DNA of 64,000 bases from IMG/VR virus record IMGVR_UViG_3300028591_000077; one strand, given 5' to 3'. Positions within the stretch are counted from its first letter, which is position 1. Each line of letters starts with the position of its first letter. The DNA is from a virus (Duplodnaviria > Heunggongvirae > Uroviricota > Caudoviricetes). The notes below the pieces were generated by a model. That model was not told where the DNA came from, searched no databases, and was given only the letters and a program-made list of their open reading frames with translations. This document shows, piece after piece, positions 1 to 64,000 of this stretch. The translations under genes and the position numbers were made by a program.

Positions 1-123
1 CAAAAAGCCGAAGTTCAACAAAACTATAATAAAATTGCTAATGCCATGTATGAAGTCGCTGATTGCATCGTGCGTTCTATGGAAACTGATGTAGAAAAAC
101 CAGCTGAAAATTGGATTTATTAA
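1..123 (+). CDS. 3' end of an upstream hypothetical protein (partial)
   Basis: Open frame QKAEVQQNY...ENWIY ending TAA at 123. Confidence 0.6.
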   Translation, partial: QKAEVQQNYNKIANAMYEVADCIVRSMETDVEKPAENWIY

Positions 124-133
124 AAAAATTATT

Positions 134-200
134 GAGCCTGTGCTTATTTCATTACCCGCTAGTTACGGGTGCCAAAATCTTCGCCACAACTAGCCAGGCC
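134..200 (+). ncRNA. Bulged-stem element 1, enclosing an anticodon-like hairpin (loop CT AGT TA)
   Basis: GA GCCTG T GCT TATTTC ... AGC CAGGC C; inner ACCCG/CGGGT stem with 7-nt loop. Confidence 0.75.
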
Positions 201-224
201 TCAAAAAGGCTATAACATAATTTA

Positions 225-279
225 GAGACCATACTTACTTCAAAGAACAAACCTTGAAATTTGTAAAAACAGTTGGTCC
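225..279 (+). ncRNA. Bulged-stem element 2
   Basis: GA GACCA T ACT TACTTC ... AGT TGGTC C; inner ACAAA/TTTGT hairpin, loop CCTTGAAA. Confidence 0.75.
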
Positions 280-365
280 AAAATTATGTTTTTTTATTTT
301 ATGTAAAAAAATTAAAAAATAACTGTATAATATAATGTGCAAAGATAAAGCACACAAAAACTCGA

Positions 366-416
366 GAGCCTATACTTATTTCTTCAGAAATATGGTATTC
401 TAAAAACAGTTAGGCC
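366..416 (+). ncRNA. Bulged-stem element 3
   Basis: GA GCCTA T ACT TATTTC ... AGT TAGGC C. Confidence 0.75.
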
Positions 417-520
417 AATTACTTATTAAATAATGTAGGCGCTTGAGGTAGATCTGGATTCAGTTATACTTCGGCGCCTTTATTTAATAAAAATCTTGGG
501 TAAACAGAAAAGGAGATTTT

Positions 521-2476
521 ATGGGAAAACCAACAATCAAATCAATCTTAGCCGCTCGTCATTATTTAATTGTCGATAAGGCCCCAGAAGACAAGAACAT
601 GTCTGCCTATTACAATGCATTTTTGCTTGCTAATTTTGGCGTCATCGTTGATCGTCCTCACATGTTAACTCGTGAAGCAGTTAACGTTATCGCTGATACT
701 TTTAAGCTTAACGTTCCAGCAAGCTTCTACGATAACCCTCAACACATGGCTTATTTTTCTAAGTCAGAATTGCTTATCGAGCAACTCGTTTCCTATTTCT
801 TAGTTGAAACCGGAACTGGAATCTATAGCCGTCCTGAAATCTTTGAAAAGGATTTACCTGAGTATAAAGTCGGCAACGAAATCAAACTTCGTGAATTCAG
901 AATCGTCAATGCAGAGGAAGCAGTTGAAATCCTTAAAGGCATCTGCGATGCTTTCTGTGATTACACTCGTCCATTCTCTATCGATGAATTAGCTGAGTTC
1001 GAATATCTTTTCGTCAACGGTTATTACACCGGAAAAGAAATCAAATGCCGCGATAACATCTTTACTCTTTTGAAGCACGATGCAAGCTTTGCGCGCTTCT
1101 TGGATAAGAAAGATATGGTTAAGCTTTCTATCGCTTTCTTCGGGGAGCACAGAGAGTTTAGACCTGCAGATGAGGAAAAACTCGCTCTTATCAGAACTTG
1201 CTTACCTTACGTCCGTAATTGCCCAATGAGCAAAAAGCAAGCTAAATACTACAATAAGCTTCTTTCATACTGCAAAGTCAAAGGCGATGCTGCAGACAAT
1301 GCACGTTCTCCTTATAGACTTGCAAAAGTTGAACTTGACAAGGGTAATGTTTTAGGCGCCGCCGAAATCTTCGCCCGTAATGGTTCTTTACTTGAAAGAA
1401 ACATCAAGTTCTTGCTTTCAAGAGCTAACCCTGTCGAAGCCGTTAAGATCATCGAAATGCTTCCAGCAAAGAATCCAATGGTTCTTTATCAGATGATTTC
1501 AGCTATGTCTGAAGACAAGACAGATGGACGTGTATTCTCCTTTACTAAAAATAATAAGGTAAAACGTCATGTTGAAACCGATTATGAAGCTAAATGGAGA
1601 AAGTCCAAGCTCAACGACGCTACTAAGACTTTACTTCACGATATCGCTATCGAGAAGATCAAAGACTCTTATAGAGCAATGGGTTCTTTAGGTAAAGTTT
1701 ACGTCTCCGACGCATTTAACTTACTTGGAATCCCATCCAATACATCTGCTGGTGGAAAGGGCATCGATGTTCTTCCAACCGGTTCTCGTATCGTCTGCCC
1801 ATTCAACAAAATCCGCACTTTCGTTTACTGGGACGGAATCCGCGACGTTGACGCTTCCTTGGTTTTAGTCAAGAAAGACGGTAGACAAGATACCATTTAC
1901 TATGGTAACTACTCCAGCAAGCCATTTGGCACCAGCATTCTCTTCTCTGGAGACTGCCGTGATGTCAAGGGTTCTGAATACTACGATTTAGACTTAGACG
2001 AACTTCGTGCTAAGGGCTACGTCTCAGTTCTTTACACCCTTAATGGCTTCGGTGGAAAATTCACTCAAGGCGAAACCTTCTGTGGATACCAAAACAAAGA
2101 AGACCTTAAGACTCGTGCTTGGGATCCTAAAAACATCGCAATGCAGTTCAGAGTCGCTGGTGATTCTTCTCAAGTCCTTGCCTTCGGTATCGATTTAGAG
2201 ACAAATGCAGTGGTCGTCTTGAACCTTGTTCGTGATGCTTACAACAGAACTGTCAACTCCAGTGAAACAGATTCTGTCGCTAAGTACATGAAAGCAAGCT
2301 TCTTAGAGCTTAACATGGGCTTAGTTGCTTCATGCAGAGGCGAAGTCGTAACTGACCCAGCCGAAGCTGATATCGTCTTTGACGACAGCTATATGCCTCT
2401 TGAAGGTCAAAAGGTCGTAAGAACTTATGATCTTGAAAAGCTCGTTGCTATCGCAAATGGAGGGGAGGTAAAATAA
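521..2476 (+). CDS. Large protein with C-terminal TerD-like domain and helical N-terminal region (possibly TROVE/Ro-like)
   Basis: 651 aa, AGGAG RBS; C-terminal ...VYWDGIRDVDAS...FSGD...GSEYYDLDLDEL... resembles TerD fold; the N-terminal assignment is inference. Confidence 0.6.
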   Translation: MGKPTIKSILAARHYLIVDKAPEDKNMSAYYNAFLLANFGVIVDRPHMLTREAVNVIADTFKLNVPASFYDNPQHMAYFSKSELLIEQLVSYFLVETGTGIYSRPEIFEKDLPEYKVGNEIKLREFRIVNAEEAVEILKGICDAFCDYTRPFSIDELAEFEYLFVNGYYTGKEIKCRDNIFTLLKHDASFARFLDKKDMVKLSIAFFGEHREFRPADEEKLALIRTCLPYVRNCPMSKKQAKYYNKLLSYCKVKGDAADNARSPYRLAKVELDKGNVLGAAEIFARNGSLLERNIKFLLSRANPVEAVKIIEMLPAKNPMVLYQMISAMSEDKTDGRVFSFTKNNKVKRHVETDYEAKWRKSKLNDATKTLLHDIAIEKIKDSYRAMGSLGKVYVSDAFNLLGIPSNTSAGGKGIDVLPTGSRIVCPFNKIRTFVYWDGIRDVDASLVLVKKDGRQDTIYYGNYSSKPFGTSILFSGDCRDVKGSEYYDLDLDELRAKGYVSVLYTLNGFGGKFTQGETFCGYQNKEDLKTRAWDPKNIAMQFRVAGDSSQVLAFGIDLETNAVVVLNLVRDAYNRTVNSSETDSVAKYMKASFLELNMGLVASCRGEVVTDPAEADIVFDDSYMPLEGQKVVRTYDLEKLVAIANGGEVK

Positions 2477-2670
2477 TGCCTGCTACTCCAACCGATGCTG
2501 AAACATTACGTCTTCTTGCTAGGCGCGTTGAACGCCTAGCAGAAGAGTATGAACACAATGCTCCGACATTAATCAAAACCACAGAGCTTAGATTAATCAA
2601 TGAAGCATGTCAATCATTGCTTGATAGCTTAGAAGCTGAATTAGATGCAAAACAAGGGCAAGAAAATTAA
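2476..2670 (+). CDS. Hypothetical protein
   Basis: 64 aa, overlaps upstream stop (TAATG), GGAGG RBS. Confidence 0.7.
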   Translation: MPATPTDAETLRLLARRVERLAEEYEHNAPTLIKTTELRLINEACQSLLDSLEAELDAKQGQEN

Positions 2671-2740
2671 TCTTGCCCTTTAATTTTTAAAAAATTTATT
2701 GTATTATAAAATATAAGGAAAAACATTCGCTAAATTAAGT

Positions 2741-2848
2741 ATGAGACATTCAGTTATTACATTACAACGCACAGCAACAACCGTAGCGACATTAGATATA
2801 GCCGCTGCGATTTTAGACGTGCAAGATTCTGGAGGAATCCACAAGTAA
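2741..2848 (+). CDS. Leader peptide 1 (35 aa, MRHSVITLQRTATTVATLDIAAAILDVQDSGGIHK)
   Basis: Follows GCTAAATT motif; codons 5-29 are only V/I/T/L/Q/R/A/D, matching the downstream tRNAs. Confidence 0.8.
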   Translation: MRHSVITLQRTATTVATLDIAAAILDVQDSGGIHK

Positions 2849-2932
2849 TTAAAACTGGTTGTTAAAACTCTTAATAAACTATCGTATAATATAATGCAGC
2901 AAACCTGCATGGTACGATAGGCTAAATCGGTA

Positions 2933-2968
2933 ACTTGTGGGTTCGCGAATAGCGAACCCTATTTATTT
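2933..2968 (+). terminator. Attenuator terminator 1
   Basis: GGGTTCGC-GAATA-GCGAACCC then T-rich tail; 2933-2944 also pairs with leader 1 end 2835-2846. Confidence 0.75.
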
Positions 2969-2980
2969 GGAAAAAAAGTG

Positions 2981-3009
2981 TTTACAAAAGATTAATTCTA
3001 TTGTATAAT
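2981..3009 (+). promoter_or_regulatory. sigmaA-type promoter (same architecture at 5221, 7678, 18624)
   Basis: TTTACA-17 nt-TATAAT, with TG just upstream of the -10. Confidence 0.8.
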
Positions 3010-3029
3010 AATACTGGAGCTGCTGAAAT

Positions 3030-3105
3030 GGTTCCTTACGTCAATTGGGAGACTATCATCCTTACAAGATGAAGGTTGCAGGTCCGAGTCCTGCAGGGAC
3101 CACCA
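3030..3105 (+). tRNA. tRNA-Val(TAC)
   Basis: Cloverleaf, CCA, T-loop TCCGAGT. Confidence 0.9.
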
Positions 3106-3110
3106 ATTAT

Positions 3111-3186
3111 GCTGGTTTAGCTCAGTTGATAGAGCAGCTCCCTCGTAAAGAGCAGGTCGGGAGTTTGAGCCTCTCAACCAGCACCA
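3111..3186 (+). tRNA. tRNA-Thr(CGT)
   Basis: Cloverleaf, CCA, T-loop TTTGAGC. Confidence 0.85.
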
Positions 3187-3190
3187 ACAT

Positions 3191-3265
3191 TGGGATGTAG
3201 CCAAGCGGTAAGGCAGGAGGCTTTGAACCTCCGATGCGCTGGTTCGAACCCAGCCATCCCAGCCA
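3191..3265 (+). tRNA. tRNA-Gln(TTG)
   Basis: Cloverleaf, CCA. Confidence 0.95.
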
Positions 3266-3499
3266 ATTAGAATATGACAGCCGAAAAGATCGCCACTTAG
3301 TAAGCTTGAATAGAGTAGGACTGATAGCTTCCGAATAAGCTATCATGTATAACATGCTGAGACAAGATTCTCAGAAGGGTTGACTTGACGCCATAGGTTC
3401 AAGCAGAGGGTACAGCGCAATTTCTACGTAGTTGTTGCCGAGGCCAAATAGTGCAGGCATGGGAAGAAAGCACTCTAAAAAATGTGCAACACCAGATAT

Positions 3500-3574
3500 T
3501 GAGAAGTCGTCAAGCGGTAAGACGCCTGTCTCTGAAACAGGTCATCGATGGTCCGAATCCATCCTTCTCAGCCA
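3500..3574 (+). tRNA. tRNA-Gln(CTG)
   Basis: Cloverleaf, CCA, T-loop TCCGAAT. Confidence 0.9.
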
Positions 3575-3665
3575 TTACCTATTTGCTCATACTAGTTGAG
3601 AGCAGACAAAAAAGAACGCTAGGTGAAACAAATTTTTAAAGGTTTAGGTTTGGAGTAGCCAATTT

Positions 3666-3750
3666 GCGGGTGTGGTGAAACAGGTAGACGCAAGGGACTT
3701 AAAATCCCTCGGCTTCGGCCGTGTCGGTTCGAGTCCGACCACCCGCACCA
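3666..3750 (+). tRNA. tRNA-Leu(TAA)
   Basis: Long variable arm, CCA. Confidence 0.95.
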
Positions 3751-3753
3751 TAT

Positions 3754-3814
3754 GGGTTTATAGTAAGCTCTGGTGAGCAAGCGCGCAAGTTCGGTTCGAT
3801 TCCGGAATAAACCC
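3754..3814 (+). ncRNA. tRNA-like RNA lacking an anticodon arm
   Basis: GGGTTTAT/ATAAACCC acceptor, GCTC-TGGT-GAGC D-like arm, TTCGG-TTCGATT-CCGGA T arm. Confidence 0.55.
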
Positions 3815-3920
3815 TAAACCAAGAATGGATTCTGGTGAATCCGAGTAGGTGAAGAAGAGTTCGAGTCTCTGAACTGTCTGGTTCGATTCCTGGCAGTGCA
3901 GGTGCAAATCCTACAACATT

Positions 3921-3995
3921 GGTCGTATAGCTCAATGGCAGAGCGGGCTCCTTATAAGGGCTAGGTTCCTGGTTCGAATCCAGGTGCGACCACCA
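3921..3995 (+). tRNA. tRNA-Ile(TAT)
   Basis: Cloverleaf, loop CT TAT AA, CCA. Confidence 0.9.
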
Positions 3996-3999
3996 ATAT

Positions 4000-4074
4000 G
4001 GGCCGATAGTTTAATTGGGAAAACACCCGCCCTGCAAGCGGGAGTTACGGGTTCAATTCCCGCCGTGTCCACCA
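4000..4074 (+). tRNA. tRNA-Ala(TGC), irregular acceptor stem
   Basis: Loop CC TGC AA, G3:U70 present, bulged acceptor. Confidence 0.6.
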
Positions 4075-4079
4075 AATAT

Positions 4080-4155
4080 GGGGCTGTAACTCAGCTGGGA
4101 GAGTGCCTGCTTTGCAAGCAGGATGTCGAGGGTTCGATCCCCTTCAGTTCCACCA
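4080..4155 (+). tRNA. tRNA-Ala(TGC)
   Basis: Canonical cloverleaf, CCA. Confidence 0.95.
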
Positions 4156-4364
4156 AGGCGAAGGACAACGCTTAATAACCAGTCTCATAAGCGAGAGTAT
4201 GGGTAACCAGTCCCAGAGGGTAGTGAAAGAGACAAGAATATAAGGAAAGAACCGGGATTACGCCTTATCGCGAATGGGCGCCCAATGAACCCCTAGAGAC
4301 GGTGAAGCTGCAGACTAGATAACGAGCTAAGGGGAAGTGTGGAGTAAATACCTTATATTATCAT

Positions 4365-4440
4365 GCCGCCATAGCTCAACTGGCAGAGCAATCGCCTTGT
4401 AAGCGATAGGTTGATGGTTCGATTCCGTCTGGCGGCACCA
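4365..4440 (+). tRNA. tRNA-Thr(TGT)
   Basis: Canonical cloverleaf, CCA. Confidence 0.95.
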
Positions 4441-4568
4441 GTTCAGATATTTCTGAATCGTGAGCTGACACGTATAAATCCGACACAAAGCCGCAAGAAA
4501 TGGGCGGCAACACTAATTAGTCGTAGGTGACGGACACCAGAACAAAATCAGCATCATATAACTAAATT

Positions 4569-4642
4569 GCCTCTTTAGTTAAATGGTATAACGAATCCAT
4601 GGTAAGGATTAATCGGCGGTCCGATTCCGTCAAGAGGCACCA
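4569..4642 (+). tRNA. tRNA-Thr(GGT)
   Basis: Cloverleaf, CCA, T-loop TCCGATT. Confidence 0.9.
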
Positions 4643-4650
4643 TTAAATTT

Positions 4651-4725
4651 GGGTCAGTAGGCTAACGGTTAAACTGTCGCACTGTCACTGCGATGTCGAG
4701 GGTTCGACTCCCTCTTGGCCCGCCA
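4651..4725 (+). tRNA. tRNA-Asp(GTC)
   Basis: Cloverleaf, GCCA end. Confidence 0.9.
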
Positions 4726-4730
4726 TATAT

Positions 4731-4826
4731 GCAGTTGTGATGCAACTTAGAAGACATCCTTGGTGATGAGCCGAGGTCAACGCAAATCGAAATAATTTGT
4801 TGAAGGTGCAAATCCTTCCATCCGCA
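4731..4826 (+). pseudogene. Degenerate class II (Leu-like) tRNA
   Basis: T arm GAAGG-TGCAAAT-CCTTC, mismatched acceptor, non-canonical anticodon loop TGATGAG, no CCA. Confidence 0.5.
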
Positions 4827-4833
4827 ACAATTT

Positions 4834-4908
4834 GGAGTCATAGTACAGCGGTTAGTATACCTGACTGTCACTCAGGAGATGAGGGTTCAACTCCCTCTGG
4901 CTCCGCCA
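4834..4908 (+). tRNA. tRNA-Asp(GTC)
   Basis: Cloverleaf, GCCA end. Confidence 0.95.
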
Positions 4909-4911
4909 TTA

Positions 4912-5036
4912 GAACCAGTACTTATTTCTTTTTCGCCTTACATGCGAGAGGTCGTTGGTTCGAGTCCAACCGTCGCGGCACGGGTGACGTGTAGCGACGT
5001 AGCTCAGTTGGGAGAGCGCTTATTACTAGTCTGGTC
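4912..5036 (+). ncRNA. Bulged-stem element 4: circularly permuted tRNA-Val(TAC) body with closed acceptor hairpin
   Basis: 3' half (anticodon, T arm, CGTCGC) at 4934-4976 precedes 5' half (GCGACG, D arm) at 4994-5020; ACCAG/CTGGT stem. Confidence 0.85.
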
Positions 5037-5043
5037 AAAATTT

Positions 5044-5119
5044 GGGGTTGTAGCTCAATTGGGAGAGCACTTGTCTGGCAGACAAGAGGTTGCGGGTTCA
5101 ATCCCCGTCGATTCCACCA
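5044..5119 (+). tRNA. tRNA-Ala(GGC)
   Basis: Cloverleaf, CCA. Confidence 0.9.
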
Positions 5120-5123
5120 ATAT

Positions 5124-5201
5124 ACCCTGTTAGCTCAGCTGGATTAGAGCGTGTGGCTACGAACCACAAGGTCGTGGGTTCGAATCCTACACAGGGTGCC
5201 A
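5124..5201 (+). tRNA. tRNA-Arg(ACG)
   Basis: Cloverleaf, CCA. Confidence 0.9.
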
Positions 5202-5313
5202 AAAAAATTATACAATACTATTTACTTTTTAGAAAAAATATTGTATAATATAATAAGCGAGCAAAAAAGATTCGCTAAATTAAGTAGTCGCAAGACAGAA
5301 AGGTAGTTAACGT

Positions 5314-5403
5314 ATGAAAAACTTGAACATGCATGCTTATCATTACGGATTTGAAGGCTATGAAGGCTTCGGTTTTTTGATGCGCTCTGACCACCGATAT
5401 TAA
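5314..5403 (+). CDS. Leader peptide 2 (29 aa, MKNLNMHAYHYGFEGYEGFGFLMRSDHRY)
   Basis: GAAAGG RBS; codons 9-23 are only Y/H/G/F/E/L(TTG)/M, matching the downstream tRNAs. Confidence 0.85.
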   Translation: MKNLNMHAYHYGFEGYEGFGFLMRSDHRY

Positions 5404-5437
5404 TTAGTAAATTCGTCGCATTGAAAATATAAAACAA

Positions 5438-5469
5438 GGGTGGTCAGATAATGATCACCCTTTAATTTT
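5438..5469 (+). terminator. Attenuator terminator 2
   Basis: GGGTGGTCA-GATAA-TGATCACCC-TTTAATTTT; 5439-5448 is the exact complement of 5386-5395. Confidence 0.85.
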
Positions 5470-5471
5470 AT

Positions 5472-5556
5472 GGGTAGGTAGGTAAGTGGCTAAAACCAGC
5501 TGTCTGTAAAACAGCCGCCTTCGGCTTCGTGTGTTCGAATCACACCCTGCCCACCA
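5472..5556 (+). tRNA. tRNA-Tyr(GTA)
   Basis: Long variable arm, CCA. Confidence 0.9.
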
Positions 5557-5560
5557 CTAT

Positions 5561-5646
5561 GGGAGCGTATTCCGTTAAGGACACGGGGCAGTCTGTAAAA
5601 CTGTTGCCATTCGGCTGGCTGAGTTCGATACTCAGAGCTCCCACCA
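5561..5646 (+). tRNA. tRNA-Tyr(GTA)
   Basis: Long variable arm, CCA. Confidence 0.85.
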
Positions 5647-5650
5647 ATAT

Positions 5651-5727
5651 GGTGTATGGAATCCGACGGTTTTGGATGCTAGTCTGTGAAACTAGATCAT
5701 TGGGTTCAACTCCCAGCATGCACCCCA
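5651..5727 (+). tRNA. tRNA-His(GTG)
   Basis: G-1:C73 pair, CCA. Confidence 0.85.
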
Positions 5728-5732
5728 GTCAT

Positions 5733-5808
<76 letters not shown>

Positions 5809-5812
5809 TTAT

Positions 5813-5889
5813 GCTCCTCTAGCCCAACTGGTAGAGGCAATGAGCTCAAACCTCATTCAGTGTCGGTCCGAATCCGACGGGGAGTACCA
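5813..5889 (+). tRNA. tRNA-Leu(CAA), short variable loop
   Basis: Loop CT CAA AC, 5-nt variable region, T-loop TCCGAAT. Confidence 0.85.
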
Positions 5890-6030
5890 AAAAGATTATA
5901 AAATACTTACCAAAGTATTGTATAATATAATAGCTTCAAAGTGCTGGAAGTTGTGGCACGCGTATTGAGAGGTTGCAAACTCGAAAATATGAGGGGTTAG
6001 GTAGGGTCTGACTGAAGCTTCCATTTACAT

Positions 6031-6116
6031 TGCGGTAGAGTGGAACGGACAATTATAAACCATCCGCGGCTCATAACCGATGGGATACCGGGTTCGACTC
6101 CCGAGTACCGCAACCA
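6031..6116 (+). tRNA. tRNA-fMet(CAT)-like, enlarged D loop
   Basis: Ends CCGCAACCA as initiator tRNAs do; loop CT CAT AA. Confidence 0.7.
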
Positions 6117-6210
6117 GAGGCGTGTTGTTTGTCAATTTAAACCTTACCTCGCGCACAAGGCGTAAAAATTGAAGGCTTAAGATGTTGTGCCAGAACAAAG
6201 CATCATCCAT

Positions 6211-6286
6211 GGCCGAGTAGCTCAGCGGTTAGAGCAGGGAGCTCATACCTCCAAGATCGGTGGTCCGAATCCACTCTCGGCTACCA
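6211..6286 (+). tRNA. tRNA-Met(CAT), probably elongator
   Basis: Loop CT CAT AC, ends GGCTACCA, T-loop TCCGAAT. Confidence 0.85.
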
Positions 6287-6363
6287 GGATATATATTCAA
6301 TTTCGCCAAGACTAGAGCACAGCCATTCATAAGGGCTGTGTAGGAGAATCCCTTGGCAACCAT

Positions 6364-6437
6364 GCAGACGTAATTCAATGGTAGAATGCCACCTTGCCAT
6401 GGTGGCTACACGGGTCCGATTCCCGCCATCTGCTCCA
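6364..6437 (+). tRNA. tRNA-Gly(GCC)
   Basis: U73 CCA, T-loop TCCGATT. Confidence 0.85.
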
Positions 6438-6557
6438 TCAATAGAATTAACAAAGGCCACGTTAATTTCAGTGAAACTCTGATAGTGGAAGACAGAATCT
6501 AAAAAGTAGCCGTCGAGCAAGCAGGCTCCACAATAAATAAACATCGCTTGCCACCAT

Positions 6558-6632
6558 GCGGGTATCGTCCAACGGTCAGGGCCTCTGCCTTCCAAGCAGA
6601 AGATACCGGTTCGATTCCGGCTACCCGCTCCA
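6558..6632 (+). tRNA. tRNA-Gly(TCC)
   Basis: Cloverleaf, TCCA end. Confidence 0.95.
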
Positions 6633-6704
6633 CCAGGACAGACAGAGATTAGGTTCTCTGTGAGGTTCTACGGCTGGACAAATCGATAAAACCAGCCAAT
6701 ACTT

Positions 6705-6778
6705 GCGGGAATAGGACAGTGGTAGTCCATCTGCTTGCCATGCAGACTACGCGGGTTCGATTCCCGTTTCCTGCTCCA
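6705..6778 (+). tRNA. tRNA-Gly(GCC)
   Basis: Cloverleaf, TCCA end. Confidence 0.9.
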
Positions 6779-6784
6779 TTAAAT

Positions 6785-6862
6785 CGTCCCGTAGACGAAC
6801 TGGTTAAAGTCATCACCCTTTCAAGGTGAAATCTGGGGGTTCGAGTCCCCTCGGGATGACCA
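6785..6862 (+). tRNA. tRNA-Glu(TTC)
   Basis: Cloverleaf, CCA. Confidence 0.9.
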
Positions 6863-6874
6863 TTTAAAATTTTA

Positions 6875-7101
6875 GAGCCTATACTTATTTCTAGGACTGA
6901 AAATCCCCGTGTCCCTAGTTCGAATCTAGGCTCTCCCACCATAGGAGCCAATACTTATTTCGGATTCCGCGGTAGCTTAAAAGGTAAAGCCCCCGATCTA
7001 TAATCGGGAGATTGTCGGTTCAAGTCCGACCCATGGCATTGTGAGTTTGGCCACTTTGGGAGAGTAGCTCAGTTGGTAGAGCAGGAGTTAATAGTTAGGC
7101 C
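6875..7101 (+). ncRNA. Bulged-stem element 5: circularly permuted tRNA-Phe(GAA) with a nested element
   Basis: 3' half with CCA at 6894-6941, 5' half GGGAGAG+D arm at 7058-7085; outer GCCTA/TAGGC stem. Confidence 0.9.
6945..7052 (+). ncRNA. Nested bulged-stem element 5b enclosing a tRNA-Ile(TAT)-like cloverleaf (about 6966-7038)
   Basis: GA GCCAA T ACT TATTTC ... AGT TTGGC C; CCCGA-TC TAT AA-TCGGG anticodon arm, T arm, no CCA. Confidence 0.8.
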
Positions 7102-7243
7102 TTTTTTATTAAAAAATATCGTATTATATAAAGAAACGAAAAATATTCGCTAAATTATTTGGTACTTGTCTTCCTTAGCGGTACGACTTAATCCAGGGAT
7201 ATTCAGGAGATATTACCGATACAAAGATTAAGCAAGAAAGATT

Positions 7244-7323
7244 TAGACTAAACTTATTTCAAAGCCTTAGTCCCACAGGGACTATATAAAAATGAAGATC
7301 AAAATTGGCCGCACAGTTAGTCA
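7244..7323 (+). ncRNA. Bulged-stem element 6
   Basis: GACTA A ACT TATTTC ... AGT TAGTC. Confidence 0.7.
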
Positions 7324-7456
7324 AAGTATTGTTCTAAAATTGTTTATAATACGCCTGAGTGGTACGACTTGTTGGAACTTATAATTAAAACCTCGTTCGC
7401 GATGCAGCTAACAAAGAGCGTCAATTAATTATAAGGAAAGATAAGCAAAAAGGGCA

Positions 7457-7529
7457 GAAACTACACTTATTTCAAATTTTTCTAATCTACACTTACCATA
7501 GAAAAATTGGCCACGACAATAGTTAGTTC
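7457..7529 (+). ncRNA. Bulged-stem element 7
   Basis: GA AACTA C ACT TATTTC ... AGT TAGTT C. Confidence 0.7.
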
Positions 7530-7562
7530 GTATTTCATAAAAAATATCGTATAATATTTATA

Positions 7563-7645
7563 GAGCTTATGCTTATTTCAAATGGTTATAGAAGGTTCGA
7601 TTCCTTCACCGTCCGCCAATCCCGGACAGTGATATTAGCTAGGCC
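7563..7645 (+). ncRNA. Bulged-stem element 8: permuted T-arm/acceptor mini-helix with GCCA
   Basis: GAAGG-TTCGATT-CCTTC-ACCGTCC-G-CCA then GGACAGT; GCTTA/TAGGC stem. Confidence 0.75.
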
Positions 7646-7735
7646 AAAAAAATATTTGTAAAAAAATTAAAAAAATATTTACAAAACAAAAAAAGTATTG
7701 TATAATATTTATGTAAGCAAGTTAAGCAAGCTTGC

Positions 7736-8342
7736 TTCGAGTGTTCTTTGAGAAAGGATTTATGTTGAACCATGTGCAGAGGGATTACCTCCTTGCATGG
7801 AAGTTGGCTAAATAACGCGATAAATTGTGGGATACTGCAATGTAAGCTAAGACCTGTATTGAAAGATACGGGTATTCCTGTCAAAACGTGATCATTGACA
7901 GGCTAAGCTGATTGTGCAACATGTTATGGTACACAAAGCAATTCTGTCTAGGCTCGTCCGATAAGAGGCTCTGGGAGCAATCTCATCCCGCCTGTGGAAT
8001 TAAGCCTGAGAAACTTAGTTCCCGGCATCTCAACCTAAGGATAGTGACGTTTTGAAGCGGCGAAAGCCGTGTATAAGAGCTGACAGAAGTACGAGTAGCC
8101 GTATGACGTCGTTCGATCAAGTATAAAATTGAAGAATGTGATTAATTTCTTCCTTGCTGAAGTTCGGTGAAAGTTGGGGGACATCAATTCCCTCTATTGT
8201 TCGGTGCTAGTCACCAATTTGTGAAGACCAAGGTCGCGCCTTGGCTCTCAGCCACAAGTTAATATGTGCGAATATGTGGAATAATAAGTGTTGTAAGATG
8301 AATAAAAGTCTCGCTTAGATCATTTCTCAAAGAATACTCGAA
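7736..8342 (+). ncRNA. About 600-nt structured ncRNA (ROOL-like candidate)
   Basis: 20-bp terminal helix 7736-7755/8323-8342, promoter immediately upstream, many internal hairpins, no ORF. Confidence 0.65.
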
Positions 8343-8393
8343 AAATAAAATGCTAAATTAATTAGACAAATGTGTCAGAAGGAGAGCAAAAGT

Positions 8394-8480
8394 ATGTTAA
8401 GATTAGCTTCTATCAACGTTAAGCCTATTAGCATTCTCAAACCAGTTTGGGAAAATTTTGACATGCTTGTAGCTCAGTAA
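8394..8480 (+). CDS. Leader peptide 3 (28 aa, MLRLASINVKPISILKPVWENFDMLVAQ)
   Basis: AAGGAG RBS after GCTAAATT; I/V/K/P/W-rich core matches the downstream tRNAs. Confidence 0.8.
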   Translation: MLRLASINVKPISILKPVWENFDMLVAQ

Positions 8481-8518
8481 AGACCGTAAGTCCGATTAAA
8501 TCAATTAGACAAAAGATC

Positions 8519-8553
8519 CCCGCAGAGACTACAAGCTCTGCGGGTTTTATTTT
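8519..8553 (+). terminator. Attenuator terminator 3
   Basis: CCCGCAGAG-ACTACAAG-CTCTGCGGG-TTTTATTTT; 8525-8536 pairs with leader 3 end 8465-8475. Confidence 0.85.
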
Positions 8554-8631
8554 CGGGAAGTAGCGTAGCTTGGTTATCGCGCCTGATTTGGGATCAGGAG
8601 ATCAAGGGTTCGAATCCCTTCTTCCCGACCA
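8554..8631 (+). tRNA. tRNA-Pro(TGG)
   Basis: Canonical cloverleaf. Confidence 0.95.
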
Positions 8632-8632
8632 A

Positions 8633-8747
8633 GAGCTCATACTTATTTCTAGCATTGGGAGCCGGTGTTTGCAGGTTCGAGTCCTGCCTCCCCGACCATT
8701 ATCGGGGAGTAGGCAAATTGGTAAAGCCGCTGTTTAATAGTTGAGCC
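8633..8747 (+). ncRNA. Bulged-stem element 9: circularly permuted tRNA-Pro(TGG)
   Basis: 3' half with CCA at 8652-8698, 5' half CGGGGAG+D arm at 8703-8732; GCTCA/TGAGC stem. Confidence 0.9.
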
Positions 8748-8767
8748 TTAAAAAATCTATTATTATA

Positions 8768-8829
8768 GAGCCTATACTTATTTCCGCCAAGAGGCAATTT
8801 CCTTTTAAGAAATCTATGATAGTTAGGCC
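8768..8829 (+). ncRNA. Bulged-stem element 10 with a Lys(TTT) anticodon stem-loop
   Basis: ATTTC-CT TTT AA-GAAAT at 8797-8813. Confidence 0.8.
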
Positions 8830-8835
8830 ATTAAT

Positions 8836-8911
8836 GGGCTCTTAGCTCAGTTGGGAGAGCATCTCCTTGACGTGGAGAGGGTCGTCAGTTCGAGCCTGGC
8901 AGAGCCCACCA
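8836..8911 (+). tRNA. tRNA-Val(GAC)
   Basis: Cloverleaf, CCA. Confidence 0.95.
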
Positions 8912-9011
8912 TTAATAGAGAATATTAGGAGAAGGAAAACTCCATAAACCCTTATAGCTTCGTTCTTAGCCAGACGTAGACTAAGATAGAGTTAAACTAA
9001 TGATACAATAT

Positions 9012-9088
9012 CCGGAGTTAGTTCAGTTTGGTAGAACACTTGATTTGGGATCAAGGGGTCGTGAGTTCGAATCTCACATTTCGGACCA
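9012..9088 (+). tRNA. tRNA-Pro(TGG)
   Basis: Cloverleaf, CCA. Confidence 0.9.
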
Positions 9089-9092
9089 ATAT

Positions 9093-9169
9093 TGGAGCGT
9101 AGCTCAGTCGGTCAGAGCGCTGTGCTGATAACGCAGAGGTCGCCGGTTCGATCCCGGCCGCTCCAACCA
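9093..9169 (+). tRNA. tRNA-Ile(GAT)
   Basis: Cloverleaf, CCA. Confidence 0.95.
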
Positions 9170-9173
9170 ATAT

Positions 9174-9247
9174 AGGGGCTTGGTATAGTGGCCGTGCCTT
9201 GGTCTCCAAAACCAATGAGGTGAGTTCGATTCTTACAGCCCCTGCCA
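9174..9247 (+). tRNA. tRNA-Trp(CCA)
   Basis: A1:U72, G73, loop CT CCA AA. Confidence 0.9.
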
Positions 9248-9252
9248 AACAT

Positions 9253-9329
9253 ACTCCCTTAGCTCAGCTGGCCAGAGCAACTGACTCTTAATCAGTGGGT
9301 CCAGGGTTCGAATCCCTGAGGGAGTACCA
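9253..9329 (+). tRNA. tRNA-Lys(CTT)
   Basis: Cloverleaf, CCA. Confidence 0.95.
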
Positions 9330-9351
9330 ATTTATGAGGAGGTCGATATTA

Positions 9352-9555
9352 ATGAGATTCAATTGTAGAGTAATCTGGGTTGATCCTGTTAAGAATCGTC
9401 GTCAGTTCACAGACGTCGGTCCAAGTTATGCAATCTTCATCGCCAAAAAGAAAGTTAGCGAAGGAATGCAAGACGTAACGATTCAAGTAACTGGCGAAGA
9501 CGGCGACGACCCTTCTGACTGTAGTTGGCCACCAATTGATGCTGAGGTGGCGTAA
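9352..9555 (+). CDS. Hypothetical protein (start revised from the track)
   Basis: AGGAGG RBS before ATG 9352; the longer ORF start overlaps a tRNA. Confidence 0.6.
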   Translation: MRFNCRVIWVDPVKNRRQFTDVGPSYAIFIAKKKVSEGMQDVTIQVTGEDGDDPSDCSWPPIDAEVA

Positions 9556-9589
9556 ATAAACAATAAGCATTAGAAATGGAGAAAAAGCT

Positions 9590-9658
9590 ATGATGAAAAT
9601 GACACTAAAACTCAAATCCAAAAAACTCAAACGTTTTCGTTGTGGCTTAATTGCTTAG
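9590..9658 (+). CDS. Leader peptide 4 (22 aa, MMKMTLKLKSKKLKRFRCGLIA)
   Basis: GGAG RBS; six AAA codons plus CTA, CTC x2, TCC. Confidence 0.8.
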   Translation: MMKMTLKLKSKKLKRFRCGLIA

Positions 9659-9692
9659 GATTCAACGTCATCTTGATTATGAATGTATTGAC

Positions 9693-9728
9693 TGCCGAGG
9701 TAATTAAGCTTATCTCGGCATTTATTAT
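9693..9728 (+). terminator. Attenuator terminator 4
   Basis: TGCCGAG...CTCGGCA-TTTATT; 9698-9709 pairs with leader 4 end 9645-9656. Confidence 0.75.
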
Positions 9729-9803
9729 GCGTCCATAGCCAAGCGGTATGGCAATCGGCTTTTAACCGATGTACCGGGGGTTCGAATCCTCCTGGGCGCA
9801 CCA
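9729..9803 (+). tRNA. tRNA-Lys(TTT)
   Basis: Cloverleaf, CCA. Confidence 0.9.
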
Positions 9804-9807
9804 TAAT

Positions 9808-9886
9808 GCGCGCTTAGCTCAGTTGGTTTTAGAGCATACGACTTTTAATCGTAGGGTCCGGAGTTCGAATCTCCGAGCGCGCACCA
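9808..9886 (+). tRNA. tRNA-Lys(TTT)
   Basis: Cloverleaf, CCA. Confidence 0.95.
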
Positions 9887-10003
9887 ATTAGCTATCTCAT
9901 CTTACAATTACGATACACGTGGCGGACAGGAATCACAAAAAGCGGGTTCTTTTGTAAGATTGGATATATTAATACTGTATAATATATAGAAGGAGTTGCT
10001 AAA

Positions 10004-10183
10004 ATGGAAAAAGAAAAAGTAAATTATTGTTTACCAATTGATTTCCCGATGTATGACATGTGTCATTGTTGTGCTGATTGCGCTACGCTGTGCGCTCGTA
10101 AAAATGCGCCTGTAGAACGTATCTGTACTATGAGTGATTTCAGCTCTATATGCTCTAGTTATACAGCAAAAGAAGAAAAGTAG
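10004..10183 (+). CDS. Small Cys-rich protein (59 aa)
   Basis: AAGGAG RBS, promoter upstream, CHCCADC..C motif; not in the ORF track. Confidence 0.6.
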   Translation: MEKEKVNYCLPIDFPMYDMCHCCADCATLCARKNAPVERICTMSDFSSICSSYTAKEEK

Positions 10184-10184
10184 T

Positions 10185-10529
10185 ATGTTTGACAACGATT
10201 TTGATGATGATTTAGATGAGTTATTGCTTAATGCAAAACCTAAATTGCCTGACCCTTACTTTGACCCAAAATATCCTGAGATTAAAGAGGGTGTTAAGTT
10301 TACACCAATTGAACGCAGTATAGAATATTCTGTCTATACAATCAAAGACGCTCATGCAGTAGACAACAAAGTTAAGGTAAGCGAAGTTATCTATACTTGG
10401 GGCACAGGCTATTATTCAAGGCTAAATAAAACGCCATTTGAATGCGAGCTAGACAGAGACGATTTGTGCAGTTCGCATAGCCCTGCTTGCCAAGGCAAAA
10501 AGAAAACATTTAATTGGAGACAGAACTAG
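10185..10529 (+). CDS. Hypothetical protein
   Basis: ATG directly after the previous stop; 3' end overlaps tRNA-Ser(CGA). Confidence 0.55.
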   Translation: MFDNDFDDDLDELLLNAKPKLPDPYFDPKYPEIKEGVKFTPIERSIEYSVYTIKDAHAVDNKVKVSEVIYTWGTGYYSRLNKTPFECELDRDDLCSSHSPACQGKKKTFNWRQN

Positions 10530-10603
10530 GAGCGGCCTCCTAGCCTGCCTCGAAAGCAGAGTGTTCAGAAATGAATGGGGATCGACACCTCCTGTCTCCG
10601 CCA
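10516..10603 (+). tRNA. tRNA-Ser(CGA), 8/4 acceptor/T-stem type
   Basis: GGAGACAG/CTGTCTCC 8 bp, 4-bp T stem, G73 CCA, long variable arm. Confidence 0.75.
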
Positions 10604-10637
10604 TCATCGAAAACGTCATTGAAGAAAACTTGACGAT

Positions 10638-10725
10638 GGAGGGTAATCCTGGACAGTCTGGGGCACGCCTGGAAAGCGTTGCGTAGGAGTAATCCTATCT
10701 GAGGCGGCATCAGTGCCCTCCGCCA
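10638..10725 (+). tRNA. tRNA-Ser(GGA), 8/4 type
   Basis: GGAGGGTA/TGCCCTCC 8 bp, CTGA/TCAG T stem, G73 CCA. Confidence 0.75.
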
Positions 10726-10734
10726 AATAATTAT

Positions 10735-10818
10735 GCCCGAGTGGTGGAATGGTAGACACGCTGCGCTTAGAACGCAGTGCCGCAAGGTGTGCAGGTTCAA
10801 GTCCTGTCTCGGGTACCA
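10735..10818 (+). tRNA. tRNA-Leu(TAG)
   Basis: Long variable arm, CCA. Confidence 0.95.
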
Positions 10819-10870
10819 TAACCAAATTGGATACTGTTTGTCGAAAGGTAACCAAATTGGATACATATAT

Positions 10871-11261
10871 GGGCTCGTACTGGTTTCGATTGGTATTTGA
10901 TGTTTATAACTACAGCAAGCTGATAACTTACTATCAAACAAAAACAAACGACAAAACTTTAAACCCTGCATTTATTGCCTCCAACAGATTCGTTGGTGCT
11001 CGCGCCTAATTTAAGGCCATAGTAGTCGAGAAGTAAAACTGAGTTAGATTGGTCGAGTTTAACTCTTTATAATCAGACCTCGGTCAAGAGAACATTAGCT
11101 TTATTAGATATCTTGATTTAAATCAATAAATAAGCTATCTGCGCGCCCCGTTGTGTTTGAAAAGGAGCGGACAGAGAAATATTCATGAACACATAAAGCT
11201 GTAATTGACGTTATAGGGGTTTGGTATCAAGACCGGGGTTCGACTCCCCGCGGGTCCACCA
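10871..11261 (+). ncRNA. ssrA: tmRNA
   Basis: GGGCTCG...GGTTTCGA 5' end, G3:U acceptor, T arm and CCA 3' end, tag frame ...KTNDKTLNPAFIASNRFVGARA*. Confidence 0.9.
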
Positions 11262-11266
11262 TATAT

Positions 11267-11353
11267 GCGCGAGTGGCGGAACTGGTAGACGCGCCAGCCT
11301 AAGGAGCTGGTGCCCGAAAGGGCGTGTGGGTTCGAGTCCCACCTTGCGCACCA
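11267..11353 (+). tRNA. tRNA-Leu(AAG)
   Basis: Loop CT AAG GA, long variable arm. Confidence 0.9.
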
Positions 11354-11369
11354 TTATTAGGAGAAAACT

Positions 11370-11672
11370 ATGAATCTTCAAGAATTAATCGAACATGGCT
11401 ATGTAGAAAAAGTTGAAACTGAATCAACTTATTTGGGCGCTGGCTATAAAGTTTATGTAAAATTGCATAATTATTCTATTGGTAGAATTACCATTGACAT
11501 CGGTATTGATGAAAATCTTTCTGATGCGATTACTTTAATTAATAAAATGATTGAAGTTGATGAAGAAATTGGTAAGAATAAAAAGCCAAAAGAAAAGCAT
11601 ACAATCAGAAAAGCAACTGATGAAGAAATAAAAAAACTTCTTGATGATTCAAAACAAGTTTTTAAAGATTAA
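11370..11672 (+). CDS. Hypothetical protein
   Basis: AGGAG RBS, 100 aa. Confidence 0.75.
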   Translation: MNLQELIEHGYVEKVETESTYLGAGYKVYVKLHNYSIGRITIDIGIDENLSDAITLINKMIEVDEEIGKNKKPKEKHTIRKATDEEIKKLLDDSKQVFKD

Positions 11673-11690
11673 TATCGTATATTATTACAT

Positions 11691-11787
11691 AGGGGATTAC
11701 GATAATTGGCAAGTCCGTCGGTCTTCAAAACCGATCAATCCGGCTCCAACCCGGAGAGCGCGGGTTCGATTCCTGCATCCCCTGCCA
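11691..11787 (+). tRNA. UGA-decoding tRNA (anticodon TCA), Trp-like acceptor with long variable arm
   Basis: AGGGGAT/ATCCCCT-G-CCA, TCGGT-CT TCA AA-ACCGA, TCCGG/CCGGA variable stem. Confidence 0.85.
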
Positions 11788-11790
11788 GTA

Positions 11791-11847
11791 GAGCCTATGC
11801 TTATTTCAAAAACATCAGACTGCAACTCCGATTAATGAAGCTAGGCC
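11791..11847 (+). ncRNA. Bulged-stem element 11 with a Cys(GCA) anticodon stem-loop
   Basis: ATCAGA-CT GCA AC-TCCGAT; loop identical to that of tRNA-Cys at 19780. Confidence 0.8.
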
Positions 11848-11872
11848 ATTATTTTTAGAAAGGCGATAATAT

Positions 11873-12541
11873 ATGAATAAAAGAGTAAAAACGTTTCTAT
11901 TTGCAATTTTTGCCGGTATTGCCATTGGCGTCGGCGGATTGCTTTTTATTTTATCAAAAACATATATTCCAGGTAATTGGGGTAATATTGTCGGTTCGTT
12001 GTTATTCCCGGTTGGATTAATTACAATTTGCTATTGTAAATTTAATTTATATACTGGAAAAATTGGCATTGCTCCAAATAAAGGTGTAAATACTAATGAT
12101 TTGAATGTATTTGAGTGGCTAGCTTGGATTCTATTAGGCAATATTGTCGGAGCGTTTGCCTTTGGATTGTTAGTTTATCCATTCACTTTGCTTGGAGGAA
12201 GCTTCGCCGATACCGTCCATGCTATTGGGTTAGCAAGGGAAACCATGGATCCGATTTCAATGGCTGGAACATCTGTCTTATGCGGAATCTTAGTTTATAT
12301 TGCGGTTTATTTCTTCAATAAGTCTGATGAGTACTTCGGCAAAGTCGTCGGTGTCTTGGTTCCTATTGCGTTCTTCGTATTAGCCGGATTTCAGCACTGC
12401 GTTGCCAATATGTTCTATATGGCGGCTTCTGGTAGTTGGACATTGGCGTCTACTCAAGCACTAGTAGGTTGTATCTTAGGTAATTCTTTCGGTGGATTGC
12501 TTGCCAATTTGCCGGTTGTATATTTTAAAGGAGCTAAATAA
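11873..12541 (+). CDS. Formate/nitrite transporter (FNT, FocA/NirC family)
   Basis: FPVGL...LYTG and AGFQHCVANMFY motifs, multiple TM helices. Confidence 0.9.
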   Translation: MNKRVKTFLFAIFAGIAIGVGGLLFILSKTYIPGNWGNIVGSLLFPVGLITICYCKFNLYTGKIGIAPNKGVNTNDLNVFEWLAWILLGNIVGAFAFGLLVYPFTLLGGSFADTVHAIGLARETMDPISMAGTSVLCGILVYIAVYFFNKSDEYFGKVVGVLVPIAFFVLAGFQHCVANMFYMAASGSWTLASTQALVGCILGNSFGGLLANLPVVYFKGAK

Positions 12542-12789
12542 TGCAAAGATTACAAGTAAAGTATTGCAAAGGCGAAAAAGAGCTTAATGACTTCTTAATG
12601 ACCCTTGAGTTAGGTGCTGGAGAAATTAGTAAGCCACGTTTGCAAGCCATCAATTACGTTGCTGAAGTGCAGGGCAGCGGCCAAGAGTATGAAACAGAAA
12701 ATGGCACAAAGTCAACAATCAGCATGGGAAGCACAGTAATTGCAGCAGTTCAATATTTCATCAGTATTCCAGAAGAATCACACGAATAA
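12541..12789 (+). CDS. Hypothetical protein
   Basis: TAATG coupling to the upstream gene. Confidence 0.7.
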   Translation: MQRLQVKYCKGEKELNDFLMTLELGAGEISKPRLQAINYVAEVQGSGQEYETENGTKSTISMGSTVIAAVQYFISIPEESHE

Positions 12790-12827
12790 TGTGTGATTTT
12801 TTTATTTTTAATGTATAATATATAGAT

Positions 12828-13037
12828 ATGCACGAACTATTGGTTGAGATGTTGATTGTCGGTATTATTGGAATAATCAGCATAGGTGCTGGTTTATGGA
12901 TATTACTTAGAAATTGGCATGAGAAAGATTGGGAAAAACTTAGGATATTCTTTGTAGCCGGAGTAATATTCATGACATTTATGACATCGATATTCGAAAT
13001 CATATGGTTTTGTATGTATATCGGCTTACCAGTTTAA
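12828..13037 (+). CDS. Small two-TM membrane protein
   Basis: Two hydrophobic segments, promoter upstream. Confidence 0.6.
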   Translation: MHELLVEMLIVGIIGIISIGAGLWILLRNWHEKDWEKLRIFFVAGVIFMTFMTSIFEIIWFCMYIGLPV

Positions 13038-13051
13038 AGGAGAATGGAATT

Positions 13052-13168
13052 ATGATAACTATATTGGCAGTTTATGGTATCGGACTAGGGATTTTGAACA
13101 TTTTAACCCTTGGAATTCTATTCTATTTGAAATTTGGTCAAAAATTATTGGCTAAATTAAAACGGTAA
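13052..13168 (+). CDS. Small membrane peptide (38 aa)
   Basis: AAGGAG RBS, hydrophobic. Confidence 0.5.
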   Translation: MITILAVYGIGLGILNILTLGILFYLKFGQKLLAKLKR

Positions 13169-13182
13169 AATATTTACCATTA

Positions 13183-13263
13183 CATAGAAAAAAAGCACAA
13201 CCACAGTGATGTGGCGTCGCAAAGCTATAGGGCCTTGGAGGAAGGCAGCCAGTTGCTTCTGTG
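13183..13263 (+). promoter_or_regulatory. c-di-GMP-I (GEMM) riboswitch
   Basis: GCACAA-CCACA GTGA TGTGG-CGTCGCAAAGCTATAGGGCC...GGCAGCCAGTTGC matches the GEMM core; lies in the 5' UTR of the operon. Confidence 0.8.
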
Positions 13264-13305
13264 AGTTAATCATGGAAGTTTTTTATTTATAAGAAGGAGA
13301 AAACT

Positions 13306-13923
13306 ATGAAATTAAGAAACAAATTAGCAGCTATCACAGCTGCAGCAATGTTAGCATTTACTGGCGTTGGTTTTGCTGCATGGACATTTGCTAATGAAAA
13401 ATCAGCTAATGTTGGTGGAGACAATGTTGTTACTTGTGCAGTTGAAACAAAGAACTTAGTTATTGATGAAGGTTATACTAAATTATATTTAATTTTTGAT
13501 GCGCCAGCAGCTGGAACTACTGGTTCATTAAAGGCTGGTGAAGGTATTTTCTTTGCAACAGATAAAGAGCCAGATGCTGAAACCGGATTATATACTAAAG
13601 TTACATCTCTTACATTAACTGGTTCATTTGAACATACAGATAATGATGCTCATTACAACCATGCAGTAAGTTATACTTTTGATTGCACACCTACTAATAC
13701 TTTAAGTGCTACTTATGTAACACAAACAGCTGCTGGAAGCTTCGATGCAAATGTAACAGGAGCAACTTCAACTTTTACAGATGTTTCAACTGTTTACACA
13801 CTTCCAACATTTGATTATACTGCTGCGGTTAAAGCTTACAATCATGCGTCAGAAATGTCTGCTATGATTACTTCTTTAAATGACTCAGAAGTATCATTTG
13901 CATTTACGTTTAATATTGACTAA
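13306..13923 (+). CDS. Secreted protein with SipW-type signal peptide (TasA/camelysin-like)
   Basis: MKLRNK...GVGFAAWTF N-terminus; adjacent to signal peptidase. Confidence 0.6.
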   Translation: MKLRNKLAAITAAAMLAFTGVGFAAWTFANEKSANVGGDNVVTCAVETKNLVIDEGYTKLYLIFDAPAAGTTGSLKAGEGIFFATDKEPDAETGLYTKVTSLTLTGSFEHTDNDAHYNHAVSYTFDCTPTNTLSATYVTQTAAGSFDANVTGATSTFTDVSTVYTLPTFDYTAAVKAYNHASEMSAMITSLNDSEVSFAFTFNID

Positions 13924-13938
13924 TTAAGAGGTTAGTTT

Positions 13939-14757
13939 ATGAATTCAATTACGATTATAACAATAGTCGTAGTTGCACTCTTAACTGTAGTTATCTTTGG
14001 ATTAGCTTGGCTAGGTTATAGCTCTTGTTTAAAAAGCTATAAGATGGAAGTTGACCAAGGAAAGCATGATGCTGAAATATTCAAAGAGTATCATTCAAAA
14101 AAGAAAAACAAAGGAGGACTAATTGGACTTATTGGTTCATACTTAGCCCTCCTTGCTTTATCTGGGCTATTCATAACTGGAATAGTTTATAAAGCTAACG
14201 GTGAAAACTTCACCATCAATAATCAAACTGCCCTTGTGATTAAATCAGGCTCTATGTCTGAATTCTATGATGATGAACTTGCCGAACAATATCAATTACT
14301 ACATTATGATCCATCACTTCAATTTAGTGTAGGAGATATCTGTGTTTTTGAAAAAGTATCAGATGATACTAAGTTAGCTAAGGGTGACGTCTACGGCTAT
14401 AAATATAAAGATATTATTATCACACACAGATTAATAGATGAAACAGAAGACGGATTCTATAGATTTAGGGGCGATAATAATCCAGTTGCAGATCAATTAC
14501 TAATAAAACGAGAAAATATTGTTTATCATTATACTGGTAATAAGGTTCCTGGACTTGGTGCTTTTGTTTTATATGCTCAATCATATTTTGGTATGTGGTC
14601 AATGGCTGGCATTGTAGGCATAACTATTAGCTCTGAAGTGGTCTATCATAAAATAGATAAAATCAATAAAGAGCGTAATGAGCTTCTTGATCCTGGGTTC
14701 AAGTTAGAGCCTCCAAAACAAAAAGAAAGAAAGCGAGGTAAGAAGCATGAAAAGTAA
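13939..14757 (+). CDS. Signal peptidase I, SipW-like (S26)
   Basis: VIKSGSMS, GDI, ITHR, FRGDNN motifs, TM segments. Confidence 0.85.
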   Translation: MNSITIITIVVVALLTVVIFGLAWLGYSSCLKSYKMEVDQGKHDAEIFKEYHSKKKNKGGLIGLIGSYLALLALSGLFITGIVYKANGENFTINNQTALVIKSGSMSEFYDDELAEQYQLLHYDPSLQFSVGDICVFEKVSDDTKLAKGDVYGYKYKDIIITHRLIDETEDGFYRFRGDNNPVADQLLIKRENIVYHYTGNKVPGLGAFVLYAQSYFGMWSMAGIVGITISSEVVYHKIDKINKERNELLDPGFKLEPPKQKERKRGKKHEK

Positions 14758-15685
14758 ATTTTTATTGTTTCTAGCCGGTTTATTCGCTATTACTGCTTTA
14801 TTTGGGACGACTTATTCTGCTTGGGCTTTTACAAATACTACTGATGTAACCAATAATGTTCAAGTTGAAGTTCCTACTTGGACATTTGGTGACCAAGGTC
14901 TTGCCAAAATCGAAAATATTTCTGGTTTAAGCTATTTAACAGCTGAAAAAGAAGAAACTATTACGCAGGGAAGCACTGAGGCAGTTAGATTCACAAATAC
15001 CGGTGGAACTCATGCAAGAGACCATATCTTCTATGTCGATTTAGACCAAGATTATGATTTATACGATATAGCTACTTGTAAGATTGAATTTGATTACTAT
15101 CATACTTATAAGAGAGAACAAAAAGATAAAGGTTTCCCAAAACTTCAATTATTCCATGATAGTATTGGCAGAGGAGCGGCTCAAGGCGGCGATGATACAA
15201 TAACTGAAATCGCACCTTATGTTGTTACAAACATCGATGAAGATTGGTGGCATTTGGAATATTATATCACTTCTATGTGCCCAACAATTGCCGACCATCA
15301 AGATAAGCCACAAAATAACTATAAAGTAAATCGTATTAAATTTGCTGATAGAGGAGTTTATGACTACGCTGATGTAACTGGCTGGTTTGTTATGGACAAT
15401 TTAATGATTACAAATGAACCAGGGGCTAGATTAGGTCTATTTAATAGAACTGCCGGCGATACAGTTGGAAAATTCTTCTGGTTTAAGGTTGCTTGGTCTG
15501 GTGATCTACATTCTTGTATTCTTACAACAAGTGACCCAAGTTTGGCTGTTTGGGATGATGAATCTACAAAGAGCCCATTCTATGTTAAACTATTAGCAAA
15601 AGGTCAAGTTGTTATTACAGCTACCCTTGAAATTGGAAGCAATCACGAGATATTCACAATTTCTAATACAATTACAATAAATTAG
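14747..15685 (+). CDS. Secreted protein with SipW-type signal peptide
   Basis: MKSK...GTTYSAWAF N-terminus. Confidence 0.6.
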   Translation: MKSKFLLFLAGLFAITALFGTTYSAWAFTNTTDVTNNVQVEVPTWTFGDQGLAKIENISGLSYLTAEKEETITQGSTEAVRFTNTGGTHARDHIFYVDLDQDYDLYDIATCKIEFDYYHTYKREQKDKGFPKLQLFHDSIGRGAAQGGDDTITEIAPYVVTNIDEDWWHLEYYITSMCPTIADHQDKPQNNYKVNRIKFADRGVYDYADVTGWFVMDNLMITNEPGARLGLFNRTAGDTVGKFFWFKVAWSGDLHSCILTTSDPSLAVWDDESTKSPFYVKLLAKGQVVITATLEIGSNHEIFTISNTITIN

Positions 15686-15699
15686 TTGTATAATATAAT

Positions 15700-15869
15700 G
15701 TAACAGCCACACATTGCCGCCGTGGTCGGAGGAGCGGATTGATCCCCGCTTAGTACTGGATAAGGGCGGGTCTAGCCAACCTGTGCACGAAATTCTGGAA
15801 ATACAAAAGGCGATCCATAATGCAAATGTTACAAATAAAAAGAGCTTATTAAGCTCTTTTTTAATTTTT
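15700..15869 (+). ncRNA. Unidentified structured small RNA plus terminator
   Basis: Own promoter, GTAACA/TGTTAC end pairing, GC-rich hairpins, AAAAAGAGC-TTATTAA-GCTCTTTTT terminator. Confidence 0.45.
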
Positions 15870-15888
15870 TTACTGTATAATAATATAG

Positions 15889-16160
15889 TTCCCCTGTGTC
15901 GGGGGTCCTGGTGTTAAAAAGTGGTCGTCATTGCCGGCCCGGCTGCCTCAGTAAGTCGCGGTTACTGATATAACCCGGTGTCCTTGCGGACTGTTTCCAG
16001 GAATAACGAGCGCGAGCCCACCTAGTCGGAGAGTCAGACTGCAACACCTGACGTTAAATCAATGTTCCTCCGTGAATAGGCAGTGGGAGAAGAGTAGGAT
16101 ACAAATGACAGCGTGCCCGCAGAAGAAACTAAGCCTTAAAAACGTCGAAAGACGTTTTTT
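15889..16160 (+). ncRNA. Unidentified GC-rich structured RNA plus terminator
   Basis: Own -10 TATAAT, non-coding, ends in AAAAACGTC-GAAA-GACGTTTTT. Confidence 0.45.
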
Positions 16161-16362
16161 ATAAACTGGCTAAAAATATTGGCTAAATTTAAGATGCAGA
16201 ATAATTTAATAAAAAAATCTGCTAAATTATGTGTACAATATGAAAAATATATTGTATAATATGTAAAGCAAGTGAGAACTTGCGAATTAATCTTTGAAAT
16301 GATCGCCTTCATGGCCGCTTCCTGTCCTAAGTATGACGTTAAACTGCTAGATAATTTAGGAG

Positions 16363-16584
16363 GTGCCTATGAAGTATTACGTGTTAGATGGCGAAGTCAA
16401 TCGCCAGCCTATCAAGGAGAAGATGTTTGCTACTAGGGCTGCTGCTGAAAAAGCAATGGAAGGTATTCTCTACAGAGAAAATCTCCAAGTCCAAGAAGAC
16501 AGATTCCCTTCTAAGCACACCGAAGAATTCGTGTGTGACAGATGCTCTAGATTCTTTGTTCGCAGAGTTGTCTACGGTGAATAA
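16363..16584 (+). CDS. Hypothetical protein
   Basis: AGGAGG RBS. Confidence 0.7.
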   Translation: MPMKYYVLDGEVNRQPIKEKMFATRAAAEKAMEGILYRENLQVQEDRFPSKHTEEFVCDRCSRFFVRRVVYGE

Positions 16585-16589
16585 TCTAT

Positions 16590-18300
16590 AGCAAAAGTCA
16601 AGGCACAAACTAATTGGCCCGGAAACGGGAAAATGGAACTTCCGAAATCGTGGAGGATACAGAGACTAGCGATCAAAGTTAGTTAGAAAGTCTTGACATT
16701 CTTAGGTAGTTTCGCGTAAGCGTTTCTATATTTAGAGCTTAAAAAGCACTCACAGAGGAAAACACCGAAATGTTCCAAAGGAGCTGACGAAATCCTAAGC
16801 GTCTATAAACAAAGTTTAGTGGAGCTTTATGAGCGAGTGGTTGATTACCCGACGTTCTACTCTATGGAGTATTAAGAGGTTGGTAGGGGTTAAAGTTGTC
16901 TACCTATAATCACAAAACAACTGCTTCCTTGGCTAATTTAGTCCGGTAGGAAGATTATCAAAAGAGAGGTTAAGCATTCCTCCCCACATTGTGGTATTCC
17001 TTAATTGGATTCCTTCGATAATTTATTATCACTTATTGCTTGGCGGGCTAGGCAACCGCCCTCCTTCTGTAACCTAGCTTATGCAGAACGGTATTTTCTT
17101 GGGATATACTTTAGGTATGTCCTCTGATGTGGCCGACCCAACGGGCAGTTTGAGGTGCGACTCCTCAATTGGTCTCAAAAAGCCCACGCAGCAGTAACCA
17201 GGGCTAATACTAAGACGTCAAAACGTGAAAGAGCCTGCTGCACATATAATTTAAATAAGCTTACGGGGGCTTGTCCGGAACGGGCGACGAGATGGTTAGA
17301 ACTACAGGTCAGGGAAGCAGCTGTAACACCATACGTTCCGCTAAGGTTTGTGAAAATATTAACCCAGGTGCTTGCTTGCAAGATGCTGACTAACACAAAC
17401 TATATGACCATGATTTAAATTATATCATTGACTGGGGAATTATTCCGAGCCCCTATGAATCAAAAAAGATCGGCGTCGAAGCAACGAAAGCCGCCATGTT
17501 GTCCGTGCACGGCGAGAGAAGGAACGGTCTAACGCAGCTGTCTACGGGATTGATTCGCCCGTATAGATGCCACTGAATACCCAAAGCTGGGGCTGCTGAT
17601 AAAGTAAAGGTCGACGACGTGGTTTGCGGTAGCTGACTTAGACTCAGCCTTAGACCAAGTATCGTGATCAGTCGACGGAAGCACGACAAAAACCGCATAT
17701 ATTGATATTATCTATAGCAATATAGTTAATATATCAACTTCCTGGCTTGAATAGGTGAGATGTTTGACTAGGAATTATTTGAACAGTTAGCAACTGGATA
17801 AAATTGCTCAATCTCACAAATAATCTTTTGAAAAGGAAGCTTAATTGCACCTATGGTTAGTCTTTCCATCCTTAAAAGGCATTAGTTCCACCATACACGG
17901 TACTGAATGTTGTTTGATTAGTAGTTACATATAAGGTTTGTTATAGACTACTTTGCGAGTTTCAATTAAAGGTGCCAACCACTAAGGTTGACAATAACCG
18001 CCTTATCATATGAAAATCAAGTCAGTGGACTACCTCCGCCTTATTAAGGTAATTAACCGAACTTAGTATTTGGTATAGATGAGTGACAAAGCCAGTAGAA
18101 CTCCAGGATGGGTTGATAAGTGTATATGAAAGAATGTGGCTAAGCACTTCCCGCTTATTGTAAAACTGACCCAAGTAAATCTAAGAACCTGCTAGTGAGG
18201 TTGTGCTCACATTTACTGTTTTATAAGCGATTGGCATTTAGTCTCTGTTGACATCGCTTACAGCAAGGGAACAAATCCGCAAAAACCCTAGCCACATATT
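16590..18300 (+). ncRNA. 1.7-kb non-coding structured region, probably several large ncRNAs
   Basis: No RBS-led ORF, GC higher than background, many hairpins. Confidence 0.5.
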
Positions 18301-18367
18301 TAGTTAAAAATTGGTAGAAATACCGTATAATATAATATAGAATAAAGCAAAGGAGCTTAAAAGTTAT

Positions 18368-18550
18368 ATGTTTGATATCTTAGTTAATGGTCAATTAGTC
18401 GCAATTGCAGCAGAAGGTGTTACAAAGATTTTTTGTAATGCTCTTATTAATGCACTTCCAAGTGAGATTTCAATTACCTCAAGAAGACATGTTGAACCTG
18501 CCCCACAAGCGCCTGAAACACCAGAAACTGAAGAAAGTTCTGCCAAGTAA
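18368..18550 (+). CDS. 60-aa protein, probable leader peptide 5
   Basis: AAGGAG RBS; TGT/AAT/AGT/GAG/TCA/AGA codons followed by a strand complementary to the downstream terminator. Confidence 0.65.
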   Translation: MFDILVNGQLVAIAAEGVTKIFCNALINALPSEISITSRRHVEPAPQAPETPETEESSAK

Positions 18551-18576
18551 TTAAATAAGTTAATAAGGCAAATTAA

Positions 18577-18612
18577 GGGTAGGTTCAATATAAAGAATCT
18601 ACCCTTTTATTT
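18577..18612 (+). terminator. Terminator 5 (possible attenuator)
   Basis: GGGTAGGTTC-AATATAAA-GAATCTACCC-TTTTATTT; 5' arm pairs with 18494-18503. Confidence 0.75.
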
Positions 18613-18675
18613 TAAGAAAACCATTTACAAATAATTATAAATATCGTATAATAGTAGTGTGAGAAATCACGAACT

Positions 18676-18752
18676 GCCCTGGTAGCTCAACTGGATAGAG
18701 CAACGGTCTTCTAAACCGTAGGTTACAGGTTCGAGTCCTGTCCAGGGCGCCA
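18676..18752 (+). tRNA. tRNA-Arg(TCT)
   Basis: Canonical cloverleaf. Confidence 0.95.
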
Positions 18753-18757
18753 TAATG

Positions 18758-18844
18758 GAGAGTTGGCCGAGCGGTCGAAGGCGTCTGTCTTGAAAACAGA
18801 AGTAGGGCAACCTACCTGGGGTTCGAATCCCTAACTCTCCGCCA
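18758..18844 (+). tRNA. tRNA-Ser(TGA)
   Basis: Long variable arm, GCCA end. Confidence 0.95.
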
Positions 18845-19042
18845 TCGTCTGTTCATCGAAAAAGAAAGGGAATCGCATCACCCAGACGTTAAATAACATC
18901 GATGACGTTACAGCGTTCGGATAAGCTGCGAAGAGAGCGAAGGAGCTTGTAGGTCGATAGCCGCTTAATGAGCGAATGCGGAATCGGGTAACATACTAGG
19001 TGTGGAAATTCGCAGAATCACCGAAGACCTACGATTATATAT

Positions 19043-19117
19043 GGGGCTATAGTCCAAAGGTTAGAACTCCCGACTGTTAATCGGAGAATCTGTGTTCGAG
19101 TCACAGTAGCCCCGCCA
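19043..19117 (+). tRNA. tRNA-Asn(GTT)
   Basis: Cloverleaf, GCCA end. Confidence 0.85.
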
Positions 19118-19120
19118 GAA

Positions 19121-19187
19121 GAACCTATGCTTATTTCTAGCTCATTGTGAGCGTCAAACTGGTAATTTGAAGGTATTTAGCTAGGTC
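19121..19187 (+). ncRNA. Bulged-stem element 12 with a Thr(GGT) anticodon stem-loop
   Basis: ACCTA/TAGGT stem; TCAAA-CT GGT AA-TTTGA at 19154-19170. Confidence 0.8.
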
Positions 19188-19193
19188 AAATAT

Positions 19194-19267
19194 GGGGTGT
19201 TAGCTCAGCGGGAGAGCAACCGGCTGTTAACCGGTTGGTCGTGGGTTCGAATCCCTCACGCCCCGCC
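19194..19267 (+). tRNA. tRNA-Asn(GTT)
   Basis: Cloverleaf, GCCA end. Confidence 0.95.
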
Positions 19268-19525
19268 AATTGATTATTTCACCTATAGGTGTAATAATAT
19301 ATCTGGGTAAAGTCGGCCAGAAAAGGAGCCATCTCTGACGGCTGCAGCAAAAGACAGATTTCCGGGGGAAATCGTCTGGATATGTCGGAGAGTGCGTAAA
19401 AAACAATGGAAGTGGAGGTCGACCGAAGAAGATGTTTCAGAAAAACGCACGGTTTTGGGATTTTGCATCTTTATTGAAAAATTAAGGAGATTAAGCTTAT
19501 GTAATGTTAAAGGAGGGTTGTAAAG

Positions 19526-19774
19526 ATGAGTTACAATCGTAAACAATTTGACAAGAAAAAGCTTAAAAAGCTCGCAGACGAGCATGCGAACTGGTTTGGC
19601 GGCAGCTATTATGACGAGGATAAGAAGCGTTATGTTCGTATCTGGAAGAGTGGCGGCAAGAAATCTTTTTGGGCACAAGCAAAAAGAACTGCTAGAAGAC
19701 GTATTCGCCTGTATTTAAAAAGACACGGCATTTATACCAAAAAGGCAGACGACCTTTGGTGGAATGTGTGGTAA
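19526..19774 (+). CDS. Basic hypothetical protein
   Basis: AGGAGG RBS, 82 aa. Confidence 0.75.
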   Translation: MSYNRKQFDKKKLKKLADEHANWFGGSYYDEDKKRYVRIWKSGGKKSFWAQAKRTARRRIRLYLKRHGIYTKKADDLWWNVW

Positions 19775-19779
19775 ACATA

Positions 19780-19854
19780 GGATAGGTAGCCAAGTGGCTA
19801 AGGCAGTGGACTGCAACTCCACGATCGTGGGTCCGAATCCCATCCTATCCTCCA
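19780..19854 (+). tRNA. tRNA-Cys(GCA)
   Basis: U73 CCA, T-loop TCCGAAT. Confidence 0.9.
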
Positions 19855-19877
19855 ATTTGTAGAAAGGAGAGCTTGTT

Positions 19878-20399
19878 ATGATTGGAAAGCACCTCAAAGA
19901 TTATAAGAAAGCTTATATTAAAGCTCGTAAAGCAGAGCCTCGTAAAGTCAGGATTAAGAAAAATTCTGATTGGAAAAAGCGCTGGATGCCATTTATCAAG
20001 TATGACCATGATTTCGATGGAGCGTTCTTCATTGAGTTAATGGTGCATAAGCTTCATATCATGCTCGATTATTACGATCATGGCAAGTATTGCATGCAAG
20101 TAGACGAAAGTAGACTTGAAATCGTTGAAAGCTTGAAAGAAGCCTGCAGACTCGGAGATATGATTCTTGCCGACGAGTTTGAAGACCCTGCCTACGAAAT
20201 CATGATGAAGCATCATCGTATGTGGACCATTCCTGACGAAAACTGCAAAGGCTGCGGAAAAATCGAAATGGAATGGGACAGTCCAGAAAATGAGGCTTTA
20301 TATGAAAAGGCAAGAAAAGCCGGCGATGAATTCAGAGAAAGAACAATTGATGAATTCTTCAACTATATTAGAAAACACTACCGTGAGTGGTGGGACTAA
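19878..20399 (+). CDS. Hypothetical protein
   Basis: AGGAG RBS, 173 aa. Confidence 0.8.
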   Translation: MIGKHLKDYKKAYIKARKAEPRKVRIKKNSDWKKRWMPFIKYDHDFDGAFFIELMVHKLHIMLDYYDHGKYCMQVDESRLEIVESLKEACRLGDMILADEFEDPAYEIMMKHHRMWTIPDENCKGCGKIEMEWDSPENEALYEKARKAGDEFRERTIDEFFNYIRKHYREWWD

Positions 20400-20410
20400 T
20401 ATAAACCCCT

Positions 20411-20498
20411 GGAGGCGTGGAGTAATGGTATCTCAACACCCTGCTAAGGTGTCCATCGGGCAACTGATGTGCGCGTTCGAGCCGCGCCGCCTCCGCCA
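20411..20498 (+). tRNA. tRNA-Ser(GCT)
   Basis: Long variable arm, GCCA end. Confidence 0.9.
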
Positions 20499-20523
20499 TA
20501 ATTTATAAGCAAGGGGATTAACT

Positions 20524-20916
20524 ATGGATGCACAAAAAGTATTAGAAATCGCTGAAAGCAACAAAGCTTGGATACTTCGCTGCAAAGATGAATTTGACGA
20601 TAAAGCAATTTATAGAATGCTGTATATCAATTTCAGATGGCTATTAGATTTACTAGATGGAGATGAACTTGATAAAGTAGACCCCATTAAAGTAAAGATA
20701 TACAAAAGCAAAGCAGGCAAAGTTGTTGGTAATGAAAAAGCCTATGCAAAATTAACGTATAGAGGAAAAGATTATTATCTTGCGGACGATGACTACGGTC
20801 AATGTGTAGCGCTCTATATCGATAATACGTGGATGGGACTTGGAACATATAATTTCAATTATATGGAAGACGCCAAATATCTGATAAGATCTAAATACTT
20901 CAATTGTGCAGAATAG
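20524..20916 (+). CDS. Hypothetical protein
   Basis: 130 aa with RBS. Confidence 0.75.
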   Translation: MDAQKVLEIAESNKAWILRCKDEFDDKAIYRMLYINFRWLLDLLDGDELDKVDPIKVKIYKSKAGKVVGNEKAYAKLTYRGKDYYLADDDYGQCVALYIDNTWMGLGTYNFNYMEDAKYLIRSKYFNCAE

Positions 20917-20968
20917 TTGATTCTATTCTGCATTTTTATTGTATAATATATAGAAAGGAACTTTAATT

Positions 20969-21709
20969 ATGATTGAATTATATCCAAATTTCGAACATTT
21001 AAAACAATTCAACAATATCTGGATATATAGCGACCCACATTTCGCCGATCCTGAAATGTCTTTTTTAAGACAAAACTATATTGGCGATGAAGAGCAAGTC
21101 AAAAGAATCAATTCTAAAGTTGGCAGAAAAGACGTTATTATTATTCTCGGTGATGTTGGTAGCACTGAATTTGTCAAAAGAATTAGAGGCTATAAAATCT
21201 TGATTATGGGCAATCATGACCAAGGTAAATCCAATTTTGAAAGAAAAATAAATGAAGTTGAGCAATTTAGCTCTGCCGATATGTCTGAGGCCGATGCTAC
21301 TTTGATGAGAAAGAACGGCGTTGCTATGATTAGCGATCCATTACATGCTGCCTCTTACGTCGCCGCAAATGACGTCTTAGTTAAGAAATATACTAAGATA
21401 GTCAGAGAGGACAATCATTTGTTCGATGAGGTTTACGACGGTATTGTTGCGTTAAACTCTAAAATCATCTTATCCCACGAACCAGTCAATATTCCATTTA
21501 TGTTCAACATTCATGGCCATGACCATTCTAATTGGGAAGGTGCTAATGATGATTTGCACTTGAACGTTTGCGCAGAGCATATCAACTATACTCCAATTAA
21601 CTTAAATACCTTGCTAAAACAAGGCAAATTCAAAAACGTTCCAAGCATTCATCGTATCACCATCGATAAGGCGACTGCCAGAAAAGCAAAAAGAAACGCC
21701 GGTCAATAA
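20969..21709 (+). CDS. Calcineurin-like metallophosphoesterase
   Basis: SDPHF, LGDV, GNHD, LSHEP, IHGHDH motifs. Confidence 0.9.
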   Translation: MIELYPNFEHLKQFNNIWIYSDPHFADPEMSFLRQNYIGDEEQVKRINSKVGRKDVIIILGDVGSTEFVKRIRGYKILIMGNHDQGKSNFERKINEVEQFSSADMSEADATLMRKNGVAMISDPLHAASYVAANDVLVKKYTKIVREDNHLFDEVYDGIVALNSKIILSHEPVNIPFMFNIHGHDHSNWEGANDDLHLNVCAEHINYTPINLNTLLKQGKFKNVPSIHRITIDKATARKAKRNAGQ

Positions 21710-21722
21710 TCGGCGTTGATAT

Positions 21723-21799
21723 GGCGCCATGGAGAAGCGGTTTAACTCGCCAGACTCTCAATCTGGTATACACGGGTTCGAATCCCGTTGGCGTCGCCA
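21723..21799 (+). tRNA. tRNA-Glu(CTC)
   Basis: Cloverleaf, GCCA end. Confidence 0.9.
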
Positions 21800-21819
21800 T
21801 AATTTTGAAAGGAGAAAAT

Positions 21820-22482
21820 ATGAGTACATATTTTTGTAGCGATTTACATTTAGGGCATAGAAACATTCTTAAGTATGAACCGATTCGTATTGATGGAATC
21901 TGGGAAATGTTCTTCAATGATGACCCAAGATACCCAACTGCGGAATCATTCAGAGAATACGTTTTGCCATTAGTCGATGATTTCTCCGAAGAAGGAAAAG
22001 ATAAGTTTAGATACATTCTTTCGCTTCATGATAAAATGCTTATTAATCATTGGAATAGCGTCGTCTCTAATGAAGACACGGTTTGGTTCTTAGGCGATTT
22101 CTGTCTTGGCGGAAACGAAAATATCAAAAAGTATTTAGACCAGCTAAATGGACATAAAATGCTTATCCGTGGAAACCATGACAAGAAGACGGATTCGGCA
22201 TACAGAGAAGCTGGTTTTGAGTACGTTTCAAGATACCCAGTCATCTTAAAGAAATTCTTTATTTTAAGCCATGCGCCATTCGAGTACATGCAGTCGACTG
22301 CTCCATATTTCTACATCTATGGACACGTTCACAGTTCTCCTGCATACCAGACTTGGACTCCAATCTCTTGCTGCGCTTGTGTAGAACGACATGGATTTAA
22401 GCCTATTCAGATTCATGGCTTTGATGAAGCCGATGATTCTATCGAAAAGTATCATCCAAGTTTAGAAAACAAAAGAGGCTAA
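21820..22482 (+). CDS. Calcineurin-like metallophosphoesterase
   Basis: SDLHLGH, LGDF, GNHD, LSHAP, YGHVH motifs; start revised to the RBS-led ATG. Confidence 0.9.
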   Translation: MSTYFCSDLHLGHRNILKYEPIRIDGIWEMFFNDDPRYPTAESFREYVLPLVDDFSEEGKDKFRYILSLHDKMLINHWNSVVSNEDTVWFLGDFCLGGNENIKKYLDQLNGHKMLIRGNHDKKTDSAYREAGFEYVSRYPVILKKFFILSHAPFEYMQSTAPYFYIYGHVHSSPAYQTWTPISCCACVERHGFKPIQIHGFDEADDSIEKYHPSLENKRG

Positions 22483-22520
22483 TGCCTCTTTTTATATTAA
22501 TTTATTGTATAATAAAAAGT

Positions 22521-23936
22521 ATGGAAAAGTATAATACTATTATTGTCGGCGCAGGCCCTTGCGGCTATTTTTGCGCTTATGAATTAATCAAGAAAAATCC
22601 TGATTGGAAAGTGCTTTTGATTGATAAAGGTCATTCTATCATGCAAAGGCATTGTCCTGTTTTAGAACATAAAATTGACCATTGTCCAAGGAATCCAAAC
22701 GGACACAACGAATGCTTTCCAGCATGTTCAATTACCAATGGTTTTGGTGGGGCTGGAGCTTTCTCTGACGGTAAGTTTATTATTTCGACAGAGTATGGCG
22801 GTTGGCTCGGCGATTATATCGGAGAAGATAAACTTATTGAGCTTATTGACTACGAAGATAATATAAATCTTTCTTATGGTGCGACTGCCGAAACCACTGA
22901 TCCATATACCGAAAAAGTCAAGCAAATCGAACAAAGAGCCATGGGCGCAGGACTTAAATTACTACATAGCAAGGTAAGACATTTAGGCACTGAAGAGAAT
23001 ATCAAAATCTTAAAGTTAATTTATGAAGATTTAGAAAAATCTATCGAAATGCGCTTCAAAACTACAGTAAAAGACCTGATAATTGAAGCAGACTGCGTAA
23101 AAGGCGTTATTCTTGAAGATGGCGAAAAACTCTATGCCGACAGCGTTGTGTTAGGAGTAGGACGTCAGGGTTCTAAATGGTTGAACGAGCTTTTTGGAAA
23201 ATATAATATCTCGATGAAACAAAACCGCGTAGACTTGGGCGTGCGTGTTGAATGCCCTAACGTCGTTATGGATGAAATCAATGAGAATCTCTATGAAGGA
23301 AAGTTTATTTTCAGGGCTTCTAATGACTTATTGGTGAGAACATTCTGCTCTAATCCTGGTGGACAGGTGGTTATGGAGAACTACGAAGGCGTCGTAAACG
23401 TCAATGGACATGCTTACAAAGATCCAAGACTACATAGCAATAATACAAATTTTGCATTATTGGTAACCCATCACTTCAGAGAACCGTTCAATAAGCCAGA
23501 CGAATATGCAAAACGAATCTCAGAATTAGCGAATCAGCTTGCTTGTGGTTCGGTATTAGTCCAATCTTATGGCGATTTAAAGAAGGGCAGACGAAGCACT
23601 GAAAAACGAATTAAAGAATGTTTTACGACCCCAACGCTTAAAGAAGCGGTTCCTGGCGATTTAAGCCTTTGCTTGCCATATAGAACATTACAATGCATTA
23701 TCGAAATGATAGAAGCATTGGACCACATTACTCCAGGCATTGCTACGGACCATACGCTATTATATGGCGTTGAAGCAAAATATTATTCAGCGCATCCAGA
23801 AATCACCGAAAAGCTAGAAGTTATTGGATTAAATAACCTTTATGTCGGTGGTGACGGCGCTGGGATTACCAGAGGTTTGGCACAAGCTGGAGCTTCTGGA
23901 ATCCATATCGCAAGGAACATATTAGATAAGGAGTAG
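22521..23936 (+). CDS. NAD(P)/FAD-dependent oxidoreductase (COG2509-like)
   Basis: GAGPCG Rossmann motif, GGAGAFSDGK, GDGAGITRGLAQA; ATG lies 7 nt after TATAAT (probably leaderless). Confidence 0.85.
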   Translation: MEKYNTIIVGAGPCGYFCAYELIKKNPDWKVLLIDKGHSIMQRHCPVLEHKIDHCPRNPNGHNECFPACSITNGFGGAGAFSDGKFIISTEYGGWLGDYIGEDKLIELIDYEDNINLSYGATAETTDPYTEKVKQIEQRAMGAGLKLLHSKVRHLGTEENIKILKLIYEDLEKSIEMRFKTTVKDLIIEADCVKGVILEDGEKLYADSVVLGVGRQGSKWLNELFGKYNISMKQNRVDLGVRVECPNVVMDEINENLYEGKFIFRASNDLLVRTFCSNPGGQVVMENYEGVVNVNGHAYKDPRLHSNNTNFALLVTHHFREPFNKPDEYAKRISELANQLACGSVLVQSYGDLKKGRRSTEKRIKECFTTPTLKEAVPGDLSLCLPYRTLQCIIEMIEALDHITPGIATDHTLLYGVEAKYYSAHPEITEKLEVIGLNNLYVGGDGAGITRGLAQAGASGIHIARNILDKE

Positions 23937-23939
23937 CTT

Positions 23940-24263
23940 ATGAAAATAAATATATTTGAAAAAGGTGCCCATGCATTATTAGAAGATGCGTTATTAAGAA
24001 CGCTAAGACAAGTTTATGCTGGCGATGGGCTTTATGCAGAAATAGAGCAAATATCATTGGATTACGTATCTGACGATGAAAATGACGATACTCCGATAAT
24101 CACGGCCAGAATTAGATTCGGCAGATATGCAGAAGGAAGTGAGCATAATTTTCAAGAAGTACTAGACATAGATGATATTGGCGAAGACTTAGATCTTAGC
24201 TTTTTCACCGGAAGATTCTTCCAACACCTAGCAACTACAGAACCAAATTTTATAAAGGAATAA
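23940..24263 (+). CDS. Hypothetical protein
   Basis: GGAG RBS. Confidence 0.7.
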   Translation: MKINIFEKGAHALLEDALLRTLRQVYAGDGLYAEIEQISLDYVSDDENDDTPIITARIRFGRYAEGSEHNFQEVLDIDDIGEDLDLSFFTGRFFQHLATTEPNFIKE

Positions 24264-24265
24264 AG

Positions 24266-25456
24266 ATGAAATACACTGGAACAAAATCAATCGGCATTAA
24301 GTTGCCTATTCTCAAAGAGGGAGATGACCTTGCTACTGAGGTGGTAAATTCTGTCATCAAAGCTTCAAAGAAGGAGCATTTTAAACTAAGGGACAGAGAC
24401 GTCATTGCAATTACAGAGTCAATCGTCGCTAGAACTTCTGGCGATTATATTACGGTAACAGATATAGCAGAGGATATTGAAAATAAAATCGGTAAAAATA
24501 AGTCTATTGGCTTGGTATTTCCAATTTTATCAAGAAACAGATTTTCGAATATCTTAAAGGGAATCGCACAAGGCGTAAAAAAGATTTATCTCGTTCTATC
24601 ATATCCTGCCGATGAAGTCGGCAACCATCTTATATCCGACGAAGCTTTATATAATAGCGGCGTTTCTCCAGTCAGCACCTTAACCGAAAAAGAATTCAAG
24701 TCAAAGTTCGGCGAACCAAAACATGAATTTACCGGCGTTAATTATGTAGAATACTATAAGGAAATTGCTGCGAGCAGAGATTGCAAATTAGAAGTTATAT
24801 TTTCTAATGACCCGACTGTTGTATTAAAATACGTAAAAACAGTTATCGCCGCGGACATTCACACCAGATACTTAACCAAAGCCAGATTAATGCGTGCCGG
24901 CGCGAATAAAGTCATTCTATTAAGTGATATTTGTTCAACTCCGATTGAAGGTAAACATTATAATTCAAAATATGGTTTACTTGGAACAAATAAGGTTTCT
25001 GAGTCTTCTTTAAAGCTTTTCCCAGAGCATGGTGAAGAATTAGTAAAGAAAGTTCAGGCAGAGATTCTAAGAAGAACCAAAAAGCATGTTGAAGTCATGG
25101 TCTATGGTGACGGTGCCTTCAAAGATCCACAAGGAAAGATTTGGGAACTTGCTGACCCAGTGGTCTCGCCGTTCCATACGGAAGGATTAAACGGAACACC
25201 TAATGAAATCAAATTAAAATACTTCGCCGACAACAAATTCAAAGAATTAAAAGGCAAAGAACTTACAAAGGCAATTAAAGAAGAAATTATCAAGAAAGAC
25301 AAAAACTTAAAAGGCACAATGGCTTCAGAAGGAACTACTCCAAGACAGCTAACAGACCTTCTTGGCTCGCTTGCCGACCTTACGTCAGGCTCTGGTGATA
25401 AAGGCACACCAGTAGTATTAATTCAAGGTTACTTTGATAATTATTCTAGTAAATAA
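24266..25456 (+). CDS. Coenzyme F420-0:gamma-glutamyl ligase (CofE)-family protein
   Basis: IKLPILKEGDDL, ITESIVAR, DGAFKD...ELADP, SLADLTSGSGDKGTPVV motifs. Confidence 0.8.
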   Translation: MKYTGTKSIGIKLPILKEGDDLATEVVNSVIKASKKEHFKLRDRDVIAITESIVARTSGDYITVTDIAEDIENKIGKNKSIGLVFPILSRNRFSNILKGIAQGVKKIYLVLSYPADEVGNHLISDEALYNSGVSPVSTLTEKEFKSKFGEPKHEFTGVNYVEYYKEIAASRDCKLEVIFSNDPTVVLKYVKTVIAADIHTRYLTKARLMRAGANKVILLSDICSTPIEGKHYNSKYGLLGTNKVSESSLKLFPEHGEELVKKVQAEILRRTKKHVEVMVYGDGAFKDPQGKIWELADPVVSPFHTEGLNGTPNEIKLKYFADNKFKELKGKELTKAIKEEIIKKDKNLKGTMASEGTTPRQLTDLLGSLADLTSGSGDKGTPVVLIQGYFDNYSSK

Positions 25457-25467
25457 AGGAGACTTCT

Positions 25468-26001
25468 ATGGGTTATAGAGAAGATTATGTAGACTATATC
25501 GATACTCATGTGGCCAACGTTAGGGCCGCATACGATTGGTTAATTCAGCACAGCATTGATGAAAAGGTTGATTTTGGTGATTTAGGAAAGTTAGAAACTC
25601 TTCTAAAAAACCACGACAAGTCAAAATGGGATGATGAAGAATTCGAGGCTTATGCCAAATATTTCTATCAAGGCAAAAAGAACAAGGCAGAGTTCGATAA
25701 GGCTTGGAATCATCATCAAAAAGCAAATCCCCACCATTGGCAATATTGGGTTTTATTAAAAGACAATCCAGATAAGCCATTCTACTGCATTCCAATGGAA
25801 CAAGAATACATTGTCGAAATGGTTTGTGACTGGTGGTCCTTTAGTTTTAAAACAGGCAATCTTTATGAAATCTTTGATTGGTATGATGAAAACAAGCCAA
25901 ATCAATTAATGCATGTTGATACAAGAAAAACAGTCGAACAGCTATTAAAGGAGATTAAAAAAGCTCTTGAAGCTGAAGAAAAAGAACAAGAATCTGAGTA
26001 A
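25468..26001 (+). CDS. HD-like protein (DUF5662-like)
   Basis: HDKSK ... AWNHHQKANPHHWQYW ... EMVCDW. Confidence 0.65.
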   Translation: MGYREDYVDYIDTHVANVRAAYDWLIQHSIDEKVDFGDLGKLETLLKNHDKSKWDDEEFEAYAKYFYQGKKNKAEFDKAWNHHQKANPHHWQYWVLLKDNPDKPFYCIPMEQEYIVEMVCDWWSFSFKTGNLYEIFDWYDENKPNQLMHVDTRKTVEQLLKEIKKALEAEEKEQESE

Positions 26002-26176
26002 TCAGGTTCTTTTTTTATTACCTTTTTATTGCTAAATTATAAGATATGGGTAGTATTATTTATTAATACACTCAAAAACGTGCTATATGGCGCACTTTAA
26101 AGGCTTATAGCAATTTTGTATTACTAGCAAAATAAAGTGTCCCAAATGGCTTAAAAATGAGTTTTAGGAGCATAAT

Positions 26177-26707
26177 ATGGAGAACGAAATCATTGCACAA
26201 TACAAACATGGAAAATATGGCACTTTTATGTTTAATTTATGTGCCAAATGGACTAAGTTTTTAGTCAAACACAGAATACTTTACTATTTCTTGGCATGCA
26301 CCTGGGGATTACTTGCAACCTTAATGGGCTGGATTTTAACTTTAATTCTTGGAATAGCTTGGCTATTTACTAAAAACATTTCATTCAAAAAATATATGTG
26401 GATTTATTCTATCTCAGTTGGTCCAGAATACTGGGGAGGCTTTGAAACAGGATTAATGTTTGTCAGAGACCAAAAATCTTGGGAAGCTCTTGATTGGCAT
26501 GAATGAGGACATACGTTCCAAAATTGTTTATTTGGTCCATTTATGTTCTTTTTAGTGTCAATTCCATCAGCAATTCGTTGGTGATATCAATGGTTTAGAG
26601 AAAAAGCCAGTAAAGAAAATAAGGCATATGATTCTATCTGGTTTGAAGACAGCGCTTCTATGTGCGGTAAATATGCAAAAGACTTTGTTAACAATAAATC
26701 AAGATAG
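26177..26707 (+). CDS. Membrane protein with HExxH motif (two TGA=Trp)
   Basis: Reads HE(TGA)GHTFQN and continues to TAG 26707. Confidence 0.8.
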
Positions 26708-26767
26708 AAATATTCGCTAAATTAATTGAGATATGGAGTCTCATGACTAAATGGAGGACAGAGCGAC

Positions 26768-27352
26768 ATGATTAATTTACCTGCTTTATTAATGGTTCTA
26801 AACTCTGCAGCTGATGCCAGCTCTGGTAGTTTAGAAGCATGAGCAATCGGCTTAATCACTCTTGCAATCAGCACTGCTGTAACGACTGCTGTTGGATTAA
26901 TTATTACAAGAGTAGTAAAAAAGCATTATAAAAAGAAAGACGAAGAAGCCGAAAGAGTAGCCGCAGAGCTCGCAGAATTAAAACAAAGACGAGAAAACGA
27001 AACTCGTGAAGCTATAAAACAAGACATGCAGCAAATAGTTGATAAAGCAATGGCCCCTGTAAATAAAAAGATCGATGTTTTGATGGATAAAGTATCAAAA
27101 ACTGAAGAGGGCACATTGTCTAGCTTAAGAAACGATATATTAACTTGTTATTATAGATGCGTTGAAAAAGGCTATAGAGGTGATTGAGATTATGAAAATA
27201 TTCACCACTTATTTGAGGCCTATGATGATTTACATGGTAACTCATTTGTCAAAGACGTTATGAAAAGATTTGATGATTTACCAACAAAAGAAGAATATTT
27301 AAAGCAGGAGGCTGAAGAGCTTACTGTTATGAATATTAAACCTAAAAAGTAA
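26768..27352 (+). CDS. Holin-like/phage membrane-anchored protein (two TGA=Trp)
   Basis: GGAGG RBS, single TM, LRNDI...KGY..D(TGA)DYEN...YDDLHGNS; absent from the track because of TGA. Confidence 0.75.
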
Positions 27353-27363
27353 AGGAGATAGTC

Positions 27364-27708
27364 ATGACATTAGAACAAATTTACTTGCTAGTCGAACTAA
27401 TTACAGCTTTAGTCGGCTTAATTGGAACAGGAATCGGCGCTTTCTTCGCAATTAAAGGTTTCATCAAAGCCTTTAAGGAAAAAGACGCAAAGCAAAAATG
27501 GGCTATGATCATGGAAATGGCTGACGCCGCAATCAAAGAAGCTGAGAAAACTGGTGCTTCCGGTGCAGACAAAAAGACCATGGTTATTGAATCTGTTAAG
27601 GCCGGTTGCAAAGCCGCTGGTTTAGAACTTGATGCATTTATTGAGCAACTCAGTGATTACATCGACCAAACCATTTCATTCGTTAACTCTTTTAACGGAA
27701 AGAAATAA
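27364..27708 (+). CDS. Holin-like protein
   Basis: N-terminal TM then AAIKEAEKTGASGADKK, as in LL-H-type holins. Confidence 0.6.
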   Translation: MTLEQIYLLVELITALVGLIGTGIGAFFAIKGFIKAFKEKDAKQKWAMIMEMADAAIKEAEKTGASGADKKTMVIESVKAGCKAAGLELDAFIEQLSDYIDQTISFVNSFNGKK

Positions 27709-27909
27709 TTAGCATAAAAACTTAAAAACTAAGCAAAAGCTTAGTTTTTTTATTTAAATTAAAATCGTATAATATAATACATAACGTATATATCTTTTAA
27801 ATATATATCTTATTTGCTAAATTAAAATGATAACTTCTTATGTTATTTAGGGTATGATATACTAATCTGACATTTTAGGTTAAATAAAATAAGGAGAGAA
27901 ATTTTTATT

Positions 27910-28818
27910 ATGGATGACATCTATACTGGATGGAAAAAATGGAGCCCAAACTCCGAAGAATGACTAGAACTTTATAATAATGGAACAGTTCCATTTAAGC
28001 TTAAGGAAAACCAATATTTAATAGTAAAAGTAGATGGCGGAAGCTCAACATTCTATTGTAATGAAGACGGTAAGTTAAGAAAATTTACTGGTGGTTCAAT
28101 TAAGACAATTAAAGACACTACTCCAGTATTATTAGAAGAGCAAAAACAAAAGCAAGAAGAAAATAGAAAACCTTCTGCTAAAAAATATTCCAAAGGTAAA
28201 AACATAGTCATTACCCCACGAAATGAAGAACAAGTTTGCGCCTTTGACCTCATGAAAGATCCTACGAAAACTGTTAAATTATTGACAGGAACTTGGGGCA
28301 CTGGCAAAACATTAATCCTTGTTTCAGCGGCCTTAGAAGCATTAAAGCAAGGAAGGTTCGAAAGAATCGTTTGGATTAGAAATAACGTCGACGTAAAAGA
28401 TACAAAAGATTTAGGCGCTTTACCTGGTGAGGTAATTGATAAATTATTACCATTTTTAGGACCTTTTATCGACCACGCCGGTGAGAATAGCGTTAGAACA
28501 ATGCTTAATAAAGGCTCACTAGTTGTCGAACCTCTTCAATCTCTTAGAGGTAGAAATTTTAGCAATACACTTATTATGTGTTCAGAAGCAGAGAACTTAA
28601 CGAAAGAGCATATTCAGTTGATTATCGCTCGTGCCGCAGAAGGCAGTGAGGTTTGATTCGATGCAGATAATAGACAAAGAGATAAAGCCTCATTCGAAAA
28701 GTCGCGAGGCATCGAGACTTTAATAGAAAGATTCGCAGGCCAAAAGCTTTTCGGTTACGTTCACTTAGTTAAGTCGGAGCGTTCTGAAACAGCTGCTATG
28801 GCGGATTTATTAAATTAA
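27910..28818 (+). CDS. phoH: PhoH-family ATPase (two TGA=Trp)
   Basis: GTWGTGKT P-loop, RGRNF, SEAENLT; C-terminal ERSETA motif appears only after TGA read-through. Confidence 0.9.
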
Positions 28819-28830
28819 GGAGATGATACT

Positions 28831-29505
28831 ATGAGTTTAGTCGTGGCGGTCAAGCATAAAAATAGAATAGTGTTAGGTGCCGATAAGCAATCAAGCACTG
28901 GCGGAAACAAAAACCATACCAGCACTAAAATTTGGGAAGTTCCCGGATTGCCTGGTGCAATTATGGGAAGCGTTGGTTCATTAAGGGCTTCACAGGTCAT
29001 TCAATATTCTAATATAATCGATAAGAATTGTATAGATAAAGAAATAGATACTGATTTTGTTATTTGTTCATTAGGCCCAGTTATTGCGGCTACTTTAAAA
29101 GAAGCTGGAATTAAATTTGAGTTAGAAGATGAAGGAAATTGTCCTTTAATGCCAAACTCATTCATATTTGCTTATAAAGATAGGGCTTGGATGATTTGGT
29201 GTGATCTTAGCGTCTCTGAAATTGATGATTATCTGGCTATCGGCTCTGGCTCTGATGTTGCTAAGGGTGTTTTATTTGCAACGCCTACTAAGAATCCGTT
29301 TGAACGAATTGTGACTAGCATTGAAGCTGCTGCAGAAAATACGCTATTCGTAGATGATGGAATTGACTTATTAATGACAGAAACAAGGGCAGCAGATAAA
29401 AAGCAAATAGTTAAAGCTTTACAGCTAGAAGACGAGATTAAAAAACTCGAAGATGAGCTAAAAGGTAAAGCTGAGGATACAGTAGAAGAAACTACTGCAG
29501 AGTAA
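28831..29505 (+). CDS. Ntn-hydrolase, HslV/proteasome-beta-like protease
   Basis: N-terminal (M)SLVVA..LGADK..., AIGSGS..A.G. Confidence 0.7.
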   Translation: MSLVVAVKHKNRIVLGADKQSSTGGNKNHTSTKIWEVPGLPGAIMGSVGSLRASQVIQYSNIIDKNCIDKEIDTDFVICSLGPVIAATLKEAGIKFELEDEGNCPLMPNSFIFAYKDRAWMIWCDLSVSEIDDYLAIGSGSDVAKGVLFATPTKNPFERIVTSIEAAAENTLFVDDGIDLLMTETRAADKKQIVKALQLEDEIKKLEDELKGKAEDTVEETTAE

Positions 29506-29608
29506 CTAAATAAAAAAATGGCTACAACTATTTGTAGCCATTTTTATTTTAATAAAAATATGCTAAATTATATGACCTGCTGTTAAAGCGGTAAATAAAA
29601 AAGGAGAA

Positions 29609-30085
29609 TTGGGATCAATGAAAGACATGTTTTATAACTATGATCATAATATAAAGCAAGAAATTTATCCTATGCCACCACTAGATACAGCTAATAGACT
29701 AAATAATTGCAGCGCTGCAAAAATTCTTACTAACGTTAAGGGTGATGAGTTAGGCATTGCTGCAAAAATCAATTCAAAGTTTTACTTATATTTTAGCGTT
29801 TGGGGAGAAGTAATAGACGATGATAGCCCATTTGCTTCCGAAACCTTAAGAGAAGTATTAGAAAATGCAGTTCTTCATTTTGATGTTTTAGATTCAAAAC
29901 GTGAAGTAGTTGCTTCTTTTGAGCCAGAACTTTGTGAGTATGCCAATGAAATTAGGGTAAAGGTTTATACTTCTGAAGAAGGTCCATTAAAGTATGGTGT
30001 ATATAGAATGCATTTATATTTTGAAAATGAAGAAGGAATCTATACACTTTTTTCAGAAGAAGATGGAATATTAAGTATAGAATAG
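29609..30085 (+). CDS. Hypothetical virion-module protein
   Basis: First gene after a GCTAAATT motif, AGGAG RBS. Confidence 0.65.
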   Translation: MGSMKDMFYNYDHNIKQEIYPMPPLDTANRLNNCSAAKILTNVKGDELGIAAKINSKFYLYFSVWGEVIDDDSPFASETLREVLENAVLHFDVLDSKREVVASFEPELCEYANEIRVKVYTSEEGPLKYGVYRMHLYFENEEGIYTLFSEEDGILSIE

Positions 30086-30094
30086 GAGAATAAT

Positions 30095-30628
30095 ATGGGC
30101 AATAATTATCATATACACACTACATTAAAGTTAACACCTGCGGATTTTGGACATGTTCATTGTTATTCAACTGTAATGCGCGGAGCGTCTGCAGAATTCC
30201 TTTTTGACTTTGCTAAATATTCTTATTTAAAGTCTAGTTTAGGTGAACCTTGGTATCAATATATTGAACAAATGACATTTATCTTTAAACATAAAGATGA
30301 AGCACCAATTTATTTTAAGCTATTTAAAGATAGAAAATCAGAGTGGACTGAGCCTGTTGAAGATGAATTAGAGGATCATTTCGCTTATGATGCTGAGCGT
30401 GATTGCATTAGTTTATTACTTAGTGGCACAGAAACCGCTTCTTGGGAATTAGCCACAAGAGATGAACCTGTAGAATTTGAGATTGCAATTGATGCAGATA
30501 CATATATGGCACAAATTCATCATAAGATCTTAAAACAGGGAGCAGATGCGATTATAATTGAAAAACAAGATCCTATTATAGTAGTTGATAGCCTTTATAG
30601 AGAAATACTTCCACAAGGAGATAACTAA
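30095..30628 (+). CDS. Hypothetical virion-module protein
   Basis: RBS, operon context. Confidence 0.7.
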   Translation: MGNNYHIHTTLKLTPADFGHVHCYSTVMRGASAEFLFDFAKYSYLKSSLGEPWYQYIEQMTFIFKHKDEAPIYFKLFKDRKSEWTEPVEDELEDHFAYDAERDCISLLLSGTETASWELATRDEPVEFEIAIDADTYMAQIHHKILKQGADAIIIEKQDPIIVVDSLYREILPQGDN

Positions 30629-30978
30629 TGGTCGGGCGCGTAGTCAATGTAACCAGAGGTGATTCGTGCTATATTACTGCACAGATATTGGACGAGACAA
30701 GTAATGAGATTTATTATTTGTCCGATGAGGATGTTGCTTACTTTGGGGTCATGGATGCAAATCAAAAATTTGAAGATGCATTAATTAAAAAAAGATTGAC
30801 AAAAGAAAATATGGCAGAAGATGGCACATTATTAATATATTTTACGCCATCAGATACTGTAGAGTTAATTCCAGGAGTATATTGGTATTCGCTGAAGTTA
30901 CATAAAATAAAAAAAGATGCTAAAATAGATAGAGTAGAAACTATCGTAGCAAATACAAAATTTATTATTAATGATTAA
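30628..30978 (+). CDS. Baseplate-associated (BppU-N-like) protein
   Basis: VTRGDS...F.PSDT..L.PG.YWY pattern typical of tail adaptor domains. Confidence 0.45.
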
Positions 30979-30992
30979 AAAAGGAGAACATT

Positions 30993-33074
30993 ATGGGAGC
31001 TGATAGTATTGATAATATTAAGCTTAAAATTCTTGAGGATAAATTAAGAACTGATTTAGCCCCAAAACCACACCTTTTAGAAGAAATTGAAAACATTCCA
31101 GAAGGTTCATTGATGTATATCGGCACAGAAGACGGCGGGTTGTATAAAGCAGCCGTAGATGAATTTTGTGCAAAATGGATGTTAAGTCCTACTGGAACTT
31201 TTAGTATTTACATCGATGAAGCTACTCATACTTGGCATATTCGAGATACTGAAACCGGCGAAGTTCATGATACTGGCGTTGTAGCCATTGGTCGTCAAGG
31301 ACCAATTGGTGCACAAGGTCCACAAGGACTTTCTGGTTTATCTGCTTATGAAATTGCTGTTTCAGAAGGTTATGAAGGAACAGAGGAAGAATGGATTGCC
31401 TCATTAAAAGGTGAAGTTGGACTAACCGGTGCAATGGGACCTACAGGTCCTAGAGGCGAGACCGGACGTCCAGGCTTTACTGGTCAACAAGGACCTACTG
31501 GTCCTCAAGGCGATATTGGACCAACAGGTCCACAAGGTCTTAAAGGTGACCAAGGTGCTAGAGGCGCAACAGGTGCTACCGGTGAAAGAGGTGCTGATGG
31601 AGATATTGGACCAACCGGTCCACAAGGTGAACGTGGTATTCAAGGCCCACAAGGTAAGGTCGGACCTACTGGCCCACAAGGCTTGCAAGGTATCCAAGGC
31701 CCAACAGGTCCAATAGGACCTACTGGTTTGCAAGGTGAGCCTGGTTCAGCTGGTTTAAATGGTAGTTCTTTGATTTTAGACTGGAATGAGCCATACAGTG
31801 AATTAGGAACAGACGATGATTCCTATATCGATGCAAGAACATATAATTTATATAAAAAGCAAAACGGTTCATGGGGTGAGCCTATCGGTAATATAAGAGG
31901 TCCTGAAGGCCCTACAGGCACAACAGGTCCTACAGGTGAACGTGGCGCTACCGGTCCAGCCGGTGCTAATGGTACAGATGGACAAAACGGTACAGACGGC
32001 AAATCAGCCTATGAAATCGCTAAAGAACATGATCCAAGCATTGGAACTGAAGACGAATGGCTAGCCTCATTAAAAGGCACAGATGGTCTTGACGGCCAAG
32101 ACGGTGCTCCTGGCGAAATTGGACCTACTGGTCCTCGCGGTACTTCAATGGTATCAGGAGACAGAGTTCCATATGAAATCGATGGTAACGTCGGTGATAC
32201 ATGGTTAGACACAACTACTGGTGATTTATATTATAAACGTGATAATACCACATGGATAAAACAAAACGGAAACCTAAAGGGCCCTACAGGAGAAGCTGGT
32301 ACTCCAGGTAATGTCGGACCTACCGGTGCAAATGGTATTACTCCAGCAATTGGCTATAATGGAAACTGGTGGTTTGATGGTGTAGATACTGGAGTTTCTG
32401 CTACTGGACCTACTGGAGAAGCTGGTCCTGTCGGAGCAAAAGGTGATAAAGGTGATAAAGGTGACCGTGGTGACCAAGGCGAAGCAGGCCAAAACGGTAA
32501 AGATGGTGTAGATGGCACTAATGGAACTAACTTTATTGCTGGAACCGGTGAACCAAGCAAAGACGTTGGTGGTATCGGTGATACATATTTAGATAAAGAA
32601 ACTGGTATTTTATATACTAAGAGCAATGGCGTTGCTGGTTGGTATGCAAATGGTTCACTTGGTACTGTTAGAATGCTTTATTCAGGTGGCAGAGAAAATA
32701 TTATTCCATTTAGCGCATTACCAACAGATTGTAATAGTGCAGTAAAATTATTGCAATATAAAACTATAATTCTTACATTCTGGCATAAAGATGCTTCACC
32801 TCAAAGAATTTTCTCTGTATCTGTCCCAACAAGTGTATTATTTGGATTATCCTCGTCTGTAAGAGCGGTTCATTGTGCTGTTACTGCCCACTATACTAAT
32901 ATGTCAAGCCAAGAAGAGCTTCAAGTTGGTGATGCTATTGTATATGCTGTTGATAATGATGGTGGTATTGGTATTTCATTCTATCCATTCTATTGCACAA
33001 ATTACAGTGGCATGCACTGGAGCTCTGGTGGATTTACAGCTACATGGATTCAAGAAGTTTTAGGAGTTAGATAA
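30993..33074 (+). CDS. Collagen-like tail fibre
   Basis: Long Gly-X-Y (GPTG) runs, SAYEIA motif. Confidence 0.85.
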
Positions 33075-33075
33075 T

Positions 33076-33450
33076 ATGAAAGTAAATTATATCTTAGAAA
33101 ATGGCTATATTGTAGCTTATACCGCAGTGCCATTTAATTCTGCAAAACCAAGTATTGAAATTAGTGAAGAAGATATTAAATATCTTATGACTAAGAAATG
33201 CAAAGTATTAAAAGGCCATTTAGACAGAAAAGAAGCCGAAGAATATCTAGCCGAAAAAGAAAAAGTTAGTAGTTATAAAGCCGAACTTCTTGGATTAGAA
33301 GCCTGGTTTAAGTGCTATGACGAAAAAACAGCTCAATACACTAGACATATTAGATTATATGGTACTTCTGATATTGATATCGCTGAGTTAGATAAGCAAG
33401 CAGAAGTAAATGCAGCCAGAATTAAAGAGCTTAAGGGCTTGTTAAAATAA
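33076..33450 (+). CDS. Tail-fibre assembly-like protein
   Basis: Follows a fibre gene; resembles 45785 and 47691. Confidence 0.55.
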   Translation: MKVNYILENGYIVAYTAVPFNSAKPSIEISEEDIKYLMTKKCKVLKGHLDRKEAEEYLAEKEKVSSYKAELLGLEAWFKCYDEKTAQYTRHIRLYGTSDIDIAELDKQAEVNAARIKELKGLLK

Positions 33451-33575
33451 GATTATTTAATTAAAAAAATAAAATAGCAAAATATTATTATGGTATTTTG
33501 CTTTTTTATTTGCTAAATTATATGATAAAATTGCGATTGTTGTTAGCTAATTTTTAATAAAGGAGATTGTTGGAT

Positions 33576-36500
33576 ATGCCAAAAATGCCATGAAGAAATA
33601 ATAATTTTGCGCCAAATGTGGTTCAAAGTACTAGCGAAAGCATTAAGTTTAAAGTTTTAGAGGATAGACTTAAAGCTGAATTAGCACCAAGAGATTTAGA
33701 AAATAATTTAATTTTAATTGATGCTATTACTGATGGTGCTTATATTTATATTTATGACAATACTGAACAGAATGTCAAAAATAAATTAAAAAAGATTAAA
33801 ATTGATGATGTAACAGAATCTGTTAGAGAAACCATAGAGAAAAAAATCGATGAATTTGCTCTAAGATTTAAAATTGTTACGTCTTTACCAACCCCAGCTA
33901 AAGTTGAAAAAAATGTAGTCTATTTATTAAGAGTAGCTAATCCAAGTGCCGAAGTCGACAAAGACGGTTTTAATAATTATGATGAATATCTCTGGGTTAA
34001 TAATGATTGGGAAAGATTTGGCTCTGCAAAAATTGACCTTTCAGCTTACAGAAAAGCCGCAGACCAAGATGTAATCGACAATCAGCTTAAAGCAAGAGTA
34101 ACACATCTCGAAGCTAATTATATTGATAAAAGTAAAATTGCTGACAATACAACAACAGACGATGGCTCTAAAGTTTTATCTGCAAGACAAGGCAAAAACC
34201 TTAATTCTGCAATTAATTCTGAAATTAATAGAGCTAGCTTAGAAGAAACTAATATTAAAACAACAATTTCAAACGAAGTCACAAGAGCAACAAATAAAGA
34301 AGCTTTATTAGAAACAGCTATTTCTGATGAGGCCCGCGCAAGAGAAGCCGCTGATGTTGATTTACAACAACAAATTGACGCTCTTACATCAAAGTCAGAC
34401 GTTGTTGATGTTGTTGCTACTAAAGCCGCTCTTGAAGCCTATGATACAACTGGTTTAAATGATAAAGATATTATCAAAGTTTTAGCCGATGAGTCTATTG
34501 AGGGACATCCAACTGCTTATTATAGATGGAGAATCTTATTAGGCGGAGAAAATCATTGGGAATTCATCGGTTCTATTGAATCTTATTATACAGTTGGTGA
34601 AACTGATGCTTTATTAGCACAAAAACAAGATGTACTTATTGGTAAGCTTGGTGTTGTTGGACAAAATATTAAAACCATTAACGGCTATAGTATTTTAGGT
34701 TCAGGAAACATTGAAACTGCCGAAGGTGCACGAGGTCCTCAAGGTCCAAGAGGAAAAATTTATACTACAACAAGTACAGCCCAACCATCATGGGAAAATG
34801 TTTGGGTTTATTATTCAGATATTATCAACTATCATCCGGAAGATGGTGATGTAATTGCTATTGGTGATGTAGTTTTATTTAGTAATGCCGTCTATGCATT
34901 TGTTAAGGAAGCTATGCCTACTTACGTTGTGTTAGACGTTATTCACACATTATCTGGTCCTGTCGGTCCAACAGGAGCTACCGGTGCTACTGGTGCTCAA
35001 GGTGACATTGGTCCAACAGGAGCTAAAGGAGACATTGGAGCAATAGGTCCTACTGGTGATATCGGTCCTACCGGTGCACGTGGTGCTGTAGGTCCTACCG
35101 GTGAGATTGGTCCTACCGGTGCAGCTCTTACATATGAAGATCTTACTCCAGAACAAAAAGCAGAATTAGTTGGTCCTACAGGCGCAACCGGTAATATTGG
35201 TCCAACTGGTTTAACTGGTGCAATAGGCCCAACAGGCCCTCAAGGCCCTATAGGTCCTGCAGGTAAAAACGCTAAACAATACTCAACTACTGATACTACC
35301 GTAGAAGGCTATGAAAATGTTTGGGTATATTTTGCTAATATTATAAATTATGATACATCTATTGCTGTAGGTGACGTGATTGTATTTAGTAACGCTAATT
35401 ATGGCATTATTTCAAGTATAGCCGAAGATCATGTTGTAATCTCTATAGCAATTTCAATGAGAGGCCCAACAGGCCCTCAAGGCCCACAAGGTATACAAGG
35501 TCCTACTGGTGACACCGGTATTCAAGGTCCTACAGGTATTTCTATTATATCTGTAACTAAGGTTGGAACTGCTGATTTAATTGATACTTATAGAATTACG
35601 TTCTCAAATGACAGTACTTTTGATTATACGGTAACCAATGGTGCTGCAGGTAATGTTGGCCCAATTGGTCCTACAGGACAAACAGGTGCCACAGGCACTA
35701 CACCTCATATCGGGGCAAATGGTACTTGGTGGATTGGATCTACCGACACTGGTGTTAAAGCACAAGGTCCTGCCGGTTCAAATGGTGCTAAAGGTGATAC
35801 AGGCCCAACCGGTCCTACCGGGGATGCAGGCGCAGACGGTAAAGAAGGTCCTACAGGTCCACAAGGTTTAGTAGGCCCAACCGGTGCGACTGGTATTCAA
35901 GGTCCTACTGGTCCTACAGGTGAGTCTGGAAAAGTTGGTCCTACTGGCCCAACTGGACCACAAGGAATTGAGGGTAAAGAAGGTCCTACCGGAGCTAAAG
36001 GCGATGCTGGTGAGGCTGGTCCTACAGGTCCAACAGGCTCTGTCGGTCCACAAGGTGAAATCGGGCCTACAGGCGCTAAAGGCGATAAAGGTGATGCTGG
36101 TCCAATTGGTCCTACAGGTATTCAAGGTGACTTAGGTCCTACAGGACCACAAGGCATTCAAGGTCCAACAGGTGCTCCAGGCTTAACAACTTCCATCAAG
36201 CTTGGCGAAGCTGGTTCAACTTATACTCAAGTTAATGGATTAATTACTTTACCAGCATATCCAGATATTTCTGGAAAACAAAACATAAGCTCATTAGAAG
36301 CTGATGTTCTTGCTTTACACTTTACTCAAAATGCTGTAACTGAGATTCTTATGAACAATCAGACGGTTAGCGTTATAAATGGTATTGCAAATCTCGGCAC
36401 AGTCATTACTGCTCATCAAGACTTATCTTCAAAACAAGATAAAATTGATGCAACACACAAGCTTTCGTATACATTATTATCAGATACGCCTACAATTCCA

Positions 36501-37136
36501 GAAGCACCAGTTCAAGCTGACTGGAATGAAACTGATAGCAGCGAATTAAGCTATATTAAAAATAAACCAACTATTCCAGCTGCACAAATTCAAAGTGACT
36601 GGAATCAATCAGACAATACTAAATTAGATTATATTAAAAATAAACCAACAATTCCAGTAACTGATGTTCAAGTTAATGGTGTCTCTGTTGTAACAAGCAC
36701 AGTAGCTAATGTCGATCTTTCTGGCAAGCAAAATAACTTAACCACAAGCTCTGTAACTTCTGGCACACCTACTTCTGTAATCGGTTTTGACAGCCAAGGC
36801 GGTTTAGTAAGAGGCGAATTTGCAGTAAATCCAGTGCAAGATTTAACAAGCGTTGATTTGTTTACTGTCGTTAGCTCTGACTGGGAAACTTTAAAAACTA
36901 CCCACTACAAAGTTATTGAAAACGTAGTATTAACTGGTTTGGATTCTACAAAGGAATTTGTAAATACAAGCTGCACTATTAATGCTGCAACTCATAACTT
37001 TAAGTTGAATAAAAATACAACAAATAAATACACTGGTTTATTCTTCGTGCCAGACAGTACACATTTATATGAATTAGCTGTTTACTTTGACGCAGCTACG
37101 AATACAGTTGTAGTAAGAAGCGCAACAATTTATTAA
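33576..37136 (+). CDS. Large collagen-like tail fibre (TGA=Trp at codon 6)
   Basis: AAGGAG RBS precedes ATG 33576, in frame with the 1172-aa ORF; GPTG repeats, QADWN..D..YIKNKP motifs. Confidence 0.85.
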
Positions 37137-37156
37137 TAGGTAGGAGGTAATAAAAT

Positions 37157-37834
37157 ATGCCTAACTATTATGTCGTTGGAACAATAAATAACTGAACGAT
37201 CTATGAAAACTATCAGTTAACTCAAGATCCAACTGAGACTAATAAATACACTCTTTCAGGATTGTATTTAGACGCTAATGCAAAAATTAAGGTAAGAAGT
37301 AGCGAAAACGCTTGGTATGGTAATGAAACTACTTGGCAAGGCTGTGGATTTACCCTCGATGCCGATCATAATGTCTGTATTATAGAATCGGCTGCATATA
37401 ATATTTCATTTTATTTGAATTCTGCTGAGGGTAACCACATTGTTATCGGCAAAGCGACTCCGCCAGAGCACATCGAGATTAATCCATCCTCCTTCCATGG
37501 CCTTGTTGTAACCGACCATGGAGATTATTATACCTTAGCATTCGGTAGTGAAAGTTTTGATGTTGAAAAAGGTGCAGCCCCAAAGTCGACTTTTACATTT
37601 ACAATCAATTATAAAGACGCAGGATCAACTACACAGTATCAGGCAGAAGAAGGAATGACTTGGGCTGATTTCATAGCATCTAGCTATAATACTAACAATG
37701 ATGTTAGAGCAGATATGTGCTATAAAAATGCTGGAGCATGTATTTACTCTGATAGTGCAACATATGTGCTTTGTTCTGCAGAAGATACGCTTATTGCTGA
37801 TCATATTTATTATGCAACAACAGGCGGCAATTAA
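37157..37834 (+). CDS. Virion accessory protein with SusE/F-like carbohydrate-binding N-domain (TGA=Trp)
   Basis: YYVVGTINN(TGA) matches the YxxGxxNxW motif; AGGAGG RBS. Confidence 0.7.
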
Positions 37835-37873
37835 TTATTAGATATACAATAATTTATTAAGGAGAATTTACTT

Positions 37874-38269
37874 ATGAGCGTTACAAAATCCTATGACTTA
37901 GACAGAGTATTGGGTGGAGAAGATAAGTATGTTTATGCTAAACAAGGTGAATATTCCAGTAACATTTTATTATCAAAGGTTACTAGCTATTCATTAAGCA
38001 TTAACGGAACAACTTACTCTTCATTAGCAGAGCCAACCAGTGAGGCAAAATTTTCAGTAGGAGATTCTATTCTTTTGTATGAAGATGGCACCAATAATTC
38101 TACTGCTTATTTGACATCACAGGGAATTTTAAAAGAAATTACAACTCATAATTGCACTTCAATGACTATAAGCTCTATTACTATTAATAGTGCCAGTGTT
38201 GATTCAGTTGTTGAAAAAGATATCGCAGATGAAGATATAATTTCTTTAACTTTAGTATCGGAGGAATAA
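37874..38269 (+). CDS. Hypothetical protein
   Basis: AGGAG RBS. Confidence 0.7.
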   Translation: MSVTKSYDLDRVLGGEDKYVYAKQGEYSSNILLSKVTSYSLSINGTTYSSLAEPTSEAKFSVGDSILLYEDGTNNSTAYLTSQGILKEITTHNCTSMTISSITINSASVDSVVEKDIADEDIISLTLVSEE

Positions 38270-38272
38270 AAT

Positions 38273-38719
38273 ATGATTCAATTAAGAAAAGTTGGAGCTA
38301 ATTTATTATTAGAAACTACAGAAGATACCCTAATTGGTACTGAAATTTATGTTAACGACTATTTGAAATTTACAGTTCAAAATGATGGTTTGATATCAAA
38401 TAGATTAGAATTTGGCGCCGATGGCAGTGAAGTTGCTTTTGTCATTGCCAAATTTAATAACAGACTCTTCATGATTAATAGAATTAAATTTAATGAAGAG
38501 TATGGCAATTATTTCTCAAATGACTCCGGAGACGGAGTACAAGAATCTCAAGTTGTTTGGTTTACTGAAGATAAAACTACTCATGAGCTAACACAACTTA
38601 GCACCGGATTTTATTATACGAATGAAAATGCTGAATCGATGTCTATCTGGGATTTATATTGTAAGTTAGTGCTTAAGGAAGATGGGAACTTTTATATTTA
38701 TTGTTACCTTGTAATTTAA
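38273..38719 (+). CDS. Hypothetical protein
   Basis: GGAGG RBS. Confidence 0.7.
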   Translation: MIQLRKVGANLLLETTEDTLIGTEIYVNDYLKFTVQNDGLISNRLEFGADGSEVAFVIAKFNNRLFMINRIKFNEEYGNYFSNDSGDGVQESQVVWFTEDKTTHELTQLSTGFYYTNENAESMSIWDLYCKLVLKEDGNFYIYCYLVI

Positions 38720-38736
38720 TAAGGAGACAATCTAAT

Positions 38737-40950
38737 ATGAGTGCAAGCAAGACATTTAATTTTGAAAAAATAATTGGAGGGTTTGAAAACAAAGCCTCTG
38801 TTTTTGCTGTTCAAAATGGAGCTAAAAGTAATACTGTCGATAGCATCACAGATTTAACCGGAACTTTATGGCTAATGGATAACGCTGTAGATGTTTACAT
38901 GCAAAACTATGAATACGATTTAAGTTTTACATCAAATAATACTTCGTTTATAAAATTTGGCTTAGTATATGATATTGGCTCTGACATAGGTGGTGGAAGT
39001 GGGCCGGATAATCAAGGACTCGACTATTATTATGATGAATTAAATAGTGATAGAGTTTATGATTCAAGAAATGATACTTGGTCTAACAATGCTTATAAAA
39101 TTATTAAAATAACTGGTGGAGAAGATGCAACTAATTCTGATTTAATTGCATGGTTAGAAGCCAATGCTACTCAGTTACCATCAACACTAATAGGCACTAA
39201 ATGGAAATATACTTGCACTAACATTATTAGTGTAGGTAGAGTGCCTTCCCATGAGTCTGACTACTCTATTAATGGAACCATTAATGATGAAGCTTTTACT
39301 GGTATTACTGAAGTTTTATTTAGCGGAACAGGCAATTATTTCTATGATATTGGATATAATTACTTTAGCACGACAACGCCTGGTGGTATGGCTAATGGAG
39401 CTGTTGGTGATGAATACATAATAGAAATCACAGATGGTGATGATGCAGCAAATACTGATCTAATCGCTTGGTTTTATCAAAACGCTACGCAAATTATTGA
39501 GCCTACAAAAGAGCTCATAAGCATAGCAGTTTCTGGACAAAAAACAAATTTTACAGTCGGAGACACTTTTGTGTTTGGTGGAACAGTAACTGCGCTTTAT
39601 AGTGATTCTACCTCAGAAGACGTAACTGCAAGCGCGACCTTTAGTGGCTATAATATGTTAGCTACTGGTTCTCAAACAGTAACAGCCACCTATAATGATA
39701 AAACAACTACATATACAATTACAGTATCATCAGCGTCAAATGGTTGGTTTTTAAAAGGCACAATGAACGACTGGCAGCCAGTCGCTGCATATAATTTTAA
39801 ATTAAACAATTATGGAAAGCCTAGCGAAGCGCTTAATCAATACTTATTAACTGTAAATCTTAATGTAAACGATGAAATTAAATTACATCTTGTTGGTACA
39901 GACACTTGGCTTGGTTATTCCTTTATAGAAGAAGGCGGAGCAAAAGCCAATTTTGAGTATAACTCCGACACTACGAATATTAAAGTATTAGCCAGTGGAA
40001 AATACAGATTCTATCTAAAAGATTATGGCAATAGCTATCAAATTTATGTAGAGCTTATTCCACAGCCTGCAACGAAAATCAGCGGTTTTAATATTATTAA
40101 ATTAAAAGATAACGTTTTAACGGTAGACGGCACAGAGTATTATTTAAGCGCGCTTGCCTCCGGCACTGATGATGGCGAACGCTCATATAAAGATCTATCT
40201 ATCAAAATAAATTCTATCGGCAATATTGTATTGACTGTCGGCACTGCAAGCGTTGAGATGGAAGACTATAATAATGCTTCAAATTTCGTTTTAGCGGACT
40301 CAAATTATTTAGAAACAAAAAACGGTTTATTCTTCTGCGTCAAGGACAGCACTGAAGAAACCTATAATATTATGGCAGATATCACAAATGGTTCTTCCAG
40401 TGGTGACTTAACTATTGAAAGCGGAAAAACAGCTGAAGTTACTATTTCTGCTAGCCAAGGCTATGCTCTCCCAGAAACAATAACTGTTACAAATGCAAGC
40501 TACGCTTATAGTAGCAGCACAGGCATTGTAACGTTAAGCAACCCAACAGGCGATGTCACAATTACCGCTACTTGCTTAGAGCAATTACAAGCCCCATATA
40601 TTGAGATTGTAGATGCACCAACGGTCGGTTATAGCGGAAATATTACTGCCGAGCAGGTTTCTGGTATATTAACTGTTGCAACTTATATTAAATTTGAAAG
40701 TGCACCTGAAAATGAGAATGATTATGATTCATATTGTGACAAAGATGGTGTAATTACAGGATTAACCTCATATTCTGGTAAAACTAAAATTTATGTATGA
40801 GGAACAAATAGTGGAGTAATTATCAACAATAATACTACACCAGCTGGTACTCATACTTATAACAATGCTACTGAAGTTATATTAGATGGAAATTATGATA
40901 TTTTATTAGCATATAATCCATCAAATAATAGTGGTGGCAGCAATGACTAG
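38737..40950 (+). CDS. Multidomain surface/tail protein with Ig-like (Big_3-like) and SusE-like domains (TGA=Trp)
   Basis: LISIAVSGQKTNFTVGDTF and FLKGTMNDW domains; frame stays open past TGA 40798 to TAG 40950. Confidence 0.75.
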
Positions 40951-40964
40951 GAGGAGACTAGATT

Positions 40965-41840
40965 ATGGCAATTACAAATTTAACCAATTCCAAATGGTTG
41001 ATTAAAAAACCAAGTGAAATATCAAAATTACCTGGAATAACCTCTGAAAGTAATTTTTATGTATCTACAAAAATAACATATAGTAATTATGTTTCAAATA
41101 TTTCTACTTATTTGAACTTTACTCCCTCTTCTTCAACAAACGGAATTATAGTAAGTCAATATCCATCTAAGTCTTCTGGAATTTATCCACGTTTTACGAT
41201 AGTTAGTTTAGGAGGAACTAACTATTATGTTTCATATATACCATCTTATACTGGAACTCCTACTACTTTAGGTGATGTTGAATGCACACTTGAAATCACC
41301 GGTGGCACTGATCAAGCAGTAACTAATGCTAATTTAATTGCTTGGTTAGAAGAAAATGCTACACTAATTGAATCATCTAATTCATATAAATTAAGTCACT
41401 CTTTAACTAATCTAACTAAAGGAAATATTACTTTTACAATAACACCAGATACGGGATATGCTTTGCCTTCAACTAGTGCAGGTATAACAGTAACAAATGG
41501 CACATTAGTTTCTTATGATAATACAACTGGTGTTATAGTCGTTTCTGGGGATGATACCACAACTATATCGGTTACTTGTGTAGATACTCAAATTAGTTTC
41601 ACTGTAGATAATGTTCAATTCCAGGCTGAAAGCGGTATGACTTGGGCGGATTGGTGTAGTAGTGATTATAACACAGGAGAATGGGTAGCCGAGTATGGCA
41701 GTGTGCATTATTTAGCAGGAAGATATGATTATTTCGTGCAATTAAATGGCACAAATGTAAAACCAACCGATGCAATAATAAACGGAACAACATATACAAT
41801 TTATACAGTAAATGCAGGTGGAGGAGGTGCTAGCAATTAA
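40965..41840 (+). CDS. Paralogous virion accessory protein
   Basis: Shares LEITGG..N..LIAWLE.NAT and QAE.GMTW modules with neighbours. Confidence 0.75.
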   Translation: MAITNLTNSKWLIKKPSEISKLPGITSESNFYVSTKITYSNYVSNISTYLNFTPSSSTNGIIVSQYPSKSSGIYPRFTIVSLGGTNYYVSYIPSYTGTPTTLGDVECTLEITGGTDQAVTNANLIAWLEENATLIESSNSYKLSHSLTNLTKGNITFTITPDTGYALPSTSAGITVTNGTLVSYDNTTGVIVVSGDDTTTISVTCVDTQISFTVDNVQFQAESGMTWADWCSSDYNTGEWVAEYGSVHYLAGRYDYFVQLNGTNVKPTDAIINGTTYTIYTVNAGGGGASN

Positions 41841-41899
41841 TGAAAATCAATTATGGAAACATATCAAACTGGCTTATAACGGATAGGAGGTAAATAACT

Positions 41900-43315
41900 A
41901 TGCAATTTACAATAACTCATGGAAAATTATCATCAATATCTGAAACATTATCTCCATCACATGAATATTTTATTCTACCGGAAACAATTACTGTTACAGG
42001 TTCTACTTCATCGTATTCAAGCGCTACAGGAGAAGTTGTTTTGACAGAGCTTGGATTTCCAACAAGTGTTACAGCTTCAGCACAGTTAAAACCTATTGAT
42101 CCACAAGATTTAACAAACACTAAATGGCAGATTAAGAAACCTAGTGAGTGGGTTAGCCCTTTTGGTACTGCCGCTACTGCATTAAACCTTAGTATCAACA
42201 ATAAAATTACCTGCGGTTCATATGAAAGTATGAACAGTAACCATATTAGCGGTATGTTTAGATATTATGGTAGCACATTAGTAATGTATATTAGTAATTC
42301 GGATAATACTAATTATCCAGTCATTGCGATTACAAGTTATGGAGATACAGTTGGTGTCTTCTACAGTGCAAGTAGTAGTGAATCTACTAACTTAGGAGAT
42401 GTGGAATCTATTTTAGAAATAACTACAGGTGATGACACAACTAATCAAAATCTTGTTACTTTTTTAAAAGTTAATGCTACTCAAATCATAGAACCAAGTG
42501 GTCCTACAATTACAATAGATGGTGTAGCTTATTCTGTGGACGAAGGCGATTCATTGGTAATAAATCAAACTGGATTATATAATTCAACAAAATCATCACA
42601 GATATATACGTTTACAAGTACTGGCGGAAGATTTTTTGGATTCAATTTAAGTTCAGGACAAATAAGCCCAAGTACTGGATATGAAATTACAGATACATTT
42701 TTAGCTTCTGCTAACTTGACTTTATACTCAGTTGAGCAATTCCCATCAAAGACATTCGATTTATCTTCATTAAGCTTAGCTGCTGGAAGCCATACAATTA
42801 CGGTTAAATTGGCTGCAGAAGGCTATGGAAAATCAGGTTCAAGCAATGAGATAACTTACAATACGAGTGGCGCCTCAGTGCTTAGAATCTACAATGTAGA
42901 TGCCAATGCTGCAGAATTTGAAGTTTATGCAGATGGAACATTAGCAGCAACGATAGACTTAGCACCAGATAACGCTATATTAGATAGCGACGATAATTAT
43001 ATAAAGGCAAGCGATGGATATTTGACTACAAGCGAGTCAAGTATTAGCGTAATATCATTTACGATCAGCGATACCTCTTATCAAGCCAATGAAGGTATGA
43101 CCTGGCGTGAATGGATTGCCAGTGAATATAATACTGGTGGATTTGGTGAATCAGCATATGACTCCAAGCACGTCGGAATCGGAAGATATGAAGTCAGTTT
43201 TGATGGAAGCAGCGTAAATATAGATTCTGAAATCGTGGCTGACCGCAGTTATCAAATGGTTAGTGGAAGTACCAACAGTGGCAGTACCCACAGCGGTGGC
43301 AGTACAGAACCTTAA
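41900..43315 (+). CDS. Paralogous virion accessory protein
   Basis: Same modules as 40965. Confidence 0.75.
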   Translation: MQFTITHGKLSSISETLSPSHEYFILPETITVTGSTSSYSSATGEVVLTELGFPTSVTASAQLKPIDPQDLTNTKWQIKKPSEWVSPFGTAATALNLSINNKITCGSYESMNSNHISGMFRYYGSTLVMYISNSDNTNYPVIAITSYGDTVGVFYSASSSESTNLGDVESILEITTGDDTTNQNLVTFLKVNATQIIEPSGPTITIDGVAYSVDEGDSLVINQTGLYNSTKSSQIYTFTSTGGRFFGFNLSSGQISPSTGYEITDTFLASANLTLYSVEQFPSKTFDLSSLSLAAGSHTITVKLAAEGYGKSGSSNEITYNTSGASVLRIYNVDANAAEFEVYADGTLAATIDLAPDNAILDSDDNYIKASDGYLTTSESSISVISFTISDTSYQANEGMTWREWIASEYNTGGFGESAYDSKHVGIGRYEVSFDGSSVNIDSEIVADRSYQMVSGSTNSGSTHSGGSTEP

Positions 43316-43336
43316 TATAAAAGGAGCAGTTAATTT

Positions 43337-43768
43337 ATGGCAAACACAACATTAACCCAAACAGGAGCACAAGTTCAAGCAGATTTAGACAAAGTAGAGG
43401 GACTTGCAAATATTAAAACTATAAGCAGCGGCTTATCTTTAAGTAATGCAGGAGAACTAAGTGCAAGTGATATTGCTTATAGTGGCGATGGCACAAACTA
43501 TAGTAGCATGCACGGTAATATATTTATGCTTAATTTAACAAAAATACGTAATGAATTGGGCGTTACAAATGCAGGCCCCTATACTGCTATTTTATTAATT
43601 AACGATAAAAGTAAAGGTTACGACGACCCACACTTGGTAATGGGGGCTTATTATTCAAGAAGCGATGCACAACCAATTAATGAAAGTACAAACATATATA
43701 TGGTTATATTTGCCTGCGGTATTATTATTTGTAGTGCTGAAGTAAATTATGCACAAACTACCAATTAG
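43337..43768 (+). CDS. Short fibre-like protein
   Basis: MANTTLTQTGAQVQADL N-terminal motif. Confidence 0.65.
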   Translation: MANTTLTQTGAQVQADLDKVEGLANIKTISSGLSLSNAGELSASDIAYSGDGTNYSSMHGNIFMLNLTKIRNELGVTNAGPYTAILLINDKSKGYDDPHLVMGAYYSRSDAQPINESTNIYMVIFACGIIICSAEVNYAQTTN

Positions 43769-43849
43769 AAAGATAATTTAATATAAATATGGAATTATTA
43801 GAACAAATATTTAAGTACATTTATAATTAATTAAAGGAGAAAATAAATT

Positions 43850-44302
43850 ATGGCAGATACAACATTAACACAAACAGGCGCTGAAGTCCAAGCAGCGATT
43901 AACAAAGCAGAAAAATTACCAACCGTTACAGGTAGTGATAATGGCAAAACGTTACAAGTAGATAGTAATGGTAATTTTGTTGCTAATATAGTAAATGGTG
44001 GATTCAATTTAACGTTACACGGTAGCGGCGCAAACGGTGACTGTAATGTTTACTTTAAGGACGGCACAAGCACATTAAATGTTTATACAGGTACTTTTCA
44101 AAACGTTGTTGCTATCGAATGTAACTACCATATGGCTTCTATGTATAGCGGTTATGGTTATGGTACAATGGTTACTTACTATAATGGCGACCTTGTACTA
44201 GTTAATGATGACAATGTTGCTAGTTTGACTGGTAAATTATGCATCTTACTTACCGACGTCGAAATCACTGGTTTATCAATGGGTGGTGGCAATAATAAAT
44301 AA
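43850..44302 (+). CDS. Short fibre-like protein
   Basis: MADTTLTQTGAEVQAAI N-terminal motif. Confidence 0.65.
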   Translation: MADTTLTQTGAEVQAAINKAEKLPTVTGSDNGKTLQVDSNGNFVANIVNGGFNLTLHGSGANGDCNVYFKDGTSTLNVYTGTFQNVVAIECNYHMASMYSGYGYGTMVTYYNGDLVLVNDDNVASLTGKLCILLTDVEITGLSMGGGNNK

Positions 44303-44453
44303 TTATAAACATACAATTAATTGAACAAATTATTAAATATACTTCTATTAATCATAATTAAAAATATAAAAAAGAAGTTATTATTATATATAACTTCTTT
44401 TTATTTGCTAAATTATATGATCTTAAAATTATAAAAAGGAGAATAGACTATTT

Positions 44454-45773
<1,320 letters not shown>

Positions 45774-45784
45774 GGAGATAATTT

Positions 45785-46099
45785 ATGAGACATAATTATA
45801 AAATAGATAAAAATAATGTCATTATCGAATGTCATGAAATTCCATTCGATGAAACAAAGCCTTATATTGAGACAGATGAAGTAGTCAGACTCGGCATTGA
45901 TAAAGTAGTTGAAGGCAAATTTGTTAAGGTCGCCGATGAAACAAAAATTAATAGAATAGCTGAATTAAAACAACTTTTAGCAGCCTCAGATTATCAATGT
46001 TTAAAGCACGCTGATGGTGAATTAACCGATGAGGAATATGCTGATATTAAGGCGCAACGTCATGCTTGGCGTATAGAAATAAACGAATTAGAAAAATAA
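45785..46099 (+). CDS. Tail-fibre assembly-like protein
   Basis: ELKQLLAASDY...QRHAWR.EINELE. Confidence 0.65.
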   Translation: MRHNYKIDKNNVIIECHEIPFDETKPYIETDEVVRLGIDKVVEGKFVKVADETKINRIAELKQLLAASDYQCLKHADGELTDEEYADIKAQRHAWRIEINELEK

Positions 46100-46118
46100 T
46101 AACTAGGCGGTTAATTAT

Positions 46119-46550
46119 ATGGCGAGTGTAAGAGTCGATTTAAGAACTTTATCATTAAAGCCTGGCCGTTATAAAATTCAAGCAAAAGCCTCAGGTATTG
46201 GTCACCGCTCAAGTGAATTTTCTAATATAGTTGAATATAAAGTTGGCTATGAAATCATAGTCAATTATTCAACAGGAACTTATAAAGGTAGTACTTTTAT
46301 GAGTGAAAATGGTGAGGGTGAAATAAAATTAATAGCTGCAGAAGGTTATGATTTGCCTGATGCAAGAGCACTTTCTGTAACAGGTGCTGATTTTACATAT
46401 AACGCTGGCACTATTTATCTATTTAATCCTATAAGTGATATTACTATAAATGCTGATGGCTTTGAAGCCGATAGCGTGGTTTCTTACGATCTAAAAAGAT
46501 TAGTATCACAAGACAATAAAAAGCTTAAATATGCAAAGGAGAACGACTAA
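46119..46550 (+). CDS. Hypothetical virion accessory protein
   Basis: Shares DL.TLSL..G.Y.I..KA...G...SE.SN module with 41900. Confidence 0.7.
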   Translation: MASVRVDLRTLSLKPGRYKIQAKASGIGHRSSEFSNIVEYKVGYEIIVNYSTGTYKGSTFMSENGEGEIKLIAAEGYDLPDARALSVTGADFTYNAGTIYLFNPISDITINADGFEADSVVSYDLKRLVSQDNKKLKYAKEND

Positions 46551-47665
46551 TGGAAGATTTTGTATTAACGCAAACTGCGGCACAAGTGCAAAAAGACCTA
46601 AATTTGATTGAAGGTATTGAAGTCAATTTTAGTGCTGAAAAACTATTTTATGCAGGAGATTTAGCCATCTATGAAGGTAAGCTTTATCAATGTATTAGTG
46701 ATACTACATTTGGTCCTGCGGCTTTTGACCCAAAATATTGGCAAGAGGCAAAACTTTCAGAGTGGCTTTTAAAGCGTATTGGCTGAACTATTACAGACCA
46801 TGCCTATAATGAAGAATGGCATTATGACAAAGGTGATACAGTTTATTTTAGAGGCTATTTGTATACAGCAAATAAAGATAGCGCTGACCCTGCTGGTCAA
46901 TTTAACTTTTCTGATTGGGACAAAACATCTGTTGAAAGTCTTATTTGAAAAAAACAAGACATTATTGATGCTAATAATAAATTGGATTATTCATTATTGT
47001 CAAATACACCAAGACTAGCCACTGTCGCCACTACTGGAGCTTATAGTGACCTAATAGGCCTTCCAACTATTCCAACAGTAAATAACGCAACATTAACAAT
47101 TCAAAAAAATAATACTACACTTGATACATTTACCGCCAATGCTTCTGCTGATAAGGTAATAAATATTACTGTTCCAACAAAGACGAGTGATATTGAAAAT
47201 GATAGCTGGTATGTTACCAGCACAGACGTGGCAGGTTCAGTTGAGCAGAAAACGAGTTTATATCTACATGCAATAAATGTAACGTCTAGTAATAAACTCT
47301 ATATTAAGCACTATGATACTGGCACAACTACGGAGTCAACAGACTATTATACCACAATTATTATTTATTTGGTTTCTACTAAATCGGAGAAATATACAAA
47401 GTTTAGCCAAATAAAAAACGATTGAGACAGCAGCAAAATTATATCTGGTAAACTTTATACTTGAGCAGCGGGGTCTGGCTCCAGTTCTGCCTTAGCTTTA
47501 ATAACGATTGGTGGAGGAGTCTTCAATGTTACAACTTGTGGTAATGTTCGTGCTTTCTCTATGACAAACAGAGATGTTCTGAATACGGAATGGCGATTCT
47601 CAATAGGCCACAGTTCAGAGCCAAATATTCCTAGCGAATATACATATACTGTTACAAAATTATAA
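46550..47665 (+). CDS. Fibre/carbohydrate-binding protein (four TGA=Trp; merges three track ORFs)
   Basis: One frame from ATG 46550 to TAA 47665; two CBM5/12-like Y..GD.V.Y.G.LY repeats. Confidence 0.8.
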
Positions 47666-47690
47666 TAAATAAATAAGGAGGAATATATTT

Positions 47691-48071
47691 ATGAAAAAAG
47701 CTAATTATAGACTGAATGAGGATGGAACTATAATGGAATATTGTATTGACCCTTTTCATGAAGGTGAACCTTATATTGAAGTATCAGAGGATACTATTAT
47801 TCATCCAGGATTTGACAAAGTTATAAATGGTGAATATATTCCTGATCCGGCTCTTTTTGAGGCTGATCGACTAAGAAGAGAGCAAAAAGCGAATGTCTTT
47901 ACTAAAATTTCAAGATTAAAATCTTATTTGACAAGAACAGACGCTGAAATAATAAAATATGTTGAAGGTTTATTGACTGAAGAAGATTTTGAAGCTGTTA
48001 AAAAACAAAGACAGACCTGAAGAGAAGAGATAGAAAAATTAGAATCTGATTTGCATTTGCCTGAAAACTAA
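47691..48071 (+). CDS. Tail-fibre assembly-like protein (TGA=Trp)
   Basis: QRQT(TGA)REEI aligns with QRHAWRIEI of paralog 45785. Confidence 0.8.
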
Positions 48072-48242
48072 AGTAAATATACGATAGTATATTTACTAAT
48101 ATAATGTATATATATGCATTATAAAGAAAAGAACATATAAGAAAAGAACAACTGAGCTTGCGAAAGTTCAGTTTTTTCTTTTTATTTTAGAATAAGATAC
48201 ATTGTATAATATAGTGATGATGTTTCCAAAGGAGGCGATTTA

Positions 48243-50099
48243 ATGGCTTATTCAGCAGACAATATTAAAGTATTAGATGACGTAAGTCACATTAGATTAC
48301 GTAGAGGCATGTATATTGGCGATGCGACTGACGCTCGCCAACTTTTATCTGAAATTTTTGATAACGCTATCGATGAAGTTCAAGCCGGTTATAGCAAAGA
48401 GCTTTTAGTCACGATTGATTCATCAACTAATACATACAAAGTCAGAGACTGGGGCCGTGGCATTCCGCATGGCAAGAAGACATTAGAGAATGGGGAAAAG
48501 AAAGAAGTTCTCGAAATCTTAATGACGAAAGCCAACTCTGGCGGTAAATTCGATAACTCTTCTTATAATTATTCTTCAGGTCTTAATGGTCTTGGTTTGA
48601 CGATTACCAATGCGCTTTCCAAATATATGAAGATTATTTCTTATCGCAGTGGAAAGTATGTCCAAGTCGAAGCCCATGGCGCAACTGACGTCACTTTGAC
48701 AAAAGGACAAACCAAAGAGCCAGACGGCACTGAAGTTACATTTATTCCTGACAAACAATATTTCAAAGTCGAAGCCATTCCTACCGACTTCATTTTAAAT
48801 CGCTGTAAGATCGCTTCTGCTTTAGGATTCAGGGCAAGGCTTATCATTGACGGGCACGAAGTCGACACCAATAGTAAGATTTTTGATTTAATCGTTGAGG
48901 ATGACGACAAAATCGTAACTTATGTCGACATTCCTGAAATCGACGTTACGAATAAAGAACAGGAAGCGATGAAAGTCGCTCTAAGATACACTTCTGATAC
49001 CAAAGACAGATATTTTGGTTATACTAACCTCTTATCTAACTATTTAGGTGGCACACATGTGCAAGTTCTTTCTAAAGTAATCATGTCTGCCTGGGAAGCA
49101 TTCTTAGCAAAACATAAGAATATTCGTCCGACCGTTGAACTTAAACCTTCTGATTATTTAGTAGGTCTCAGAGGAATCATCGCGGTATTCATTTCACATC
49201 CAGAATTCTCTTCGCAAACCAAAGAAAAATTAGTCGTCAATAAAAACTATTTTAACGACCTTATGGAAGCGTTTTCTAAGAGTTTGATAAAATACCTAGA
49301 CGACAATATTTTGGTTGCCCAGCAGCTCATTAAACGCTTTGAAGAGTATAGAATTTCACAGAACGCTCTCTTGTCCAGAAAAGAAATCAGCAGCTTGATT
49401 AAAATCAATGATGATTCTTCAGACAATATCCGTAGACGTTCTGTTGTCAGTAAATTGGTTGAGTGCACTTCAAGAAAACGTGATAATACTGAATTGTTTA
49501 TCGTCGAAGGAGACTCCGCCATGGGCCCTTATCTCTATGTCAGAGACAAAGAAACGCAAGCGGTGCTTCCTATCAGAGGCAAGATTCTCAATACGACCTA
49601 CAAAGACATCAAAGAAGTCATACAAAATAAGGAAATCTGTGACATCGCTAACAGTATCGGCTGTGGAATCGGCGCCCAATGTGACGCAAGCAAGTCTCGT
49701 TATGATAAAATCATTATTTCAGCTGACGCCGACCCAGATGGTTTGCAGATTAACTGTTTGGTTCTTGCTGTATTCGTCAATCTTTTCCCGGATATGATTA
49801 AGCAAGGCCGAGTTTATATCTCTCTTCCTCCATTATATTGCTGGGGAACAAGCGTCAAGAACTACGGCTGGTGCAACAATGTAGACGAAATTCCGGCAAA
49901 TGCAGTCAATGTGCACCGTTTTAAAGGATTGGGCGAGATGAACAACGACCAATTAGAATACTTTTTGGTTAACAGAGCAACAAGAAACGTCATGCAAATC
50001 GAATATCCGTCAGATATTGATGAATTCAATAGAATCTTAGGCACTTCTGAAGGCAAAGGAAGCTTATTAAAGGATTTGGGGGTAGTTATCAATGGCTAA
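48243..50099 (+). CDS. Type IIA topoisomerase B subunit (GyrB/ParE-like)
   Basis: EIFDNAIDE, GRGIP, NSGGKF, SGLNGLG, EGDSA, PIRGKILN, DADPDG. Confidence 0.95.
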   Translation: MAYSADNIKVLDDVSHIRLRRGMYIGDATDARQLLSEIFDNAIDEVQAGYSKELLVTIDSSTNTYKVRDWGRGIPHGKKTLENGEKKEVLEILMTKANSGGKFDNSSYNYSSGLNGLGLTITNALSKYMKIISYRSGKYVQVEAHGATDVTLTKGQTKEPDGTEVTFIPDKQYFKVEAIPTDFILNRCKIASALGFRARLIIDGHEVDTNSKIFDLIVEDDDKIVTYVDIPEIDVTNKEQEAMKVALRYTSDTKDRYFGYTNLLSNYLGGTHVQVLSKVIMSAWEAFLAKHKNIRPTVELKPSDYLVGLRGIIAVFISHPEFSSQTKEKLVVNKNYFNDLMEAFSKSLIKYLDDNILVAQQLIKRFEEYRISQNALLSRKEISSLIKINDDSSDNIRRRSVVSKLVECTSRKRDNTELFIVEGDSAMGPYLYVRDKETQAVLPIRGKILNTTYKDIKEVIQNKEICDIANSIGCGIGAQCDASKSRYDKIIISADADPDGLQINCLVLAVFVNLFPDMIKQGRVYISLPPLYCWGTSVKNYGWCNNVDEIPANAVNVHRFKGLGEMNNDQLEYFLVNRATRNVMQIEYPSDIDEFNRILGTSEGKGSLLKDLGVVING

Positions 50100-51648
50100 A
50101 AAGATGAAACAAGAAGACATGAATTACTCTTTTAACCTCTTCGTTGAGGAACAAGATGGCACTTTAACCGACACTGGAGTCAAATTAAAGCCTGCAACGA
50201 TGCCAAATTTCAACGAAAAACCTAAGAATTCTCGGGTTAAAACTAAAAAATCACCCGAAAATAATGGTGAAATCATTAAAAAAGACGCATTAGAGCTTGC
50301 AAGAGACAATTACCGTGAATACGGTATCTACGTTGGCTCTGGCCGTGCCTATCCAGGACTATTAGATGGCGCGAAATCTTCATATAAACGTGCTATTTAC
50401 GGCATGTGGAAAGATTCGCCAAGAAGTATCGTCAAAGTCGCTGAGTTAGCCGCTGCTGCATTACCTTATCACCCTCACCCAACGTCTATTTCAGGCGTTA
50501 TCGTTCAATTAGGTGAGAACGGCAATAAATTCAAATTCATGAAGACACAAGGTAACTGGGGTGATTCAAGCAAAGGTATTCAAGCTTCCGCCGACCGTTA
50601 TATCGGCGGTATGCTGTCTGATTTATCATTAGAGTTGTTATGCGATGGCATGGAATATTGCAATTACGTAACTGGTGAAATCGATAAGCCAGAACCTGAG
50701 GCTTTGCCTGCTTTGATTCCTCTTTGCTTCATCAATGGACAATCCGGCATTCCTTCTGGCCTTCCAAAATTGAATATCCCTTGCTTAGATATCGGCGGAA
50801 TGTTTGATTATTACATCGATATCTTAAAACATAAAGATTTGAATTATACCCCAAAGCATGCTCCTATTCCGAATTTAGGCGTTAATATCCTATCTACACA
50901 AAAAGAGTGGGAAGAAGTTATCCAAAAAGGCAATGGCTCAATTAAGGTCGCGTCTAAAATGGAAATCGACAAGAAAGGCGTCATCGTTATTTCAGCTCTT
51001 CCTTCATCAAAGACCGTAGAGCATGTCAGAAAGATTATCGAAAAAGAAATCCTTCAAGACAAGCTTGATCTTAGAGACGAATCTACTTATGAAACTAGAA
51101 TCGTAATTGAGAAAGTCCCTAAGAAACAATGTGACATGAAGGAAATCTTTGATAGATTGGATAAGAAACTTCAAACGACCGAATCTTATAATATGGCTTT
51201 CTTCGATAAAGACCATATCTATGTTCCTGCCGGATTCGACTTCGTTGTGAAAGCCAACTTGAATTACCTGATTCAAACTCATACAAACAGATTGACCCAT
51301 CAAATTCAAGACAACAAAGCCAAGTTAGAAGTCTTGCAGATTATCGAAAAACTTAAAAGCACGAACAACTGGAAAAGCATATTCGACTTATCCTATGAAG
51401 ATGCTATTAAGTTCTTGGTTAGCAAGTTCAAGTGCTCTGAAGACGTCGCCACTAACGTTCTTAGAAAGCCAATCTCTTATTTGACCAAGGCACATCAGCA
51501 AGAAATCGATGATTTAGTCAAATTGATTGCTGATTTAGAAGCAGATAAATCTGATATTTATGAGATGCTTCTAAAGAAGTATAGAACCGTAAAATCAAAG
51601 ATTTTAAAAGAAATTAATGAAAATACAACCGTGTTTCTAACCAAATAA
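50092..51648 (+). CDS. Type IIA topoisomerase A subunit (GyrA/ParC-like, no C-terminal pinwheel)
   Basis: RAYPGLLDG, YHPH, QGNWG, ASADRY catalytic Tyr; 518 aa. Confidence 0.9.
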   Translation: MAKKMKQEDMNYSFNLFVEEQDGTLTDTGVKLKPATMPNFNEKPKNSRVKTKKSPENNGEIIKKDALELARDNYREYGIYVGSGRAYPGLLDGAKSSYKRAIYGMWKDSPRSIVKVAELAAAALPYHPHPTSISGVIVQLGENGNKFKFMKTQGNWGDSSKGIQASADRYIGGMLSDLSLELLCDGMEYCNYVTGEIDKPEPEALPALIPLCFINGQSGIPSGLPKLNIPCLDIGGMFDYYIDILKHKDLNYTPKHAPIPNLGVNILSTQKEWEEVIQKGNGSIKVASKMEIDKKGVIVISALPSSKTVEHVRKIIEKEILQDKLDLRDESTYETRIVIEKVPKKQCDMKEIFDRLDKKLQTTESYNMAFFDKDHIYVPAGFDFVVKANLNYLIQTHTNRLTHQIQDNKAKLEVLQIIEKLKSTNNWKSIFDLSYEDAIKFLVSKFKCSEDVATNVLRKPISYLTKAHQQEIDDLVKLIADLEADKSDIYEMLLKKYRTVKSKILKEINENTTVFLTK

Positions 51649-51697
51649 GCACGGTTTTATTGTATAATATTATAGGTGTACTCACGGAGGAACTTTT

Positions 51698-52012
51698 ATG
51701 ACACATGCAGAATTTGAAACCGTCGTCAATGAAATGATGAGCGAAATCAAACAAACTTTAGTTGCAAAAACAGCAGAATATAGTGTTGAAAGTGATAGAT
51801 TAAGCATTTTCAAGCATATTGCAGCTTTAACTCAAGGCACCCCGGCTCAAGCTTTGACTGGATTAGTCGCAAAACAAATTACTTCTTTATATGAAATGGT
51901 CAACAGCAAACAAGCTTATGATGATAGCGTATGGAATGAAAAGCTTAAAGATATAATTATTTACATGCTTTTACTTAAAGCCACCGTTAAAGACACAGGA
52001 TTGGTTAAATAA
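51698..52012 (+). CDS. DUF1599/Nmad1-like nucleotide-modification-associated protein
   Basis: K.AEYS..DRL..FK...KL.DII.Y pattern. Confidence 0.55.
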   Translation: MTHAEFETVVNEMMSEIKQTLVAKTAEYSVESDRLSIFKHIAALTQGTPAQALTGLVAKQITSLYEMVNSKQAYDDSVWNEKLKDIIIYMLLLKATVKDTGLVK

Positions 52013-52866
52013 TGAAAACTTATTTTGTTGTAAGTGACATACATTCATTCTATACTCCGCTTAAAAAAGCCTTATGACAAGCTGGTTTTAGAAGAACCAA
52101 TAAAGACCATATATTGATTGTTTGTGGAGACTTGTTTGATAGGGGTGAGGAAACATTAGAAGTTTATAACTATATTAAATCCTTACCAAGATCAAGAAGA
52201 ATCCTTGTCAGAGGTAATCATGAGGCTTTGTATTTAGACCTTTTAAAGAAAAGAGTACCCGATTCATATGATTTTTCGAATGGCACAGTAAGAACATTCT
52301 GCGCTATTGCTGGAATGTCAGAAGAAGTCTTAACTGCTGCTCATTGGTATAAGACAGGTATTAGTGGTTATGAAATCTATGATAGAATATCTGAAACATG
52401 GAGAACCATTGTCGATGAAGTTAAAGAGTCTTCAGTAACAAAATTTATTAAATCTAAAGCTGATTGGATTAATTATTATGAATTAGGTAAATATATATTC
52501 GTTCATAGCTTTATTCCATTAAAAGATAATTATCCTGGTGGCTATTATTCAATTTATGATGACCCTAAAAAGCGTTATGAATATACGTCTAATTGGAGAA
52601 ATGCTTCTGACCATGACTGGGAAGAAGCTACTTGGGGTTGTCCATATGACTTATACGATAATGGCTTATTCCAGCCAGAAGAAGATAAAGGTAAGATTCT
52701 AGTTTGTGGACATTGGCATGCAGCAGCATTTCATGAACGCTATGAAGATGCTGATTATATGGCAAACCATAACATATATATCGGAGAGCATTTAATAGCT
52801 TTAGATGCTTGCACGGTATTGTCTAATCAAATAAATGTATTAGTTATCAACGAAAATGACGTTTAA
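52012..52866 (+). CDS. Metallophosphoesterase (TGA=Trp at codon 22)
   Basis: First motif SDIH lies upstream of TGA 52075; then GDLFDRG, GNHE, FVH, GHWH. Confidence 0.9.
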
Positions 52867-52969
52867 TGCGTCATTTTTATTAATTATAAAAATATTGTAT
52901 AATATAACAGAAGAAAATTCAAAGGCCCAAAAGGCCGATTTGTAGCTCAAAAGGCGAAGGAGAATTAAT

Positions 52970-53890
52970 ATGTCAGTATTTTCAGGCAAATGCGATTTAT
53001 ATGATCACATTGGCGGTTGTGCCGGTTGATATGACCGTGAAGGAAATCCTGTTAAATTCGGAGAAGGCCATGGTGCATATTATGGCGACGAATATAGAGA
53101 TTTCTTAGAATTCAAAAGAAGAACCGGTGGTGTTATGCATCAACACCAAAAAGTAAAAGTTACCGAATGGAACCAAGATGAAGTTGCTAAAAAGCTTCCA
53201 GGTCAATTTGAAGTAATTAAACATGAACATCTTATTGAAGATAAAAGATGCAAAGAAGGCCACAAAACAAAAGTAACTTATACTTATAAGTATTGGGGTA
53301 GAGAATATTTGAATTTAAAAGATTTGAATAAGCATGGAGTTTATGTCACTATTGATATTCACTTCGATTCAATCTTAGATTTGATTCCTTATTATCCTTA
53401 TATTGTTTCTGCTTGCTGCAGCAATAATGGAAAAGAGACTGTGTTTATTTCTAAAGAAAGCTTTGTTATTTCTGAACGAGATGAATTATATGAAAGAGGC
53501 CATTTCTCAGACAGTTGGCAATGGTATACTAAGAAATTACAAGAGCATTACTTTGAAATTTGCAGAGATATCCTCTGCTATAAGCTTGAAGAAAGAACAA
53601 AGACAGTTGCGATAACTTCAGATAGATTGCTTTGCCCAGTAGAACCAGAAGATGGTGACTATGTAATTCCAGTCGATGATGAAATCGACTGCAATCATAG
53701 ACTTGAGTTTGTTTGGGATGATGGAACAATCCATACTCATTGGACTTCACCAAAAAGAGACGGATTGCATGATATTGTAATTTCCCGTCAAGATGTCGAA
53801 GGATTCTTAAAGGAAGATATTAAAAACGGAACAGTAAAAGTTAAGTATGTTGCGGTTCCAGAAGGAGGTTTCCCACTTTATTTGGGATAG
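52970..53890 (+). CDS. Hypothetical protein (TGA=Trp)
   Basis: AAGGAG RBS at ATG 52970, in frame with the track ORF 53135. Confidence 0.7.
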
Positions 53891-53893
53891 ACT

Positions 53894-54274
53894 ATGAATT
53901 TACAGTATTTTAGTAAAGAAGACATTAAGAATGGAACATTCACCAGTTTCGTTAAAACATTAGTAGATTTCGGAAATACTTCTGAAAATCATTATAATGA
54001 TATTAGAATTGCGCCGCTTGATTGTGGAGCAGTTCAAGTTGAATGAGAAGAAATAAACTTCAAGCATAAGAATGAAGAGGGTGAATTCGTCTTTGTTGAT
54101 TCAGATCATGTTGTCCTAAAGGAGCTAATTTTGCCGGACGAATCGATTCATTATATCTTCGACGAAGAGGATGAAAACCAAATAATCAAAGATTGGTTAA
54201 AAGAGCACCCAACGTGGAAAAGAAGTAAAACAACTGGCAGATATTATGATGCCGGAGAAGAAAAAGCCGAATAA
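53894..54274 (+). CDS. Hypothetical protein (TGA=Trp)
   Basis: Fills the gap between genes, one internal TGA. Confidence 0.65.
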
Positions 54275-54334
54275 AATCGGCTTCTTTTCTTGTTATTTAT
54301 TGTATAATATATTAGGTATACTTGGAGGTAGGAC

Positions 54335-55180
54335 ATGAGTCAAGCCGATAAATATTTTAAAGAAGAAGTTAATAAACTATTAACAGAAGGTTTTAATGAT
54401 AAGGATTTTGAAGTCAGACCACATTGGCCAGATGGAACTCCTGCTCATACAATTAAAACATTTTGTGCTATCCGTAGATATGATTTAAGCAAAGAATTTC
54501 CAGCATTAACACTTAGAACTCAAGCATTCAAAGGAGTTGTTAGAGAATTACTTTGGATGTGGCAAAAGAAGTCTAATATTGTTGATGAATTAGGTAAATC
54601 AGCAGGAATTTGGAGAGCTTGGGAAAGACCTGATGGAACCATCGGTAAAACATATGGTTATCAATTAGGTAAAGTTTCTCATTACTCTTATGGTGATTTC
54701 GATCAAGTTGATAATCTTATCTATTTATTGAAGAATAAACCAATGGACCGCAGAATGATTGTTACAATGTGGTGCCCAGGTGATTTATGGGATATGGCGC
54801 TTCCGCCATGCGTCTATGAATCTATTTGGGATGTTACTGATGGAAAGCTTAACTGCACATTGATTCAACGTTCTGGTGACTTACTTGCTGCTGCTTGTTC
54901 AGGAGGTTGGGATACCATGGAATATGCTGTCCTTCAACATATGCTTGCGCAAGTCTGTGGTTACAAAGTCGGTGAATTAGTGCATATCGTTAATAATTTA
55001 CATATTTATGACAGACATATTGAAGCCGTCAAAAAAGTTTGTGAAAACCCAGAATATGACGCTCCAACCTTATGGATTAATCCTGAAGTTAAAGACTTCT
55101 ATGCATTTACAGAAGATGACTTCAGATTAGATAACTACCAATCAACTAAACTTACTGAAAAATTTGAGGTCGCTGAATAA
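54335..55180 (+). CDS. thyA: Thymidylate synthase
   Basis: ELLW, GKTYGYQ, RRMIV, MALPPC, QRSGD, NLHIYDRH. Confidence 0.97.
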   Translation: MSQADKYFKEEVNKLLTEGFNDKDFEVRPHWPDGTPAHTIKTFCAIRRYDLSKEFPALTLRTQAFKGVVRELLWMWQKKSNIVDELGKSAGIWRAWERPDGTIGKTYGYQLGKVSHYSYGDFDQVDNLIYLLKNKPMDRRMIVTMWCPGDLWDMALPPCVYESIWDVTDGKLNCTLIQRSGDLLAAACSGGWDTMEYAVLQHMLAQVCGYKVGELVHIVNNLHIYDRHIEAVKKVCENPEYDAPTLWINPEVKDFYAFTEDDFRLDNYQSTKLTEKFEVAE

Positions 55181-55650
55181 TGGCGAGCACTGCTCACGAC
55201 AGGATTTATACTCCTGAAGAAACAGCGAAAACTATTATCGGTAAGTTCAATCTTTCTGGAAAAGTATTAGACCCTTTCAGAGGTAAAGGAGCCTTCTATG
55301 ATAATTATCCAGAAGGGATTGAAAAAGATTGGTGTGAAATTGATGAAGGAAGAGATTTCTTCGATTATAAAGAAAAGGTCGATTGGATAGTTTCAAATCC
55401 TCCGTATTCAATCTTTGGTGAAGTGTTAAAGCACTCAATGGAATTGGCGGATAATATCGTCTATTTGATTCCATTAAACAAATTAACAAGCTCTTTTACA
55501 AGAGTTAAGGAACTCCACGATTTTGGTGGAATTCCATATATCTATCTCCTTAGTCCAAAAGCCTGCAATTTCCCATTTGGATTCTGCACATGCGCTGTGT
55601 GGATTAAAAAAGGATATAGAGGTGATACGAAAATGGAGGTCGCTGAATAA
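55180..55650 (+). CDS. Small SAM-dependent N6-adenine/N4-cytosine DNA methyltransferase-like protein
   Basis: LDPFRGKGAF and VSNPPY motifs. Confidence 0.75.
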   Translation: MASTAHDRIYTPEETAKTIIGKFNLSGKVLDPFRGKGAFYDNYPEGIEKDWCEIDEGRDFFDYKEKVDWIVSNPPYSIFGEVLKHSMELADNIVYLIPLNKLTSSFTRVKELHDFGGIPYIYLLSPKACNFPFGFCTCAVWIKKGYRGDTKMEVAE

Positions 55651-56078
55651 TGAAAGAAAATGATTTTGAATTAAAAATGGAACATAATGATATTATGGGT
55701 CAAAAAGCAGTTAACACAATTTATTATGGACAGCCAGAAGAGCATGTTGTTTGTCCTAAATGTGGAGAAGCTGCAAATTTAGATCCAGAAGTTTTAACTT
55801 CTATGCCACCTCAAAGACGTATTAGATGTCCACATTGTGGCTATGTCGGTTCTGATTTTTGTCATAATCTTCAAATATTTTATGATACTCCAAATAAGCC
55901 ATGGACATTTGATGGTACTATTAAAAGTGAAAACTTAAAGAGCTACACTAAATGTATTATTTGTGGTGATTTAGTTGCATTTAACATGGCAGCTCAGGAG
56001 CCAAGCGCACATGTCTGTGAAAATTGTAAAAGAGCTATTTTAAAACTTCGTAAAATGTTGGAGGAAGACAATGATTAA
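55650..56078 (+). CDS. Zinc-ribbon protein
   Basis: Four CxxC pairs. Confidence 0.7.
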   Translation: MKENDFELKMEHNDIMGQKAVNTIYYGQPEEHVVCPKCGEAANLDPEVLTSMPPQRRIRCPHCGYVGSDFCHNLQIFYDTPNKPWTFDGTIKSENLKSYTKCIICGDLVAFNMAAQEPSAHVCENCKRAILKLRKMLEEDND

Positions 56079-56610
56079 GGCAATCGTTTGCTGTGCTAAA
56101 GACTATGGAATTGGAAAAGCAAATGGCTTGCTTTTTGCTATTCCGGCAGATATGAAGCATTTTAGAGAAACTACAAAAGGAAATGTCTGCATTTTTGGCT
56201 ATAATACCTATATGAGCTTACAAAAGCGCCCATTGCCAAAAAGACTTAATTTAGTTCTTTGGGATAAAGCCAGTGGTGAATTTAATGATCTTGAAGGTGC
56301 TATTACATATAATAATTTAAACCAATTAATCCATTTCATTAATACTATTTCAAAAGTTATGGATGTATATATTTGTGGTGGAGCGATGCTTTATAAATAC
56401 TTTATTGAGCATCAATTAGTCGATGAAGTTGATATTACTTTTGTAGATGCTATTGACCCAGAAACAACTGCCTTCTTTCCAAAATTAGAGAAGTATGGAT
56501 ATCAAGTTAAAGATAAAGAATCTTATCATAAAGATGAAACTACAAATGGTTATTCTATTAGCAAACAAATTTGGGTTAAAGCTTCAAAAGAAAGTGAGTT
56601 TAGTAGATAA
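56071..56610 (+). CDS. folA: Dihydrofolate reductase
   Basis: GIG..NGL...IPADMKHF, GYNTY, RPLPKRLN, ICGGA.LY. Confidence 0.92.
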   Translation: MIKAIVCCAKDYGIGKANGLLFAIPADMKHFRETTKGNVCIFGYNTYMSLQKRPLPKRLNLVLWDKASGEFNDLEGAITYNNLNQLIHFINTISKVMDVYICGGAMLYKYFIEHQLVDEVDITFVDAIDPETTAFFPKLEKYGYQVKDKESYHKDETTNGYSISKQIWVKASKESEFSR

Positions 56611-57362
56611 TGGAAAATTTTACAGATAAGCTAGTTGTAGACTATGAGCACTCTGATTTATATAAGCAATTAGTAGCTTTGAATGAAGCTTTTAAAAATA
56701 CTACTAAACAAATAAATGGTGAAATTTTTATTTTACACAGTTTAGAAGCTCAATATTTTGATTTATTATATAGAAATCGTGTAGAGTTGTTATCAGAAGA
56801 ATGTTTACCAATTACTAAAGAAATAAATGATTTAGTTTATTATGTTTTAACACATGTTATTGCCGGTGGTGAATCTGGATTAGAAGTTGGGCAAACAACT
56901 TATAATGCTTCAGTAACAGAATATGGAATGCATAAAAATTATGGCTGGTCCTATGGTGGCAAAGGTGATTTAGATCATTTATATCATCATACAGGCACAG
57001 GATTTTCTGGCACAGACTTTGAATTAACAGATGCTTTTGAATTTACAACTTATGATAAAATATTAGCAAAACCTAGCCAATTTATTATTTCTGCTGGGTC
57101 TAAAGTTGATGCAAAAGACTTTATGACTAGAGAAACTATGGATACAAAATTAGCTAAGAATATTAATGGAAGTTTTGGACATTTTGGAGATTTTTTATTT
57201 ATTCATATAATTTCAGATAACAGTTATTATATTACTAAAAATATTGCAGGTGCAGAAGTTATTCCTGTTTTTGGTATATCGTCAAAAACTGCAGAATATC
57301 ACCAAGTAAAGCTTTCAGTTGATACAAATGGTTTTTTAGCTATAGATAAATATTATAATTAA
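56610..57362 (+). CDS. Hypothetical protein
   Basis: TAATG coupling, 250 aa. Confidence 0.75.
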   Translation: MENFTDKLVVDYEHSDLYKQLVALNEAFKNTTKQINGEIFILHSLEAQYFDLLYRNRVELLSEECLPITKEINDLVYYVLTHVIAGGESGLEVGQTTYNASVTEYGMHKNYGWSYGGKGDLDHLYHHTGTGFSGTDFELTDAFEFTTYDKILAKPSQFIISAGSKVDAKDFMTRETMDTKLAKNINGSFGHFGDFLFIHIISDNSYYITKNIAGAEVIPVFGISSKTAEYHQVKLSVDTNGFLAIDKYYN

Positions 57363-57363
57363 G

Positions 57364-57858
57364 ATGCAATTTTATATAGGATACTTTCAAGAATTAAAAT
57401 GGTTTGATAAAACACACGTAGTTATTGATACTTCGTTATGGTCTCCCAAATGGTTAGATCCATCAAATGGTAAGCGTCAATATGTCAATGAAAACGGTGT
57501 TGTAATTGGAATCAAAGAAGAAAGCTTTTTAATGACAGAAGATGAGATTCCAGAAGAGATGTGCTCTGGAAAACCTTGTCCTTATATTGATAAATGGCCA
57601 CATTGTCAGTTCTTAGATGCTTATTGGAAGCATTTACAGAAAATAGACTTTGAAGGTTATTTACTTCCTGAGTTAAACAGGATTGCAGAAGACGTTAGAA
57701 AAATAACACATTATGAAGGTGAACCAAAGATTGTCTTGATGGTTCATGAAAAACCTGAGAATCAATGCTCTGAAAGGTTAGGCTTAATTAGACTATTCAA
57801 AGAACATGGAATTGAATTAAAAGAATGGACAAAAGAATTAATAGGTGAGGTATTTTAG
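57364..57858 (+). CDS. Hypothetical protein (weak DUF488-like LxxHEK..CSER)
   Basis: 164 aa, operon context. Confidence 0.6.
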   Translation: MQFYIGYFQELKWFDKTHVVIDTSLWSPKWLDPSNGKRQYVNENGVVIGIKEESFLMTEDEIPEEMCSGKPCPYIDKWPHCQFLDAYWKHLQKIDFEGYLLPELNRIAEDVRKITHYEGEPKIVLMVHEKPENQCSERLGLIRLFKEHGIELKEWTKELIGEVF

Positions 57859-58122
57859 ATGTTTATATTTATGATTATTATCGGAGCCATTATGTCCTTC
57901 TTTGGAGGAGTAATATTTTTCTCATCTTATACAGCAATTAAGAACGAAGCTAATTGGAATGACTTTATTGAACATGTCCAAAAAGAAAATAGTCCAATTG
58001 CTAACTATCCAGAAGACGTTGTGTATAATTTAGTTTGTAAAATCAATAGATTTTCTTGTATAATATTAATAATAGGGCTTTTATGTTTAGGCAGCGGTGT
58101 TGCTTTGACGGCCATAAGATAG
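57859..58122 (+). CDS. Two-TM membrane protein
   Basis: Two hydrophobic segments. Confidence 0.7.
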   Translation: MFIFMIIIGAIMSFFGGVIFFSSYTAIKNEANWNDFIEHVQKENSPIANYPEDVVYNLVCKINRFSCIILIIGLLCLGSGVALTAIR

Positions 58123-58133
58123 GAGATAGCATA

Positions 58134-58277
58134 ATGGGAACTCGTGAAGAATATGTTCACAGAAGACTAATGGAATTAGCATTTATTGCTGAGACCAGAG
58201 AACTTGATGAAGTTGAAAAAGAAGAAGAAAGACGATTATCAGAAGAGGTTGAATCATTTAAAAAAGAGGAAAAGTAA
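58134..58277 (+). CDS. Small hypothetical protein
   Basis: AGGAG RBS. Confidence 0.55.
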   Translation: MGTREEYVHRRLMELAFIAETRELDEVEKEEERRLSEEVESFKKEEK

Positions 58278-59899
58278 TGAAGAATATTTTAGAAATAACC
58301 AAAGGTCTTGGTATTCCCGAACAATATGTTATACCTATTGGTTGGGATAAAGCTAAGATCGATTTGAAATACAAAGAAGTTTTAAAAAATAAAAAAGATG
58401 GTAAATTAGTTTTAGTTACCGCCATTACTCCAACGAAAGCTGGAGAAGGCAAAACCACAACCACAATTGGTTTACACGATGGTTTACGAAAAATCGGTAT
58501 AAATTCATTAGCTTGTTTACGTGAACCTTCTTTAGGTCCTGTTTGGGGAATTAAAGGTGGTGCTGTTGGTGCCTTAAAATCAACTATTGTCCCAAGTGAT
58601 GATATCAATCTTCATTTTACTGGTGACTATCATGCTTTAACTGCAACTATTAACCTTATTTCTGCAGTTATTGATAATCATATTTATCAAGGTAATGAAC
58701 TTGATTTAGACCCAGAAAATATCGTTTGGAAACGCGCTCTTGACGTTAATGACCGCGCACTTAGAAGTGTCACTGTTGCCCAAGATGACAAGAAAGCTAC
58801 TCCAAGACATGATGAATTCACGATTACAGTCGCATCAGAGTTAATGACTATTTATGTTCTTTCTGAGACTGAAGAAGAATTCATGGAAAGAGTTAACAAC
58901 GTTCTTATTGCCTATAATAGAAAAGGTGAACCTGTCTATCTCAAAGACCTTCATATCTCTAAAGCATTATTAAAGATGATGAAGACTGCAATGAGCCCAA
59001 ATGTTGTTCAAACCTTAGAAGAGAATCCTGTTCTTGTTCACGGCGGACCATTCGCTAATATCTCTATCGGCGTTAACTCTGTTAATGCTACAAAAATGGC
59101 TCTTAAAATGGCTGATGTTGTAGTCACTGAAGCAGGATTCGGTTCTGACCTCGGTGCTGAAAAATTCCTTGACATCAAATGTCAAAAAGCAGGAATTCAT
59201 CCAAATGCAATCGTTTTAGTTGCTACTGCCAGAGCTCTTAAACTTCATGGTGGTGTTAAATTTGAAGACCTTGAAAAAGAGAATATCGAGGCCATTAAAG
59301 CTGGTATCTGTAACTTAAAAAAGCATGCGGAAAATGCCGTTAAATATGGTGTTCCAGTTGTAATCTCCATCAATAGATTCCCAAGTGATACTGATGCTGA
59401 AGTTGACACTATTATGAACTGGTGTGATGAAAATGGTTTCTTAGCCGCTGTTAATACTGCTGCATTAGAAGGTGGTATCGGAGGCGAAGCTCTTGCCAAT
59501 TTAGTTATGTTCGTTTTAGCTGGACAAGAAGCTGAAATTGAATTTTATAAAGATAACTTTAAGCCACTTTATAAATGGGATGAGCCTATTTTAGATAAAA
59601 TATCTAAGATTTGCACAGAAATTTATGGTGCTGGCAATGTTGAGTATACGGATGAAGCCAAAGAACAAATTGCTAAATATGAAGCAATGGGTTATGGCAA
59701 ATTACCTGTTTGTGTATCTAAGACCCCTAATTCATTAACAGATGATGCAAAGATTTTAGGCGCTCCAACCGGATTCACCATTCACATCAGAGAGGTTAGA
59801 TTATACTCTGGTGCAGGCTTAATTGTTCCTCTCTCAGGAAGCTTACTATTAATGCCAGGTCTTCCAAAAGAGCCACGTTGCTTAGATAAATTTAATTAG
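58277..59899 (+). CDS. fhs: Formate--tetrahydrofolate ligase
   Basis: TPTKAGEGKTTT, GIKGGA, INLHFTGD, HGGPFANI, VTEAGFG.DLGAEKF, MPGLPK. Confidence 0.97.
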   Translation: MKNILEITKGLGIPEQYVIPIGWDKAKIDLKYKEVLKNKKDGKLVLVTAITPTKAGEGKTTTTIGLHDGLRKIGINSLACLREPSLGPVWGIKGGAVGALKSTIVPSDDINLHFTGDYHALTATINLISAVIDNHIYQGNELDLDPENIVWKRALDVNDRALRSVTVAQDDKKATPRHDEFTITVASELMTIYVLSETEEEFMERVNNVLIAYNRKGEPVYLKDLHISKALLKMMKTAMSPNVVQTLEENPVLVHGGPFANISIGVNSVNATKMALKMADVVVTEAGFGSDLGAEKFLDIKCQKAGIHPNAIVLVATARALKLHGGVKFEDLEKENIEAIKAGICNLKKHAENAVKYGVPVVISINRFPSDTDAEVDTIMNWCDENGFLAAVNTAALEGGIGGEALANLVMFVLAGQEAEIEFYKDNFKPLYKWDEPILDKISKICTEIYGAGNVEYTDEAKEQIAKYEAMGYGKLPVCVSKTPNSLTDDAKILGAPTGFTIHIREVRLYSGAGLIVPLSGSLLLMPGLPKEPRCLDKFN

Positions 59900-59908
59900 G
59901 AGACACGC

Positions 59909-60361
59909 ATGATTATTAGTGCATTTCAAGGAATTGGAAAAACAACCTTAGCAAAATCAAGATTAGATATCATTGATTTTGAGTCATCAAGTTTTGATAA
60001 ATCAAATCCAAATTGGTATGTAGACTATTGTAAAGCTGCTTTGGATTTAGACAAACAAGGCTATATTGTGTTCGTATCATCTCATAAAGTAGTCAGAGAT
60101 TACTTAATTAATTCTGGTGTAAAATACTTTATGATTATGTATAGCAAAGACTTAAAGGATTTTGCAGTTGATAAAGTCAAAGTTAGATATGAACAAGATC
60201 CAAGCGATAAAAATAAAAGAGCTATGGACAAAGCAGCAGGCATGTTTGATGCTATTTATGATGAAGTAATTACTGATACTGCCACTGGTTTACAGATTTA
60301 TTTAATCGATGATAAAAATTATAATTTAGGAGCTATTGTTGATAAACTCAATAGAGAATAA
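59909..60361 (+). CDS. P-loop kinase-like protein
   Basis: IISAFQGIGKTT Walker A, DFESS. Confidence 0.7.
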   Translation: MIISAFQGIGKTTLAKSRLDIIDFESSSFDKSNPNWYVDYCKAALDLDKQGYIVFVSSHKVVRDYLINSGVKYFMIMYSKDLKDFAVDKVKVRYEQDPSDKNKRAMDKAAGMFDAIYDEVITDTATGLQIYLIDDKNYNLGAIVDKLNRE

Positions 60362-60521
60362 TTATGGGAAAACAATATACTAAATGCGATTTCTGCAGTT
60401 TCCACACAGCATCTGGCTGTAGTGCTAGACCAGATTCTCATTATTGCAAAGAGGCTCTTGATGAGTTCTATGCATGGCTAAGAGAACAAAGAGGCAATAA
60501 AAATAAAGGACGAAGATAACT

Positions 60522-61319
60522 ATGCAAATAATTAAAGAATACGTTGAAGAAAAGAAAGAAAAACTTAAGCACACTATCTCTGAGGCTGATAATATTAAAA
60601 TGGTCATCATTCAGGTAGGCCATGTCCCAGCTTCCGATAGATATGTAAGAAATAAAATAAAAGATGCTGAATCTGTTGGTATCTTATGCGAATTGAACAA
60701 TCTTCCAGAAGATATTACCGAAGAAGCATTATTAAAGTTAATGGAAGGCTTAAATCACGATGATGCCGTTACTGGTTATCTCGTTCAACTTCCACTCCCA
60801 AAGCATATCAGTGAAGAAAAAGTTAAGTTAGCCATTGCTCCTGAAAAAGATATTGATGGCTTCCATCCATTATCAAAAACAGTTCCGGCAACGCCATTAG
60901 GAATCTATAATTACCTTAAAGATATGAATTATGAATTCCTTGGAAAAAACGCAGTTGTTATTGGCCGTTCAAATATCGTTGGTAAACCTATGGCACAATT
61001 GCTTTTAAAAGAAAGCATGAACGTAACGGTTCTTCATTCAAAGACCAAATATGAGGATAAGCTTTATTACCTTAGAAATGCAGATTTAATTGTTGTGGCT
61101 ACTGGCCATATGAAAACATTAACTGTTGAAGAGGTTAGCTTAAATGTCAAGCCTGATGCCATCGTATTTGATGTTGGAATCAATGTTAAAGAAGATGGTA
61201 AGTTAGCAGGAGACTGCGAAAAAGACTTACCAGTTGCATTCCAAAGTCCAGTCCCTGGTGGTGTCGGTCTATTGACGAGAATCGCAGTTATCGATAATCT
61301 ATTAGAGCTTAGAAAATAA
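60522..61319 (+). CDS. folD: Methylene-THF dehydrogenase/cyclohydrolase
   Basis: YVRNK, VQLPLP, KDIDGFHP, GRSNIVGKP, SPVPGGVG. Confidence 0.95.
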   Translation: MQIIKEYVEEKKEKLKHTISEADNIKMVIIQVGHVPASDRYVRNKIKDAESVGILCELNNLPEDITEEALLKLMEGLNHDDAVTGYLVQLPLPKHISEEKVKLAIAPEKDIDGFHPLSKTVPATPLGIYNYLKDMNYEFLGKNAVVIGRSNIVGKPMAQLLLKESMNVTVLHSKTKYEDKLYYLRNADLIVVATGHMKTLTVEEVSLNVKPDAIVFDVGINVKEDGKLAGDCEKDLPVAFQSPVPGGVGLLTRIAVIDNLLELRK

Positions 61320-61365
61320 GCTCTTTTTATTTTATTTGCTAAATTATAAGATGAGGTGTTAGATT

Positions 61366-61752
61366 ATGAACTTATTTGACTTACCTGGTTTTGAAGATTT
61401 TATCGGTGGCTTAGAAGGCCAAATAATTGATGGAGACTGCTTTGGTGTTTTTGACGCAGATCATAAAAGAAAAGTCATGGAGTTGACTAACAAAGACCCA
61501 GGATATTTTGAACTTATTCAAAGACGCTGTGGAATTAGCGAAGCTGATGGCGATGAATATTATGGACCTGACAAAAATGTTAGAATTATTAATATAGACC
61601 ATTTTGCTATTAAAGCAGAATTAAAAGATAAACTTGAAGAATACAGACAAAAAATTTATAAAGTCATCGATGATATTTATGAGCATCAAGATGAAATTGA
61701 TGTAGAATTCAAGCTTGAAGAATACGGATATGAAGGATGTGAGGATTTCTAA
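61366..61752 (+). CDS. Hypothetical protein
   Basis: GAGG RBS. Confidence 0.7.
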   Translation: MNLFDLPGFEDFIGGLEGQIIDGDCFGVFDADHKRKVMELTNKDPGYFELIQRRCGISEADGDEYYGPDKNVRIINIDHFAIKAELKDKLEEYRQKIYKVIDDIYEHQDEIDVEFKLEEYGYEGCEDF

Positions 61753-62534
61753 TGGATAGATTAATTGAGAGTACGCCAAGAATAGCAGATGAAAAAGGGG
61801 CTGAAATCTTTTGGGATTGCGTCTCTAAATTAGCAAGTCTTGGAGAAGAATTTATTCTTACTTCAGAAGATTTTGAATTAGGTCCTTTTTATAATGCAAC
61901 AGGTCATCAAGGAACAACCGGTTTAGGTGTTAAAAATGATAAATTTTTTCAAGTAATTACTTTCAATAGAAACATGCTTAGAGAAGGTTTAGAGGACCTT
62001 TACCTTAATACAGTCTATCATGAACTTTGCCATGCTGTTGTAAATAAATATATGATTCTCCATAATATTATTAGTATGGATGAAAAGAAGGATATGGTTA
62101 TCAATGACCAAGAATTCTTCAATAAGATACACGATAATGACGGTCATGGCGGCATGTGGTTAGAGCTTGCTGAAAAAGTTACAAAGGCTTTCAATCTTGT
62201 TATTCCTATTACTGCTCATTGCTCTGATTCAGAAGTAGAATCTTTATTAACCGCTAATGATGATATTGAGCCAGTCATGGAAATTGCTTGTAGAAATTGT
62301 GATACACATATGAAATTCTTAGCTTTTGATAAAGCAGAGCTTCCAGAAATTCCTTTTTTAATTTTCCTTTATGCAAGCACAAGAGACGAGTTTCCAAACC
62401 ATTTTTGTAAAAAATGTAATGGAACATTGTATATTATAATAAGGGATGAAAGATTTAAAGCACTCTTAGAAGAGGGCGTTAAAGCAATGGCTATTCCTAT
62501 TATGTTTATGCGAATCACAGGAGGTATGATGTAA
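61752..62534 (+). CDS. SprT-like zinc metalloprotease
   Basis: HELCH, HGGMW, two CxxC pairs. Confidence 0.7.
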   Translation: MDRLIESTPRIADEKGAEIFWDCVSKLASLGEEFILTSEDFELGPFYNATGHQGTTGLGVKNDKFFQVITFNRNMLREGLEDLYLNTVYHELCHAVVNKYMILHNIISMDEKKDMVINDQEFFNKIHDNDGHGGMWLELAEKVTKAFNLVIPITAHCSDSEVESLLTANDDIEPVMEIACRNCDTHMKFLAFDKAELPEIPFLIFLYASTRDEFPNHFCKKCNGTLYIIIRDERFKALLEEGVKAMAIPIMFMRITGGMM

Positions 62535-62842
62535 TGGATAAAATCTTTATTGAACATACAGATTATCTTCCAGAAGGCTGGACTTTTGAGAGAATTAATG
62601 AGATTCTTGATAAAAAAGGCTTACCACTTACTAAAGAAAATCTTGCTAAAATCGTGTCAGAAGAAGCACTTAATTTAACTGAAGAAGATATAATTAAGTA
62701 TTTGGCCAATCAACCTGAATTTAAAAATGCACAAGTTCATATTCCACAAACAATGGGACAACCAAGAATGTCTTATGGTGAAGGCTTAAACGAAGATGAT
62801 GAGCTCAACCAAGACTTCCCAGAAGTAGATGGTGATGAATAA
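62534..62842 (+). CDS. Hypothetical protein
   Basis: TAATG coupling. Confidence 0.7.
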   Translation: MDKIFIEHTDYLPEGWTFERINEILDKKGLPLTKENLAKIVSEEALNLTEEDIIKYLANQPEFKNAQVHIPQTMGQPRMSYGEGLNEDDELNQDFPEVDGDE

Positions 62843-63156
62843 TGACATTAAAAGTTCATGTATATAATATTAAATATTCGAAAAGAACATCTGTAATTAG
62901 CGTCACCGGTCCAGATGCTTTAAGAAACTGGATGGAACCTAAATATATAAATGCTTATGGCAAGCATTATGCAGATGTATCAAATGCTGAAAATACAGCT
63001 GATGAAGTATTGCTAGAATTTGATGTAAACTTCTCATTTATGGAAGATATATTCAATAGATTAGACCAGGTTGAATATAGAATTAAGCTTGAGCTTAAAG
63101 AAAAAACAGGTCTTGATATTGAAAAATTCAATTATAAAATACTCAATATTGCCTAA
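62842..63156 (+). CDS. Hypothetical protein
   Basis: TAATG coupling. Confidence 0.7.
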   Translation: MTLKVHVYNIKYSKRTSVISVTGPDALRNWMEPKYINAYGKHYADVSNAENTADEVLLEFDVNFSFMEDIFNRLDQVEYRIKLELKEKTGLDIEKFNYKILNIA

Positions 63157-63388
63157 AAAAATAACCAAAAAAATTGGCTAAATTAAATAGAAAGCCGTAA
63201 GGTTTTCGACTCCGATACCGTATAATAAAATACCAGACGATAGTCAAAAAAGATACCTAAAAGATAATGATCTATACTTATCACTATGACTATCGTTCGG
63301 AGAAATTCGAACGATTTTTATTTTTATAGTAAAATTAGGTCGCTGGTTATTGTATAATAAAATGAACGATAGGAAAGGACGATACTCT

Positions 63389-63940
63389 ATGCAATTTATT
63401 AAAACTAGAAATGTGAAAGACCCTGTTAGGGTCGTTGAAGAGAATGCTGGCATTGACCTTTACATTCCTGAAAATGAGTTAAGCTTTCGCACTGATTTAC
63501 TCAGTAAGAATCCTAAACTTGTTATCGCGAATAATGGTTTTGCAGCATTTTTTAGTAGACTTTTTCACAAAACTTACTTTAGAAATGGTGTAATTCATGT
63601 CGCTCCTCATAAGGACATTATTATTCCATCAGGCATTAAGAGCAAATTCGACAAGAGTCTTGCTTTAATTGCCAACAATAAATCTGGTATTGCTACTAAG
63701 AAGAAATTCGTTTTCGGTGCTTCTGTTATTGATACTTCGTATCAAGGTGAATGGCACTTACATATGATTAATACTTCTGGTAGATATCAAGTTTTAGAAT
63801 GCGGCCAAAAGGCAATTCAATTTATTCCGCATGTTATTTCAGTTGAACCAGTTGAAGTTTTAAATGTGCCAGAAGGTGAATTCTATACAGAAAAGACCGC
63901 ACGTGGCTCCGGTTGGCAAGGAAGCACAGGCGTTAAATAG
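63389..63940 (+). CDS. dut: Trimeric dUTPase
   Basis: AGIDL, KSGIA, VIDTSYQGE, RGSGWQGSTG. Confidence 0.92.
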   Translation: MQFIKTRNVKDPVRVVEENAGIDLYIPENELSFRTDLLSKNPKLVIANNGFAAFFSRLFHKTYFRNGVIHVAPHKDIIIPSGIKSKFDKSLALIANNKSGIATKKKFVFGASVIDTSYQGEWHLHMINTSGRYQVLECGQKAIQFIPHVISVEPVEVLNVPEGEFYTEKTARGSGWQGSTGVK

Positions 63941-64000
63941 GAGAATAGCCCATGTCAAGATGTCCATTATATGATAAATGTAATCATAAAGACTGTGACA

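Follow-up and report, generated by a model that had tools for sequence, protein, structure and literature searches.

Leaders that govern amino-acid operons include trpL, hisL (with seven His codons), pheL and leuL, as well as the multivalent leaders thrL and ilvL. In classical attenuators of this kind the less stable helix forms first. The attenuators of amino-acid operons have been modeled (PMC1183508), and in mycobacteria leaderless polycysteine short open reading frames (ORFs) function as Cys-responsive attenuators (bioRxiv 10.1101/834739). Among systems in which synthesis of the decoding apparatus is tuned to tRNA charging, the pheM leader of pheST controls a synthetase, not a tRNA, and T-box riboswitches recognize uncharged tRNA by direct binding, without a ribosome. 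The reasons why phages carry tRNA genes have long been debated, with codon compensation, decay of host tRNAs and escape from anticodon nucleases as the explanations discussed. Phage tRNAs sustain translation after cleavage or decay of host tRNAs (eLife 2023, PMC10264068; Nat Commun 2024, PMC11555353); these two papers appear to concern the purpose of phage tRNAs, not a sensor that regulates their transcription. No published case of leader-peptide control of tRNA genes was found in the literature.

The window, that is, the whole stretch of 64,000 nucleotides that was analyzed, has all of its large ORFs on the + strand and encodes T4-type topoisomerase II subunits, collagen-like fiber proteins and auxiliary metabolic genes. 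A strain that is 98.6% identical to the window (L045) is represented by a 237-kb contig from sheep rumen, and DNA of the phage was present in gut runs of sheep, goat and cattle. Thus, the window derives from an uncultured giant rumen phage. When GenBank phages were searched with tblastn, the best topoisomerase match to cultured relatives was 46% identical, with Listeria and Bacillus phages. The tRNAs were the sole matches when GenBank phages were searched with the window DNA by blastn and megablast, with no close cultured relative, and collagen-like repeats were the sole matches of a 1,172-amino-acid protein in tblastn searches of GenBank phages. Relatives were located with a 651-amino-acid protein encoded upstream of the tRNA array as the anchor, and its identity to the window protein was 96% in L027, 85% in L022 and 64% in L025. 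An F420-0:gamma-glutamyl ligase-like gene and a formate-tetrahydrofolate ligase gene (714 bits), at 24266-25456 and 58277-59899, are unusual auxiliary metabolic genes.

The tRNA array comprises 43 tRNA/tmRNA genes called by ARAGORN within 3030-21800. The short ORF designated leader 2 (Table 1) is located within this array, has translation start signals and would be expected to be translated. According to the first-pass annotation, codons 9 to 23 of this ORF are limited to the amino acids of the tRNAs encoded at 5472-6862; all 15 codons are read by those tRNAs. The two Leu codons of the leader (5323 and 5377) are both TTG on direct reading, as had been reported. The run contains one or more cognate codons for each of the eight anticodon species of 5472-6862, both Gly isoacceptors included.

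Under standard wobble rules the tRNAs at 5472-6862 decode 14 codons, and this codon set of the cluster accounts for 23% of the triplets in the window. Fifteen consecutive codons from the set occur once in the six frames of the 64-kb window, followed in length by runs of 8 (twice) and 7 (three times). The segment with the highest log-odds score for the set in the window is 5329-5382. Leader 2 scored z = 6.1 with its own cluster, with 20 of 28 codons matching. Each amino acid is represented by one to four codons in the run, few in comparison with hisL, and the sensitivity to any single tRNA may thus be low.

Table 1. Leader 2, the tRNA genes behind it and the sister units, in window coordinates
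Feature	Start	End	Strand	Description
Promoter, sigma-70 type	5221	5249	+	TTTACT-17 nt-TATAAT; inside a promoter word that recurs in the phage and its relatives
Motif ATTCGCTAAATTAA	5270	5283	+	Upstream of leaders 1, 2 and 3 and of many genes; candidate second promoter
5' stem-loop GUC-GCAA-GAC	5287	5296	+	Small; near the predicted RNA 5' end; predicted fold
Shine-Dalgarno region GAAAGGTAGT	5298	5307	+	6-10 nt upstream of ATG; read from the sequence
Leader 2 ORF	5314	5403	+	ATG at 5314; 29 codons; stop codon TAA at 5401-5403
Regulatory run	5338	5382	+	Codons 9-23; 15 codons spelling YHYGFEGYEGFGFLM
Antiterminator 5' strand TCTGACCACC	5386	5395	+	Within codons 25-28; ends 6 nt before the stop codon
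Putative terminator hairpin	5436	5462	+	11 bp, loop of 5; 5' arm 5439-5448 is the antiterminator partner
U-tract TAATTTTAT	5463	5471	+	Interrupted; tRNA-Tyr starts directly after it, at 5472
Gated tRNA genes	5472	5889	+	Tyr-GTA, weak Tyr-like element (5561-5647), His-GTG (5652-5724), Phe-GAA, Leu-CAA
Internal promoter	5895	5932	+	Exact second copy of promoter word TTGTATAATATAATA at 5918-5932
Distal tRNA genes	6211	6862	+	Met-CAT, Gly-GCC, Gly-TCC, Gly-GCC, Glu-TTC; their codons are also in leader 2
Sister unit 1	2741	2959	+	35-codon ORF, apparently leaderless; antiterminator 2835-2846 with 2933-2944; terminator 2939-2959
Sister unit 3	8394	8544	+	28-codon ORF; terminator 8519-8544; before Pro/Val/Pro/Ile/Trp/Lys genes; z = 2.7
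Sister unit 4	9590	9720	+	22-codon AAA-rich ORF; terminator 9693-9720; before two tRNA-Lys(TTT) genes; z = 4.2

The hairpin that follows the ORF has a predicted stability of -16 to -17 kcal/mol (z = -5 versus shuffles), and its terminator-like form is the same as that of the terminator at a gene end at 2654-2680. The exact complementarity previously claimed between TCTGACCACC in the ORF and GGTGGTCAGA in the terminator held on direct reading. The duplex between the tail of the ORF (its last eight codons) and the 5' arm of the terminator has a predicted energy of -19.9 kcal/mol and includes a 10-bp perfect helix, with p ~0.0005 relative to 20,000 random 27-nt segments of the window. In predicted folds, RNA that extends from the predicted start only as far as 5450 forms the 10-bp antiterminator, and the full-length RNA prefers the terminator (-51.9 versus -45.7 kcal/mol with the antiterminator forced). 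The minimum-energy fold of the full-length RNA pairs 5302-5309 with 5388-5395, whereas the nascent fold prefers the antiterminator. A long imperfect hairpin is predicted across the leader 2 ORF (5311-5384).

The last nucleotide of the regulatory run precedes the antiterminator strand by 4 nt, and codons 9-18 are located more than 15 nt upstream of that strand. Judging from these distances, a ribosome stalled on codons 9 to about 18, which make up the first two thirds of the run, would leave 5386-5395 free. About three codons at the end of the run, together with the His and Tyr codons beyond it, are too near, so that a ribosome stalled on them would mask the antiterminator, which is a weak point of the model. 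Because the antiterminator strand ends so close to the stop codon, a ribosome positioned at the stop codon would also cover it.

The interpretation of the locus as an attenuator in the first-pass annotation is supported by this organization: a translatable ORF with start signals, regulatory codons cognate to the tRNAs behind it, a terminator, an antiterminator that overlaps the terminator, a register in which ribosomes would mask the antiterminator, and a layout that is found four times in the phage and again in relatives, with leaders that follow the tRNA set behind them in composition. These sequence features are statistically unusual. The element is probably a ribosome-mediated transcription attenuator of the trp/his type that gates tRNA genes, not biosynthetic genes. 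We infer that the ORF would be translated, that the hairpin would terminate transcription and that the choice between the two helices would depend on the ribosome.

In the proposed mechanism, a transcript that includes the 29-codon ORF would start at the promoter or promoters within 5221-5283 or would read in from the upstream tRNA cluster. A fast leading ribosome would reach the stop codon at 5401 and cover 5386-5395, in which case the hairpin at 5436-5462 would form and transcription would end at the U-tract, 1 nt before tRNA-Tyr. A ribosome lingering on the Tyr, His, Gly, Phe, Glu, Leu (TTG) and Met codons at 5338-5382 would leave 5386-5395 free to pair with 5439-5448 once this segment was made. 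The terminator would then be blocked and the polymerase would continue into the Tyr, His, Phe and Leu-CAA genes and then into the Met, Gly and Glu genes. Because such a switch would respond to slow decoding, the phage would raise exactly those tRNAs whose codons were decoded slowly, which would amount to negative feedback on tRNA supply.

The predicted design resembles attenuators of the trpL and hisL type in several respects: a short ORF with regulatory codons, a terminator, an antiterminator that overlaps the 5' arm of the terminator and would be under a ribosome at the stop codon, and a terminator that is the more stable helix, with the antiterminator forming first. As in thrL and ilvL, one leader would sense several amino acids. 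Unlike the leaders of amino-acid operons, the targets here are phage tRNA genes, and seven amino acids are represented by one to four codons each. Unlike trp, leader 2 has no robust or clear 1:2 anti-antiterminator in predicted folds, and thus superattenuation is not predicted. Because the untranslated RNA favors the antiterminator, read-through is predicted in the absence of translation, including in a start-codon mutant, which is also unlike trp. The Rfam models His_leader, Trp_leader, Thr_leader, Leu_leader and T-box had no match within 5200-6220 (E up to 5) or within 2400-22500 (E up to 0.01). The likeness to pheST and to T-box riboswitches is that synthesis of the decoding apparatus would be tuned to tRNA charging. 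The mycobacterial Cys ORFs are comparable in that they are short, in some cases leaderless (as unit 1 below appears to be), and in that codon-specific translation speed sets downstream expression; they differ in sensing one amino acid, in preceding protein-coding operons and in having no terminator/antiterminator pair ahead of tRNAs.

The promoter word upstream of leader 2 was the sole part of the leader region common to the related phages G001 and G003. The motif ATTCGCTAAATT is present as exact copies at 2725, 5270, 7145 and 26712 and with one mismatch at 13147, 16178, 27812, 33508, 44403, 61334 and 63173. All of these copies are on the + strand, in spacers ahead of genes and leaders, and the motif is conserved in front of the leaders of L022, L025 and L064. 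It is a candidate for a second class of promoters, with a promoter function that is putative. The ATG of leader 1 is located 5 nt past the motif, which suggests a leaderless mRNA.

The genes directly behind the leader 2 terminator had been described as a Tyr-Tyr-His-Phe-Leu(CAA) cluster. ARAGORN identified only Tyr, Phe and Leu-CAA within 5472-5889, and tRNA-His(GTG) was supported by Rfam only (41 bits). The second Tyr gene did not stand as described: the element is a weak tRNA-like match, with 30 bits to the tRNA-Sec model, below threshold. In agreement with the earlier description, no promoter is present between the terminator and tRNA-Tyr, and the next one is found only at 5895-5932. The additional promoter that had been placed near 5920, as a probable source of transcripts of the Met, Gly and Glu genes, coincides with the exact copy of the promoter word and would also feed these distal genes. 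Because the five tRNA genes at 5472-5889 have no promoter of their own, they would be transcribed only by reading through the hairpin.

Other elements of the region were also observed. A full-length ROOL RNA (Rfam RF03087; 210 bits versus a gathering score of 99) at 7746-8331 is situated inside the tRNA array, immediately upstream of leader unit 3, and has its own promoter at 7678-7706. The array also contains a tmRNA (78 bits) and a tRNA-SeC(TCA), at 10871-11261 and 11691-11787. A match to the c-di-GMP-I-UAU riboswitch aptamer at 13185-13261, upstream of an ORF at 13306-13923, reached 50 bits, below the gathering score of 65.9. The repeat AGAGCCTATRCTTATTTC is present in six copies (4901, 6934, 7552, 8757, 11780 and 19110) and heads tRNA-like elements, such as that at 6866-6947, that have an acceptor stem, an anticodon-like arm and a T arm without a D arm; neither ARAGORN nor Rfam called these elements. 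Truncated 5' halves of tRNA genes at 4985-5035 and 7058-7095, just upstream of promoter modules, may be remnants of recombination within the array. A 99-nt 'tRNA-His(ATG)' that ARAGORN called at 4730-4828, without Rfam support, could be a false call, or else a tRNA that is aberrant or has an intron.

There are three sister units in the window, starting at 2741, 8394 and 9590, in which pairings had been proposed in the first-pass annotation and were then tested. Complementarity between the tail of the ORF and the 5' arm or loop of the terminator was confirmed in units 1, 3 and 4 (p = 0.0007, 0.007 and 0.009, respectively) and thus extends to four of the four window units (p = 0.0005 to 0.009). 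The predicted stabilities of the four terminators were -15 to -17 kcal/mol. In units 2, 3 and 4 the terminator adjoins the tRNA gene and begins 33-39 nt past the stop codon. Unit 1 is less clean, with a 90-nt gap between the stop codon and the terminator that contains a promoter-like site, and with promoters also 3' of the terminator. This unit precedes a Val/Thr/Gln/Leu-TAA/Ile/Ala/Asp/Arg cluster, and 2759-2827 is the segment with the highest log-odds score in the window for the codon set of the cluster at 3030-5201. Units 3 and 4 alone are not window-wide outliers in codon match (ranks 31 and 16). The leader of unit 4 includes CTA, CTC and TCC codons and precedes Lys genes and then Leu genes. 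A 60-codon ORF at 18368 was considered as a fifth leader and was rejected, as it looks like an ordinary small protein gene and a promoter follows its terminator.

Three units with the same layout as the window units were detected in the related locus L025. One of these contains a run of 15 codons, VKTVTVKPTAARPAA, made up of Val, Lys, Thr, Pro, Ala and Arg codons, ahead of Ala, Thr, Pro, Val, Arg, Lys and Lys genes; no other run in that locus exceeds 7 codons. A second unit is the orthologue of window unit 4, with which it shares its start and its tail. The codons of these orthologous Lys-rich leaders differ along with the clusters: the window leader has Leu and Ser codons and Leu tRNAs behind it, and the L025 leader has AGA codons and precedes Arg-TCT and two Lys genes. 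Unit B of L025 was missed by the codon scan, which used strict wobble and a 1.5-kb limit, and was found only by a search for ORF-terminator-tRNA arrangements.

Each of the seven leaders (four from the window and three from L025) scored best with its own cluster, with z values of 2.7 to 6.1. The true pairing of leaders and clusters was the best of 5040 permutations of the seven units, with strict and extended wobble alike. The match extends to individual isoacceptors, as TTG codons occur with Leu-CAA (unit 2), TTA with Leu-TAA (unit 1) and AGA with Arg-TCT (L025). These results bear on the possibility that the switch senses general translation capacity or amino-acid starvation, not specific tRNAs, with codon choice merely tuning the response. 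The ribosome-free nascent fold of leader 2 is the antiterminator, so that any loss of translation would lead to read-through, and the small number of codons per amino acid in the run also fits a general sensor. However, leaders that are specific to their clusters down to the isoacceptor, with the correct pairing ranked first, argue against it. A general sensor is considered unlikely, although it is the strongest of the alternatives to an attenuator that responds to specific tRNAs.

A layout consisting of the GCTAAATTAA motif or promoter, a short ORF with a tail that pairs with a terminator arm, and a terminator that adjoins a tRNA gene was shared within the clade (window, L025 and L064). Copies of the module that contains the promoter and 5' untranslated region (UTR) of leader 2, AAAAAGATNCGCTAAATTAA, also precede the first L025 unit and, in the IMG/VR contigs L064 and L065, a unit made up of leader, terminator and tRNA. 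The leaders behind this module in L025, L064 and L065 have short peptide motifs in common, list other amino acids and precede larger clusters. The codon match of the L064 leader was not significant over the stretch that was fetched (20 of 40 codons, with a set frequency of 0.39). Most matches in the motif search of IMG/VR were chance matches, and only L064 and L065 were related. A search of IMG/VR with a degenerate DNA pattern for the leader 2 peptide found no divergent orthologue, and the contigs of the closer relatives (96%, 88% and 85% identity of the neighbor protein) end before the leader 2 region. The automatic scan for codon-matched segments before tRNA clusters returned nothing clear in L001, L004, L006, L017 (G001), L018 (G003) and L020, and no clear leaders in the more distant relatives G001, G002 and G003.

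Both L027 and L022 have unit 1, with an ORF of 35 codons in each case. Residues identical to those of the window numbered 27 of 35 in L027 and 12 of 35 in L022, and the peptide itself is thus unconserved. The antiterminator helix of unit 1 in L022 contains two fully compensatory double changes, from C-G to U-A and from A-U to G-C, and the terminator stem contains one compensatory change, from U-A to C-G. Between L027 (5161-5268) and the window (2741-2848), eight amino-acid changes are located in the middle of leader 1 despite a neighbor protein that is 96% identical. Several of these changes need two or three base changes (for example, ACA to CGC), and most stay in the codon set of the cluster. 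Thus, the part of the leader that lists codons seems to turn over quickly.

It is conceivable that the hairpin is a constitutive leaky terminator or an element for processing or stability, that the ORF is a chance frame or encodes an unrelated peptide, and that the codon match is a coincidence. The interrupted U-tract, the frequency of hairpins in tRNA arrays and of short ORFs in AT-rich spacers, and the distant relatives without clear leaders are compatible with this explanation. However, a chance match would have to account for a run of 15, against 8 for the next, in about 128,000 codon positions and directly upstream of the matching cluster; units 1 and 4 and L025 would have to show the coincidence again, and in each of the four units the ORF tail would also have to be complementary to the terminator by chance. 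A role for a conserved peptide is difficult to reconcile with the rapid divergence of unit 1, in which the peptide changes yet the frame, the length and the helices are kept. This explanation is therefore regarded as improbable.

Strain variation at leader 2 itself was limited. In L045 and in Logan contigs from other rumen samples the helices were unchanged, which means that leader 2's own helices provide no covariation. The strain changes affect the 5' UTR and the spacer that follows the ORF; the sole change inside the run, Tyr to Phe, remains within the codon set. Variants from cattle rumen have the changes 5288 T>C and 5295 A>G, a compensatory pair (U-A to C-G) in the 5' stem-loop. Contigs from three rumen RNA libraries cover leader 2; as assembled contigs they show no ends, strand or level and may include DNA.

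A further alternative is control after transcription, in which translation of the leader would govern cleavage of the precursor, 5' maturation or decay, for example through RNase III, RNase E or access of RNase P. The hairpin adjoins the RNase P site of tRNA-Tyr (5472), and one RNA-library contig spans upstream tRNAs and the leader and ends at 5478. This contig was also considered as a terminated transcript and rejected, because contig ends are not RNA ends; such ends are assembly breaks at tRNA sequence common to other organisms. Furthermore, the hairpin with its T-rich tail has the form of the gene-end terminator, and mutually exclusive helices are a hallmark of termination control, which leaves processing with little probability. 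Reversed polarity, in which efficient translation of the leader promotes read-through in positive feedback, is very improbable: ribosomes would melt the hairpin across the ORF and possibly alter downstream folding, but in each of the four units a ribosome that has reached the stop codon would cover the antiterminator strand, the untranslated RNA already favors the antiterminator, and positive feedback on tRNAs has no evident logic. All four alternatives are weaker than the interpretation of the locus as an attenuator.

More tentatively, with somewhat less than even confidence, each tRNA cluster of giant phages may be placed behind its own leader, which would serve as a checklist of codons, sense which host tRNAs are limiting and induce only the matching replacements. 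Host tRNAs might become limiting through decay after host shut-off, a mismatch in codon usage or cleavage by anticodon nucleases. If this broader scenario is correct, it would be the first example of leader-peptide attenuation of tRNA genes and would represent a built-in sensor of host immunity that targets tRNAs. The proposed attenuator would extend textbook attenuation from amino-acid operons to RNA genes and to viruses, and such leaders would provide compact natural sensors for the availability of single tRNAs. With the codons of the downstream tRNAs spelled out in its sequence, such a leader would show that decoding speed exerts feedback control on the synthesis of these tRNAs. Because the leader would name the tRNAs that the phage expects to run short, the question of why phages carry tRNAs would become directly testable.

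What the first reader, a model, noticed from the sequence alone, without database searches (positions are those of the whole stretch)
6875..7101. Circularly permuted tRNA-Phe with a second element nested in its spacer
Order on the DNA: motif, GGA-CT GAA AA-TCCCC, T arm, CTCTCCC-A-CCA; then an inner element holding a tRNA-Ile(TAT)-like cloverleaf; then GGGAGAG, D arm, GG, motif. Joining G28 to G29 restores a perfect GGGGA/TCCCC anticodon stem and a 7-bp acceptor with CCA. Inner (GCCAA/TTGGC) and outer (GCCTA/TAGGC) stems pair specifically, which confirms the nesting. Permuted tRNA genes are established in red/green algae and an archaeon (BHB-spliced); I know of none in phage.
Basis: partly seen in the sequence, partly recalled or inferred. 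Interest (0 to 1): 0.85.

Follow-up and report, generated by a model that had tools for sequence, protein, structure and literature searches.

The report
Permuted tRNA-Phe on a phage handle
A giant phage from the rumen encodes a complete tRNA-Phe whose two halves lie in swapped order and are clamped by a conserved RNA stem, which related phages also use to display other tRNA pieces. It looks like a new family of tRNA-mimicking small RNAs rather than an archaeal-style spliced tRNA gene.

Summary
Nt 29-76 of a perfect tRNA-Phe(GAA), with encoded CCA, lie at 6894-6941. Nt 1-28 lie at 7058-7085. A second element with a tRNA-Ile(UAU)-like cloverleaf (6945-7052) is nested between CCA and G1. ARAGORN calls the joined 76 nt tRNA-Phe.

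Each element is closed by a "handle": 5' GA-N5-U-RCUUAUUUC and 3' AGY-N5'-C. The handle occurs 13 times in the window, always on the + strand. Among 129 distinct copies in related giant phages, 98 have a perfect 8-bp partner downstream and 0 have one upstream; 27 pentamer variants covary.

Cargos are modular: permuted whole tRNAs, whole tRNA-likes, acceptor/T minihelices and bare anticodon stem-loops. This layout matches the tRNA-like domain of bacterial YrlA Y RNAs, but the Ro60-binding motif and a TROVE gene are absent. No BHB motif or splicing endonuclease was found. Junction positions and linker lengths vary. Most relatives lack CCA. Every permuted unit duplicates a standard isoacceptor.

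Best reading (about 0.5): a handle-tagged tRNA mimic. A ligated, functional tRNA-Phe remains possible (about 0.2), because CCA is conserved in three Phe units and an earlier scan note reports an Rnl2-like ligase in this genome.

The parts
6875..6891 (+). Outer handle, 5' strand (GAGCCTATACTTATTTC). G1, bulged A2, pentamer GCCTA, bulged U8, ACU, then the invariant UAUUUC.
6892..6893 (+). 5' linker (TA) between the handle and tRNA nt 29
   Evidence: in relatives this linker is 1-6 nt
6894..6941 (+). tRNA-Phe nt 29-76. Contains GGA of the anticodon stem, loop CUGAAAA, UCCCC, the variable loop, the T arm, the acceptor 3' strand, A73 and CCA.
6942..7057 (+). Spacer between CCA and G1. It holds the nested inner unit.
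   Evidence: A nested unit sits at the same place in L044:10895.
6945..6961 (+). Inner handle, 5' strand (GAGCCAATACTTATTTC)
6965..7039 (+). Inner, non-permuted tRNA-Ile(UAU)-like cloverleaf. It has C33, acceptor mismatches and no CCA.
   Evidence: (53.6 bits)
7044..7052 (+). Inner handle, 3' strand (AGTTTGGCC)
7058..7085 (+). tRNA-Phe nt 1-28. Contains the acceptor 5' strand GGGAGAG, U8 A9, the D arm, A26, and G27 G28.
7086..7092 (+). 3' linker (AGTTAAT)
7093..7101 (+). Outer handle, 3' strand (AGTTAGGCC), followed by T6 at 7102-7107

Best explanation
The locus encodes two nested members of a phage-specific family of small structured RNAs. In each member a constant handle clamps the 5' and 3' ends. 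The handle is a 9-bp helix with a bulged A and a bulged U, followed by the invariant 5'-strand sequence CUUAUUUC. It displays a tRNA-derived module.

In the outer unit the module is a complete tRNA-Phe body, and the handle branches out of the anticodon stem between nt 28 and 29. The layout is that of the tRNA-like domain of YrlA Y RNAs, plus an intact anticodon hairpin.

Shown:
- the fold, by covariation;
- the family and its modular cargos;
- its restriction to tRNA arrays of related giant phages, always on the tRNA strand.

Inferred:
- The transcript folds as an L-shaped tRNA-Phe with an extra arm.
- RNase P and 3' processing at the encoded ACCA open the acceptor end and release the inner unit.
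- The product stays in two pieces held together by the handle and is not a decoding tRNA.
- It acts as a mimic, decoy or adaptor for proteins that recognise tRNA-Phe. Candidates are host anticodon nucleases, tRNA-damage sensors, modification enzymes or synthetases.
- The handle serves as a binding site for an unidentified factor, as an end-protecting cap, or as both.
For: - Handle family: 13 copies in the window against 0.95 expected. All have 8/8 partners. 98 of 129 have perfect partners downstream and 0 of 129 upstream, with 27 pentamer types. 6 of 9 pairs show double changes, in 62 cells.
- Modular cargos. 20 of 71 short cargos are canonical anticodon stem-loops against 3.1 in shuffles. Their loops, CUUUUAA and UUUGGGA, are identical to tRNA-Lys and tRNA-Pro loops.
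- The neighbouring Pro unit aligns to YrlA model positions 23-86 in the order closing stem, V, T arm, acceptor hairpin, D arm.
- 13 of 20 parsed permuted relatives have an acceptor stem sealed by a 3-15-nt loop without CCA.
- Four orthologous units share the handle, anticodon stem, T arm and D arm but carry anticodons GUU, UUU, GCU and GUU.
- Permuted units always duplicate a standard isoacceptor: window Phe, Pro and Val; relative G001 Asn, Pro and Glu among only 13 tRNAs; L307 Phe. The copies are only about 65-80% identical to the standard genes.
- There is no BHB, and linkers vary from 1-6 nt on the 5' side and 3-9 nt on the 3' side.
- Splicing endonuclease: 0 of 5 records.
- Units sit on the tRNA strand in every locus examined.
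Against: - No binding protein for the handle was found. TROVE (Ro60) is absent from 5 records, 4 of which carry the handle, and from 50 window ORFs. The conserved neighbouring ORF is a TerD-family protein with no sign of RNA binding.
- NCCA is conserved in all three Phe units and all five Pro units despite diverged stems. The anticodon loops of the Phe units are fully canonical. Both features suggest use of the acceptor end, and possibly real tRNA function.
- RNA ligase genes occur in 4 of 5 related records. An earlier scan note reports an Rnl2-like ligase and a kinase in this genome.
- Handle pairs are almost all Watson-Crick, with few G-U pairs. That is unusual for an RNA helix.
- No expression data resolve the mature RNA.
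Confidence: 0.5

Rival explanations
1. It is a true circularly permuted tRNA-Phe gene. After the acceptor end is opened, both handle strands and linkers are removed. The resulting nick in the anticodon stem (28|29) is sealed by a phage RNA ligase, for example an Rnl2-type nick sealer. This gives a functional 76-nt tRNA-Phe by a pathway that does not use BHB.
For: - The joined sequence is a flawless tRNA-Phe.
- NCCA, loop CUGAAAA and all stems are kept through compensatory changes in three diverged phages.
- A nick inside a duplex is the preferred Rnl2 substrate (established knowledge).
- PF09414 RNA-ligase hits occur in 4 of 5 related records and RtcB in 1 of 5.
- Earlier scan note e1-1679272 reports Thg1-like, kinase and Rnl2-like genes in this genome.
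- Relatives carry standard tRNAs interrupted inside the anticodon by tRNA-like inserts. These would also need religation.
Against: - No BHB and no splicing endonuclease were found.
- There is no conserved cleavage context. Linker lengths and junction positions (27/28 to 31/32) vary, so a ruler mechanism from either the handle or the tRNA body fails.
- The Phe units in L252 and L307 encode G29 twice, so x+y = 6.
- Most family members could never yield a tRNA.
- The unit is always redundant with a standard tRNA-Phe.
- RNA-library contigs over the locus are colinear with the DNA, and no back-joint was seen. This is a weak test because only contigs were available.
Confidence: 0.2
2. The handles are only processing or stability stems, for example double-strand RNase sites or end caps for RNAs cut out of the polycistronic tRNA transcript. 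Under this view the permuted tRNA pieces are decaying remnants of rearranged tRNA genes with no function of their own.
For: - Units abut tRNA genes by 1-12 nt.
- Some cargos look degenerate. The Val unit has A1.G72 and no CCA, and the inner Ile-like element has C33 and acceptor mismatches.
Against: - The Phe, Pro and other cargos keep every tRNA helix through compensatory substitutions across phages. These phages differ by 20-35% from each other and from their standard copies.
- Anticodon loops are canonical far more often than in shuffles.
- The invariant single-stranded CUUAUUUC is not explained by a simple stem.
Confidence: 0.12
3. It is a DNA-level element. The flanking inverted repeats would be recombination sites, integron attC-like (GCCTA..AC / GTTAGGC resembles R''/R'), and excision as a circle would restore an intact tRNA gene.
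For: - AGTTAGGC contains GTTRRRY.
- The helix is nearly all Watson-Crick and has extrahelical bases, as in attC.
Against: - The GTT core is not conserved. Position 9 is G in 46 of 104 units, so the 3' motif reads AGC there.
- The most conserved block, CTTATTTC, has no conserved partner.
- The cargo lies inside the hairpin, not between sites.
- All units share the strand of the tRNA genes.
- DNA runs show only the colinear form.
Confidence: 0.03

Closest known systems
YrlA-type bacterial and phage Y RNAs (Rfam RF02553; Chen et al. 2014, PMC4201824)
   Same: The 5' and 3' ends pair into a stem. That stem carries a tRNA-like domain in the permuted order V, T arm, acceptor stem, D arm. The acceptor is often sealed by a loop. 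M. smegmatis YrlA is cut by RNase P and receives CCA. The window's Pro unit aligns to the YrlA model in this order.
   Different: - The Ro60-binding motif GNCGAAN0-1G is missing, and there is no TROVE gene in the related phages searched.
- The score is 26 bits against a gathering score of 69.
- The stem is a different, strictly conserved handle.
- The Phe unit also keeps a complete, canonical anticodon hairpin and an encoded CCA.
- The same handle also carries bare anticodon stem-loops and minihelices.
- There are 7-13 copies per phage, inside tRNA arrays.
Circularly permuted tRNA genes of Cyanidioschyzon merolae, prasinophyte algae and Thermofilum pendens
   Same: The 3' half lies upstream of the 5' half in one unit. 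The leader and trailer pair. The intervening sequence lies between CCA or the discriminator and G1. The evolutionary logic is that of an opened intron.
   Different: - Those use a BHB motif, a splicing endonuclease and a ligase, and pass through a circular intermediate. Here there is no BHB and no such endonuclease.
- The junction lies inside the anticodon stem.
- The unit is redundant with a standard gene.
- The flanks are a family-wide handle shared with cargos that are not tRNAs.
Two-piece tmRNA from permuted ssrA genes (alpha-proteobacteria, cyanobacteria)
   Same: It is a bacterial precedent for a permuted tRNA-like gene whose product works as two base-paired pieces without ligation.
   Different: There is no mRNA-like tag module here. 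Rfam tmRNA_permuted scores only 18 bits against a gathering score of 47. The window has its own standard tmRNA at 10871-11261.
Split tRNA genes of Nanoarchaeum equitans
   Same: Halves are brought together by complementary flanking sequences next to the anticodon region.
   Different: Those are separate genes joined in trans at a BHB by the archaeal endonuclease and a ligase.

Membership tests
BHB-dependent permuted tRNA genes | The 3' half lies upstream of the 5' half, and the joined halves give a canonical cloverleaf | tested here: met
BHB-dependent permuted tRNA genes | Leader and trailer form a bulge-helix-bulge (3-4-3) motif at the processing sites | tested here: not met
   The ends meet at a three-way junction directly opposite each other. 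The linkers are A/U-rich, 1-6 nt and 3-9 nt long, and have no conserved local structure.
BHB-dependent permuted tRNA genes | A splicing endonuclease (EndA/Sen family) is available | tested here: not met
   PF01974 found in 0 of 5 related phage records, while controls matched in 4 archaea. The window's own genome is not held, and bacterial hosts are not known to have this enzyme.
BHB-dependent permuted tRNA genes | A mature, covalently continuous tRNA carrying the junction exists | tested here: inconclusive
   Only assembled contigs of metatranscriptomes were available. They are colinear with the DNA over 6954-7642, and no back-joint was seen.
YrlA Y RNA (RF02553) | A tRNA-like domain (V, T arm, acceptor stem-loop, D arm) closed by a stem formed from the RNA's two ends | tested here: met
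YrlA Y RNA (RF02553) | Ro60-binding motif GNCGAAN0-1G in the 5' strand | tested here: not met
   The handle 5' strand is GAGCCUAUACUUAUUUC in all copies. The motif is as defined in PMC4201824.
YrlA Y RNA (RF02553) | Encoded next to, or in a genome with, an rsr (TROVE) gene | tested here: not met
   PF05731 found in 0 of 5 records, 4 of them handle carriers. None was found among 50 window ORFs.
YrlA Y RNA (RF02553) | Reaches the Rfam gathering score | tested here: not met
   26.0 and 20.1 bits against 69
Integron attC site | Conserved R' core GTTRRRY, with crossover at G|TT | tested here: not met
   The 3' motif is AGY; 46 of 104 units have AGC.
Permuted (two-piece) tmRNA | A tRNA-like domain plus a tag-encoding mRNA-like domain | tested here: not met
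   There is no tag frame. RF04321 scores 18.4 bits against 47.

The most novel reading that the evidence does not exclude
A bacteriophage makes a functional, aminoacylated tRNA-Phe from a circularly permuted gene by a pathway unknown in any domain of life. RNase P and 3' processing would open the acceptor end. A conserved handle would hold the halves together. The handle would then be removed and the nick in the anticodon stem sealed by a phage Rnl2-type ligase. Alternatively the two-piece, handle-bearing molecule would itself be charged and used. The same handle would mark a whole set of regulated or decoy tRNA derivatives.
Probability: 0.2. Interest if true: 0.95.

Novelty: new variant of a known kind. 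Interest (0 to 1): 0.8.

Why it matters
Permuted tRNA genes are known only from a few algae and one archaeon, and they depend on BHB splicing. Y RNAs are the only known bacterial tRNA mimics with this topology, and they depend on Ro60. This locus shows a third arrangement.

It is a strictly conserved, covarying RNA handle that matches no Rfam family. Rumen and gut giant phages attach it to complete permuted tRNAs, to bare anticodon stem-loops (mostly Lys- and Pro-like) and to acceptor/T minihelices. Each phage has 7-13 copies inside its tRNA array, and in the four cases examined a ROOL or GOLLD RNA lay within about 1 kb of handle units.

If the RNAs are decoys or adaptors, they would be a new layer in the phage-host conflict over tRNA cleavage. 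If the Phe and Pro units are ligated or charged, they would be the first permuted tRNAs in the bacterial world and would point to a new maturation route. Either outcome can be tested directly with small-RNA sequencing and pull-downs.

Tried and rejected
- BHB motif: pairings around both ends were drawn by hand and folded. None was found.
- Rfam at E-value threshold: nothing matches the handle. Only weak YrlA hits to the cargo appeared.
- GenBank phages by blastn: no relatives beyond ordinary tRNA similarity.
- Neighbouring 651-aa ORF (521-2476) as a handle-binding candidate. The single-sequence fold was useless (pLDDT 35). With an alignment the pLDDT was 81.8, and the fold is a TerD-family protein. 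There is no RNA-binding evidence, so it was dropped.
- Handle CUUAUUUC pairing with ROOL or GOLLD: only AATAAG 6-mers were found, which is not significant.
- Complement GAAATAAG: absent from the window.
- ARAGORN on doubled or trimmed cargos: too permissive to place junctions. It was replaced by an explicit parser.
All but one (L120, a contig of a Bacteroidales MAG) are chance hits without a partner.
- Phe-specific pattern in IMG/VR: only chance hits. The metagenome scan gave two real orthologues.
- Sigma-70 promoter and terminator scan: no clear promoter at the unit starts.
- Metatranscriptome contigs: no junction information.
- attC, CRISPR-repeat or Racr, retron and type III antitoxin readings were considered and rejected on anatomy.

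Full report
CONTEXT. The window is part of a giant phage from the sheep or cattle gut.
- It has 42 tRNA genes by ARAGORN plus a tmRNA, all on the + strand between 3030 and 21800.
- It has a ROOL RNA (7746-8331) and a c-di-GMP-I riboswitch.
- Its proteins include collagen-like tail fibres, topoisomerase II, a holin, PhoH and folate enzymes.
- DNA and RNA runs that hold it are sheep and bovine gut metagenomes.
- No whole genome is held for it.

OBSERVATION.
- tRNA-Phe nt 29-76, with encoded ACCA, lie at 6894-6941. Nt 1-28 lie at 7058-7085.
- Joined, the 76 nt are called tRNA-Phe(gaa) by ARAGORN. The anticodon stem GGGGA/UCCCC is perfect, the loop is CUGAAAA, and the acceptor stem has 7 bp.
- Between CCA and G1 sits a second element (6945-7052). 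Its core is called tRNA-Ile(tat) by ARAGORN and Rfam (53.6 bits). It has C33, two acceptor mismatches and no CCA.
- Each element is bracketed by GAGCC[T/A]ATACTTATTTC ... AGTT[A/T]GGCC. Pairing is specific for inner versus outer over 8 bp plus a terminal G-C.

THE FLANKS ARE A FAMILY-WIDE HANDLE.
- The 5' motif occurs 13 times in the window, always on the + strand, against 0.95 expected. Each copy has a fully complementary 3' partner within 450 nt.
- An exact-motif scan of IMG/VR returned 73 loci, and 49 of them hold partnered units.
- Among 129 distinct strict 5' motifs, 98 have a perfect 8-bp Watson-Crick partner within 260 nt downstream. None of the 129 has one upstream. 27 pentamer variants are used.
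- On an alignment of 58 short units, 6 of 9 handle pairs change on both sides, in 62 cells. G1-C(last), C10-G and U11-A never vary.
- The consensus is G-(A)-N5-(U)-RCU-UAUUUC ... AGY-N5'-C, with CUUAUUUC invariant.
- A covariance model finds no further copies in the window.
Only one, a contig binned with a Bacteroidales MAG, holds real units, so the family looks phage-specific.
- Units share the strand of the neighbouring tRNAs in every locus examined.
- Rfam has no family for the handle.

CARGOS ARE tRNA PARTS. Cargo length is bimodal, near 30 nt and near 87 nt. The classes are:
- Bare anticodon stem-loops. 20 of 71 short cargos have a 5-bp stem and a 7-nt loop with U33 and R37, against 3.1 in shuffles (maximum 10). 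The commonest loops are CUUUUAA and UUUGGGA, which are the Lys and Pro loops of the phage's own tRNAs.
- A D-like hairpin plus an anticodon stem-loop (window 8768 and 19121).
- Acceptor/T-arm minihelices (window 7563).
- Permuted whole tRNAs: window Val 4912, Phe 6875 and Pro 8633, and about 20 in relatives.
- Non-permuted tRNA-likes with odd anticodon loops (window 6945, L018, L028, L032).

A second nested case has an inner unit at the same place, between ACCA and G1 (L044:10895).

WHAT THE PERMUTED UNITS LOOK LIKE ACROSS PHAGES.
- The junction lies at 27/28, 28/29 or 29/30 in the anticodon stem, or at 31/32.
- The 5' linker after UUUC is 1-6 nt and the 3' linker before AGY is 3-9 nt. Both are A/U-rich and have no consensus.
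- 7 of 20 parsed units encode ACCA: all the Pro units, the Phe unit and one Ala-like unit. The other 13 have a 6-7-bp acceptor stem sealed by a 3-15-nt loop without CCA.
- Units with the junction at 31/32 often lack U33.
- Four orthologous units share the handle, anticodon stem, variable loop, T arm and D arm but carry anticodons GUU, UUU, GCU and GUU.

Two more Phe units were found in metagenome contigs: L252:123-245 and L307:5989-6109, the latter on a 273-kb contig.
- They keep the CUGAAAA loop and NCCA.
- Their acceptor, T and anticodon stems have changed compensatorily. Pair 28:42 (G-C to C-G) joins the two halves.
- They have 6-nt spacers instead of a nested unit, and they encode G29 on both halves.

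REDUNDANCY. Every permuted unit duplicates a standard isoacceptor of the same phage.
- Window: Phe 5733, Pro 8554 and 9012, Val 3030.
- Complete 233-kb relative G001: Asn, Pro and Glu, although it has only 13 tRNAs.
- L307: Phe.
- The copies are old, at about 65-80% identity to the standard genes.

COMPARISON WITH KNOWN SYSTEMS.
- Bacterial YrlA Y RNAs have this topology: a stem formed by the two ends that carries V, T arm, acceptor stem-loop and D arm. M. smegmatis YrlA is cut by RNase P and receives CCA (PMC4201824).
- The Pro unit aligns to YrlA model positions 23-86 in that order, but at 26 bits against a gathering score of 69.
- The Ro60 motif GNCGAAN0-1G is absent.
- TROVE was found in 0 of 5 related records, 4 of them carriers, and in none of 50 window ORFs.
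- Against the algal and archaeal permuted genes: there is no BHB, and no splicing endonuclease in 0 of 5 records.
- RNA ligase family hits occur in 4 of 5 records and RtcB in 1 of 5.
- An earlier scan note (e1-1679272) reports Thg1-like, kinase and Rnl2-like genes about 25 kb upstream in this genome. I could not check this on this genome.

EXPRESSION. Only contigs of metatranscriptomes were available.
- ROOL is very abundant, at depth about 600 against about 13 nearby.
- One RNA-library contig covers 6954-7642 colinear with the DNA.
- No contig shows a back-joint.
- This neither shows nor excludes a ligated product.

MECHANISM. The best-supported reading (about 0.5) is that the locus encodes two nested handle-tagged tRNA mimics.
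- The outer RNA folds as tRNA-Phe with the handle as an extra arm on the anticodon stem.
- Because ACCA is conserved in Phe- and Pro-type units, and the spacer can hold an independent unit, I infer that RNase P and 3' processing open the acceptor end and free the inner unit.
- That would leave a two-piece molecule held together by the handle.
- Its role would be to engage tRNA-Phe-binding proteins, acting as a decoy for anticodon nucleases or sensors, or as an adaptor. The handle would serve as a protein-binding or protective module.
- The steps after folding are inference.

The main rival (about 0.2) is real maturation to a continuous tRNA-Phe by nick sealing. It is favoured by the flawless cloverleaf, the conserved CCA and the presence of ligases. 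It is disfavoured by the lack of any defined cleavage context, by the redundancy with standard genes, and by the many family members that cannot become tRNAs. Simple processing stems with decayed cargos (about 0.12) and DNA-level sites (about 0.03) fit poorly.

VERDICT. I class this as a new variant of the Y-RNA-like tRNA-mimic kind, with a new handle, new cargos and a complete permuted tRNA. I found no report of it in searches of the held paper library.

Noticed in passing
L010:5134-5329, L010:3273-3424, L010:4498-4631, L010:5548-5707, L024:4143-4241: Standard tRNAs of a related 233-kb phage carry 80-125-nt inserts inside the anticodon (Lys UUU between nt 35 and 36, Leu UAA between nt 34 and 35). 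Each insert begins with a 7-nt strand complementary to the 7 nt before its terminal ACCA and holds a T arm with loop TTCAAGT. They look like tRNA-like 'introns' that RNase P and 3' processing could excise, leaving a nick that a ligase could seal. Their D stem and T loop resemble those of the window's inner Ile-like element.
   Followed up: partly
window 7746-8331; L054:6758-7279, L010:9181-9694, L036:5016-5531: A large ornate RNA lies within about 1 kb of handle units in 4 of 4 cases: ROOL in the window and GOLLD in three relatives. ROOL is about 45 times deeper than its flanks in a rumen metatranscriptome (run X3).
   Followed up: partly
window 4904-4979: ARAGORN's 'tRNA-Val(tac)' call here is an artefact. 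It uses the handle 5' strand of unit 4912 as a false 5' half. Rfam does not call it.
   Followed up: yes
window 521-2476: A 651-aa protein with more than 500 homologues at 50% identity or more. It has an N-terminal helical domain and a C-terminal TerD-like beta sandwich. It keeps the same position between handle units and the tRNA array in relative G001, and similar sequence occurs in several other motif-bearing loci.
   Followed up: partly
window 11691-11787 and 10871-11261: A tRNA with anticodon UCA, called SeC by ARAGORN (Rfam 45 bits). It may be a UGA reader. A phage tmRNA with tag DKTLNPAFIASNRFVGARA lies nearby.
   Followed up: no
window 7112-7130 and 7541-7558: The repeat AAAAAATATCGTAT(T/A)ATAT has a -10-like core. 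One copy follows the Phe unit and the other lies just upstream of unit 7563. A strong sigma-70-like promoter (TTTACA-17-TATAAT, 7678-7706) precedes ROOL.
   Followed up: partly
window 11873-12541, 24266-25456, 54335-61319: Auxiliary metabolic genes: a formate/nitrite transporter, an F420-0:gamma-glutamyl ligase-like protein, thymidylate synthase, DHFR, FolD and formate-THF ligase.
   Followed up: no
window 20969-22482 and 22482-23936: Two calcineurin-like phosphoesterases and a GidA/FAD-dependent oxidoreductase-like protein lie at the end of the tRNA region. A role in RNA end healing or tRNA modification is possible but untested.
   Followed up: no

Follow-up and report, generated by a model that had tools for sequence, protein, structure and literature searches.

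The leader peptides of enterobacterial amino-acid operons, with trpL as the prototype and ilvL (of ilvGMEDA) and thrL as multivalent forms, are attenuators of transcription. Leader-peptide attenuation is known for amino-acid biosynthesis, for some synthetase genes, and for resistance genes; we know of no instance in which it controls tRNA genes. A full-text literature search, incomplete in its coverage, returned no report of tRNA genes controlled in this way, and the novelty of such an arrangement is thus unproven.

Here we describe leader 3, a short transcribed region within the tRNA array of a rumen giant phage. The phage is represented by a stretch of 64,000 nt (hereafter the window), which carries 43 tRNA genes and a tmRNA together with tail-fibre, topoisomerase, and metabolic genes, and the sequence of which is contained in sheep and bovine gut metagenome runs. 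We propose, with a probability of roughly two in three, that leader 3, about 180 nt in all, acts as a ribosome-mediated (leader-peptide) transcription attenuator for a cluster of phage tRNA genes.

The likeness to ilvL, thrL, and trpL is one of design. Leader 3 has a short ORF, led by a Shine-Dalgarno sequence and with a suggestive enrichment in several regulatory codons; its three overlapping helices follow the order 1:2, 2:3, 3:4 and end in an intrinsic terminator; its stop codon is so placed that a terminating ribosome would mask region 2; and its antiterminator, somewhat weaker than or equal to the terminator, would rely on earlier synthesis. It differs from the enterobacterial leaders in that the genes it appears to gate encode tRNAs and not biosynthetic enzymes, in that its region 1 includes the start codon itself, and in that its antiterminator invades the loop and both arms of the terminator rather than just the 5′ arm; it has no sequence similarity to them. 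With T-box riboswitches the phage leader would share a terminator/antiterminator decision that reports tRNA status. T-boxes, however, lack an ORF, contact uncharged tRNA directly by means of a specifier loop and the T-box motif, and regulate aminoacyl-tRNA synthetase and amino-acid genes, whereas the phage leader possesses an ORF that bears a coding signature. For want of an Rfam match, both a T-box and a known leader family were rejected as readings: the His, Thr, Leu, Trp, and Phe leader families and the T-box gave none between 7600 and 8700 of the window at E ≤ 1, and the leader families and T-box gave none at gathering score in the related contigs L136 and L142.

A further comparison is offered by attenuator RNAs of the rnTrpL type, which establish that a terminated leader transcript can be a functional RNA (PMC6614838). 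The default terminated product of the phage leader would similarly contain a known RNA, ROOL. The phage case differs in that ROOL appears to be trimmed to 7763-8271 and in that no action of the terminated leader in trans is indicated.

Results

Organization of the Leader 3 Locus

The elements of the locus, with their window coordinates and strand, are the following.

7678..7706, + strand: strong sigma-70-type promoter, TTTACA-17-TATAAT, 11/12 consensus matches
7746..8331, + strand: ROOL RNA, Rfam RF03087, 210.2 bits against a gathering score of 99.1, model positions 1-574
8340..8365, + strand: conserved 5′ block ..GCTAAATTAA.., with ..ATTCGCTAAATTAA.. at about 8350-8362, recurring early in leader transcripts of this phage and its relatives
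8380..8384, + strand: Shine-Dalgarno sequence AGGAG, 9 nt before the ATG
8390..8404, + strand: region 1, 5′ strand of helix P1 (anti-antiterminator), holding the start codon; from the MFE fold
8394..8480, + strand: leader ORF of 28 codons plus stop, ATG at 8394 and TAA at 8478-8480, peptide MLRLASINVKPISILKPVWENFDMLVAQ
8454..8468, + strand: region 2a, 3′ strand of P1, codons N21 to L25; from the MFE fold and the alignment
8465..8475, + strand: region 2b, 5′ strand of the antiterminator, last codons of the ORF; extended pairing 8457-8479
8519..8544, + strand: intrinsic terminator hairpin, stem 8519-8527/8536-8544 of 9 bp (7 GC), 8-nt loop
8525-8536, + strand: 3′ strand of the antiterminator, comprising the terminator loop and adjoining bases; covaries with the ORF end
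8545..8553, + strand: U-tract TTTTATTTT, running up to the first base of tRNA-Pro
8554..9329, + strand: tRNA cluster Pro/Val/Pro/Ile/Trp/Lys, from ARAGORN and Rfam tRNA matches; starts at 8554 (Pro-TGG), 8836 (Val-GAC), 9012 (Pro-TGG), 9093 (Ile-GAT), 9174 (Trp-CCA), and 9253 (Lys-CTT)

The first-pass annotation of leader 3 passed over the ROOL RNA, which is full-length, sits inside the tRNA array, and separates the leader ORF from the nearest strong promoter. A terminator scan of the window found no further terminator between ROOL and the hairpin at 8519, and the promoter at 7678-7706 is the likely start of a ROOL-leader transcription unit that would include leader 3. Promoters of the same TTTACA-17-TATAAT type precede the homologous leaders in the related phages L136 and G006, which are described below.

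The first-pass annotation placed tRNA-Pro immediately after the U-tract, and so it is: the tract ends at 8553 and the tRNA starts at 8554. The abutment leaves no space for a separate tRNA promoter downstream of the terminator, and that reading was rejected. Because the tRNA either abuts the U-tract, as here, or begins 11 nt past the stem, as in the relatives, transcription of the cluster must pass the terminator.

The ..ATTCGCTAAATTAA.. block recurs in the window at about 2727-2740, 5272-5285, and 7145-7158 in addition to 8350-8362, and in the relatives at 13162, 16427, and 18703 of L136 and at 1429 of L140. It often lies about 25 nt past the -10 element of a TTTACA-17-TATAAT promoter and may serve to bind a factor, to direct processing, or as a phage-type promoter element. 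An 11-nt direct repeat, AATTAGACAAA (8360 and 8503), is within the level expected by chance for the window. Another motif, AGAGC(C/T)(T/C)ATACTTATTTC, is found at 8633-8650, where it opens bulged-stem or permuted-tRNA-like elements; it is common to both divergent relatives (L136 at 16505 and 17620, L140 at 1484), and there it lies within the 5′ part of the leader-3 transcript, in the place where the window has ROOL.

Elsewhere in the window are a tmRNA (10871-11261), a formate/nitrite transporter family gene (11873-12541; Pfam E 1.9e-33), and a formate-tetrahydrofolate ligase gene (58277-59899; Pfam E 1.7e-214). A c-di-GMP-I riboswitch aptamer at 13184-13260 stands directly upstream of the ORF 13306-13923 and is kept in the 64%-identity relative L136, at 4787-4863 (Rfam 46.8 and 49.1 bits, respectively).

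Homologous Leaders in Related Phages

Two contigs nearly identical to the window, L009 (95% identity) and L010 (98%), carry leader 3 almost unchanged. In L009 the Shine-Dalgarno sequence is weakened (AAGGAG to AAAGAG) and the ORF shows one synonymous change; in L010 and in run X3 the substitution U8537C creates an A.C mismatch in the terminator stem.

Two more divergent relatives were obtained by different routes. L136 is an ENA scaffold whose copy of a 651-aa neighbour protein is 64% identical to that of the window, and G006 (also L140) is an IMG/VR contig detected with a degenerate pattern that combined the window and L136 sequences. Both possess a homologous ORF led by a Shine-Dalgarno sequence, with the motif VKP..[KR]P..DML and a stop three codons after DML; the encoded peptides are MFNFVKTVTVKPTAARPAAILDMLINF (L136) and MLNLVAKTVKPTATARPAVLVNFDMLTNF (G006). 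ORFs of the leader-3 family are 27-29 codons long, and the AAGGAG sequence is kept in both L136 and G006. Alignment gaps within the ORF are all multiples of three, the Shine-Dalgarno sequence, ATG, and frame are aligned in every lineage, and the distance of the stop codon from the antiterminator strand is constant across lineages. In L136 and G006 the ORF is followed after 26-27 nt by a terminator, with tRNA Ala-TGC starting 11 nt past the stem, and in all three lineages the terminator abuts a tRNA. ROOL is absent from the homologous units of L136 and G006 in an Rfam search.

The relatives seem to use recoded stop codons. A called 213-aa gene in the tRNA-Ala/tRNA-Thr interval of L136 (16885-17526) has in-frame TGA codons, and the homologues of the window's 67-aa protein in L011-L013 translate only with TAG=Q. 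The window has a tRNA with anticodon TCA at 11691-11787, which is called SeC.

Among the relatives found, the leader-3 family occurs in three lineages only. A motif search of ~300 kb of related phage DNA returned leader-3 ORFs and nothing more. The more distant tRNA-array relatives G001, G003, and L006 contain no terminator-before-tRNA units; following the 651-aa upstream protein led to the same arrays (L005/G001, G003, and L006, with tRNA genes and no such units), to L133 (85% identity), which stops before the array, and to L134 and L135, which have other genes downstream. The 67-aa and 131-aa downstream proteins had no relatives in IMG/VR, and those relatives of the 67-aa protein that databases do contain are on contigs that end short of the leader.

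Neither a 26-mer from the terminator nor a 38-mer from tRNA-Pro had an exact match in IMG/VR, and blastn against 50,697 phage records detected nothing beyond tRNA-level similarity. A metagenome scan with the anticodon arm of tRNA-Pro, a pattern too common to discriminate, returned at least 119 matches, all of them unrelated tRNA loci and none ROOL- or leader-like. Scanning genome contigs for the leader motif gave 17 matches, all by chance inside genes, and a relaxed IMG/VR scan (start region, DML, and T-run) gave 34, the sole real one being the known L140.

Covariation of the ORF End with the Terminator Loop

The last codons of the ORF can pair with the terminator in the manner proposed by the first-pass annotation: 8465-8472 is fully complementary to 8529-8536 and, after a 1-nt bulge (A8528), 8473-8475 pairs with 8525-8527. 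The energy of this antiterminator duplex in the window is -17.9 kcal/mol; when the ORF end was shuffled by dinucleotides, the value was -11.5 ± 2.7. The corresponding duplexes of the relatives have -17.0 and -17.6 kcal/mol, and all three equal in strength their own terminators, which have -16.9 (the window's hairpin), -16.5, and -17.4 kcal/mol. Shuffles equalling the antiterminator duplex numbered 54, 7, and 5 of 2000 in the three cases (p about 0.03, 0.004, and 0.003).

It is the comparison among lineages that argues most directly for this pairing. The terminator loops all differ, being ACTACAAG in the window, TTAATAAG in L136, and TTTGTAAG in G006, as do the terminator stems (CCCGCAGAG, GCCGTGAATG, and CCGCAGGCG), and yet each loop complements its own ORF end exactly (GTAG in the window, ATTAA and ACAAA in the relatives). 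When the pairing was scored on an anchor-based table and on a MAFFT alignment, 8/8 core antiterminator pairs were kept, with 100% of positions paired in five sequences from three lineages, and four of these pairs show compensatory double changes. Sliding the partner strand by one to three columns, as a control, left 22-46% paired and zero or one covarying pair. The first-pass annotation would have been refuted by homologous loci in which the loop had lost its complementarity to the leader end; in L136 and G006 this complementarity is kept. For a set of so few sequences, the comparative evidence is remarkably clean.

Correspondence between Leader Codons and Downstream tRNA Genes

The core of the ORF, codons 7-19 (8412-8450; I N V K P I S I L K P V W), specifies Ile, Val, Lys, Pro, or Trp at 10/13 positions, as the first-pass annotation had counted. 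Taken whole, the ORF matches its own cluster at 11/27 codons by amino acid (expected 7.1, p=0.07) and at 8/27 under strict wobble (expected 4.5, p=0.065), a match that ranks 6 of 21 small plus-strand ORFs in the array; for the central codons lying outside both helices the count is 10/16 (p=0.002). Core codons that the cluster leaves unmatched are Ser AGC, Leu CTC, Asn AAC, and Glu GAA, and the AAA codon (K16) belongs to the next cluster. The codon bias of leader 3 in the window alone is therefore suggestive and not significant. It gains weight because of the homologues, whose central segments match at 12/15 (p=1e-5) and 14/17 (p=3e-5) codons.

The conserved V, K/R, and P residues correspond to Val-GAC, Lys, and Pro-TGG tRNAs present downstream in all three. 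At the variable positions, L136 and G006 have Ala/Thr ahead of Ala and Thr tRNAs, and the window has Ile/Ser/Leu/Trp ahead of Ile-GAT and Trp-CCA; the window's Ala and Thr tRNAs stand behind a different leader. Comparison of three lineages thus suggests, short of proving it statistically, that the variable part of the peptide tracks the downstream tRNA genes.

Leader 3 is one of nine leader/cluster units in the three phages, of which the window has four, L136 three, and G006 two. The further leader ORFs of the window (2741-2848, 5314-5403, and 9590-9658) match their own clusters with p from 1e-4 to 0.02, and those of the relatives (13221-13355 and 18247-18327 in L136; 44283-44408 and about 60505-60585 in G006) also match theirs. 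Each leader was scored against all the clusters in its genome, the background being taken from the long ORFs of the window. All nine matched their own cluster best, both by amino acid and under strict wobble (9/9; chance 3.6e-5), and the Fisher combined p for the nine is about 1e-14.

Two of the other leaders merit a separate word. In L136 and G006, homologues of leader 4 (MMKMTLKLKSKK..) precede Arg-TCT/Lys tRNAs; these homologues are richer in AGA and AAA/AAG codons, and their ORF ends (..GGCTTAA..) remain complementary to their own terminator loops. In leader 1 the terminator is followed by a promoter, and the antiterminator pairing of this leader was not significant (219/1000 shuffles). 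In L136 the interval from a strong promoter to leader 1 contains ~170 nt of G+C-rich, apparently structured sequence (12984-13160) that is without an Rfam match and stands where ROOL stands in the window.

Helix P1 and Folding under Ribosome Masks

The P1 duplex pairs the start region with codons N21 to L25 at -24.2 kcal/mol, and in the window 0/2000 shuffles were as good. In the alignment 96% of P1 cells are paired, with one compensatory and three one-sided changes. The segment 8332-8553 as a whole folds with z = -4.6. Since P1 overlaps the antiterminator strand, the three helices take the classical 1:2, 2:3, 3:4 layout.

The leaders were also folded with ribosome footprints masked. Because equilibrium folding never makes the antiterminator the MFE structure in the presence of the full terminator, forced states were compared. 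Free of ribosomes, the combination of terminator and P1 is 12-20 kcal/mol better than any antiterminator state (12 in the window). With the A site anywhere from codon 21 through the stop, the antiterminator strand is covered and the antiterminator state is impossible. Only when one ribosome was stalled at codons 12-20 while another occupied the start region did the antiterminator state approach the terminator state, to 1-2 kcal/mol for the window and G006; for L136 the gap under these conditions was 6-9 kcal/mol. According to these models, codon-specific rescue at codons 12-20 would presuppose that second ribosome on the start region.

In all masked folds the terminator wins at equilibrium. 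The 3′ strand of the antiterminator emerges only about 9 nt ahead of the 3′ arm of the terminator, and the antiterminator attacks the loop and upper stem, not the base of the stem. The switch would rest on this head start, much as the trp attenuator relies on its antiterminator being made first.

Transcripts in RNA Libraries

The RNA libraries are represented by contigs, which cannot show transcript 3′ ends or the level of read-through. In two sheep-gut RNA libraries ROOL has a depth of about 150-600 and the leader region a depth of 4 or none, a difference of more than 100-fold. One RNA contig corresponds exactly to 7763-8271, with a depth of about 594 and adapter sequence at both ends, and the RNA contigs of a second study likewise start at 7763. 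These data show that ROOL accumulates as a discrete, stable RNA, and they hint at defined mature ends within the outer helix of the Rfam model.

A contig spanning 8292-8674 crosses the terminator into tRNA-Pro. Molecules that span the terminator thus exist, which is compatible with read-through and is no proof of it. In run X7 RNA cover is absent over 8358-8534, a gap that, in contig data, has no evidential value.

Discussion

The interpretation of leader 3 as a leader-peptide attenuator, already put forward in the first-pass annotation, is supported by the homologous loci, the covariation of the loop, the conserved ORF, and the correspondence between codons and tRNAs. We suggest that it would work as follows. 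A transcript starting at the promoter at 7678-7706 would run through ROOL and then present the ORF and three mutually exclusive helices, namely P1 (8390-8404/8454-8468), the antiterminator (8465-8475/8525-8536), and the terminator (8519-8544, with its U-tract). If the leader were untranslated, P1 would lock region 2, the terminator would form, and transcription would stop one base before tRNA-Pro. If translation were smooth, a ribosome at the stop codon would cover the antiterminator strand, and the terminator would form again; the default, in other words, would be termination just before tRNA-Pro. Scarcity of the cognate charged tRNAs would stall the ribosome at about codons 12-20 (I S I L K P V W E), and a trailing ribosome on the start region during the stall would leave the antiterminator strand free. 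That strand could then pair with the emerging loop, RNA polymerase would read into the Pro/Val/Ile/Trp/Lys tRNA genes, and the supply of tRNA would be driven by demand. The trigger may be a scarcity of tRNA, in a host that lacks or destroys it, or amino-acid starvation, two conditions that sequence cannot separate. Should the host be a Firmicute, the coupling of transcription to translation may be loose.

A less specific device would use the same parts. The helices could form a general switch for translation status, sensing the overall availability or speed of ribosomes and not particular tRNAs, with the codon likeness incidental. Such a switch would be at ease with the whole-ORF match of leader 3 (p=0.07, rank 6 of 21) and with core codons (AGC, CTC, AAC, AAA, GAA) that the gated cluster does not read; K-P and R-P dipeptides, which by their nature are translated slowly, are conserved in the leader and could set the timing regardless of tRNA supply. 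We nevertheless think it unlikely, as an incidental likeness does not sit well with nine of nine leaders in three phages fitting their own clusters best (chance 3.6e-5), or with Ala/Thr residues being exchanged for Ile/Trp along with the downstream tRNA genes.

We give rather less credence to the view that the hairpin is simply the constitutive terminator of a ROOL unit, the ORF being untranslated and the tRNAs being reached through leaky read-through or a timed phage antitermination factor. Immediately upstream is ROOL, preceded by a strong promoter and separated from the hairpin by no other terminator; its depth exceeds that of the leader more than 100-fold in two RNA libraries, and the block common to all leader transcripts could be the site of a protein or factor. 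Yet a plain terminator leaves unexplained why the Shine-Dalgarno sequence, ATG, frame, and stop position are conserved, why the ORF end and the loop show compensatory changes in three lineages, and why P1 lies over the start codon and the codons correspond to the tRNAs; moreover, L136 and G006 have homologous units without ROOL. Most improbable of all, in our judgment, is that the ORF encodes a small functional peptide of 27-29 residues (VKP..[KR]P..DML), the helices tuning translation or mRNA stability and the terminator ending the mRNA. The motif is conserved across three lineages and the L009 ORF differs by a single synonymous change, as would befit a functional peptide, but the conserved residues are those whose codons are paired in RNA (DML, in P1 and the antiterminator) or matched by tRNAs (V, K/R, P), the remainder are replaced wholesale between lineages, and a stand-alone gene would have no need of a tRNA abutting its terminator in every lineage.

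The attenuator reading can be extended from leader 3 to the array. In our estimation the chances are about even that each tRNA block of these phages is preceded by a codon-matched attenuator, that the leaders co-evolve with the tRNAs they gate, that a block is transcribed only on stalling, and that ROOL is, in the present phage, the default terminated product of one such unit. If this is true, stalling, for example after depletion or cleavage of host tRNA, would switch on the block, and expression of ROOL, a nanocage RNA, would be tied to the same termination decision; a large RNA would thus have its place inside a translation-sensing transcription unit. The leaders would further serve as a readable annotation of the tRNAs that the phage treats as one unit. 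Regulation of phage tRNAs by decoding demand would bear on the question of why phages carry tRNA arrays and on how they may answer the depletion of host tRNA or the action of anticodon nucleases.

What the first reader, a model, noticed from the sequence alone, without database searches (positions are those of the whole stretch)
8633..8747. Circularly permuted tRNA-Pro(TGG) with a 4-nt spacer between CCA and C1
The 3' half (GC-AT TGG GA-GCCGG, T arm, CTCCCCG-A-CCA) is followed after TTAT by the 5' half (CGGGGAG, D arm, CTG). Joining at 29|30 gives CTGGC/GCCGG. As in the Phe copy, the 3' half starts exactly 2 nt (TA) after TATTTC, suggesting a site defined by the motif rather than by tRNA position.
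Basis: seen in the sequence. Interest (0 to 1): 0.75.

Follow-up and report, generated by a model that had tools for sequence, protein, structure and literature searches.

The report
Permuted tRNA-Pro on a handle
A giant rumen phage encodes a complete proline tRNA whose two halves lie in swapped order and are clamped by a conserved RNA stem; that stem travels with one uncharacterised protein, so this is more likely a new tRNA-mimicking RNA-protein particle than a tRNA gene that gets cut and re-joined.

Summary
Window 8652-8732 holds tRNA positions 30-76 with CCA, then TTAT, then positions 1-29. Re-joined at 29|30 it is a canonical 77-nt tRNA-Pro(UGG).

The TATTTC motif is not a ruler for a cut. 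It is the 5' strand of a covarying closing helix, the "handle": AGA-S5-U-RCU-UAUUUC ... AGY-S5'-C. The window has 13 copies, all on the tRNA strand. I found 85 unique copies in large phage contigs.

- Cargos vary: whole permuted tRNAs (open with NCCA, or sealed), anticodon hairpins alone, and T-arm minihelices.
- The distance from TATTTC to the tRNA ranges over 0-11 nt, and the junction over 26|27 to 31|32.
- A handle copy lies beside the gene of a 651-aa protein (window 521-2476, alpha-solenoid plus TerD fold) in 6 of 6 phage-type loci and about 18 of 22 bacterial-MAG loci chosen by the protein alone.
- Four near-complete relatives have no EndA or TROVE gene.

Best reading (0.55): a Y-RNA-like tRNA mimic, probably opened by RNase P at C1. 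A truly spliced permuted tRNA gene is not excluded (about 0.13). The RNA data were uninformative. This scan had already noted the handle/TerD system on other DNA. I found no publication on it.

The parts
8632..8634 (+). AGA, the near-invariant unpaired 5' flank of the handle. It starts directly after the CCA of the normal tRNA-Pro gene (8554-8631).
   Evidence: A78/G83/A84 of 85 unique elements.
8635..8643 (+). Handle 5' strand GCTCA-T-ACT: a 5-bp variable stem, a bulged U and a 3-bp RCU stem.
   Evidence: Pairs with 8739-8746. The pairing covaries across copies. The MFE fold closes this helix.
8644..8651 (+). Conserved single-stranded UAUUUC (fixed by the search pattern; one window copy has TACTTC) plus the 2-nt linker UA.
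   Evidence: CTTATTTC is present in every TerD-gene-linked copy recovered in bacterial MAGs with a search that left the hexamer free; one copy reads TACTTC.
8652..8698 (+). tRNA-Pro 3' half, positions 30-76. It holds the lower anticodon stem, loop AUUGGGA (anticodon UGG, G37), the variable loop, the T arm, acceptor 3' strand, A73 and CCA.
8699..8702 (+). Spacer TTAT between CCA and C1, with U at -1. It is the same kind of 4-5 nt spacer that separates the ordinary tRNA genes of this array.
   Evidence: ttat, atat, taat, acat and attat between normal tRNAs.
8703..8732 (+). tRNA-Pro 5' half, positions 1-29: acceptor 5' strand CGGGGAG, U8 A9, the D arm, G26 and C27 U28 G29.
8733..8738 (+). 3' linker UUUAAU between G29 and the handle.
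8739..8747 (+). Handle 3' strand AGT-TGAGC plus the near-invariant +1 C.
6874..7101 (+). Sibling element: permuted tRNA-Phe(GAA) with CCA. A further handle element (6944-7052) is nested between its CCA and G1.
8767..8829 (+). Next element in the array. Its cargo is a short D-arm-like hairpin plus an anticodon hairpin with loop CUUUUAA (Lys UUU).
4911..5036 (+). Element whose cargo is a permuted Val(UAC)-like body with a sealed acceptor stem and no CCA.
   Evidence: (YrlA model, 31 bits).
7562..7645 (+). Element whose cargo is only a T arm plus an acceptor minihelix with GCCA.
133..416 (+). Three short-cargo handle elements (133-200, 224-279, 365-416) directly upstream of the 651-aa gene.
521..2476 (+). 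651-aa protein with an alpha-solenoid and a TerD-fold domain. It is the candidate handle-binding partner.

Best explanation
The unit 8632-8747 is one member of an undescribed family of small RNAs found in rumen and gut jumbo phages and in Firmicutes MAGs. Each member has a conserved handle: an 8-bp helix with one bulged U, formed by the RNA's two ends and followed on the 5' side by single-stranded UAUUUC. The handle clamps a variable cargo made of tRNA parts.

Here the cargo is a whole tRNA-Pro(UGG). It is entered through a nick-like opening at 29|30 of the anticodon stem. The L-shaped body, the anticodon loop and the acceptor end are therefore all intact, and the handle hangs off on two flexible linkers of 8 and 6 nt.

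Shown:
- the anatomy of the unit
- covariation of the handle
- the variety of cargos
- the genomic linkage of handle copies to a 651-aa alpha-solenoid/TerD protein

Inferred:
- The RNA is co-transcribed with the flanking tRNA genes and released by their normal 3' and 5' processing.
- RNase P cuts at U-1|C1 and the TTAT spacer is trimmed back to CCA. This would give a two-piece tRNA-like RNA held together by the acceptor stem and the handle, as shown for Mycobacterium smegmatis YrlA.
- The handle binds the TerD-solenoid protein, giving a Ro60/Y-RNA-like particle that displays a tRNA-Pro look-alike, possibly one that can be charged.
- The particle serves as a bait, decoy or tether for enzymes that act on tRNA.
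- The RNA is not re-ligated into a translating tRNA.
For: (1) Anatomy: re-joined, the unit is a perfect tRNA-Pro, and the MFE fold keeps the handle, T arm and acceptor hairpin (z = -3.1).

(2) The handle is a real helix.
- All 13 window copies have a partner.
- In an unbiased test, 70 of 77 unique AGA-preceded motif copies have a perfect 8-nt Watson-Crick partner within 250 nt downstream. Two controls gave 0 of 77.
- There are 24 different S5/S5' combinations, and RCU/AGY covaries, becoming UCU/AGA in distant copies.

(3) The same handle carries cargos that cannot be tRNA genes.
- These include anticodon hairpins alone (mostly Lys UUU and Pro UGG loops), D arm plus anticodon arm, T-arm minihelices, and permuted bodies with sealed acceptors.
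- Sealed members use the same 29|30 junction with the same GC lower stem as this unit.

(4) Protein linkage.
- Homologues of window 521-2476 sit between handle elements in 13 of 25 motif-selected loci.
- In loci chosen by the protein alone, a handle lies within about 150 nt of the gene in 6 of 6 metagenome contigs of phage type. Two of these have no tRNA gene nearby.
- The same holds in about 18 of 22 bacterial-MAG loci.
- The protein is present once in all 5 relatives checked.

(5) The open acceptor looks processed.
- In 9 open units, NCCA is followed by a linker of 1-6 nt or by a whole nested element (window Phe, L076). Position -1 is U in 7 of the 9.
- Sealed units have arbitrary loops.
- The TTAT spacer equals the normal inter-tRNA spacers of this array.

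(6) Precedent: M. smegmatis YrlA is cut by RNase P and receives CCA, and both halves stay bound to Rsr (PMC4201824).

(7) Redundancy: the window already has two ordinary tRNA-Pro(TGG) genes.

(8) Neighbours of the protein gene in relatives include a Pnk-phosphatase-Rnl1 fusion, a CCA-adding enzyme, YqeY, PhoH and Thg1. This parallels rsr-yrlA-rtcBA.
Against: - No RNA-level data: expression, RNA ends, RNase P cleavage and protein binding are all unobserved.
- The protein link rests on gene neighbourhood only. The N-terminal domain gives only generic alpha-solenoid matches (best Z 6.8), and no RNA-binding fold is demonstrated.
- The element upstream of the gene could be a cis-acting leader rather than a trans-acting partner RNA.
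- This unit keeps every feature a working tRNA-Pro needs: C1-G72, A73, CCA, G35 G36 G37 and an exact 5-bp anticodon stem after joining. That is more than a mimic obviously requires.
- By an earlier unchecked note, the phage carries an Rnl2-type nick-sealing ligase.
- No orthologue of this exact unit was recovered, so its own conservation is not shown.
Confidence: 0.55

Rival explanations
1. It is a true permuted tRNA gene. The handle brings the two ends together, both flaps are cut off at the 29|30 nick, and an RNA ligase seals the nick, for example the phage's Rnl2-type nick-sealing enzyme or a host RtcB. This would pass through a circular or two-piece intermediate. RNase P and 3' trimming open the CCA/C1 side, yielding a normal translating tRNA-Pro.
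For: - Re-joining gives a flawless tRNA-Pro with full ProRS identity elements and an encoded CCA.
- The junction lies inside a duplex, the preferred substrate of Rnl2-type ligases (established knowledge).
- PF09414 ligases occur in 4 of 5 relatives.
- A Pnk/phosphatase/Rnl1 fusion and Thg1 lie near the TerD gene in relatives.
- Open NCCA units recur in several phages.
Against: - The same handle and the same 29|30 design enclose cargos that can never be tRNAs.
- The distance from the motif to the junction is not fixed, and the junction position varies.
- There is no bulge-helix-bulge at the ends.
- EndA is absent from 5 of 5 relatives, RtcB is present in only 1 of 5, and one complete relative with an open unit has no PF09414 ligase.
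- Two normal tRNA-Pro(TGG) genes sit within 400 nt.
- No endonuclease that trims such flaps is known.
Confidence: 0.13
2. It is a non-functional relic. Two tandem tRNA-Pro copies were truncated by recombination or by insertion of handle repeats, leaving the 3' half of one copy, the normal TTAT spacer and the 5' half of the next.
For: - TTAT is the ordinary inter-tRNA spacer here.
- Tandem duplication is the textbook route to permuted genes.
- tRNA-like debris exists elsewhere in the array (3751-3920 and 5557-5732).
Against: - Every stem is intact and all conserved tertiary nucleotides are kept.
- The body is unlike either neighbouring tRNA-Pro gene, so it is not a recent duplicate.
- The breakpoints coincide exactly with a covarying handle.
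- The same design, 29|30 with a GC lower stem and NCCA plus a short linker, recurs in unrelated contigs, for example L151:2200 and L042:3867.
Confidence: 0.07
3. The handle is only a processing or stability clamp, or a cis-regulatory leader, with no dedicated protein. It would protect assorted array by-products from exonucleases or mark RNase cleavage sites, and the permuted tRNA would be incidental cargo.
For: - The elements sit exactly between a CCA end and the next tRNA 5' end.
- Paired termini stabilise small RNAs (general knowledge).
- In bacterial MAGs a single copy lies in the 5' leader of the TerD gene, which fits a cis-acting role.
Against: - UAUUUC, AGA and the +1 C are single-stranded yet conserved in every copy recovered across phages and Firmicutes MAGs (the earlier searches fixed the hexamer in their pattern). 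That points to specific recognition.
- The linkage to one protein family holds in loci without any tRNA.
- Cargos are biased towards intact tRNA modules, not random spacers.
Confidence: 0.15

Closest known systems
YrlA-type bacterial and phage Y RNAs bound by Ro60/Rsr (Rfam RF02553; Chen et al. 2014, PMC4201824)
   Same: - The terminal stem is formed by the RNA's 5' and 3' ends, and it carries a tRNA-like module in permuted order: T arm, acceptor, D arm.
- The RNA is encoded next to the gene of its protein, on the same strand.
- It is often co-transcribed with tRNAs and lies near RNA-repair genes.
- One member (M. smegmatis) is opened by RNase P and carries CCA.
- The YrlA model gives a weak hit on 8663-8733 (26 bits, model positions 23-86).
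   Different: - The Rsr-binding motif GNCGAAN0-1G is absent; the handle is AGA-S5-U-RCU-UAUUUC.
- No TROVE protein is found (0 of 5 relatives; no TROVE hit in 32 homologues of the linked protein).
- The linked protein has an alpha-solenoid plus a TerD fold, not TROVE plus vWA.
- This unit keeps a full anticodon arm and an encoded CCA, which YrlA lacks.
- Cargos range from a bare anticodon hairpin to a whole tRNA.
- There are many copies per genome, 13 in this window.
Circularly permuted tRNA genes of Cyanidioschyzon merolae, some green algae and Thermofilum pendens (from my own knowledge: Soma et al. 2007; Chan et al. 2011)
   Same: The 3' half lies upstream of the 5' half with a short linker between the CCA/acceptor end and position 1. 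The flanks pair with each other. The junction is in the anticodon arm.
   Different: - Those genes rely on a bulge-helix-bulge motif, the EndA-family splicing endonuclease and a circular intermediate.
- Here there is no BHB and no EndA (0 of 5 relatives), and the host is bacterial.
- The same flanks also enclose non-tRNA cargos.
Split tRNA genes of Nanoarchaeum equitans (from my own knowledge)
   Same: The halves are brought together by a complementary helix outside the tRNA body.
   Different: There the halves are separate transcripts joined by EndA and a ligase. Here it is one transcript in permuted order, in a bacterial virus.

Membership tests
Permuted tRNA genes of the archaeal/algal type | 3' half precedes the 5' half on one strand, with a short linker between the 3' end and position 1 | tested here: met
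   30-76, then TTAT, then 1-29. Re-joined it is tRNA-Pro(tgg).
Permuted tRNA genes of the archaeal/algal type | Bulge-helix-bulge motif (3-nt bulge, 4-bp helix, 3-nt bulge) formed by the flanks at the junction | tested here: not met
   The flanks form a 5+3 bp helix with one bulged U, then unpaired linkers of 8 and 6 nt. There is no 3-4-3 arrangement.
Permuted tRNA genes of the archaeal/algal type | EndA-family splicing endonuclease available | tested here: not met
   PF01974 is absent from 5 of 5 related phage genomes, with positive controls in 4 archaea. The window's own genome is not held. Bacterial hosts lack EndA (established knowledge).
Permuted tRNA genes of the archaeal/algal type | Circular intermediate or mature RNA with the re-joined junction | tested here: inconclusive
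   only assembled contigs of three metatranscriptome runs, at depth 2-4 over the unit. No back-joint was listed.
YrlA / bacterial Y RNA (RF02553) | tRNA-like T arm, acceptor and D arm in permuted order, closed by a stem made of the RNA's ends | tested here: met
YrlA / bacterial Y RNA (RF02553) | GNCGAAN0-1G Rsr-binding motif near the 5' end | tested here: not met
   The 5' strand is AGAGCUCAUACUUAUUUC. The consensus of 85 elements has no such motif.
YrlA / bacterial Y RNA (RF02553) | Rfam gathering score (69 bits) | tested here: not met
   26 bits, E 0.018, model positions 23-86 only.
YrlA / bacterial Y RNA (RF02553) | Ro60/TROVE gene nearby | tested here: not met
   PF05731 is absent from 5 of 5 relatives. 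There is no TROVE hit among the ten largest window ORFs or in 32 homologues of the linked protein. The window's whole genome was not available.
Handle RNA with TerD-solenoid protein (provisional family of this scan) | AGA-S5-N-NCU-UAUUUC ... AGN-S5'-C with S5/S5' complementary | tested here: met
Handle RNA with TerD-solenoid protein (provisional family of this scan) | Gene of the ~650-aa alpha-solenoid/TerD protein in the same genome, flanked by handle copies | tested here: met
   Window 521-2476 has three handle copies at 133-416. The fold is shown.
Handle RNA with TerD-solenoid protein (provisional family of this scan) | Physical binding of the protein to the handle | not testable with these tools
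   No RNA-protein test was available.
Ordinary tRNA gene | Contiguous cloverleaf recognised by tRNA finders | tested here: not met
   Not called by ARAGORN or Rfam RF00005 on the genomic order.

The most novel reading that the evidence does not exclude
Jumbo phages of gut Firmicutes mature genuinely permuted tRNA genes by a bacterial-type pathway. This would involve handle-guided removal of two flaps, nick sealing by an Rnl2-like ligase, and RNase P opening of the acceptor. It would be the first tRNA 'splicing by circular permutation' outside archaea and eukaryotes, possibly chaperoned by the TerD-solenoid protein.
Probability: 0.12. Interest if true: 0.92.

Novelty: new variant of a known kind. 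Interest (0 to 1): 0.7.

Why it matters
If the best reading holds, bacteria and their giant phages have a second, unrelated solution to the Ro60/Y-RNA idea. A protein-binding RNA handle displays tRNA look-alikes, here a complete tRNA-Pro that may even be chargeable.

- The family is large. There are 13 copies in this window, and the linked protein has more than 500 homologues, all unnamed.
- It sits among tRNA-repair genes and leans towards Lys(UUU) and Pro(UGG) anticodon loops. That makes a role in conflicts over tRNA cleavage or modification directly testable.
- It warns annotators that tRNA finders miss these units, and it gives RNA biologists a natural set of circularly permuted tRNAs.
- If the minority reading is right, it would be the first permuted tRNA gene system in the bacterial world.

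Tried and rejected
- Whole genome of the window: not held.
- megablast of 8000-12000 against GenBank phages: only stray tRNA hits.
- Exact acceptor hairpin in IMG/VR: 0 hits.
- Handle/anticodon junction pattern in JGI metagenome contigs: 27 hits, all chance matches inside unrelated genes. No orthologue of this exact unit was obtained.
- RNA evidence:
  - I laid three rumen metatranscriptome runs and one DNA run, all as assembled contigs.
  - ROOL RNA is very abundant, but the Pro unit has depth 2-4 and no 8732-to-8652 back-joint is listed.
  - One 151-nt RNA contig happens to begin at 8703 (C1). It is a single low-depth record from one study, so I give it no weight.
  - This is no evidence for or against processing.
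- ARAGORN on all trimmed re-joinings was too permissive to place junctions. I replaced it with an explicit stem/loop parser.
- Covariation counted on alignment A1 is partly circular, because those elements were picked by requiring a partner. The unbiased test is.
- TROVE/Ro60 idea for the linked protein:
  - no Pfam hit
  - no PDB sequence hit
  - the N-terminal domain alone gives only generic helical-repeat matches, Foldseek E >= 0.05 and VIA Z <= 6.8
- Single non-Watson-Crick pairs in the handle were too few (5) to prove the strand from G-U versus A-C.
- Conserved neighbours of the gene in bacterial MAGs: heterogeneous, including recombinases, NYN, GNAT and DnaG, so no operon partner emerged.
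- DNA-level mobile element or palindrome: rejected. Copies are strand-specific, and the stem covaries instead of keeping one terminal-repeat sequence.

Full report
**1. What is there**

The window's first 22 kb is a huge tRNA array. It holds 43 ARAGORN genes, a tmRNA, a ROOL RNA and a c-di-GMP-I riboswitch. Collagen-repeat tail-fibre genes mark the contig as a large phage.

Its parts in order:
- AGA, then GCTCA-T-ACT, TATTTC and TA
- tRNA positions 30-76, ending in A73-CCA (8652-8698)
- TTAT
- positions 1-29 (8703-8732)
- TTTAAT, then AGT-TGAGC and C

Joined at 29|30, ARAGORN calls it a 77-nt tRNA-Pro(tgg) with perfect stems. By direct reading it also keeps U8, A14, G18G19, the A15:U48 pair, U33, G37, the T loop, C1-G72 and A73. 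Tools do not see it in genomic order.

**2. The motif is one strand of a helix**

ACTTATTTC occurs 9 times exactly, always on the + strand and within window 374-8784, the tRNA-array part. With G at the first position and one TACTTC variant, there are 13 copies.

Every copy has a downstream partner: 5' S5-N-RCT pairs with AGY-S5'. The S5 sequence differs between copies and the partner changes with it. Examples are GCCTA/TAGGC, GCTCA/TGAGC (this unit), GCCAA/TTGGC, ACCAG/CTGGT, GACTA/TAGTC and ACCTA/TAGGT. ACT/AGT also alternates with GCT/AGC.

A pattern scan of IMG/VR brought in 117 loci. These gave 85 unique bracketed elements with 24 stem combinations.

My detector required pairing, so I ran an unbiased test. 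Among 77 unique motif copies preceded by the independent AGA feature, 70 have a perfect 8-nt Watson-Crick partner within 250 nt downstream. Two controls, parallel 'pairing' and the upstream side, gave 0 of 77.

AGA before the stem, the bulged U and the C after the stem are conserved independently of the search patterns. UAUUUC was fixed by those patterns; where the hexamer was left free, it recurred in every linked copy except one TACTTC variant. The MFE fold of 8630-8750 closes this helix and forms the T arm and acceptor hairpin.

**3. What the handle carries**

Cargos fall into classes:
- Whole permuted tRNA bodies with an open acceptor, meaning NCCA followed by a linker of 1-6 nt. These are this unit, L021:2901, L042:3867, L046:7846, L074:970 and L151:2200. 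In window Phe and L076:10897 the linker is a complete nested handle element.
- Permuted bodies with the acceptor sealed by an arbitrary loop and no CCA. Their loops are Asn GUU, Lys UUU, Thr UGU, Arg UCU, Val UAC or Glu-like.
- T arm plus acceptor minihelices.
- Normal-order tRNA-like bodies.
- About 30-nt cargos that are just an anticodon stem-loop, sometimes with a D arm in front. CUUUUAA (8 copies) and UUUGGGA/U (7 or more copies) dominate.

The gap between TATTTC and the first tRNA nucleotide ranges over 0-11 nt, and the junction from 26|27 to 31|32. The '2 nt after TATTTC' coincidence of Pro and Phe is therefore not a family rule. Sealed members use exactly the same 29|30 junction with a GC lower stem as this unit. 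The design therefore keeps an intact anticodon arm; it does not specify a ligation site.

**4. A linked protein**

A local tblastn of all window ORFs against the element-bearing loci singled out one gene, 521-2476 (651 aa). It has ~47-75%-identical homologues (most ~50%, near full length) in 13 of 25 loci, always flanked by handle elements on the same strand. In the window three elements (133-416) precede it.

The family has more than 500 members, all unnamed and without Pfam domains. It occurs once in each of five related phage genomes.

In loci chosen by the protein alone:
- 6 of 6 metagenome contigs have a handle within about 150 nt of the gene. Two of them have no tRNA gene nearby.
- About 18 of 22 contigs of Clostridia, Christensenellaceae, Bacilli and Mollicutes MAGs do too.
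- In the most distant copies the 3-bp stem has become TCT/AGA, while CTTATTTC stays present in every recovered copy.

The AlphaFold model (pLDDT 82.7) has an N-terminal alpha-solenoid and a C-terminal TerD beta-sandwich. The solenoid matches only generic helical repeats. There is no TROVE signal.

Neighbours in phage relatives include a kinase-phosphatase-Rnl1 fusion, a CCA-adding enzyme, YqeY, PhoH and Thg1. In bacterial MAGs the neighbourhood is variable.

**5. How it probably works**

The closest precedent is YrlA. This is a Y RNA whose paired ends bind Ro60 and whose middle is a permuted tRNA-like domain. In M. smegmatis it is cut by RNase P and carries CCA, with both halves still bound to the protein.

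The present unit gives a weak hit to the tRNA-like part of the YrlA model only (26 bits against a threshold of 69). It lacks the GNCGAA motif, and its relatives have no Ro60. It works like a Y RNA but is not a member of that family.

I infer the following steps:
- The RNA is co-transcribed. No terminator lies between 8554 and 9400.
- It is released by processing of the flanking tRNAs.
- RNase P opens it at U8702|C8703. U is at -1 in 7 of 9 open units, and the spacer matches the array's normal spacers.
- It is then bound through the handle by the TerD-solenoid protein.

The linker between CCA and position 1 can be 1 nt or a whole nested element. This fits a segment that is discarded. What the particle does is unknown. 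The bias towards Lys(UUU) and Pro(UGG) loops and the RNA-repair neighbours suggest a bait, decoy or tether for tRNA-directed enzymes.

**6. Rivals**

- True maturation into a tRNA remains possible (about 0.13). The unit is flawless, the nick lies in a duplex, and Rnl2-type ligases are common in relatives (4 of 5). Against it: EndA is absent, RtcB is rare, there is no BHB, two ordinary tRNA-Pro(TGG) genes flank the unit, and the handle serves many non-tRNA cargos.
- A decayed tandem duplicate is unlikely, given the intact structure and the recurrence of the design.
- A purely cis-acting or stabilising role for the handle is not excluded.

**7. Limits**

- No orthologue of this exact unit was found.
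- RNA data were contigs of depth 2-4.
- Protein binding is inferred from synteny alone.

**8. Prior art**

Literature searches found permuted tRNAs only in algae, archaea and engineered substrates. They found nothing on this handle or this protein.

Earlier notes of this scan had already flagged the sibling Phe unit and, on other DNA, the handle/TerD pairing. The YrlA lead came from those notes. The tests reported here are my own.

Noticed in passing
window 7746-8331: ROOL RNA (Rfam 210 bits), embedded in the tRNA array. In three rumen metatranscriptome runs its contig depth is about 100-600, against 2-13 for the neighbouring array.
   Followed up: partly
window 13184-13260: c-di-GMP-I riboswitch aptamer (46.8 bits) in a phage, just upstream of ORF 13306-13923, which has no Pfam family.
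   Followed up: no
window 10871-11261 and 11691-11787: The phage encodes a tmRNA (tag DKTLNPAFIASNRFVGARA) and a tRNA-SeC(TCA) within the same array.
   Followed up: no
window 3751-3920, 5557-5732, 6090-6210: Intergenic stretches hold several T-arm-like and tRNA-like pieces that are not bracketed by the handle. Rfam scores tRNA at 41 bits on 5652-5724 and tRNA-Sec at 30 bits on 5561-5642.
   Followed up: no
window 4730-4828: ARAGORN calls a 99-nt 'tRNA-His(atg)' that looks aberrant. The neighbouring 'tRNA-Val(tac)' call at 4904-4979 is really the 5' handle plus the 3' half of a permuted, sealed Val-like unit.
   Followed up: partly
window e.g. 2900-2920, 5240-5260, 7545-7560; L122 2790-2810: A recurring promoter-like box (T)ATCGTATAATAT / TTGTATAATAT stands in front of several array segments and of handle elements.
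   Followed up: no
L118 6729-8963; L119 2608-4092: In relatives, a 744-aa kinase-metallophosphatase-Rnl1 fusion and a CCA-adding enzyme lie a few kb upstream of the TerD-solenoid gene.
   Followed up: no
L168 4899-5687: In one Clostridia MAG the gene after the TerD-solenoid gene encodes a NYN ribonuclease with an OST-HTH domain. Serine recombinases flank the cassette in two MAGs.
   Followed up: no
L021:2735 versus L036:3548: Two sealed permuted bodies are nearly identical except for the anticodon (GTT versus TTT). It looks as if one scaffold is re-used to display different anticodon loops.
   Followed up: partly
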